In this document: one piece after another, positions 1 through 31,535 of the stretch | How positions within the stretch are numbered: the first letter of the stretch is position 1 | Layout of the letters: each line of letters begins with the position of its first letter | Assembly: GCA_024275415.1 (NCBI GenBank) | Contig: JAJRZD010000018.1 | Location: 1-31,535 of the forward strand | Source: an archaeon | GTDB taxonomy: Archaea > Asgardarchaeota > Thorarchaeia > Thorarchaeales > Thorarchaeaceae | DNA: 31,535 nucleotides | Reading direction: 5' to 3' | Program-made: the position numbers and the translations under genes | Notes under the pieces: model-generated | Told to the model about the DNA's origin: nothing | Databases searched by the model: none | The model's input: only the letters and a program-made list of their open reading frames with translations

Positions 1-39
1 CCAATTCGTTGGGTAAAGTATGTTTTTCTAAAAGTGAAG

Positions 40-414
40 TGCAGGAGTTTCTAGACATTCCATACAATGCCTGAAAGGGGAGTAGTCGTGTGAGCCCCCG
101 GAAACAGGGGAGGAGGCACTACAGGGCATGGTCAAGTGAAAGGCAGAACGAGTCGTGACAGCTGAACCTCAAGGGGCCCGTATCAGCGGGATCATCCCCC
201 GACCCTAGGGAAGGTGGATCGGTTGCACCGGACGATACAGGACGAGAGTGAGCGGATGGGAAAGTGGTTGGACGAGTACACCGAGTACTACAACAGGGAA
301 CGCCTCGCTCGTCATCGGGATTTCAGACACTACGGGAGTTGTACGACACACCCATGAGGTATGGAACAATATGTTAAAATGAAGGTGTCCCAGATGGCAT
401 GTTAGTATCCTACA
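40..414 (+). mobile_element. Degenerate, internally deleted IS481-family (rve/DDE) insertion sequence remnant
   Basis: Plus-strand fragments read ERQNES*QLNLKGP (cf. IS481 'PNELWQxDxKGP'), HPPTLGKVDRLHRTIQDE (cf. 'HPQTxGKVERxHRT') and LDEYTEYYNRERL, then after a frameshift SSSGFQT (cf. 'YNxERPHxSLGxxTP'). Right end is ...TCCTACA (414). A weak imperfect inverted copy TGCAGGA...ACATTCCAT starts at 40, so the left boundary is uncertain. No target duplication seen. Confidence 0.7.
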
Positions 415-506
415 TCTGCTGTGATTTCTCAGGAAATAGTGCGAAGAAAAAAACATTTAGGGGACTTTCTCTTGGTCTATTCTACGGTACTATGTTGCAG
501 AATAGC

Positions 507-513
507 TTATATG
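507..513 (+). promoter_or_regulatory. Putative archaeal TATA box for the roadblock-uppS unit
   Basis: TTATATG in AT-rich intergenic DNA about 80 nt upstream of the roadblock gene; motif match only. Confidence 0.35.
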
Positions 514-595
514 CGGTAAGACTTGCTATGTCATAGTAACCTTAACAGACAAGCTTTCCAGTCATTCTACAAGTAAGAGTACCATGGTGAGGTCT

Positions 596-967
596 ATGAG
601 TCAATCACGCGGTGATACATTGGAAGGAGTGCTCAACGAGTTACAGGGGAGCATCCCAGAGATAGAGGCATGTGCGATAGTCAGTGTGGAGGGGTTACCG
701 ATTGTTTCTGCTCTCCCGAACGAGGTGGATGAGGCAAAGGTCGCAGCTATGACCGCCGCGATGCTCACCCTAGGGGAGAAGGCAGCTATCGAGTTAGGGA
801 AAGGGAACTTGGAACAAGTCCTCATCAAGGGGAATAATGGGTGGCTGATGGCCATTCAGGCAGGTCTTAATGCGTGCCTTACAGTATCCACGACCGAACA
901 GGCCAAGTTAGGTCTGGTCTTCCTTGACATGAAGCGTGCCGCTGATAAGATAGCAGAGATGATCTAG
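596..967 (+). CDS. Roadblock/LC7 domain protein (MglB-like)
   Basis: IEACAIVSVEGLPIVS, AAMTAAML, LEQVLIKGNNG and LGLVFLDMKRAADKI fit the Roadblock pattern. Start placed at ATG 596 behind GGTGAGG; the ORF track starts at 584. Confidence 0.9.
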   Translation: MSQSRGDTLEGVLNELQGSIPEIEACAIVSVEGLPIVSALPNEVDEAKVAAMTAAMLTLGEKAAIELGKGNLEQVLIKGNNGWLMAIQAGLNACLTVSTTEQAKLGLVFLDMKRAADKIAEMI

Positions 968-993
968 TCCGAGCAGCAAGATGATATCATGGG

Positions 994-1773
994 TTGTGCG
1001 GATCATTGAACATTGCAGGTCCAGTCTACAGACTGTATGAATGGTATCTACATCGCCAACTGGATGCTAACAGGAATCCTCGACACATCGGGCTTATTCT
1101 TGATGGCAACCGCAGGTATGCTCGTCTGGTGGGAGCAGAGGTTCCGTGGTATGGACACCATGCGGGAGCACACAAAGTCCTTGAGGTGTTGAGGTGGCTT
1201 TGGGAGGCGGGTGTCAAGGTATGCACCCTTTATGCATTCTCAGTGGAGAACTTCCAGCGTGCTCGGGAAGAGGTGGAGGAGATCATGAACATCCTCACCG
1301 AGAAGTTCGCGGATGTAATAAACAACCCAGATGTGAACCGTTACAAAGTACGGGTCAAGGCGATTGGACGAGTGGATCTTCTCCCAGAAAACCTCCAGCT
1401 AGCGATACGTGCAGCAGAGGATCAGACTGAGGACTATCAAGACTACCTTCTCAATATTGCTGTTGGATACTCAGGGCGGAGCGAGCTCGTGGACGCGGTG
1501 AAAGCGATTGGTCGCAAGATCCAGGAGGGCGTCCTTGCTCCCGATGACGTAGATGAGGACGTGATTGAGGATCATCTCTATACGAAGGACATTCCCGACC
1601 CGGACCTGATAATTCGGACATCAGGTGAAGAACGGCTATCGGGGTTCTTGCTCTGGCAGTCCGCTTATTCAGAGCTTTACTTCGAGCAGGTATACTGGCC
1701 TGCGGTACGCCGCATCGACATCTGGCGTGCGTTACGATCTTACCAACGGCGATCCCGACGATTTGGCAAGTAG
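994..1773 (+). CDS. uppS: cis-prenyltransferase (archaeal undecaprenyl/polyprenyl diphosphate synthase)
   Basis: Motifs HIGLILDGNRRYAR, GHHAG, TLYAFSVENFQR, PDPDLIIRTSGEERLSGFLLWQSAYSELYF and C-terminal RRFG. Exact start uncertain (TTG). Confidence 0.96.
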   Translation: MCGSLNIAGPVYRLYEWYLHRQLDANRNPRHIGLILDGNRRYARLVGAEVPWYGHHAGAHKVLEVLRWLWEAGVKVCTLYAFSVENFQRAREEVEEIMNILTEKFADVINNPDVNRYKVRVKAIGRVDLLPENLQLAIRAAEDQTEDYQDYLLNIAVGYSGRSELVDAVKAIGRKIQEGVLAPDDVDEDVIEDHLYTKDIPDPDLIIRTSGEERLSGFLLWQSAYSELYFEQVYWPAVRRIDIWRALRSYQRRSRRFGK

Positions 1774-1859
1774 GCTCAAGCAGTCCGTACGTGATACATG
1801 ATTATATAGTCCTATTCTCCAAGCGATACTTGAACCAGACTCGAGTATATAGGTCATGA

Positions 1860-3074
1860 ATGCGTCGAGGTCAAAACACCATGCCGAGAACGCCTGTTGA
1901 TGTCTACAGAGGTCTTATCCAAACGCGGTTGGGTGATGAAATCAAGAATAGCATCAGTAGGTTCGTGGCTCCTTTTTCCGTGATTCGTTTCATAGACGAG
2001 CCCCTGTCTGCCCATCTTTCCCGATTCATCAGTCTCATCAGCAGGCTAACAGCGTATCTGGATGCAAGGTATGTTGCAGGACGTGATGACCTTACCATCG
2101 CCATCGATGTCCTAGACCAGTTCACATCCACCTCCAAATGGTGGATTCTAGACAGACGAAGCCCTGGACTCGTGTTGCGTCCTCGTGTTCGAAACCCAAG
2201 GGAGTTCTTGCAAGAAACACGAATGGTCACACTGGGAGGTGCTACGCAATCAAGGATTGTGAATGCAGTAGAGAAGCTTCTGGCATTCTTGGTAGAACAG
2301 AAGATTGGTGACTCCTCAGTTCAACGGTTGTTATCAAAGTCCCTTGAATCTTCTTGGTATCTGTTATCCGCCCTTATCTGCAGGAATGAAGGACGGACTT
2401 CTACGGGTGAACATGATTTCGAGAGGGCATATGATACCATCCGCATCCTCCTCTTCTACACGACACTTGATGATCTTCGAGCACTGGTCGCTAGCAGAGA
2501 GATTGCCACGAGTCCGACAATTATCAAGGCAGCCAGCGTGTCGTTAGCCCCAGGATTCGAGAGGAACATAACCCACTCTGTCGCGGCCTATCTTGAAACA
2601 CAGCATGAGGAATATCTAGCAAAAGTTTCCCCTTCCAAACCCAGCGCCTCTCGGAATGTCCTTACGAATGCCCTTCGCTTTTTGACACAGCTGCAAGGTG
2701 TCGAACGTGAAAAAGATCGTGTCGAAGAAGACGAATATGAGGAGTTCATTCTAGGTTCGATACAGCAACTAGAACAGATTGGCATATCCGCGGACAATCT
2801 AAGTGATGAGGGTTCCGTCACCGAACTGTTCAAGAAACTGCGCCCAGCTGATGGGCTTAACGAACGGATTGACCTTTTGGTCAGACGGATCGAGAGAATC
2901 ATGATAGACGCTTCCGGCAACCGCGACTTCCTATTACAGAACTCTCGTTTCACAGCGCGTCTGCTGTCACTCCTCCTACTTGTGGCTGCTGGGACAAAGA
3001 CGGACTCTGGCAATCTTTCTGATTCCGACATCAAGAGAGGTCTTATTCTGGTTCACAATCTTCTCAGTGACTAG
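1860..3074 (+). CDS. Hypothetical all-helical protein with about four AAA+-lid-like repeats
   Basis: 404-aa ORF filling the gap; no P-loop. Repeated pattern: L..LTAYLDARYVAGRDDLTIAIDVL, LICRNEGRTSTGEHDFERAYDTI, and similar segments. Alternative start ATG 1881. Confidence 0.7.
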   Translation: MRRGQNTMPRTPVDVYRGLIQTRLGDEIKNSISRFVAPFSVIRFIDEPLSAHLSRFISLISRLTAYLDARYVAGRDDLTIAIDVLDQFTSTSKWWILDRRSPGLVLRPRVRNPREFLQETRMVTLGGATQSRIVNAVEKLLAFLVEQKIGDSSVQRLLSKSLESSWYLLSALICRNEGRTSTGEHDFERAYDTIRILLFYTTLDDLRALVASREIATSPTIIKAASVSLAPGFERNITHSVAAYLETQHEEYLAKVSPSKPSASRNVLTNALRFLTQLQGVEREKDRVEEDEYEEFILGSIQQLEQIGISADNLSDEGSVTELFKKLRPADGLNERIDLLVRRIERIMIDASGNRDFLLQNSRFTARLLSLLLLVAAGTKTDSGNLSDSDIKRGLILVHNLLSD

Positions 3075-3810
3075 ATGAGGATTTCGCATTGGGGTTGTCA
3101 ATGAGAATCCTCGCGTCCACCACAAGGACACCCTTTCCGCGTTCATACACAAATGTTGGATTGCAATCAATCTCATTGATCTCAGGGTTCTCATCGACCA
3201 TCTTTGATACTGCAAGGATGACCTTGACTAATGCATCGACATCTCTGGGATCCTCGCCTCTCACTCCATCAAGGATTTTGGCTGCCTTGATCTCACGCAC
3301 CATCTCTCTTGCATCGACCTCTTCCAAGGGAATCAGGCGGAACGTGACATCCTTCAACACTTCGACAAAGATACCGCCCAATCCGAACATAATAGCGTGT
3401 CCAAACTGAGGGTCTTTGGTGACTCCGATGATGACTTCTGTACCCATCTCCGCAAATTGGGTGATGAACACGCCACGACTGAGGTCGACCTCGATTCCCT
3501 TCTCTTCGCCGTATCTTTTCGCATTCGCCATGATCTCCTCAAATGCATCCCTGACTTCATCGTCATTCTTCAGGTTGAGCTTGACCCCGCCCGCATCTGT
3601 CTTATGCAAGATGTCCTTCGACAGGATTTTCAGGACCACCGGGTAACCAATCTCAGATGCCTTCGTGACGGCATCATCTGCAGTGGTCGCAGTCCCATAG
3701 GCTGGAATAGGCATCCCATACTCTTTCATAATGTCCTTGGCTTCGTGTTCAAGGACAAAGGTTCTGCCTTCAGACAATGCAGTTTCAAATATCTTCTTTG
3801 CCAGTTTCAT
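3064..3810 (-). CDS. acdB: ADP-forming acetyl/acyl-CoA synthetase beta subunit (ATP-grasp)
   Basis: VLEHEAK, IGYPVVLKILSKDILHKTDAGGVKL, EVIIG...DPQFGHAIMFGLGGIFVEVLKDV and EIDCNP...VDARI. Start moved to ATG 3810 behind a GAGGT RBS; the ORF track starts at 3828. Confidence 0.93.
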   Translation of the reverse strand: MKLAKKIFETALSEGRTFVLEHEAKDIMKEYGMPIPAYGTATTADDAVTKASEIGYPVVLKILSKDILHKTDAGGVKLNLKNDDEVRDAFEEIMANAKRYGEEKGIEVDLSRGVFITQFAEMGTEVIIGVTKDPQFGHAIMFGLGGIFVEVLKDVTFRLIPLEEVDAREMVREIKAAKILDGVRGEDPRDVDALVKVILAVSKMVDENPEINEIDCNPTFVYERGKGVLVVDARILIDNPNAKSSSSH

Positions 3811-3855
3811 GAATTTCAGACCTCTCAAGCCTGTTTGATGACCTACCTCTCTTAT

Positions 3856-5301
3856 TTATGATTTGTCAGCGCCGAATGTCTTTTTGAAGTCTTTGCCGTA
3901 TTTCACTTCTCCATATTGGGCGAGTGCTTTTGCAGCTAATGCCCCTTTCTCTCCTGTTGCATAGGTGGGCACTCCCATCAACTCCATGATTTCCCCTGCC
4001 TTGCTCGTGAAACTACCTCCCATCGATATTACCACGAATGGTTTCCCTGACTGCCGACTGTAATTTGCCAACCTATTAGTAATCTCCATACCGAGTGATG
4101 GTGTTTGCAATAACATTCCTACAATGAATATGTCGAACTCATCGCTTGCAATAGCCTCCTCGAAGACTACATCGTAACGTTCCGAACCTGCATCCCCCAC
4201 GACATCTATGGGATTCTTGACAGCGCAGTACGAAGGAAGGCGTTCATCGAAGCGTGCTTCAAGTTCTGGCGAGGGATGAGGCTGTGAGAGCCCAAGCGCC
4301 TCGATAGCGTCAGTCGTCATGACTCCGAGACCTCCACCATTGGTCACCATCAGAACCCTGTCACCTTTTGCGGGCGGCTGCATGGCAAGCGCCTTTGCCA
4401 TATCGAACATCTCCTCGAAGTTCCCTGCTCTGATAATCCATGCCTGTTTGTATGCTGCATCAGCGATATTGTCTGAGCCTGCAAGGGAGCCCGTGTGGGA
4501 CATCGAAGCCTCCTTGGCCCTAGCACCCCTTCCTGACTTTACGACAAGTATAGGTTTCTCTTTGGATATCCGTTTGGCTGTGTCGAAGAACGACCTCCCC
4601 TTGTCCTTGTCATACCCCTCGGTGTAGTAACAGATGACCTGTGTAGTGTCGTCTTGTCCGAGATAGCAAAGCAGGTCGTCATCATCAACATCAGCTTTGT
4701 TTCCTAGTGATATTATCTTGGAGATACCCAACCCCATCTCTGAAGTCCAGTCCGAGATTGCTGCCGCGAATGCGCCCGATTGTGAAACAAGGGAGATGTT
4801 TGCTACATTGCTCGGTCGGGGCCTCCCGCATCGGTACTCTGGCAGAAAGAAAGTATCAATATGCGATAGTGTATCAATCACGCCTACACAATTCGGACCA
4901 ATGATTCTTATCCCATGCTTACGTCCAATCCTTACAATTTCGTCTTCGAGTTCGGCACCGCGCGGGCCGGTTTCAGAGAAGCCACCGGATACGACTATCG
5001 CAGCTTTTGATCCCTTTGCAGCGATATCCTCGAAGATGCGTGGGGTAATACGTGCAGGAACCGCCACAACTACCATATCAACAGGGTCTGGGATAGCCCC
5101 AAGGGTCGGATAGCAAGGTACTCCAAGGACATTCGAATATTTGGGGTTCACCGCATAGATTTTCCCCTCATATTGGGGTTTCAAGAAGTTCTGGACAATC
5201 GCCTGTCCTACGCTATTGGGGCTTGGTGATGCCCCATAGATGGCAACGCTCTTCGCATGGAAAAAGACATCGATATCTTCTAGGTTAGCACAAGATGCCA
5301 A
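3856..5301 (-). CDS. acdA: ADP-forming acetyl/acyl-CoA synthetase alpha subunit
   Basis: CoA-binding domain (SVAIYGAS, VNPK, GFSE, RIIGPNCVG), SQSGA, LGNKADV and the phospho-His motif SHTGSLAG. The first ~170 aa of the 651-aa ORF overlap the radical SAM gene and are not homologous. TTG 5301 (or GTG 5304) follows GAGGTGA. Confidence 0.93.
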   Translation of the reverse strand: MASCANLEDIDVFFHAKSVAIYGASPSPNSVGQAIVQNFLKPQYEGKIYAVNPKYSNVLGVPCYPTLGAIPDPVDMVVVAVPARITPRIFEDIAAKGSKAAIVVSGGFSETGPRGAELEDEIVRIGRKHGIRIIGPNCVGVIDTLSHIDTFFLPEYRCGRPRPSNVANISLVSQSGAFAAAISDWTSEMGLGISKIISLGNKADVDDDDLLCYLGQDDTTQVICYYTEGYDKDKGRSFFDTAKRISKEKPILVVKSGRGARAKEASMSHTGSLAGSDNIADAAYKQAWIIRAGNFEEMFDMAKALAMQPPAKGDRVLMVTNGGGLGVMTTDAIEALGLSQPHPSPELEARFDERLPSYCAVKNPIDVVGDAGSERYDVVFEEAIASDEFDIFIVGMLLQTPSLGMEITNRLANYSRQSGKPFVVISMGGSFTSKAGEIMELMGVPTYATGEKGALAAKALAQYGEVKYGKDFKKTFGADKS

Positions 5302-5430
5302 CACACTCACCTCTTTGGTTGACGAGCCTGTGTTCGAAATCGGGCATTTGCTGTACTTGTAGCTTGCCATATGGTATCTTGTCGGATGCCGAAACACAAC
5401 ATTCAAACCAGCATCCGTTGAGGCTCTTGT

Positions 5431-6453
5431 GTGACATTCGCTATCCTTGAAGACGGCCCGGACGTTCTCAACAGTGTGCCTGATGAATATGAGATGTGGC
5501 TGTCGAAGGCATTCCAGATACGACGTACTTATTTCCAAGATACCCTGTACTGCTACAGCCCAACAGGATATCCCTATAGAATCCCTGCCCACGGACATAC
5601 GAATCCCCATAATTTCGCATCGTTGAGCGTGACAGGCACATCCTGCTCGTTGCACTGTGACCACTGCGATGCCAAGCTCCTGAAGGGGATGGAATCCACC
5701 ATAACCCCTGAGCAGCTGTTCCATGCCTGTCAGAAAGTCAAGGAACGTGGAGGAGAAGGTGTTCTGATCAGTGGAGGATCTGACACACAGGGACATGTCC
5801 CTCTTGACCAATTCATTGATGCCATCAAGGCCGCGAAAGAAAAATTAGGTCTCAAAGTTGTCGTCCACACAGGTATTGTGTCGGAGGAAACAGCCATTGC
5901 TCTGGGTGAGTCAGGGATTGACGCAGCAATGCTGGATATCATCGGGGACGATGTCCTAGCACAACAGGTCTATCATCTGGAGGAGGGATCTGCACGGATG
6001 GCAAAGTCCCTTGATGTCCTGAAAGAGCAAGGCATACCAATTGCTCCTCATGTGCTTGTAGGGCTGAACTATGGCACACTCACTGGTGAGCTGGAAGCAT
6101 TGGACATGATTGCCTCAAGGAACCCCGATGCAGTGGTCATCATTGCATTGAATCCCCTTCCCAAGACACCTATGGCAAATGTGTCACCCCCGACTCCCGA
6201 GATGATTGGGCGGATCATGACCATAACGAGGCTCGGTCTGCCCCGTACCCCATTACTTCTAGGGTGTGCACGCCCTATCGGAGATCACAAGGTTCAGACC
6301 GATCTACATGCGGTCAAGTCAGGGATGAATGGGATTGCCTACATCAGTCAGGAAGGAGTAGATGCCGCCCAAGAATTAGGGCTTTCACCAGTCTTCAAGG
6401 ACATCTGCTGTAGTCTGGCTCCTATCGACTTGTCTTCTGAGTCATCTCCATGA
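5431..6453 (+). CDS. lipS1: Radical SAM protein, archaeal lipoyl synthase subunit LipS1-like (biotin synthase-related)
   Basis: CxxxCxxC (CSLHCDHC) preceded by SLSVTG; GVLISGG; C-terminal GCARP and DICCS match the GC(M/A)R and CC auxiliary-cluster motifs described for Thermococcus LipS1. Confidence 0.75.
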   Translation: MTFAILEDGPDVLNSVPDEYEMWLSKAFQIRRTYFQDTLYCYSPTGYPYRIPAHGHTNPHNFASLSVTGTSCSLHCDHCDAKLLKGMESTITPEQLFHACQKVKERGGEGVLISGGSDTQGHVPLDQFIDAIKAAKEKLGLKVVVHTGIVSEETAIALGESGIDAAMLDIIGDDVLAQQVYHLEEGSARMAKSLDVLKEQGIPIAPHVLVGLNYGTLTGELEALDMIASRNPDAVVIIALNPLPKTPMANVSPPTPEMIGRIMTITRLGLPRTPLLLGCARPIGDHKVQTDLHAVKSGMNGIAYISQEGVDAAQELGLSPVFKDICCSLAPIDLSSESSP

Positions 6454-6691
6454 AACAGACTGCCGAGGTGTCTGCGATGGATCAACAGGGAATGTCCTCT
6501 AATTTGGCCCACGTTGCGTTTCTGTTCAACAACGGGGACTATGGTGTGGCAGAGGAACTCTCATAGGGATGCAGCAACGTTTCAAGGCTGGAGTCCAAGA
6601 AGTGCATGGTACGTCTGAGGGGCATTACGAAGAACCACGTGATATTGGATCGGCTGATACGTATGTACTTTGTGAATTTCGTGTGATAGTG

Positions 6692-7249
6692 TCAGTCCTC
6701 TTCTGTTGTTCGAACTTGTTTCATGAGAACATCAGCTATTTCGTATCCCAAATCGAACATCCACAGTCCAATCGCTGCAGGTAGGAACCCACTCCAAGGT
6801 ATTGCCAATAGCACTGCTGTGACCTTGAGGGTGAAGCGGTGTTCGAAGAACAAGTATGTGAACGGGTTCACACCCTTATCAATCCAATTCGTTCCTTTTT
6901 CATCAAGCACTGCTGCCATGAAGAGTATGATGAGAAGTGAAGCTCGCTCTAATGGTTCTGTCACCTGTGGCATGTCGACAAGAAGCAAAGCCACTCCTAT
7001 CATCACGAACCCGATGATGAACTCCTTCCTGTTCACTTTTCCGGATAAGATGACCCCAATGACAATTGAACCAAGGAGTACTAAATCCCATTCGCTTGTG
7101 GACATAAGTGTCCCAAACAGGAACCCCGACAATGCAAGAGGGCCCCATGCCAGAGAGGGTGCCTCCATCTCATCGAGGAGATCATCCCCGACCTTGAGCG
7201 AAAGTCCTGCGGCGAGATATGCTCCAAGGTATATTGTCCAATCTATCAT
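6692..7249 (-). CDS. Hypothetical multi-pass membrane protein
   Basis: About 185 aa with roughly six hydrophobic segments and a KVGDDLLDE loop. ATG 7249 chosen; TTTAAA near 7284-7289 could be its promoter. Confidence 0.75.
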   Translation of the reverse strand: MIDWTIYLGAYLAAGLSLKVGDDLLDEMEAPSLAWGPLALSGFLFGTLMSTSEWDLVLLGSIVIGVILSGKVNRKEFIIGFVMIGVALLLVDMPQVTEPLERASLLIILFMAAVLDEKGTNWIDKGVNPFTYLFFEHRFTLKVTAVLLAIPWSGFLPAAIGLWMFDLGYEIADVLMKQVRTTEED

Positions 7250-7437
7250 ACAGACCACTCAGCAGCCTACGCATTCACCGACTTTAAACTGGCGATAAGA
7301 GTCTCGACCTATCGCCATTATGAAGGTACCTTCTCAGCCTAACCATGATTCAGCATACGAGGAACTCCTCTCTCAGTTAGCCAAATATCATCATCGAAGG
7401 TTACCAAGTATGGATTACTGTTCGCCCTTTCATAAAG

Positions 7438-7653
7438 TTATATGATTAGCAATGATGCCTCAACAAGTGTGATAATTGGTTTGGTTGTTAGATGGGGTCG
7501 CATCACATCGGCGTCTTCGAGATGTAACTCTAGGGGTTCCTTGAGGTTTGCAAAAGATTCCTCTATCGTTTTTCCATGACTTGCCACATCCACATCAGGA
7601 GCAAGAGCCACGTATAAACTTCCTTCTCGAATCACAACCGCTGTGAATAGCAT
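7438..7653 (-). CDS. hicB: HicB-like (UPF0150) antitoxin-family protein
   Basis: FTAVVIREGSLYVALAPDVDVASHGKTIEESFANLKEPLELHLED matches the HicB-like consensus 'YVAxxPxLxxxSQGxTxEEAxxNLKEAxELYLE'. Start ATG 7653. Confidence 0.8.
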   Translation of the reverse strand: MLFTAVVIREGSLYVALAPDVDVASHGKTIEESFANLKEPLELHLEDADVMRPHLTTKPIITLVEASLLII

Positions 7654-7808
7654 CCATATCAACACCAGTGTCACCACGATTCATATTAGCCTTTGTCACT
7701 TACAACAAGGATAATCTAGCATTACTGAGGAATCTGAGAATCATGACAGTCCCATATTCCAGACTCGAATCAGCACGACTCGTTATCGCTACCGTTGATT
7801 GAAAGTTG

Positions 7809-7823
7809 GACAAACCTGGACAT
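7809..7823. repeat. Terminal inverted repeat, tnpB-proximal end (GACAAACCTGGACAT)
   Basis: Exact reverse complement of 8870-8884; shares base 7823 with the tnpB stop codon. Confidence 0.9.
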
Positions 7824-8854
7824 CAGGCAGTCCGTCCAGCAACGGCACTGGACTTGGTGTCTTGCACGTGGATGATGTTCCGTGCCGCGTTCACGTCGGC
7901 ATGGGAGTGCTCGTCACACTGGGGACAGTAGAAGTACTCCCCTCCTTTCCGCTCCGTAGTGGAGGTCATGCCCTCCACCCTGACACCACGTTCTCCGCAG
8001 ACATGACAGGTCTGGGAGGTGTATCGTGGACTCACCGTCCACACACTGTACTTTGAGTGACCCAGGGACTCCCTCATGTACCGCACGGTGTCGATGACCT
8101 TCCCCCACAGGTTGGAACTCAGGTCGTAGGACAGGTCACCTGACCCTGCGTGCCCCTGGAAGCTCCTCAGGTCCTCGAAGTAGACGGTCTTCACATGATG
8201 CGCCTCACAGAACCACACCACCTTCGAAGCAACGACCCTGGCCACTTCCCGGTCAAGACGACGTACCTTCCTCCACAGGGCGGCAATGTGACGTCCCTTC
8301 TTGAGGACGTGCCCTGGGTATGACTGTCCTGGCCGTTTGCGATCCCAGTTGTCCTTCTTCCTGGTGACCTCTGAGGTGAGGCGGTATGCCTGTTTCCTGA
8401 GAACCGTCCGTTTCCGTACCAGGTGACCGGTGTCCACCATGAGCTCGTGGTACTGGTCACCCTCCTCCACGGAGACCACCACGGGAAACCTGAGTCCCCT
8501 GTCCACCCCGGCCCTGGTGGTGTACGCACGTCCCCCAAAGGCCTTCTCCAGAAGCTCCTCGTCAGGGGCAAGGAACGGTACCTGTAGGGTGACCCTACTC
8601 CCTCTCAGGAGAATACGCGGTGGGGCACTCCGCCTGGCGTCCTTCAACTCCGAGGCCTCTGCCTGAAGCTGGATGATCTCCTCTGGGTCGGTGTTCTTCC
8701 TCTGTTTGAAACGTGCGAGCCTGTCACGGTGGGTGACGATGATGGTGTGGATGGCCCCCTGAGTTTCCCAGACCGGTCCCATCGGTGGATGGTCTTGACA
8801 CACACCCCGAGCATGAGGGCTGTCTGTAATACTGAGGACATACACGGTTCTCAA
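7823..8854 (-). pseudogene. tnpB: N-terminally truncated TnpB (RNA-guided RuvC nuclease family) fused in frame to a TnpA fragment
   Basis: RuvC-I RAGVDRG, RuvC-II VYFEDL, zinc finger TSQTCHVC...CPQC and RuvC-III HADVNAARNI. The TnpB-like part spans about 8707-7823; residues 33-49 (GAIHTIIVTHRDRLARF) are TnpA-derived. Confidence 0.88.
8708..8841 (-). pseudogene. tnpA: IS607 TnpA (serine recombinase) fragments
   Basis: ATG 8841 gives TALMLGVCVKTIHRWDRSGKL (MerR-like HTH typical of IS607 TnpA). In another frame IIVTHRDRLARF follows. The catalytic YARVS motif is absent. Confidence 0.8.
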
Positions 8855-8869
8855 GGCAGTATATAATGA

Positions 8870-8884
8870 ATGTCCAGGTTTGTC
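8870..8884. repeat. Terminal inverted repeat, tnpA-proximal end (ATGTCCAGGTTTGTC)
   Basis: Exact reverse complement of 7809-7823. A TTATATAC TATA-like box lies just inside it on the minus strand (about 8859-8866). Confidence 0.9.
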
Positions 8885-9034
8885 AAGGATTCTTGCAACT
8901 CTGGCTCACCCGATGCGATTACATTCTTTGATAGCAGTGCAAATACCTTGTCATCTCATGTTCAGTAGTCAGCTCAACCAGATGACAGTGCGACCATTGT
9001 TTCAACGAGGGCTAGCGGTTCATTCGCTCCTGAA

Positions 9035-9598
9035 TCACTTGTACATTCGCTTCAGAATTACTTCCCGTGCAATTGCCTGAAATGCCCTCTTCACTCCGAC
9101 TCCTTGTAACGCGATCGTCTCATAGATAGGTACGTTGCTTCCAAGTCCAAGCAGGTCAAGCATCTCGTCACGTGACATCCTATTTGGCAGATCCCTCTTG
9201 TTGAGCATAACTACGATAGGAATGTTCCGCCCAAGATCGTCACCAAGAAACATCTTCAGCTCCTCGAAACTCTCCGTGTTCTCCTCTCGTTGATCAGGTG
9301 AGGAGTCCGCAACGAACAATATCCCATCTGTGCCCTGGAGTACCACCTTTCGTTGATGTTTGTGACGCTTCTGCCCAGCCACAGTGAAGACATCAAAGAG
9401 TACACGACCACCTGCGCTCATTGGAACATAGTCAAAAAATAGCGTGCGATTTGTTTCGTCCTCGATCGCCGTGAACTCGCCTTTTTGTAGTCCTTCGACC
9501 TTACCATAAAGCCATCGAAGTGCAGTAGTCTTACCACCTAACGAAGGGCCATAGAATACCAACTTCAAATGTATCCTGCCTTGATCATCCTTGCGCAT
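9035..9598 (-). CDS. mglA: MglA-family small GTPase
   Basis: KLVFYGPSLGGKTT (G1), RTLFFD (intrinsic Arg finger, switch I), FTVAGQ (G3), DGILFVADS, NKRD (G4) and GVGV; colinear with Myxococcus MglA. ATG 9598 follows GAGGTG; the ORF track starts at 9673. Confidence 0.93.
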   Translation of the reverse strand: MRKDDQGRIHLKLVFYGPSLGGKTTALRWLYGKVEGLQKGEFTAIEDETNRTLFFDYVPMSAGGRVLFDVFTVAGQKRHKHQRKVVLQGTDGILFVADSSPDQREENTESFEELKMFLGDDLGRNIPIVVMLNKRDLPNRMSRDEMLDLLGLGSNVPIYETIALQGVGVKRAFQAIAREVILKRMYK

Positions 9599-9741
9599 GT
9601 TGATGCACCTCTTCGAATCGCGATTAATATCGGTCCACAAGCTCGACACACAAGGAGCAGCGAGATGCTCCAAGCACCAGCCAAGTGGGGGAGGTTAAAT
9701 GAGATAGAAAGACAGTCTCATAAAAGCATTGCCTGAGCATA

Positions 9742-9763
9742 CACACCAATGGGAGTTGGTGTG
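9742..9763 (-). terminator. Hairpin downstream of the MglB-like gene (putative terminator or stabiliser)
   Basis: CACACCAA-(6 nt)-TTGGTGTG, a perfect 8-bp stem about 20 nt after the stop at 9785. Confidence 0.45.
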
Positions 9764-9784
9764 GAGAGGTGGTGGGAGCCATTC

Positions 9785-10246
9785 CTACACACGTTCGAGC
9801 TCTTCAAGAGCAGATTTGAGGTCTTCCTCATCGAGTTCGTCCTTCCCAGGCATGGGTTCGACAGCAAGGAACTTGTCAAGTTCTTCTGCGAGTTGAACTC
9901 CCTGTTTCTTCATCACCAGACGAATCATGCCGATGTTCACCTCTGCTTCGGACACGACGCAAAGCACACCTTTTCCGCAGGCGGATGCGAATATCTTGCC
10001 CCCTGAGAACTCGGAGGTGACGATTTCGAGTTCACCAATCTGCAGGTTCTTCCCTTGTTCTTCACTTGCACAAAACACGGCACTTGCAATCGCTCCGATA
10101 CTATCAGTGTCCACTACGAAGGCAGACAGCTTGCTTACGTTGGCTATTGTCAAGCCAGTTTTGTCCACTAGTATGCATTTTTTGACGCCTTTATCTTGGC
10201 GGATGATTTCGGTCAGAATCTTATCAAAGACCTTTGGCTCAGACAT
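9785..10246 (-). CDS. mglB: Roadblock/LC7 protein, MglB-like, with acidic C-terminal helix
   Basis: CILVDKTGLTI, DTDSIGAIASA and NIGMIRLVMKK, plus the tail DELDEEDLKSALEEL resembling Myxococcus MglB 'EITDDDIDNLF'; adjacent to mglA. Confidence 0.85.
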   Translation of the reverse strand: MSEPKVFDKILTEIIRQDKGVKKCILVDKTGLTIANVSKLSAFVVDTDSIGAIASAVFCASEEQGKNLQIGELEIVTSEFSGGKIFASACGKGVLCVVSEAEVNIGMIRLVMKKQGVQLAEELDKFLAVEPMPGKDELDEEDLKSALEELERV

Positions 10247-10261
10247 CTTGATTTGGCTCCT

Positions 10262-10582
10262 TCATTCATTGTTCTTTAGGACCACAAGGATGAGGCCCTC
10301 TTTTGGTTCTGGTGCGATGTTGATCTGGCCCTTCGAGGTGTCGAGGGTCAGGAACGACAGGTTTCCTTCCTTGAGTTCGCGCACGGCGTCCATGGCCTTG
10401 CCCACAAGAGAGGTAATGATAGCTGCGACGGATTCTGTGGTATCAGGGTCGATGTCACTGCTGAGAGGCAAACCTTCCATGGTAGTGACGACGACACCGC
10501 GGACACCTTCTTGTGCCCGTAGCCTCTGAAGAATGGCTTGGAGTTTTTCTTGACTTATCAAATTTGGGAATCCCCGCTGCAA
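10262..10582 (-). CDS. Minimal Roadblock/LC7 domain protein
   Basis: [26 protein letters not shown] and [15 protein letters not shown]. The real start may be TTG 10561. It ends 15 bp before the MglB-like gene. Confidence 0.88.
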
Positions 10583-10713
10583 TCTTGTGCAATTCGCAAT
10601 GAATACCTCTCGTCGGAGTATTTTAGAGTTACGGATATGAATTCCGTTTTACTAATAGTTTTTGCGCATTCTGATATACTCTTGTATTCCTACAATAAGA
10701 CAGGGGTCTGATG

Positions 10714-10745
10714 AAAAAAGAGGGAGCGACGTAGTCCATCGCTCC
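10714..10745 (-). terminator. Hairpin plus U-tract terminator after the zinc finger-vWA gene
   Basis: Minus strand GGAGCGA-(9 nt)-TCGCTCC followed by CTCTTTTTT, starting 12 nt after the stop at 10758. Confidence 0.65.
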
Positions 10746-10757
10746 TTGAGAGGATTG

Positions 10758-12383
10758 TTATTCCTCTTCGTCTTCCTTGAACATCTCTTTCGAGCTCTTG
10801 CGCATCTGGGCGAATCCTGCTGTGTATGCCTCGTCAGCGGCTGCAGATGGCGCCATCGAGGATCCACCTGCGACCATCTCCTCCATCCGTTCGAGTTCTT
10901 CCTCCTCGGCTTCAAGTGCCTCCTCGACCTTCTCGTACTGTGCCTGATTGGCCATGGGTGCACTTTTAGCGCGGAATCTCAATGCAGACCTGAAGGCAGC
11001 AATTCGTTTTTTGCCCTTCTTCCTGTCGCCAGAGAATGACTCTTCGCCTGCCTTCTGGGTGACGTAGGTAGCTCCAAGGGTCGGGTCAAGGGTCTCCAGC
11101 ACCTCGCTCTCCTTCTTTGTTACCTTGAGGCGTGCAGTGACTGCCCTGACCCTACGAGAGCCTTCCTCATCCGTGTACTCGACCTGCACCTGAATGGGCA
11201 CCTCGGAGTCTTTGATTTCGCTCTCTGGTACCACCTCGAAATAGAGTTCGTGATTCTCACCGACTACGCCAATCTTGCTCTCCTTGTTCTTTGTCAGCTC
11301 GTCGATGACGGCTCGGGAAACCCCAGAAGCATCTTTGACCTTCACACCTTGTGGTGTGATGATCTTGACTTGGACATCCCGACCGAGAAGGCGAGATCCT
11401 GCGAGTTCGGAGATGCTCTTATCGAGTTCGTTAGGTGTCACATAGAACATATTACCGCCCGTCGCTTCGGGTAAAAGGCCTAGTGTCTTTAGTTCCATGC
11501 CCGCACCAGACGCGATACCGACGACATCGACTGCAGTTCCGATATCCATAAAGGCCTTGCCCAGTTGTTCATAGAACTGACTAGCAGGGGTCACTTGATA
11601 TCCTTCCAACGCCCCAATCCCTTCGTTTGCAAGCCCATCCGTAAGTAACACGACTCGTCCGACATTGCGATGCTTTGCAATCACGGATGCCATCGCCACG
11701 GCAGGGCCGAGGGCAGTGCCACCCTGATCCATCAACGATCGCACATATGACTTGAGTTTGTCAGAGTTCTTCCCTACTTGGACAAGCTTGACCTTGTCCA
11801 ACAGGCGTTTTGTTTCTTCCACTATCCGTTCGTAGCTGGAAAAAGCCTCATATGGGAGCTGTATTGCATTCCCAGATTCCAAGTCCCGATAGACGACACT
11901 ACTCTCGAACTCAATGAGTCCAAAGAAGGTGTCAGGGGAGTTTGCTGCAAGGCTGTCGATTGAGGTGTTCAGGCTCCGTTTGACAGCAGCTAGGTTCTCA
12001 CCTGCCATGGAACCAGACACGTCGATAAGCGCGAGGAATGCTTGACCCCCCACCGGAATCGTACTGGTTTCAGAATCTGTCGTTTGCGGGGGTTGTTCGA
12101 TAACGAAATCTGTGTCATCACCAGCAACGATGACCTCTCCTGTGATGACGTTCAAAGTCCCACAGAACGCGCATATGAAATGGCGTCCAATTTTTTCATC
12201 CTCCTTGACCTGATCAGCACTGATGAGGAACCCGCCACATTTCTGACACACGATGGGTTTCCCAACTATCTTTGCGGTGTCACTGGCAAGTTCACCAAAT
12301 TCCACTCTCAGGACATAAGGTATATCGCTCATTATCTTCTTGGATGCTGGAAAAGATTCAGAGCTGGTTCGTAGCATAGGCAT
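10758..12383 (-). CDS. Sec23/Sec24-like protein (zinc finger + vWA/trunk + beta-sandwich + helical tail)
   Basis: CQKC...FICAFCGTLN zinc finger; vWA motifs ALIDVSGSM, GGTALGPA and VVLLTDGLANEGIG; IQVQVEYTDEEGSRRVRAVT resembles Sec24 'QxALLYTxxxGERRIRVxT'. GGAGGT RBS before ATG 12383; alternative start 12332. Confidence 0.75.
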   Translation of the reverse strand: MPMLRTSSESFPASKKIMSDIPYVLRVEFGELASDTAKIVGKPIVCQKCGGFLISADQVKEDEKIGRHFICAFCGTLNVITGEVIVAGDDTDFVIEQPPQTTDSETSTIPVGGQAFLALIDVSGSMAGENLAAVKRSLNTSIDSLAANSPDTFFGLIEFESSVVYRDLESGNAIQLPYEAFSSYERIVEETKRLLDKVKLVQVGKNSDKLKSYVRSLMDQGGTALGPAVAMASVIAKHRNVGRVVLLTDGLANEGIGALEGYQVTPASQFYEQLGKAFMDIGTAVDVVGIASGAGMELKTLGLLPEATGGNMFYVTPNELDKSISELAGSRLLGRDVQVKIITPQGVKVKDASGVSRAVIDELTKNKESKIGVVGENHELYFEVVPESEIKDSEVPIQVQVEYTDEEGSRRVRAVTARLKVTKKESEVLETLDPTLGATYVTQKAGEESFSGDRKKGKKRIAAFRSALRFRAKSAPMANQAQYEKVEEALEAEEEELERMEEMVAGGSSMAPSAAADEAYTAGFAQMRKSSKEMFKEDEEE

Positions 12384-12422
12384 CCACTAATACCTCCAAA
12401 ATAATAGAGGCTCATTGATTTG

Positions 12423-12478
12423 AAAGGTATTAAGTGGTTCGACGACGAAGTTGACCATGTCATAGAGGAATATTTAAG
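12423..12478. promoter_or_regulatory. Back-to-back TATA boxes for the divergent vWA and roadblock genes
   Basis: CTTAATAC on the minus strand (about 12426-12433) and TATTTAAG on the plus strand (12471-12478), each about 45 nt from its start codon. Confidence 0.45.
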
Positions 12479-12525
12479 CCAGTCAGGAGTATGTGTGAAA
12501 AAGGGACCTCTAAAGGTGATGGGAA

Positions 12526-12891
12526 ATGGTTGACAAGGCGAAAATCGAACAGATAGTAAGCGAAACTATGGGTGCTAACGCAGAGATTCAGGGAATCGTC
12601 GTATGTGATGCCAAGGGGAAAGTCATCTTTGGCCACACTATATCCGACGGAGTCAATCAGGACGATATTGCCAAGCTGATAGTGAAGATTTCTGTGAACT
12701 CCTCCCAGTTGGTCGCAGGAATAGACATGGGAGGGCTGAAGGAAATGACCATCGCCGCTGAGCAGGGGTATGTCTTCATTCTTGGAGATGTCAAGATGAT
12801 TCTTGCAGGGCTAGCAGGAGAAGGAGCTAGGGAACAGGCTGGTCTTATCCGAATGGCGCTAAAACGCGCTCTGGTTTCCATGTTGGAATAG
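12526..12891 (+). CDS. Roadblock/LC7-like domain protein
   Basis: IQGIVVCDAKGKVI, LKEMTIAAEQGYVFI and AGLIRMALKRAL give the helix-beta-beta-helix-beta-beta-beta-helix Roadblock pattern; followed by a T6 tract near 12918-12923. Confidence 0.8.
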   Translation: MVDKAKIEQIVSETMGANAEIQGIVVCDAKGKVIFGHTISDGVNQDDIAKLIVKISVNSSQLVAGIDMGGLKEMTIAAEQGYVFILGDVKMILAGLAGEGAREQAGLIRMALKRALVSMLE

Positions 12892-13075
12892 ACAAAAAGA
12901 GTACCTAAGAGCTAGGCTTTTTTAGCCTTCGAGAATACATCCACAACACTGGGAGATATATCCAGATATTATCACGGTATTACGACCGTCATACCAACGG
13001 TATTTAGGTACATGTATCCCCCAGATATGACAGGCATGCCGTATGCTATTATTTGACTGAATGGAAGGATGAATC

Positions 13076-15178
13076 TTGGTCCATATTGAGAAGCTAGTCT
13101 GCAAGGGCTTCAAATCGTTTGGACGGGATTCTGTAACTATCAGGATGAATAGGGGATTCACATGCATCGTCGGGCCTAATGGCTCTGGGAAGTCCAATGT
13201 CATAGACGCGATACTCTTCGTCTTGGGGCAGCTCAGCGCAAAGACACTCAGGGCCAATGTATTCTCAGACCTTCTGTACTCGCCACCGAAGCCCGATATG
13301 CCGCCAAAAGCAAAGACCGCCGTTGTAGAATTGCATTTCAATAACAAGGACAGGAAGCTCCAAGTAGATGCAGACAAGGTGGTCATTGAGCGCCAGCTGG
13401 ATGATTCTGGGAAATCTACATGCAGGATAAACGGGAGGGTCGTGACACGGCAGGCGGTCCTTGATGTCCTCGGGAGCATCGGAGTAGATCCAAATGGATA
13501 CAATCTGGTGCTTCAGGGCGAGATTGCCCAAATGGTCAAAGTAAGTCCTAATGATAGGCGAAAACTCATCGAGGAGATTGCAGGAATATCAGCATACGAT
13601 GAGCAGAAAGAGCGCGCCCTTAAAAAACTCGCAGAAAGCGAAACGAACCTCGGGAAGGTAGAAACCCAGCTTATCGAGCGTAGGCGCCAATTAGAAAAAC
13701 TGGAGTTGGAGAGAGAGGATGCTATCCGGTTCATGGATGCGAAAAATGAGATCCAGCGAATCGAGATAGATCGGCTTGCGTGGACCATAATCAAGGGGCG
13801 TAACAGGATTGCTGTCATCAATGAAACTCTTGCAGAACGAGCCGAAGAGGCTGAGAGGCTTGTGCGCGAGCTTGAGGAAGTCGAACATAAGCAAGGGGAA
13901 GTTGAGTTCGAGATTGAGAGCATTGATGCAGAAATAGATCGGATTACAGGAGGCGACTCCGCGAGGATATCTGAGAAATATGGACAAGCATTGGCTGCTG
14001 TCAGTCACCTCGAAGGAGAACTCGACCGTGCACGAAATGAGCTTGAGAAGTATCTCCGACAGAAAGAGGAGATTATTGAGGAAACAAAACTTGTACAGAG
14101 TCAAATATCCAGTGCTAAGGAGAAAATAGCCTCCAAGGAAAACGAGTTGGTCGATCTCGACAAAGAAATAGAGGAGTGCCAGCATCAGATCCAGAGGATG
14201 GAAGAACGGTTTGAGAAAGAGCAATCCAACTATTATGAGAATGCTCAGCGATTGCAAGAACTGAACAACCAGATGGTTGCATTGGACGAGGGTGTTTCTG
14301 AAATTCGGTCATCTATCAAATCAGATGGTAGAGAACTGGGACTAGCATATGAGGAACTTCAAGATTCTCAGCGTTCTCTTGAAGAATCCCAAGAGGAACT
14401 CGAAGAACTCAAAATTCTGTTGCCTGAAAGAAAACAACAGCTTGAGGAGAACATCAAACTTGAGGAAACCAAGCGAGCTGAACTGGAGGAGCTCAAGGCG
14501 CGTCAGGAACGTATCGACAAGGAGGCGGATGAGGCAGCACGTATAGTCAGCGAAACAAGAGAAGAATTGATCAGGATACAGGCAAGGCAAGACGCACTGA
14601 AGGATGCAGAAGAGGCATTCCTGAAAAGAAGGAGGGCAATCTCGAGAATCCTTAAACTCCGAGACGCAGGTGAAATCGAGGGAATTCATGGTACTGTGGC
14701 AGAACTTGGCAAAATCGACCCAGAGTATATCACAGCGATGGAGGTCGCTGGAGGAAACCGACTTTCGCACATCGTTGTTGATGACGAGACTGTAGCCACA
14801 CAATGTATCAATGTGCTCAAGAGGGAACGAGTCGGCAGGGCATCATTCATCCCGCTAAACAAAATCAAATCACGGACACCGGGCAAGCTCCCGGCAGATA
14901 TGAGAGTGCTCGGCTTCGCGATAGACTTGGTCGAGTTTGACCAGAGATTCCAGCCAGCATTTCAATATGTGTTCCAAGACACTGTGATAACTGAGGACTT
15001 TGACACCGCAAAACGGATTGGGTTTAGCAAGTACAGAGCGGTGTCTCTTGAAGGCGATCTTGTAGAACGTACTGGGCTCGTTACTGGGGGACATTTCCAG
15101 AGATCTGGTGCAGGCCTCTCACTTCAAGTGGAAGATAAAAGTCCAGATGTTGCACGACGTTTACAGGGCTTGGAATAA
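13076..15178 (+). CDS. smc: SMC chromosome segregation protein, N-terminal part (head, coiled coil, hinge), ended by an in-frame TAA
   Basis: GFKSFG, Walker A GPNGSGKSN, VLQGEI; hinge GIHGTVAEL, RASFIPLNKI and GDLVERTGLVTGG. The frame continues past TAA 15176-15178 into the next ORF. Confidence 0.93.
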   Translation: MVHIEKLVCKGFKSFGRDSVTIRMNRGFTCIVGPNGSGKSNVIDAILFVLGQLSAKTLRANVFSDLLYSPPKPDMPPKAKTAVVELHFNNKDRKLQVDADKVVIERQLDDSGKSTCRINGRVVTRQAVLDVLGSIGVDPNGYNLVLQGEIAQMVKVSPNDRRKLIEEIAGISAYDEQKERALKKLAESETNLGKVETQLIERRRQLEKLELEREDAIRFMDAKNEIQRIEIDRLAWTIIKGRNRIAVINETLAERAEEAERLVRELEEVEHKQGEVEFEIESIDAEIDRITGGDSARISEKYGQALAAVSHLEGELDRARNELEKYLRQKEEIIEETKLVQSQISSAKEKIASKENELVDLDKEIEECQHQIQRMEERFEKEQSNYYENAQRLQELNNQMVALDEGVSEIRSSIKSDGRELGLAYEELQDSQRSLEESQEELEELKILLPERKQQLEENIKLEETKRAELEELKARQERIDKEADEAARIVSETREELIRIQARQDALKDAEEAFLKRRRAISRILKLRDAGEIEGIHGTVAELGKIDPEYITAMEVAGGNRLSHIVVDDETVATQCINVLKRERVGRASFIPLNKIKSRTPGKLPADMRVLGFAIDLVEFDQRFQPAFQYVFQDTVITEDFDTAKRIGFSKYRAVSLEGDLVERTGLVTGGHFQRSGAGLSLQVEDKSPDVARRLQGLE

Positions 15179-15286
15179 ATCCTAGCTGATGTTAGGGAGC
15201 AGCAAGAGGATATCAGGAACAGACGAAAAAGCATTGAGAGGGAGATAGAAAGACTCTCACAGATCAATTACAGAGATCAACTAGAG

Positions 15287-16666
15287 GTGGAACATCTTCA
15301 AGAGAAATACGATGACAAGATTGCGCGAGTCCAGACACTCACTGAGAAGATTGATACTGCACGAAAAACAATCGAAGCACTCGAAGTGCAGGTGAAAGAG
15401 CTTCGCGAAAGAGATAGAGAAATCAGTGAGCAACGAGAGGCTGTTAGAGCCCTTCGTGACGCGGCGAACGAGGCACTTGCCGTTTCGGATGCCAGCAAGA
15501 TCAATCAGGAGATAAAGGATCTGAAAGAAGTGGTTGAGCATCAAAAACGCAAACGAGAAACACTAACAGGTGAACTCACAGGATTAAGGGTCGCACTTGA
15601 AGAGAGACTCGTTCCTAAATCTACAGAGCTTGAGATGCGGTATCAATCGCTGCTTACCATCCTTCCAAGTCAAGAAGAGGAAGTCAAGAGGCTCGAAGAT
15701 GAATTCAATGAGAGGAAGGAGAGCCTTGAATCCCTTAAGATGAAGAGGGATGAGATAGAGGACGAGGTCAAGGACAAACGCGTCCGGCAGATCCAACTCA
15801 AGGAGGAATTCAGAAATCTTCGTTTGCGCCACGAGGAGATTCGTGAGAAACAAACGGCAAATGAGAAGTCGGTATATCGTTTACAGACAGAGCAATCACG
15901 TCTCGAAACAGACCTTGTTGCATTCATGGCACAGTTGTCATCGATGGCTGATGCCGAGGAGGAACTTGCAAATCGTGAGAACCGTGAGGAGCTGACGTAC
16001 AGGCAAATCGAGAAGCTTGAAGAGAAAATCAAGGAGTTAGAGCGAGAACAGGAAGCGATTGGTGCTGTCAATCTCAAGTCACTTGAGGATTATGATATAG
16101 AGAGGGGCAAGTACGACGAGATCGTGGATAAAAAGACCAGACTAGAGGAGGAACACAAGGAGATTCTTGCATTCATGGAAGAACTTGAGGCCGAGAAGAC
16201 AAAGAAATTCCTTGAGGTGTATAACGAGATTGCGGATAACTTCTCAAAGGTCTTTGCAAAATTGTCGCCAGGCGGAGAAGCAACCCTGATGCTTGAGAAT
16301 CCCGAGCATCCACTGATGGGTGGCATCACGGTGAGGTCAAAACCAAGAGGGAAAGAACTCGTCAGCTTGGATGCGATGAGTGGAGGCGAAAAGACCCTTA
16401 CAGGTCTTGCACTGATCTTCGCTATCCAAATGCATAGTCCAGCAAGTTTCTATGTCTTTGATGAGATTGATGCGGCATTAGATGATGTGAACGCACACAA
16501 TGTTGCTAACCTAATCTCAGAGTTGTCAAAATCGTCCCAATTCATAGTCGTTTCTCTCAGACAGCCCACGTTCAGGAAAGCAGACCTCCTTCTAGGAGTG
16601 TCAAGTCATGATGGACTCTCTAAGATTCTGTCCGTTGATCTGGAGGAGGTTGCAGAGGCGACATGA
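15287..16666 (+). CDS. smc: SMC C-terminal part (coiled coil and C-head); same reading frame as the N-terminal part
   Basis: GAVNLKSLEDY, signature MSGGEKT and Walker B/D-loop VFDEIDAALD. The gap 15179-15286 is 108 nt of open coiled-coil-like sequence, so 13076-16666 is one ~1196-codon gene with one stop. Confidence 0.9.
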   Translation: MEHLQEKYDDKIARVQTLTEKIDTARKTIEALEVQVKELRERDREISEQREAVRALRDAANEALAVSDASKINQEIKDLKEVVEHQKRKRETLTGELTGLRVALEERLVPKSTELEMRYQSLLTILPSQEEEVKRLEDEFNERKESLESLKMKRDEIEDEVKDKRVRQIQLKEEFRNLRLRHEEIREKQTANEKSVYRLQTEQSRLETDLVAFMAQLSSMADAEEELANRENREELTYRQIEKLEEKIKELEREQEAIGAVNLKSLEDYDIERGKYDEIVDKKTRLEEEHKEILAFMEELEAEKTKKFLEVYNEIADNFSKVFAKLSPGGEATLMLENPEHPLMGGITVRSKPRGKELVSLDAMSGGEKTLTGLALIFAIQMHSPASFYVFDEIDAALDDVNAHNVANLISELSKSSQFIVVSLRQPTFRKADLLLGVSSHDGLSKILSVDLEEVAEAT

Positions 16667-17373
16667 CGGACGAGGGCTCACCATTCTGGGCAACTCCCCC
16701 ATACATCTTGATGACGGATGTGCTTCAGCTCGATAAGATAGAGCCATGGAATGTTGATGTAGGAAAACTCGTAGCAGCATTTTTGCGTGAGATGAAACGT
16801 ATCGGAGATGTTGATTTCAGGATCTCGGGCAATGCATTATATTCGGCTTCGGTCATCTTCATGAAAAAGACGAGAGAACTTGTAGAATATGGAATTCTCC
16901 CACCAGAAGAAGAGGAGGAGGATGACGAGATTGAGGTTCCAATGATCCATCCTCCCTTCAGGCTTACAAATAGGCGTGTCACATTACAGGAACTCCTCAT
17001 CGCAATGGACAGGGTACTGAGCAAGGGCGTCAGGTCAAGGGCACGACCATCAAGACGAAAAATGCGTTCGAAAGTCGACCCACTTACTTTCAAGATGGAG
17101 GTCGATAAAGCAGATGTCGAGGAAAATATTGGAGAGGTTCTTGAGGATCTCCGGCAGCTGATAGGAGTGGGCGAAATCGTAAAGTTCACAGATGTCCTAA
17201 TGAATCGTACCAGAAAGGAGATTGTCAGGGTGTTCTTCGCATTGTTGCACTTGTATGCGCGGAGGTTCATTGATATCTGGGAAGATGAGGAGGGAGTCAT
17301 CCAAGTCCAGCTTTTGGAGCCTCCAGCTATTGAAGAGGAAGACAATGCTCCTAAGGTGCAGGTGGAGCTGTAA
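16663..17373 (+). CDS. scpA: Segregation and condensation protein A (kleisin)
   Basis: IEPWNVDVGKL, FRISGNALYSAS, RRVTLQELL and C-terminal VRVFFALLHL; ATGA overlap with the smc stop. Confidence 0.9.
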   Translation: MTDEGSPFWATPPYILMTDVLQLDKIEPWNVDVGKLVAAFLREMKRIGDVDFRISGNALYSASVIFMKKTRELVEYGILPPEEEEEDDEIEVPMIHPPFRLTNRRVTLQELLIAMDRVLSKGVRSRARPSRRKMRSKVDPLTFKMEVDKADVEENIGEVLEDLRQLIGVGEIVKFTDVLMNRTRKEIVRVFFALLHLYARRFIDIWEDEEGVIQVQLLEPPAIEEEDNAPKVQVEL

Positions 17374-17377
17374 TAAT

Positions 17378-17932
17378 ATGACCGAGGATATGTTGACAAT
17401 CGAAGCGGCACTTTATGCTGCAGGGAGAGCGCTGACGCTTCAGGAACTTGCTGACCTCATAGGGAAGGCAGAGTCCACTGCAAAGAAGATCCTCGACGAT
17501 CTCAGTTTCACATACCACAAACGCGAAGGTGCACTTGAAGTAGTAGCATTACCGCGGGACAGGTATGTCATGCAATTAAAACCCGAACTCACTCCAAGGA
17601 TAGCCAAATTCATTCCAGGCGGGTTGTTATCATATGCTACACTCCAAACCCTAGTCTATATTGCTTTAAAACAACCAATACTACAGTCGGAGCTTGTTTC
17701 TCAGAGAGGAACCCACTGCTATGAGCATGTGAAGGATCTCGAAGAGAAAAAATTCATTGAGGCAATCCCAGAGGGGCGAAGCAAACTCCTCAAGACCACC
17801 CCTCTCTTTGCGGACTACTTCGGCCTAGACCAAGATCGGATCAAGCTGAAGGCACAGCTCAAGTACAAGCTAAAGCGAATCCTCTCTGAACAAAAGGAGC
17901 GGGAGGAAGAAGTAGCTCGGGCCATGCTATGA
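17378..17932 (+). CDS. scpB: Segregation and condensation protein B
   Basis: IEAALYAAG, LQTLVYIALKQPI, HVKDLEEKKFI and TTPLFADYFGL. Start ATG 17378, 4 nt after the scpA stop; the ORF-track extension overlaps scpA. Confidence 0.92.
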   Translation: MTEDMLTIEAALYAAGRALTLQELADLIGKAESTAKKILDDLSFTYHKREGALEVVALPRDRYVMQLKPELTPRIAKFIPGGLLSYATLQTLVYIALKQPILQSELVSQRGTHCYEHVKDLEEKKFIEAIPEGRSKLLKTTPLFADYFGLDQDRIKLKAQLKYKLKRILSEQKEREEEVARAML

Positions 17933-18384
17933 GTACTCTGAGAGTCTTCCAATATTGAGAGAGTGAAATATGAACAATGGGTGTAGTGAGTGATTGGGTC
18001 GGTTTGGAGGGAACGAGTATATTGATGAAGAGTTCCTTTGCAACAACTGCAAGTGCATCTTCGTTTTTGATAATCATGACAAGTATGGCAAGGGAGCTGC
18101 AGCCAATCTCAGAGATAAGCCCAGCAAGTTGGATTCATAACAAAAAAACGACCTCACAATGAGGATTCTGCATTCTTTCGACCAGGGGATACTTGGAATT
18201 CTATCGAAAAGAGGTCAAGAAGCTGAGAGAAATCGCCGAGGAACTCTGACAGATGCTACCTCATCTCGAAGGTCGATGCAGGACTTGCAAATAGATATGG
18301 TGTCTTTGAACAGATTATCGCGCAAAATCTCAAGAGGGACTTGATAATTTACACAATATCGCCTTTTTGTGGTAACACGCATGT

Positions 18385-19398
18385 TCAACACACACGAGGC
18401 ACGGGCTCACCATATGGCACTTGGATGATTTTATGCCCACCAATTCGGGTCTTCATCACGACTCTCCCTGGGCCTTCAACTGCTTTTCCAATTACCGTTG
18501 CAGCTTGGGTGGTTGGATATCCGTGCAACGTTTCGAGGATGTCCTCAGAATGGGCAGGATCGACTGACATGAGAACCATTCCCTCATTGCTCATGTTAAG
18601 TGGGTTCAATCCAAGGATTTCGCAAAGAGAAGCCACACCTTGACGGATGGGGAGAAGGGTTTCATCAAGTTGAAACTCCAGTCCAGATTTCGATGCGATT
18701 TCATTAAGAGCCACCGCGGTGCCTCCGCGTGTGGGATCCTTCATGGCATGGATACCACCCACGCCAAGACAATCTCGGATTGGCTCCCAAAGCGGAGCAA
18801 CATCGCTAGTAAGGTCTGTGTCGAACTCAAGCCCTTCTCTGTGTGCAAGCAAAGTTGTCCCATGGTCGCCAATTGTACCGGTGAGGATGATATCATCGCC
18901 TAATTGTGCTCCACTATCAGACACGACTAGTCCATTATAGGGTTTGCCAATCCCAGTGGTTGATATCACAATCCCATCAACCGTGCCACTGGGCATGACC
19001 TTTGTATCCCCAGCGATCATGGCTATTCCGAGGGGTTCGATGACATCGTTAAGGGAATGAAGTATTCTGCGTAGTGTTTCTATCTCAGTCCCTTCCTCCA
19101 CAATAATCGTGTTTGTCATTGCAATTGGCTGTGCACCCATAACTGACAGGTCATTGATAGTGCCACAGGCGGTAAGTTTCCCAAGATCCCCTCCAGGAAA
19201 GAAGATAGGATGTATAGTATGTGCATCTGTGCAAACGACAAGCTGGGTACCATCCAACGGCAACGTCGCACCATCATCCATTTCATCGAGACCTATAGCA
19301 CCGAGCTTCCTGCGGCCGAAGGAAGGAATCACAACCTCCTCGAGTAGACGTTGCATGATCTTCCCACCAGCTCCATGGGCTGTGTCGATTCGTGTCAT
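18385..19398 (-). CDS. hypE: Hydrogenase maturation carbamoyl dehydratase HypE
   Basis: AHGAGGK, DAHTIHPIFFPGGDLGKL, GDTKV, MKDPTRGG, NEG and C-terminal PRVC; GGAGGT RBS. Confidence 0.96.
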   Translation of the reverse strand: MTRIDTAHGAGGKIMQRLLEEVVIPSFGRRKLGAIGLDEMDDGATLPLDGTQLVVCTDAHTIHPIFFPGGDLGKLTACGTINDLSVMGAQPIAMTNTIIVEEGTEIETLRRILHSLNDVIEPLGIAMIAGDTKVMPSGTVDGIVISTTGIGKPYNGLVVSDSGAQLGDDIILTGTIGDHGTTLLAHREGLEFDTDLTSDVAPLWEPIRDCLGVGGIHAMKDPTRGGTAVALNEIASKSGLEFQLDETLLPIRQGVASLCEILGLNPLNMSNEGMVLMSVDPAHSEDILETLHGYPTTQAATVIGKAVEGPGRVVMKTRIGGHKIIQVPYGEPVPRVC

Positions 19399-19492
19399 CT
19401 TCGTACCTCCGGATTGAGCAGGCCTGCGTGTATATGAAGAGTATATGAAAGGGACGCTCTGTCCATCACCTCTTAGTGGTCAATGAGCAAGA

Positions 19493-19500
19493 CTTAAAAC
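19493..19500 (+). promoter_or_regulatory. Putative TATA box of rps8e
   Basis: CTTAAAAC about 45 nt upstream of ATG 19546, with a GAGGT RBS between. Confidence 0.4.
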
Positions 19501-19545
19501 ATCTCCGCGACGAGCGACACTGACTTAACCAAGAGGTAGTCTATA

Positions 19546-19923
19546 ATGGGAATCTGGCACGGAAGATCTGGGCGTACTGAAACAGGCTCCAGGATTAAGA
19601 AGTTCAGAAGCAAGAGAAAGCATCAGATGGGCAGAGTTCCTACTGAAACCCTGAGGGGTGAACCAAAGCGGAAGACTATCAGAGGTAAAGGCAAGTCAAA
19701 GAAAGTACCAGCCTTTACTGTGAAATTTGCCAATGTAATCGACCCGAAGAAGAATGAAACATACCGTGCAGAGATAGAGGATGTTGAATCAAATCCTGCA
19801 AACATGGATTACCAGCGTAGAAAGGTGATCACAAGAGGTACTATAATCAAGACCTCAAAGGGACGGGCAAGAGTCACCAGCAGACCGGGTCAGGATGGCA
19901 TTGTCAACGCCGTGCTCATCTAA
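19546..19923 (+). CDS. rps8e: 30S ribosomal protein S8e
   Basis: MGIWHGRSGRTETG, KRKHQMGR, NPANMDYQRRKVITRGTII and ARVTSRPGQDGIVNAVL. Confidence 0.97.
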   Translation: MGIWHGRSGRTETGSRIKKFRSKRKHQMGRVPTETLRGEPKRKTIRGKGKSKKVPAFTVKFANVIDPKKNETYRAEIEDVESNPANMDYQRRKVITRGTIIKTSKGRARVTSRPGQDGIVNAVLI

Positions 19924-19937
19924 ATGGTCTGATCCTA

Positions 19938-20324
19938 TCAGGCATCATCAACTTCTGCACGTATATCAGTGATGATGAATTCTTTGCCACCAATGATTTC
20001 AGTGGCACTGCTACCACATGAAGGACATTTCATGGGAGAAAAGGAGGCAATTTGGGGAGGAATCTCAGGATCCACCTCTGACTCGCCCTCGAACCCACAG
20101 TCATGGCAACTCAATCGGCCCTTCTTCTTGATAATTAGTAATTTTGCTCCTTCAAGGATAGTGTTCTTGCTTGCAATCTCAAAATTGAATATCAGTTGCT
20201 CAGGGATCAGAAAGGTGAACTCACCAATTTCGATATTGACCTCGACCACCTTACGTGCGTTATTTTGGACTGCTGCATCAACTGCTGTTTCCACAATTGA
20301 GAGGGCTGCTGAGAACTCGTGCAG
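19938..20324 (-). CDS. hypA: Hydrogenase nickel incorporation protein HypA
   Basis: Two CxxC motifs (CHDC, CPSC), IGEFTFL..EQL and IIGGKEF. In-frame upstream extension CTG-CAC-GAG-TTC restores the canonical (M)HEFS N-terminus; the ORF track starts at 20294. Confidence 0.93.
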   Translation of the reverse strand: MHEFSAALSIVETAVDAAVQNNARKVVEVNIEIGEFTFLIPEQLIFNFEIASKNTILEGAKLLIIKKKGRLSCHDCGFEGESEVDPEIPPQIASFSPMKCPSCGSSATEIIGGKEFIITDIRAEVDDA

Positions 20325-20446
20325 TTTGTGCCACCTACGCTAACTGATAATTGTCGGAGTTAAGGGAGTTGCGTTATGGACGATTGTTTCAATCGACATA
20401 TATTCATTAACCTTGTATGACTTGTCTTGACTCGGAGACAATCTCG

Positions 20447-20995
20447 ATGGACGAAGGGACCAACGGCGAAATAAAGAAACTTGAATCAGCAATCAAGGAC
20501 CTCGATCTTGATTACATGCGTGGCTGGGTGACAGAAAACGAATATACGGCAAGGATGGACGAGCTGCGTAGCAGGTTGCAGGCATTGGGTGGAACCCTAC
20601 CGGTCAGCACAGCTGCACCACGGATAAAGACAGAGGACTTGAAGTCAGCCCGGTTAACGTCCACACCGCCAGAAAAGAAGACACTGATAGATCCTGTGAA
20701 CGCAGTGAAAAGAACGATTCAAAGCTTGCGAAAGATACCTATTGAAAGAATCGCCCAGGAATCGGGCGTGTCAGCCATCGAGGTCACAAAGATACTGACT
20801 GATTTGTTGGATGGACGAGAGATATCGGGCCGTGTTGATCACGAGTCCGGAGATTTCATCCTGGGTACGGGAACAGGGCCCGCACCAAAGACCGTGCATG
20901 GGTGTCCCTATTGCAGGGCAGAGATTGAACGGGTCGCTGTCAGAGGGGAAACCGTGACATGTGATATCTGTAGACAATCGTTCATCATCTCATAG
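20447..20995 (+). CDS. Hypothetical protein: N-terminal helical hairpin, PCI-like winged helix and C-terminal zinc ribbon
   Basis: IPIERIAQESGVSAIEVTKILTDLLDGREISGRVDHESGDFIL fits the PCI winged-helix consensus; CPYC...CDIC at the C-terminus. ATG 20447 follows GGAGA; alternative start 20417. Confidence 0.7.
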   Translation: MDEGTNGEIKKLESAIKDLDLDYMRGWVTENEYTARMDELRSRLQALGGTLPVSTAAPRIKTEDLKSARLTSTPPEKKTLIDPVNAVKRTIQSLRKIPIERIAQESGVSAIEVTKILTDLLDGREISGRVDHESGDFILGTGTGPAPKTVHGCPYCRAEIERVAVRGETVTCDICRQSFIIS

Positions 20996-21077
20996 AATTG
21001 AGTACATGGCGTTCATTCTCAACAGATATATTATGCCGACTATCAAGAGCGGAAGTATCTATTATACAGGTGTTTGG

Positions 21078-22355
21078 ATGAGTCTTGTAGAATCATGTCT
21101 GAAAGGTGATGAAGCAGGTGCAGTACAGGCGCTCCTAGATATGCTTCCGAGAGCACAGCCATCAGCAATGTGGGCAATCCTCATGCATGCTGCTTCATGG
21201 CATGAGCAGATGACCTATGATACACCTCATTCGACAATACTGACTTTTGCTATCCATAGGATGATAGAGAGTCTTGGTCCGCATGATAATCTCGGGACTG
21301 GTGAATCAAACGAAGCTCGACTGTCACTCTCAAGGGACTTGAAGAAGAACATGCAGATGATCTTTGTGGAACGCCTTGCCCGATATCTTGCGGCTGTGGA
21401 TCACTGGCTCCCAGAAAAAGGACCACGATACGATGTGTATTCAGGAGTGGACTCTCCGGGGAACTTGCTTCGGAAATTCGCTCAATCGATAAGAGAACGG
21501 AGTATCGTCGGAGCCATGGAAGGCTCTATTGGATTGCTGGGCATGGATCAGGTGTCGCGCTTGATCAGGATGGCACTATCAATGGCGGCTGAGAAACCAG
21601 ATAGCTTAGGCCATGGTTTCATCATGCCTGTGTCACTTCTGGCGGAGCTGCCCTCACACAAATACAGGCATCCAAGCATCACTACACTATGGCATCTGGT
21701 TGAGTACATGGTCAGGAAGGTGCCGACAAAAAAAACGGATGGTTTTTTCGAGGACGAGCAGTTCAAGAGGCTTGTAGAACCGACTGATCTATCAAAAGAC
21801 ACCGAGCTCATAGGAACCGCACTTGTCAACTATGGAATCCTTGGACACAATGGAATCTTCGCGCACAGGATAGCATATGCCTCGAGCACGGGGCTGATAC
21901 ATAATGAAACTGTCAGATGGCTGCTTGATAAGTTGAAAAAGAATATTGGTACGAAGGTGATGACTACCTCACAGCTCGAAACGGACTGGCTCATCAAGAC
22001 GAAGAAGGTTTCAGACTGGGGCTCAGAACCGGGTCTGGTCGGCCTGCCACACTCCAGTCCCACGCTGACATGGATGGAGTCGAACTTAGATGATGTTTGG
22101 AGCGCGATGTTGGATGCGAAGGGAAACACATTCGCGCACATGATCCTCAGCCTCTCTAAGAATGACTGGCAACTGGTGAGGGCTGCACAGTACGCGATAT
22201 CTGCATTGTACGGCAAGCCTAGATCCTCACATACCTTAATATTCACGCAATCGGCATGGGGCCTTGTAGACCTCGGATTAGTTTCTAATGACATTGCTGC
22301 ACTCCAAGTACATAGAATGATACGAGAACACTTGCTTACGGATGGCATGTCATAG
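21078..22355 (+). CDS. Hypothetical all-helical protein with four HxxI motifs
   Basis: About 425 aa; PHSTIL, GHGFIM, GHNGIF and SHTLIF recur in helical context. Start moved to ATG 21078 behind GGTG; the ORF track starts at 20961. Confidence 0.7.
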   Translation: MSLVESCLKGDEAGAVQALLDMLPRAQPSAMWAILMHAASWHEQMTYDTPHSTILTFAIHRMIESLGPHDNLGTGESNEARLSLSRDLKKNMQMIFVERLARYLAAVDHWLPEKGPRYDVYSGVDSPGNLLRKFAQSIRERSIVGAMEGSIGLLGMDQVSRLIRMALSMAAEKPDSLGHGFIMPVSLLAELPSHKYRHPSITTLWHLVEYMVRKVPTKKTDGFFEDEQFKRLVEPTDLSKDTELIGTALVNYGILGHNGIFAHRIAYASSTGLIHNETVRWLLDKLKKNIGTKVMTTSQLETDWLIKTKKVSDWGSEPGLVGLPHSSPTLTWMESNLDDVWSAMLDAKGNTFAHMILSLSKNDWQLVRAAQYAISALYGKPRSSHTLIFTQSAWGLVDLGLVSNDIAALQVHRMIREHLLTDGMS

Positions 22356-22511
22356 TTTCCTAAGATGACACAAGCAATGCAGTGTACAATCGTATTTTTC
22401 ATCAAATCAGGGGGTTCAATTTCCATTCAGAGAATTGAGTGTTATGCAAATGAAGTCCCACCAAAGGGATGATACTAAGAAATCCCAACGGCTCTAACAA
22501 TAGTTGACTGC

Positions 22512-22550
22512 AAAAAGAAAGAATATGAGAGAAGGAAGCGATCGCTTCCT
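22512..22550 (-). terminator. Palindrome plus pyrimidine tract terminating tfrAB
   Basis: Perfect 18-bp palindrome AGGAAGCGATCGCTTCCT (22533-22550) 4 nt after the tfrB stop, followed on the minus strand by TTCTTTCTTTTT. Confidence 0.65.
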
Positions 22551-22554
22551 CCAA

Positions 22555-24117
22555 TCAGTTCTCGTCGCCTTTCCTATAGGACTCCGCCAGCAGGTCGGGG
22601 ATGTACCTTGTTTCCATCCCTGTATCGTTCATCATATCTTTCAGCTGGATGGTACAGAACGGACATTCCGTTGTCACCATGTCAGCACCAGTGGCAAGGA
22701 CATATTCCTTCTTAGTAAGGGCAATCTTCTGTGACAGCTCACGGTTGCCTGCTCGTACGCCACCACCTGCACCACAACACCGATTCTTCATCGGATCCTC
22801 GACATATTCGATACCGGGAATCATCTTCAGGAGCTCGATCGGCTCTCCGTAGACACCCTGCCCTCTGCCTAGATGACATGGCTCATGATAGGTGACTCTG
22901 AGGTTAATCTCGCCCTTGGGCATGACAAGGTTCTCCTTCCCAATCACATCAATCATGTACTTGGACAGGTCATAGACCTTGAACCTTGGTGGTGTGCCTC
23001 GTGTTTCCTCGATGTACGGACGGTGATCCTCCGTCAAGGTCTTCCCGCACCCAGCACACGCCACGACTACCGTGTCAAAACCGTATTTCTCCATGGCAGC
23101 CTCAAATATCTCAGTGACCCTCTCAGTTGCAGCATGGGCAGTCGTCAGATCTCCTGTCCTGAACGCAGGGCTTGCACAGCACCATTGCTCTTTGGGCACG
23201 ATGACATCCACCCCATTACGATTCAGAACCTCAATGAGTGCCCGTCCAGTACTCTGCATCCTGTAATCAATCAGGCAACCAGTGAAGAACCCGACTCTCC
23301 CGCGAGGGTTCTCAACAACGAATTCCTCTGTTTCAAGACTATGTAGGAGCCCTGTGTCTTTCTCGGGTACTGAACGTCCCGTCTTGTTCACCTGATCAAG
23401 AAATGCCTGTTGCCCTTCTGACAGCTGATAACCTGCTTCCACAGCTTTCGCACGTAGAAGCTCTACAGCCAAGCCGGGTATCGGTATACTCTTTGGGCAT
23501 ATATCTTCGCACATTTTACACGTCGTGCAAGAATAGACCGCCTCGTTGATGGCCATAGCAACACGATCTTCTACATCTCTTGGGTCGAGTTCAAGCCGTG
23601 CGATTTGCCGGATAATCATAGGACCTGGGTACGCCCAAGTTTCCCGCACTATCGGACAATTAGATAGGCATGCACTACATTCAATGCATTTACGAATCTC
23701 ACGGAGCTTCTCTATCTCTTCCGAATGGATAATCTCGGGTCGCTGCGGGGGTTTGTCACGAGCGACGTAGGGCCGGATGCGCCGTATCCTAAAGGTCACC
23801 TGTGCCATATCGACGACTAAATCCTTGATAATTGGCATCTTCTCAAGAGGTTGAAGAAGGAGTTCCTCGTCAGGATTCACTTTCGTCCTGCATGCGATTC
23901 GTGCAGTACCATTAACCCTCACGGCGCAGGAGCCGCACTGTCCACCTCTGCATTCCCATCGGAAGGCGAGGCTTGAGTCGTGTCTGTCTTGGATGAACAG
24001 AAGCACGTCTAGGACTGTCATGCCGGGCTCGTATTCCACATCGAAGTCCTGCAGATACGGGGCATCGTCCTTGTCAGGATTGTAACGCTCTACGCGAGTC
24101 TTGATGGTCTTTGTCAT
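22555..24117 (-). CDS. tfrB: Thiol:fumarate reductase-type iron-sulfur subunit (FrdB/SdhB domain fused to two CCG domains)
   Basis: 2Fe-2S motif CRGGQCGSC...C; 4Fe-4S motifs CIECSAC...CP and CTTCKMC...CP; HdrD-like CCG region FTGC, WCCA, CAGC, YHEPCHL, RCCGAGGG and ECPFC. Confidence 0.88.
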   Translation of the reverse strand: MTKTIKTRVERYNPDKDDAPYLQDFDVEYEPGMTVLDVLLFIQDRHDSSLAFRWECRGGQCGSCAVRVNGTARIACRTKVNPDEELLLQPLEKMPIIKDLVVDMAQVTFRIRRIRPYVARDKPPQRPEIIHSEEIEKLREIRKCIECSACLSNCPIVRETWAYPGPMIIRQIARLELDPRDVEDRVAMAINEAVYSCTTCKMCEDICPKSIPIPGLAVELLRAKAVEAGYQLSEGQQAFLDQVNKTGRSVPEKDTGLLHSLETEEFVVENPRGRVGFFTGCLIDYRMQSTGRALIEVLNRNGVDVIVPKEQWCCASPAFRTGDLTTAHAATERVTEIFEAAMEKYGFDTVVVACAGCGKTLTEDHRPYIEETRGTPPRFKVYDLSKYMIDVIGKENLVMPKGEINLRVTYHEPCHLGRGQGVYGEPIELLKMIPGIEYVEDPMKNRCCGAGGGVRAGNRELSQKIALTKKEYVLATGADMVTTECPFCTIQLKDMMNDTGMETRYIPDLLAESYRKGDEN

Positions 24118-24130
24118 ATCTTGGTCCTCC

Positions 24131-25828
24131 TCAAGGTAGTTCGACCTTGGTCACTACAACGTCGTCTTTCCGCAGTTCCATCTCGCCATCCTTGCCCTTA
24201 CGGATGATTATATTGTAATATCCCTTGTCATTGGGGTCAGCATCCACACGGTAATGGGCACCCCTGCTGCCCTTTCTCATGAGGGCAGCCTCAGCTACCA
24301 TCCGTGCGGTCTTGACCATGTGCTCAAATTCCATAGCCTGATGCCACCCTGGGTTGAACCGTTTCTCCTTCACATCCACCTTGATGTTCGGAACCACTTC
24401 TTTTTCGATCCTGCGAAGCTCCTTCACTGCATAAGCGAGATCCTTCTCGTTCCTGAATATCTGAACCTTCTCCCACATCAGCGTGGTGAGCTCGTCGCGC
24501 GCGTCAGAAGGTGAGATGCCTTCCTTTCTGGTCAGCATCGCCTCAAGATGTGCGAACTCTTTCTGCACTTCGTCACGGTTCACACCCGGGCGCTCGTTCG
24601 TTTTCGCATACTTTGCTGCATTCTCACCTGAAAGAGCTCCGAAGACCTGTGTGTCAGCAAGTGCGTTCCCGCCCAGACGGTTGCCACCATGAACCCCACC
24701 AGTACACTCACCCGCTGCGAAAACACCGGGGATTGTAGACTGGGCATTCGTGTCTATTTTGATGCCACCCATGAAGTGATGTGCTGTCGGGGATACCTCC
24801 ATCGGCTCGTTCCTGATGTCCACCCCTGCATCCTCAAACTGCTCAATCATGCTCTCGAGACGGAACTCGATAATCTGATGGGGGATGTGAGCAATGCTCA
24901 GATATGCACCTCCATTTGGAGATCCTCGCCCTTCCAAGACCTCAGTCATAATTGAACGTGCCACTTGGTCACGCCCTGCCAACTCCATGACCGCAGGGTA
25001 ATACTTGTTCATGAATCGTTCGCCCTTGTTGTTGAGCAGGATGCCACCCTCCCCTCGGACTGCCTCGGTCACCAGTCTGCCTACAGCTGACTTAGGAGCA
25101 CACATTCCGGTGGGATGGAACTGGATCATTTCCATATCGATGAGTTCAGCTCCGGCCTCGTATGCCATGCCGTAACCATCACCGACATCAAGTTGTGCGT
25201 TGCTCGTCACCTTGTAGATGCGCCCTGCGCCACCAGTTGCCATTACCACTGCCTTGGGACGGAACAGGATATAGTCGCCATACTTCAAATCCACAGCAGT
25301 GACCGCCGATATCTTGCCGTCATTGAGAACGAGCCTTGTTGCAAATACCTCATCAAATACACGCACCGAGGTCTTTCGAATTGCCTCCGTGAGCGTGACC
25401 ATAATCTCTGAGCCCGTCCTGTCTGAAGCATAGGCAGTCCTTCTCCAAGACTGTTTCCCGAATGTCCTTTGCGCTATCTTTCCTTCAGGAGTCCTATCAA
25501 ATACAGCCCCGAATTCTTCGAGATCAAAAATGCGCTCAGAAGCATTCTCTACGAGAATCTGGACAAGTTCCTGATTGTTGAGATAATTACCACCCACGAT
25601 GGTGTCTTTGAAGTGCGTATCCACATCGTCCTCGGGATCCACATTTCCGAGGGAAACGTTGTATCCACCCTCAGCCATGGCAGTGTGAGCCTTTCCGACC
25701 AGTTCCTTGCTGATCATGATAACATCAAGGTTGTGCTTTGATGCCTCGATGGCAGCTCGACAGCCAGCACCACCAGCGCCAATAATGAGGACATCGCACA
25801 GTATCGTCTTATAGGGAAGTTCGTCCAA
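24131..25828 (-). CDS. tfrA: Fumarate reductase flavoprotein subunit (thiol:fumarate reductase A type)
   Basis: GAGGAG FAD motif, KAHTAMAEGG, QFHPTG, TEAVRGEGG, RDQVAR, AHHFMGGI, VHGGNRLGGNAL and SRGAHYR; TTG start behind GGAGGA. Confidence 0.92.
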   Translation of the reverse strand: MDELPYKTILCDVLIIGAGGAGCRAAIEASKHNLDVIMISKELVGKAHTAMAEGGYNVSLGNVDPEDDVDTHFKDTIVGGNYLNNQELVQILVENASERIFDLEEFGAVFDRTPEGKIAQRTFGKQSWRRTAYASDRTGSEIMVTLTEAIRKTSVRVFDEVFATRLVLNDGKISAVTAVDLKYGDYILFRPKAVVMATGGAGRIYKVTSNAQLDVGDGYGMAYEAGAELIDMEMIQFHPTGMCAPKSAVGRLVTEAVRGEGGILLNNKGERFMNKYYPAVMELAGRDQVARSIMTEVLEGRGSPNGGAYLSIAHIPHQIIEFRLESMIEQFEDAGVDIRNEPMEVSPTAHHFMGGIKIDTNAQSTIPGVFAAGECTGGVHGGNRLGGNALADTQVFGALSGENAAKYAKTNERPGVNRDEVQKEFAHLEAMLTRKEGISPSDARDELTTLMWEKVQIFRNEKDLAYAVKELRRIEKEVVPNIKVDVKEKRFNPGWHQAMEFEHMVKTARMVAEAALMRKGSRGAHYRVDADPNDKGYYNIIIRKGKDGEMELRKDDVVVTKVELP

Positions 25829-26105
25829 CAGCTATCCTCCAATGGAGTTCTTGCTCTGAAACGTCGGGAAGCGTCTGCCTTTTAGGAGTTACTATTTGGA
25901 GAGATATCAATCACTAGAGAGAGGGATGCCTGTTTTTCAAAGGGATGTTCATATCAATAGGAGATACGATTGGGTTGGGAAAACGGATTCTATTGATACG
26001 GATTTGACGTGGTAGTCTTACGGAAATGGATAGGGTTTTTAATCTTCACGCGAAGGTAATAATGGTGTACTGCTCGGTAGGCGGTCAATCTACGGAGAAG
26101 GTGTT

Positions 26106-26207
26106 ATGGGAAAAGAAGATCTCATGCTTGTGATGGTACTACTTGTGCTTTTCATCATGGTCGCATATGGGATGACATTGCAGATGATGGTGGCATTAGG
26201 AGGCTAA
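26106..26207 (+). CDS. Putative 33-aa single-pass membrane microprotein
   Basis: MGKEDLMLVMVLLVLFIMVAYGMTLQMMVALGG; GGAGAAGGTG RBS directly upstream and TTTTAATC TATA-like box near 26037-26044. Below the ORF-track size cutoff. Confidence 0.5.
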   Translation: MGKEDLMLVMVLLVLFIMVAYGMTLQMMVALGG

Positions 26208-26336
26208 AGAAATACTTCAGGTCAATTGAGTCAATCAGACCAGAGGATATAGCATATGAATAGGATTTGTCATTCTTTACCAAGAGGACAATAAAAGAAG
26301 AAGGGAGATGCAATTCAATCTCCCAAAAAAACAGAA

Positions 26337-26942
26337 CTACTCGATACCAATTATTGCATATACATCAGCCTTGCGTTCAGCCACACGCTTATCCATTTCA
26401 TCATGCATACTATTGCCATGTGAATCCATAGTGACAAGAAGAGGGCCGAACTCTTCAGCAGTGATGACCCAGAGAGCTTCGGGCATCCCTAGATCTTGCC
26501 ATTCATAAGCTCGCACTTCCTTCAGGCCCTTAGCCGCAAGCGCACCACACCCACCTGTATAGCTGCAATAGACGGCGCCGACCTCCTTCAGGGCTTCAAG
26601 GGTCTTAGCACCCATACCTCCCTTTCCAACTATTATGCGGGCGTTATACTTGCGAAGGAACTCGTCCTCGAACAGCTCCATCCTGATGCTAGTTGTAGGC
26701 CCTGCGGAAACTATTTTCCACTTGCCGTCCTTTTGCCAAGCGACAGGGCCGACATGATAGATGACGCTGCCTTCGAAATCCACAGGGGGCATCTCTCCCT
26801 TCTCGAATAGATGAAGTGCTCTTTCATGAGCTTCATCCCGCGCGGTATATACATGCTCTCCCGTGACATAGACTATGTCGCCCACTTGTAGTTTGCGTGC
26901 GTCCGCCTCTGAGATTGGTGTGGTAAGATGATATTCAACCAT
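26337..26942 (-). CDS. Class I Fe-S fumarate hydratase beta (C-terminal) subunit
   Basis: LQVGDIVYVTG, TARDEAH, IYHVGP, SAGPTTSIRM, IVGKGGMG, LGMPEALW and FGPLLVTMDSHGNS. Confidence 0.92.
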   Translation of the reverse strand: MVEYHLTTPISEADARKLQVGDIVYVTGEHVYTARDEAHERALHLFEKGEMPPVDFEGSVIYHVGPVAWQKDGKWKIVSAGPTTSIRMELFEDEFLRKYNARIIVGKGGMGAKTLEALKEVGAVYCSYTGGCGALAAKGLKEVRAYEWQDLGMPEALWVITAEEFGPLLVTMDSHGNSMHDEMDKRVAERKADVYAIIGIE

Positions 26943-26943
26943 T

Positions 26944-27831
26944 TTATTGTCCCTCCACTGGATGAGTCAGATAAGTGACTTCAAGATCCTTCGTAATCAC
27001 AGCTGTGCTCCTTCGAGCTGCCCAACACTGTACGGCAACGCCAACAGGAAGGCTGGCAGGATGGCGCATTGCATAATCTACCTTGACTCCAAGAACCGTG
27101 GTCTTCCCGCCCAATCCCATAGGACCGATACCTGTAGCATTGATTGCCTCGAATATCTCGTTCTCGATCTGGGCAACCTCGTGTTCAGGATGTGAATCGT
27201 TCAATGGTCTGCGTAGCTGTTCCTTCGCTATCTTGATCGCTATGTCAGCGCCACCGCCAATACCTATGCCGATGATATTGGGAGCGCATGCTTTGCCCAT
27301 GTATCTCATAGCGTTGTCGACAACGAGTTTCTTCACTCCCGTGAGACCAACTCCAGGTTTAAGCATGCCCACGATACTGACATTCTCACTGCCACCTCCT
27401 TTTGGAAATGCCGTGATCTCTAACGAGTCGCCTGGCACAAGCTCCCAGTTAATCCAAGGAATCTTCCTGCCGGTATTATCCCCAGAGTTACCCCCGACAA
27501 TCGGATTGACAGCATTGGGTCTGAGCGGAACCTCAGCCGTGGCCTTTCGTGTGCCATTCTCTACTGCAGTCCGGATCTCGTCCATAAACGGGAAGTCATA
27601 GCCCACTTTTGCGTAGAAGATCATTATTCCCGTATCTTGACACATTGGAATGCCGCCATCTGCAATTCCAATGTTCTCGATAATCGCCCCTAGCTGGGTC
27701 TTGGCAGTTTCATTGTCCTCATTCTCGTAAGCTGTCCTTAAAGCGTCCTCAACATCCTTCGGTAGCTTTGTAGCAGCCATCTTGAGAAGACGGAATACTG
27801 TATCCTGTAGTACGTCAGCTGGATCTTTCAT
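26944..27831 (-). CDS. Class I Fe-S fumarate hydratase alpha (N-terminal) subunit
   Basis: PMCQDTG, LRPNAV, GDNTG, PKGGGSEN (fumarase-type rather than TtdA-type), ACAP, GIGPMGLGGKTT, RHPASLPVGV..QCWAAR. Start ATG 27831 preferred; the ORF track starts at 27876. Confidence 0.9.
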   Translation of the reverse strand: MKDPADVLQDTVFRLLKMAATKLPKDVEDALRTAYENEDNETAKTQLGAIIENIGIADGGIPMCQDTGIMIFYAKVGYDFPFMDEIRTAVENGTRKATAEVPLRPNAVNPIVGGNSGDNTGRKIPWINWELVPGDSLEITAFPKGGGSENVSIVGMLKPGVGLTGVKKLVVDNAMRYMGKACAPNIIGIGIGGGADIAIKIAKEQLRRPLNDSHPEHEVAQIENEIFEAINATGIGPMGLGGKTTVLGVKVDYAMRHPASLPVGVAVQCWAARRSTAVITKDLEVTYLTHPVEGQ

Positions 27832-28054
27832 TATATCAACATCTGCCTTTGTTGTCCAACGGGACGTAGAATTCATCCCGTATACATGTCTGGCACGAAG
27901 GTATCCCCCTAATCTGTCTTATCGTTTGGAGGAAATTGGACGCGTGTCGGTAAGCCATGATAAGCAGAAGGTAAAATAGCTTGATGCGGTAGCAAATCAT
28001 GTGAGCATATCATGAAAGTTAGGACGGATAAGACGTTCAGATGATGATGGTGAT

Positions 28055-28546
28055 TTGATGGGTGTAGTGTTCACTTTACAAGGGATTGTCACGTTTGCCT
28101 ATGTGCTAGGTATATTGGTGACATTTAGTCACTTGGATATTAGGGCACGCCGGGTTCCAAACAAGGTCATAGGGATTACGATAATAGCAAGCACCATTCT
28201 AGGAATTCTAACAGGGCATATCTTAGCGTATCTGTTACTGCATCTGATTGCGGTGATCCTGATGATATGTGTCGCAACTGTCCTATTCAAATTGGATGCG
28301 ATTGGTGGGGCCGACGCAAAGACGTTAGTAGTGATTGCGTGGACAAGCCCAGGAATGGAATTCGCAACCTACGATAATCTCGTATTTGAGGCATTGATTG
28401 GGGGATTGGTTCCACTCCTGATCATGTTTATCCTAGGATATTTGTACTCGAAGAAATCAGTTACAACCGATTCCAGACCGACTCCTCTCATCCCTTTCCT
28501 TCTGGCCGGTTTCCTTCTGATGCAGGTGCTGGCACTGATTCAATGA
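28055..28546 (+). CDS. A24-family prepilin/prearchaellin peptidase
   Basis: Two catalytic-Asp motifs SHLDIRARRVPN and IGGADAK, multiple TM segments and C-terminal PLIPFL. Confidence 0.85.
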   Translation: MMGVVFTLQGIVTFAYVLGILVTFSHLDIRARRVPNKVIGITIIASTILGILTGHILAYLLLHLIAVILMICVATVLFKLDAIGGADAKTLVVIAWTSPGMEFATYDNLVFEALIGGLVPLLIMFILGYLYSKKSVTTDSRPTPLIPFLLAGFLLMQVLALIQ

Positions 28547-28549
28547 TGT

Positions 28550-29284
28550 TTATCTCGGGGGCTTCTGGTTCCCGAGTACTCGGATACCGTTTTTTCCAAT
28601 CTCGAATCTGTGGCGCTTCATGCTGTGAGAAGTGTACCGCATCTTACGAATCAGCAGACTCCTTTCAAGACCCTCGGTGCCTTCGGAGATATGCAACGTG
28701 ATGAAACCCTGCATCACGAATTGTTCGGTTCCTATCCCATGTCTATGTTGGGCTCCTACCGATTCTAGTTCACCTATGAAAAGCGATGTCACTTTCAGTT
28801 CGTTGAGGAGAGAACTAATCCTGTAAAGATCGCGCCGTACATCCCCAGAATCATCAAATCGTGGTATCAACCCCGCTATGCTGTCCAATACAAGACGTTT
28901 TGCCCCTGTGGAAACAATCGCGTCATAAGCCATCTCTGCAAGGGATTCCATGTCGAAGCCACGTTTCAGAGCATACTTCTCTGATGTGGGGAGTTGTGCC
29001 TTGCTCGATGCCCCATCGATGATAATGAACTTGTTCGATTTCTCAAATTCTGAGAGTGACCACCCAAACTGGGATGCTATCAGTCGTAGGTCATCAGGAC
29101 GAGTTTCGAGAGTGATGTAGATGCAAGTGTCATCGAACATCGTGATACCATTATAGAGATACTGAAGACCGAAGATTGTCTTCCCTGCACCTGTAGGCCC
29201 CATGAGCAGGGTGGTGGTACCTTCGGGAAAACCTCCGTCCAGTAATGGGTCGAAATTGGTGATGCCTGTTGGAAGTCTCTTCAT
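28550..29284 (-). CDS. Single-domain KaiC-like/RAD55 RecA-superfamily ATPase
   Basis: RLPTGITNFDPLLDGGFP, Walker A GPTGAGKT, Walker B LVLDSI and RSLLIRKMR. Confidence 0.92.
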   Translation of the reverse strand: MKRLPTGITNFDPLLDGGFPEGTTTLLMGPTGAGKTIFGLQYLYNGITMFDDTCIYITLETRPDDLRLIASQFGWSLSEFEKSNKFIIIDGASSKAQLPTSEKYALKRGFDMESLAEMAYDAIVSTGAKRLVLDSIAGLIPRFDDSGDVRRDLYRISSLLNELKVTSLFIGELESVGAQHRHGIGTEQFVMQGFITLHISEGTEGLERSLLIRKMRYTSHSMKRHRFEIGKNGIRVLGNQKPPR

Positions 29285-29296
29285 GACATATCATCT

Positions 29297-29776
29297 CTAT
29301 TCGGGCATCCCGCTCAGTTCCCATCCCTTCACTACCTTAGAAAGAGGGATTAGTACAGTGTTGACCACGTCGGGTGACTTGCCAATCGCATCACGGGAGT
29401 CGTGGATTGTCCTCATGCTCTCGCCCAAGAAGATGGCATGAATCATTGTGGGCTCCTCAATGGCCACCCATAGTATGTCCTCTCGCTCAGCAAGCTCCTC
29501 AGAGAAGCTTACTGTCCGCTCCTTACTGATATCGGGAAGGATATGCCCACCAATCTCTATTTTGATCAATGCGGCAGCATGATATCCAAATGCCTCAGGC
29601 CTGACCAGTGCGGCGAACCTGCTCACTACATTGTTTTTTATTAATTTCCGTGTCCTGAAGTGGATAGTGGTATCGGGCTGATCCAGCTCGGAGGCGATGT
29701 GCGTGAATGGAGCCCTTGCGTCTCGTTGGAGTATCTTGATAAGACGACGATCCAAATCATCTAGTCCTTTGGGCAT
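29297..29776 (-). CDS. Lrp/AsnC-family transcriptional regulator
   Basis: LDDLDRRLIKILQRDARAPFTHIASEL...TIHFRTRKL HTH followed by a RAM-like domain; 12 bp upstream of the KaiC-like gene. Confidence 0.9.
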   Translation of the reverse strand: MPKGLDDLDRRLIKILQRDARAPFTHIASELDQPDTTIHFRTRKLIKNNVVSRFAALVRPEAFGYHAAALIKIEIGGHILPDISKERTVSFSEELAEREDILWVAIEEPTMIHAIFLGESMRTIHDSRDAIGKSPDVVNTVLIPLSKVVKGWELSGMPE

Positions 29777-29956
29777 AATATCCTCATTATTCCAAGGAAC
29801 ATATTAAAAGTTGTGGGATTCGCAATCCTTTTTTGAAATCTTGAGTGAAATTGCATAGTTTCCGAATTCTGTTGAGATAATTATGAGCGATTTGGAGTGG
29901 AAGGGGATTTTATCGACAGAGCGATGTGAAAGTCACAAGAGCCTTGAATGCCATGG

Positions 29957-30301
29957 TCACAGGTTCTCAAGAATCTCAGGGGGAAGAGTGAAGCCGTACA
30001 TAATAGTCCACAACACAACCCACAGCAGGAGGAAGGATGGGAGTGCGCTTGTAATAAGCTTCTGACGCCCGCCAAGCTCTTCGGGATCTATTTCCAAGAG
30101 ATAGACAACAATGTAAAGAGTCAGTCCATACATCAGGACACCGAACATCAATCCTCTAATGCCAGCAAATGCGGGGCCTTGTGATGCATTGAATATCCCA
30201 GTGAGTATCGCAAAGAGAATTTTTAGATAATACTGCTGGTCATTAGGGTTGTCTGCCCATCTGCCAAAGATACGTTGGAATATATTTCGAAGCACCTGCA
30301 T
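29957..30301 (-). CDS. RAB5IF/OPTI-EMC6 (Rab5ip) family three-TM protein
   Basis: YYLKILFAILTG...GIRGLMFG...YLLEIDPEELGGRQKLITSALPSFLLLWVVLWTIMYG resembles RAB5IF as I recall it (YWFRQIIAVVLG...YLQIDEEEYGGTWELTKEGFMTSFALFMVIWIIFYT); GGTGA RBS. Confidence 0.7.
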   Translation of the reverse strand: MQVLRNIFQRIFGRWADNPNDQQYYLKILFAILTGIFNASQGPAFAGIRGLMFGVLMYGLTLYIVVYLLEIDPEELGGRQKLITSALPSFLLLWVVLWTIMYGFTLPPEILENL

Positions 30302-30377
30302 TGCTAATCACCAGAGATGGTACGAATTTGACGGCAATCGACATGTTATAAAACGCTCGGTCTGTGGGGGATATGCC

Positions 30378-31535
30378 ATGAAGACAGCAATGAGCAATAT
30401 CGACATACGCCTGATAATCCCCGAGCTTAGAGATGCGATAGAGGGAGCATTTATCAAGAACATCTACCAATATGGGGATATATTCGTGCTCAAACTCTAT
30501 CAACCCGGAGGAGGAACATATCAGCTCCTCATCCAGCCCGGGCAACGCATCCATTTTACCGAATTTCGTCGGGTTGCTCCACGGATGCCAACGAAGTTTG
30601 CATCAGTGCTCAGGAAGTATCTGAGGGACAGTAAGATACACTCGATTAAACAACACGATTTGGATAGGATAGTTATCATTGAGATTGGAAATGAAGAAAG
30701 GTCTTACAAGCTGGTTGCGGAGCTTTTTGGTAATGGTAACTTGTTGTTATTGGATCCGGAAGATATGATATTCGTCGCCATGCGATACCGCCGGATGAGA
30801 GACAGAGATGTTATCCCAAAGGCCAAGTATGTGTTCCCCCCTCCCAGAGGAGTGGATGTTCTCACTAACGAAGGATATAGATTGAGAGACCTCATTCTTG
30901 ACTCGAAAGCGAATATAGTCAGGACTCTTGCATCTCGACTGAACTTGGACTCGCAAAGCTGTGAAGAGGTCTGCGCCTTAGCGGGATTGCCAAGCACTCT
31001 CAAGGTGCAGGATCTGGACGAGAATGGGCTGAAAGATCTCGAAGAAGGGCTGAAAGCATTCGTTGAGAAAGTGAGAAAGGGGATAGTACACCCGTGTATT
31101 GTGGAGAACCTAGAGGTCGAAGAGGATGAAGAGGAAAACGGTGCTTTTGAGCCAGAACGTGTCGCATATGTCCCATTCAGACACGAGGTGTTTCAGAGCC
31201 TTGAGTGCAAGTCATATGATACCTTCAGTCAGGCAATCGACGAGTTTTATGGGGTGTCTGAAGCCGAACTCGAGGATGAGGTAGCAAAGAGCGCGCAGGA
31301 GAAAGAGAGAAGTAGGCTTCAACGAATCATCGACAAGCAGCAAGAAAGCATCGAGAAGCTCATCGCAAAGGCAGAAGTTGAACGGCTGAAAGGGGAACTC
31401 ATCTATGCTCATTTTCAAATCGTCCAGGATGTCCTTGACACTATAAGCGATGCACGGGCTTCGGGTCGGTCATGGTCGGACATCATACGTACAGTGGAGA
31501 AAGGAAAGGCTCAAGGGAATGCCACCGCCCAGCTC
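30378..31535 (+). CDS. rqcH: Ribosome quality control protein RqcH/NEMF (NFACT family), partial, runs off the window end
   Basis: Read manually (absent from the ORF track because it has no stop): MKTAMSNIDIRLIIPEL..IKNIYQ..FASVLRKYL..IKQHDLDRIV..LVAELFGNGNLLLLD..YVFPP. Confidence 0.92.
   Translation, partial: MKTAMSNIDIRLIIPELRDAIEGAFIKNIYQYGDIFVLKLYQPGGGTYQLLIQPGQRIHFTEFRRVAPRMPTKFASVLRKYLRDSKIHSIKQHDLDRIVIIEIGNEERSYKLVAELFGNGNLLLLDPEDMIFVAMRYRRMRDRDVIPKAKYVFPPPRGVDVLTNEGYRLRDLILDSKANIVRTLASRLNLDSQSCEEVCALAGLPSTLKVQDLDENGLKDLEEGLKAFVEKVRKGIVHPCIVENLEVEEDEEENGAFEPERVAYVPFRHEVFQSLECKSYDTFSQAIDEFYGVSEAELEDEVAKSAQEKERSRLQRIIDKQQESIEKLIAKAEVERLKGELIYAHFQIVQDVLDTISDARASGRSWSDIIRTVEKGKAQGNATAQL

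Follow-up and report, generated by a model that had tools for sequence, protein, structure and literature searches.

Gene content of the locus

The window, a stretch of 31,535 nucleotides from a Thorarchaeaceae genome, carries a compact group of genes for a small GTPase, Roadblock proteins and a Sec23/24-like protein (Table 1). The five genes first described here (mglA, two minus-strand Roadblock genes, a zinc finger–vWA gene and a divergent Roadblock gene) have the positions and order that were claimed for them. All three Roadblocks in that preliminary description are real, but the module totals four, RB4 having been missed. Downstream of smc, the window also holds scpA and scpB. The clustering is not attributable to chance: 16 ORFs in the 3.5 Mb of this genome encode Roadblocks and about 35 encode small GTPases, and 4 of these 16 Roadblocks lie on the window's contig.

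Table 1 Features of the locus and the evidence for them.
Feature	Position	Strand	Evidence
mglA, single-domain MglA-family small GTPase, 187 aa	9035..9598	-	Solved MglA chain matches, 24-orthologue alignment
RB153, MglB-like Roadblock, 153 aa, acidic C-terminal extension of ~45 aa	9785..10246	-	Pfam, solved MglB
RB106, short Roadblock of dynein-LC7 / RBLC7 type, 106 aa	10262..10582	-	Pfam, solved chains
Sec23/24-like vWA protein, 541 aa	10758..12383	-	Pfam, profile, predicted structure
RB121, divergent Roadblock, 121 aa, adjoins smc	12526..12891	+	Iterated profile, solved chain
RB4, fourth Roadblock gene of the module, 127 aa	584..967	+	Pfam Robl_LC7, 60.7 bits
TnpB-type IS element ORF	7823..8854	-	Pfam Cas12f1-like_TNB, 55.6 bits, and OrfB_IS605
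smc, RB121 neighbour; synteny control, outside the switch	13076..16666	+	SMC_N and SMC_hinge domains
Putative terminator hairpin and T-run, just 3' of the vWA stop	10713..10745	-	Hairpin search
Intergenic region, 142 nt, putative A/T-rich TATA-like elements towards the vWA gene and RB121	12384..12525	.	Sequence inspection
mglA upstream region, TATA-like block and GAGGTG ribosome-binding site	9606..9727	-	Conservation in 10 family loci
Conserved promoter region of the RB106–RB153 unit	10618..10671	-	Conservation in 10 family loci

The GTPase is, as had been proposed, a true MglA, and its catalytic motifs are intact. Its best solved-structure relatives are the MglA proteins of M. xanthus and T. 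thermophilus (E 7e-39 to 9e-37); Arf matches at only 1e-12, ruling out an Arf identity. Alignment with 23 orthologues places the start at ATG 9598 (MRKDDQGR...) and rules out TTG 9673. The P-loop GPSLGGKT, R51-T52, T72-V-A-G-Q76 and NKRD show no variation in 24 orthologues. MglA has an arginine finger and a catalytic glutamine of its own; an N-terminal amphipathic helix for membrane insertion is absent from the same alignment. Orthologues occur in 330 of 400 Asgard genomes, with 90–98% identity inside Thorarchaeaceae and 59–66% against other Asgard families.

Pfam Robl_LC7 recognizes RB106 (62.2 bits) and RB153 (41.1 bits), and RB121 (20.5 bits) falls slightly below the cut-off of 23 bits; that it is a Roadblock is confirmed by profile iteration over the Roadblock family (E 5e-43) and by the solved Roadblock 9jq8 (E 1e-6). 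RB153 also exceeds the Pfam cut-off for MAPKK1_Int (LAMTOR3, 28.9 bits) and matches solved MglB over residues 13–135 (E 2e-4), scoring 23 bits against the NCBI MglB equivalog model (cut-off 200). Its acidic C-terminal helix is conserved in Thorarchaeaceae, and in most of the Asgard families checked its gene immediately precedes mglA. RB106, encoded 15 nt upstream of RB153, scores above the Pfam cut-off for LAMTOR5 (30.2 bits) and aligns with solved chain 7f8f (E 3e-27) and with the eukaryotic dynein light chain Roadblock (E 3e-14). The closest solved chain to RB4 is 7f8m (E 5e-24). In relatives RB4 sits directly downstream of mglA, with the order MglA–RB4–UppS at 12 of 12 related loci checked, and the RB4 of the window is 78% identical to the gene following mglA at one of the related loci, L043. 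Its displaced and inverted position in this genome is the product of an inversion of ~8 kb beside an IS element, whose TnpB-type ORF stands at the junction; this ORF is missing at the corresponding place in relatives, and a fragment occurs elsewhere in L022.

The zinc finger–vWA protein is indeed homologous to Sec23/24, in keeping with its first description. It scores 48.4 bits with Sec23_trunk (cut-off 27) and 31.6 bits with Sec23_BS (cut-off 33.5), its family profile finds solved Sec24 (E 1.4e-25), and its predicted structure (pLDDT 88) matches Sec24/Sec23 chains (Foldseek E 1e-30 to 1e-26, TM 0.63–0.72). The domains are a four-cysteine zinc finger, a vWA/trunk, a beta-sandwich and a helical domain; no gelsolin domain was found in the protein. 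Invariance of the zinc finger (C46/C49/C71/C74) and of a complete MIDAS (D121-x-S123-x-S125, T223, D249) points to a possible role as a metal-dependent protein-binding scaffold. The gene is single copy in this genome and present in 147 of 400 Asgard genomes; its product is 73% identical to a protein of Thorarchaeota SMTZ1-45 listed at NCBI as 'SEC24 family transport protein', and identity falls to 50–54% across Thorarchaeaceae. Despite this divergence the slot and orientation of the gene are stable in about 60 genomes, an observation that runs against a composite origin of the locus and is compatible with selection for co-location.

Transcription signals

The minus-strand genes form three predicted transcription units, as judged by conserved upstream blocks, which agrees with the preliminary description of a cluster rather than a clear operon. 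Upstream of mglA, a TATA-like block (GCTTTTATGAGAC, 9727–9715) and the GAGGTG ribosome-binding site (9611–9606) are invariant in 10 family loci, while the remaining spacer differs in length and carries insertions of 1.7–2.3 kb in L015 and L022; both blocks are also present in clusters without the vWA gene (L075, L083). The RB106–RB153 unit is preceded by GAATGCGCAAAA (10671–10660), a block that occurs once in the window, and by the TATA-like CTCTAAAATAC (10628–10618). These are likewise conserved in 10 family loci, and the vWA-free clusters of G315 and G392 have them 5' of RB106 as well. The promoter blocks before RB106 and mglA are identical in clusters with and without the vWA gene. The terminator reported after the vWA gene is visible as a hairpin of 9 pairs (6 of them G-C) followed by CTCTTTTTTC, but such hairpin and T-run sites are no more frequent in the region than in shuffled sequence (3 found, 3.9 expected).

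The MglA/Roadblock module across Asgard families

The Roadblock genes are conserved genomic partners of MglA. Besides Thorarchaeaceae (family f1), at least 8 families have the module but no vWA gene in the cluster: the MglA orthologue has Roadblock genes on its flanks, in an unchanged order, in f2, f4, f6, f9, f14, f15, f16 and f33, and 7 of these families have three or four Roadblocks at the module. All four, with smc beside RB121, are found in f2, f14 and f16, and four without smc in f6 and f33; RB121 is absent from f4 and f15, f9 has two Roadblocks, and f11 and f8 have reduced versions. The RB121 orthologue is divergent from RB106 in f1, f2, f6, f14, f16 and f33. RB121 and smc are adjacent in f1, f2, f14 and f16; in f4, f6, f15 and f33 a span of 6 kb around the module contains no smc. 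Each Roadblock position in other families best matches the same paralogue of the window, which makes these four old paralogue lines.

History of the Sec23/24-like gene

Synteny of the vWA gene with mglA, looked for across Asgard archaea, holds in about 60 Thorarchaeaceae genomes, where the gene occupies a constant slot and is read in the same direction as RB106–RB153–mglA, and fails in all other families. At none of 37 loci outside the main family cluster does the vWA gene have the MglA orthologue or the set of four Roadblocks beside it; 35 of these loci come from 11 other families (among them f2, f13, f14, f16, f19–f23 and f30), and two are divergent f1 copies. Families outside Thorarchaeaceae that possess both keep them apart, by 860 kb in the closed genome G117, and no conserved neighbour of the vWA gene was found across these families. 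Isolated cases of a nearby Roadblock or small-GTPase gene do occur, roughly as expected from gene density: in f19 and f22 it immediately precedes the vWA gene, in f21 it is convergent at a distance of 1.1 kb, and in two f13 genomes the distance is about 4 kb.

The vWA tree follows families, with f1 sister to f2, so a single relocation explains all f1 cases. These sequence comparisons indicate that the gene joined the cluster once, at the base of Thorarchaeaceae, and that two losses and one move out of the cluster followed. In G392 only the last 30 vWA codons remain between RB121 and RB106, G389 has no vWA gene, and in G315 the gene is on another contig; all three retain RB106–RB153–MglA–RB4. 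MglA is as conserved in these genomes as in sister genomes that have the vWA gene: G392 (94%) equals G394–G396, and G389 (90%) equals G387/G388. The flanks are syntenic at the same loci (smc on one side; uppS, a 404-aa ORF, an ATP-grasp gene and an ACS-like gene on the other), and unrelated flanking genes (smc, uppS and the acetyl-CoA-synthetase-like gene pair) are conserved as strongly as the vWA synteny.

A probable composite locus and its alternatives

We consider it probable that the locus is composite, combining an ancient Asgard MglA/Roadblock switch with a separately arrived Sec23/24-like gene. The switch would consist of one MglA GTPase and four Roadblock paralogues (RB121, RB106, RB153 and RB4), common to many Asgard families. 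By homology with bacterial MglA–MglB, a Roadblock dimer most likely binds MglA-GTP as its GAP, and RB106/RB153 would be the first candidate for this dimer because of the close spacing of their genes. The remaining Roadblocks would most likely pair up as well, and this second dimer would scaffold or tune the switch in the manner of MglC in Myxococcus or of the LAMTOR pairs in Ragulator. The adaptor gene would have entered the gap that separates the divergent promoters of RB121 and RB106, using its own promoter-like signal, stopping at its own terminator-like site and being carried along in a generally syntenic region. Because it is inside the cluster in one family only, its position alone is no proof of a primitive vesicle-coat machine. 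The cluster position of the gene and its restriction to one family come from the present analysis; the strings 'neighbo', 'operon' and 'synten' do not occur in the study of Asgard Sec23/24-like proteins (PMC11914678).

The preliminary description had instead suggested MglA as the switch of the Sec23/24-like protein. A version of this idea confined to Thorarchaeaceae is unlikely: once inserted, the protein would have come to serve MglA-GTP as effector or cargo adaptor, and Roadblock dimers would be the GAP/GEF or the platform. The family would then possess a GTPase-controlled proto-coat in which MglA replaces Sar1/Arf. The stable slot and orientation in about 60 genomes would fit, as would the partnerships of Sar1 with Sec23 and the cpRAS-vWA fusions (PMC2430557), and MglA's own arginine finger would make the absent gelsolin/arginine-finger domain of Sec23 dispensable. 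However, the within-family synteny amounts to one insertion with equally syntenic unrelated flanks, every other family with both genes holds them apart, and loss or removal of the vWA gene in three genomes leaves the module and MglA conservation unaltered. The genes carry separate promoter and terminator signals, MglA lacks the N-terminal amphipathic helix, and published work found the Sar1-contact residues missing from Asgard Sec23-like proteins, whose binding to an Asgard Arf was only weak and independent of nucleotide (PMC11914678). With no synteny outside Thorarchaeaceae and a module that exists without the vWA gene, the proposal that MglA is the switch is unsupported.

A complete, invariant MIDAS, the family-conserved acidic helix at the end of RB153 and the neighbouring positions of the genes would also suit a vWA protein whose partner is a Roadblock subunit and not MglA, for instance with the MIDAS taking an acidic-tail residue of RB153 in a tethering platform. 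We regard this as highly improbable, since the acidic tail is equally present in families with vWA-free clusters and the same synteny arguments apply. A partnership of the module with SMC–ScpAB condensin, for instance to control chromosome segregation in a polar or spatial manner, is very unlikely; it would leave the vWA gene a bystander. RB121 is head-to-head with or adjoins smc in four families, and in the window smc is followed by scpA and scpB, but four other families have no smc near the module, and adjacency to a housekeeping gene is weak evidence. We know of no MglA system that acts on SMC.

Comparison with known systems

The composite reading places the switch beside the MglA–MglB(–MglC) polarity system of M. 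xanthus and T. thermophilus, which has a GTPase of the same family (E 7e-39 to solved MglA) with the TxxGQ G3 motif, intrinsic switch-I arginine and NKxD, and in which Roadblock-fold partners are encoded alongside the GTPase with accessory Roadblock paralogues. The bacterial system has one or two Roadblocks, whereas the archaeal locus has four, one of them of the short dynein-LC7 type, and RomR/RomX/Frz-type partners were not seen there. Ragulator–Rag (LAMTOR2–5 with RagA/C) similarly arranges full-length and truncated Roadblock-fold subunits around a small GTPase, and the LAMTOR5 and LAMTOR3 (MAPKK1_Int) scores of RB106 and RB153 may mirror general Roadblock similarity only; unlike the Rags, the Thorarchaeal MglA has no C-terminal Roadblock domain, and no LAMTOR1-like anchor was found in the locus.

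Asgard Sec23/24-like proteins, already reported for Thorarchaeota and analysed in a recent study (Nat Commun 2025, PMC11914678), belong to the same family as the vWA protein and share its zinc finger, trunk, beta-sandwich and helical domains and its lack of gelsolin. COPII shares the homologous coat-subunit fold, and a small GTPase is encoded near the Thorarchaeal gene. Lacking the gelsolin domain, the Thorarchaeal protein has no Sec23-type arginine finger; it is a single paralogue rather than a Sec23 and Sec24 pair, its neighbouring GTPase is an MglA rather than an Arf/Sar1 protein, its MIDAS is complete where that of yeast Sec24 is partly lost, and the linkage of GTPase and coat gene is limited to one family. 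A much weaker match links it to ArnA–ArnB, the Sulfolobus archaellum regulator (PDB 8s05; PMC12852372), which has the same vWA, beta-sandwich and helical core (Foldseek E 4e-15) but takes its zinc finger from ArnA rather than in cis; no FHA partner, kinase or phosphatase gene is present in the Thorarchaeal locus. [quoted passage not shown] Sec23–Sar1 and cpRAS-ZnF-vWA both pair the superfamily module with Ras-superfamily GTPases, a point against the composite reading. In the cpRAS-VWA proteins the GTPase is a circularly permuted Ras fused in cis, in contrast to the separate MglA of Thorarchaeaceae, and these fusions show, by analogy, that a ZnF-vWA module can work with a Ras-superfamily GTPase.

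An MglA GTPase, four Roadblock paralogues and a Sec23/24-like gene in one cluster

The window corresponds to contig C120 of a 3.5-Mb metagenome-assembled genome that is 92.9% complete. The preliminary description reported a zinc finger–vWA gene (vWA gene), Roadblock genes and an MglA gene in one cluster, and this arrangement was borne out. Its count of three Roadblocks needs correction to four, because the iterated Roadblock profile recovered RB4.

Features of the MglA–Roadblock region in the window
Feature	Position	Strand	Description
RB4	584-967	+	Fourth Roadblock; iterated Roadblock profile; Pfam 60.7 bits
TnpB-type IS element	7823-8854	-	At junction with mglA
mglA	9035-9598	-	MglA-family GTPase, 187 aa
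RB153	9785-10246	-	153-aa Roadblock gene
RB106	10262-10582	-	106-aa Roadblock gene
Zinc-finger/vWA gene	10758-12383	-	541 aa
RB121	12526-12891	+	121-aa Roadblock gene, divergent from vWA gene
smc	13076-16666	+	Downstream of RB121; followed by scpA, scpB

In 12 of 12 related loci, the order is RB153, MglA, RB4, UppS and a 404-aa ORF, followed on the opposite strand by an ATP-grasp and an ACS-like gene, and the vWA gene precedes RB153 in 9 of the 12 loci checked. Relative to all 12, a block of about 8 kb in the window (584-8884) is reversed in order and strand, with the IS element at its mglA junction; this inversion is either an IS-associated event or an assembly artefact. The inverted genes are RB4, uppS, the 404-aa ORF, the ATP-grasp and ACS-like genes and a 188-aa ORF; the part from RB4 to the ACS-like gene spans about 584-7300. 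RB4 is 78% identical to the Roadblock gene directly after mglA in relatives, and its separation from mglA is particular to the window's genome or its assembly. A 79-aa ORF (7438-7677, minus strand) occupies the gap between this block and the IS element; it has no Pfam match, and its sequence resembles, by eye, a HicB-like antitoxin fold. At the other end of the region, smc carries one in-frame TAA (15176-15178), with both halves sharing a frame; the orthologues in three fetched loci (L043, L057 and L058) are unbroken 1196-aa ORFs. The stop is particular to the window's genome and may be a sequencing error, mark a split gene or represent a recent nonsense allele.

The GTPase and its Roadblock partners

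Pfam's top match labelled the GTPase Arf-like, an assignment that we dropped because solved MglA chains match it at E 7e-39 (136 bits) and the best Arf at 1.6e-12. The original identification as a genuine MglA is further upheld by an alignment of 24 orthologues, which fixed the start at ATG 9598 and in which the P-loop, switch-I R51-T52, T72-x-x-G-Q76 and NKRD are invariant. MglA proteins have a TxxGQ G3 motif in which Thr replaces the usual Asp; here it reads T72-V-A-G-Q76, including the catalytic Gln. The likewise invariant R51, within NRTLFFD, aligns with DRTLFFD of M. xanthus MglA as the intrinsic arginine finger of switch I. No N-terminal amphipathic membrane-insertion helix was found, the first strand being preceded by about 10 mostly charged residues (MRKDDQGRIH), and the protein is a single domain without a C-terminal Roadblock domain of its own. 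The MglA family is marked genomically by an MglB/Roadblock gene within four genes; RB153 ends 186 nt upstream of mglA, and a Roadblock gene is likewise its neighbour in most Asgard families checked. A phylum-wide search recovered an MglA orthologue in 330 of 400 Asgard genomes. The window's genome encodes two more MglA paralogues, at C127:21068-21883 (51% identity) and C43:61091-61672 (37%), the latter with a 315-aa Roadblock-domain ORF 0.9 kb upstream.

Robl_LC7 matches scored 62.2 bits for RB106, 60.7 for RB4 and 41.1 for RB153; RB121 scored 20.5, below the cut-off of 23, and its assignment as a Roadblock is backed by the iterated profile and a PDB match. RB153 matches solved MglB at E 2e-4, with 23 bits against the NCBIfam MglB equivalog's cut-off of 200, and the short RB106 is dynein-LC7/LAMTOR5-like. 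Two orthologues elsewhere have broken reading frames. In genome G120 of family f16 (L078:6915-6990), an RB153 orthologue carries a 31-nt frame-breaking insertion relative to the intact gene of G117; the flanking exon bases pair into a helix of 11 bp that encloses an internal loop and an inner hairpin (-28 kcal/mol, z = -2.85), which makes the insertion a candidate bulge-helix-bulge-type intron within a protein-coding gene. An RB106 orthologue (L022:9833-10121) lies in two frames through a 1-nt length difference, probably a sequencing frameshift.

The vWA protein is a genuine Sec23/24 homologue

Asgard Sec23/24-like proteins have been discussed as forerunners of the COPII coat. The identity first proposed for the vWA protein is secure on profile and structural grounds. 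Its trunk, a vWA fold, matches Sec23_trunk (PF04811) at 48.4 bits (cut-off 27), preceded by a zinc finger (C46, C49, C71 and C74) that is invariant in 32 homologues, and the family profile aligns with Sec24 from the zinc finger onward, reaching solved Sec24 at E 1.4e-25. The beta-sandwich scored 31.6 bits, just below the PF08033 cut-off of 33.5, and its strands (332-422 in the structure model) fall inside the Sec23/24 alignments. Helices occupy 425-535 in the model; the profile-to-Sec24 alignment reaches only position 469, and Pfam Sec23_helical gave no match. The model has a pLDDT of 88, and its top Foldseek matches are all Sec24/Sec23 (E 1e-30 to 1e-26, TM 0.63-0.72), ahead of ArnAB at about 4e-15. 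The closest named relatives are from Candidatus Thorarchaeota, and the gene was found in 147 of 400 Asgard genomes in a phylum-wide search. A complete MIDAS site, DxSxS...T...D (residues 121-125, 223 and 249), is invariant in 32 homologues, and in an alignment its last Asp is lost in yeast Sec24, which hints at metal-dependent ligand binding no longer used by the eukaryotic coat proteins.

In Sec23, a C-terminal gelsolin-like domain bears the arginine finger for Sar1. No such domain was found in the vWA protein, which stops at 541 with helices only in the model and has no gelsolin match. This absence agrees with the description of Asgard Sec23-like proteins without a gelsolin domain, which did not act as effectors of an Asgard Arf (PMC11914678). 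There was also no second Sec23/24 paralogue, with one match in the whole 3.5-Mb genome at 92.9% completeness.

Among the best 150 representatives from a search of 1.84 billion proteins, 17 have an N-terminal Ras-like domain fused to the zinc-finger/vWA module. Those with names are annotated 'circularly permutated Ras protein 1-like' and come from animals and protists, a eukaryotic cpRAS-vWA family that has already been described (PMC2430557). Together, Sar1-Sec23 and the cpRAS fusions show repeated partnerships of this module with GTPases of the Ras superfamily. To our knowledge, no partnership of the module with MglA is known. A complex prediction for the vWA protein with MglA, GTP and Mg scored 0.00, which weighs neither for nor against binding.

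Linkage of the vWA gene and mglA is confined to Thorarchaeaceae

Within Thorarchaeaceae (f1), the vWA-RB106-RB153-MglA order is kept, wherever the contig allows, in 12 species-level loci retrieved with the vWA protein, with RB121-smc on the other side in 10 of the 12. In 59 further genomes of the family, coordinates of vWA and MglA matches place the two genes on one contig, separated by 1.1 to 4.9 kb; most other genomes of the family end at contig edges. As a control, we followed the flanks in the same loci, where smc beyond RB121 and, past mglA, uppS, the 404-aa ORF and the ATP-grasp/ACS-like pair were conserved too. Because these unrelated flanks are equally conserved, adjacency is the rule for this part of the family's genomes and gives the vWA gene no special standing.

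Three Thorarchaeaceae genomes have a cluster without an intact vWA gene, and all three retain RB106-RB153-MglA-RB4. In G392, the vWA gene is reduced to its final 30 codons, which lie between RB121 and RB106; G389 (98% complete) lacks the gene and shows a breakpoint immediately upstream of RB106; and in G315 the gene is on another contig, with that copy nesting inside the family's clade. MglA of G392 is 94% identical to that of the window and MglA of G389 90%, the same values as in their respective sister genomes with a vWA gene, G394-G396 and G387/G388. In a maximum-likelihood tree, 53 vWA proteins group by family, with Thorarchaeaceae sister to f2 (98/95 support), so the gene descended vertically and entered the cluster once.

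We examined 40 further vWA loci, 35 of them from f2, f13, f14, f16, f19-f23 and f30 and five from divergent Thorarchaeaceae. Neither an MglA orthologue nor its Roadblock set was present within about 7 kb in any of the 35, and the same held for two of the five, namely the locus of G315 and the second, divergent copy of G391. The proposed synteny of the vWA gene with mglA thus stands in Thorarchaeaceae and fails in all 35 loci outside it; across lineages holding both, linkage is not conserved, the genes being unlinked in each of the ten other families. In the closed genome G117, they lie 860 kb apart.

The surroundings of the MglA orthologue, fetched in 25 genomes, revealed the module without the vWA gene: divergent RB121, RB106, RB153, MglA and RB4 in f2, f6, f14, f16 and f33, with smc also adjoining RB121 in f2, f14 and f16. 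RB106, RB153, MglA and RB4 occur without RB121 in f4 and f15; f9 has two Roadblocks around MglA, f11 and f8 have reduced forms, and f21 and f22 have MglA alone. Each position in these modules best matches the same window paralogue, which marks them as four old lines of paralogues whose order is fixed.

No conserved neighbours of the vWA gene (FHA, kinase and phosphatase genes, as in ArnAB) were found in other families, where the lone three-family cluster was scattered. Isolated Roadblock or small-GTPase genes lie near it in f13, f19, f21 and f22. The window's genome has 16 Roadblock and about 35 GTPase ORFs; with roughly 51 such genes in about 3,500, a few chance adjacencies are expected among about 22 genus-level lineages, and we discounted these stray neighbours as evidence of a link, their number being roughly the chance expectation.

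Expression signals

Across 10 family loci, two blocks in the spacer before RB106 are invariant, GAATGCGCAAA and, about 40 nt 5' of the start, the TATA-like CTCTAAAATAC; before mglA, the invariant blocks are GCTTTTATGAGAC and the ribosome-binding site GAGGTG, and the remainder of both spacers varies. Both sets recur ahead of these genes in G315 and G392, whose clusters lack the vWA gene, and the RB153-mglA spacer took up insertions of 1.7-2.3 kb in two species. A hairpin and T-run directly follow the vWA gene. With separate promoter blocks and this hairpin, the strand carries at least three units, vindicating the original caveat that this is a cluster rather than a clear operon. The GAATGCGCAAAA block before RB106 had no other site in the window with fewer than two mismatches, a count at chance level, which gives no hint that RB106 is regulated together with the vWA gene or with mglA. 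No sequencing runs containing the locus were listed in our search.

Discussion

On gene order and sequence comparison, the locus is best described as an ancient Asgard MglA/four-Roadblock switch with a Thorarchaeaceae-specific insertion of a known Sec23/24-like gene. The earlier interpretation is partly supported: the MglA/Roadblock module is real, and a coat-GTPase unit is not supported, its parts being linked only in one family. A rival reading is that a Sec23/24-like adaptor was captured by the switch in Thorarchaeaceae and is recruited or released by MglA-GTP on a Roadblock platform, forming a GTPase-controlled proto-coat based on MglA instead of an Arf/Sar1 GTPase. On this reading, coats and GTPases would have become coupled on more than one occasion. 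The stable slot and orientation of the vWA gene while its protein diverged to 50-54% identity speak for this reading, as does the repeated pairing of the module with Ras-superfamily GTPases. The suggestion that MglA is the switch for the Sec23/24-like protein is set back by linkage confined to Thorarchaeaceae, a single move and a module that stays intact when the vWA gene is lost, and we regard the proto-coat as improbable. The tempting coat-GTPase answer at this locus rests on one lineage-specific gene move and should not be cited as proto-coat evidence.

The solid part of the ancient-switch description is a matched set of one MglA with four Roadblock paralogues, each old and distinct, that many Asgard families have retained side by side. 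We found no description of this block, or of its juxtaposition with a Sec23/24-like gene, in the literature searched, most subscription journals lying outside the search. A structural study of Asgard Roadblock proteins reports that, in the cultured Lokiarchaeon MK-D1, genes for small GTPases and for Roadblocks do not as a rule share operons, and that gene order generally failed to pair small GTPases with regulators (PMC10933270); MglA alone in f21 and f22 fits the former statement. The module supplies such a GTPase-regulator pairing and is open to reconstitution tests of GAP/GEF activity and heterodimers, which bear on the origins of dynein-Roadblock and Ragulator platforms, the more so as its hosts are the archaea most closely related to eukaryotes.

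That prokaryotes couple MglA to MglB, in some systems to two MglBs, is well known (PMC4316618, citing Koonin and Aravind 2000). Compared with COPII, in which two paralogues form the Sec23-Sec24 heterodimer, the vWA protein is the sole copy in its genome. Ragulator-Rag has four Roadblock-fold subunits, including truncated (RBLC7) ones, and the module's four paralogues, of which RB106 is short, are candidates for a comparable set; the Rag GTPase bears a C-terminal Roadblock domain, whereas the module's MglA does not.
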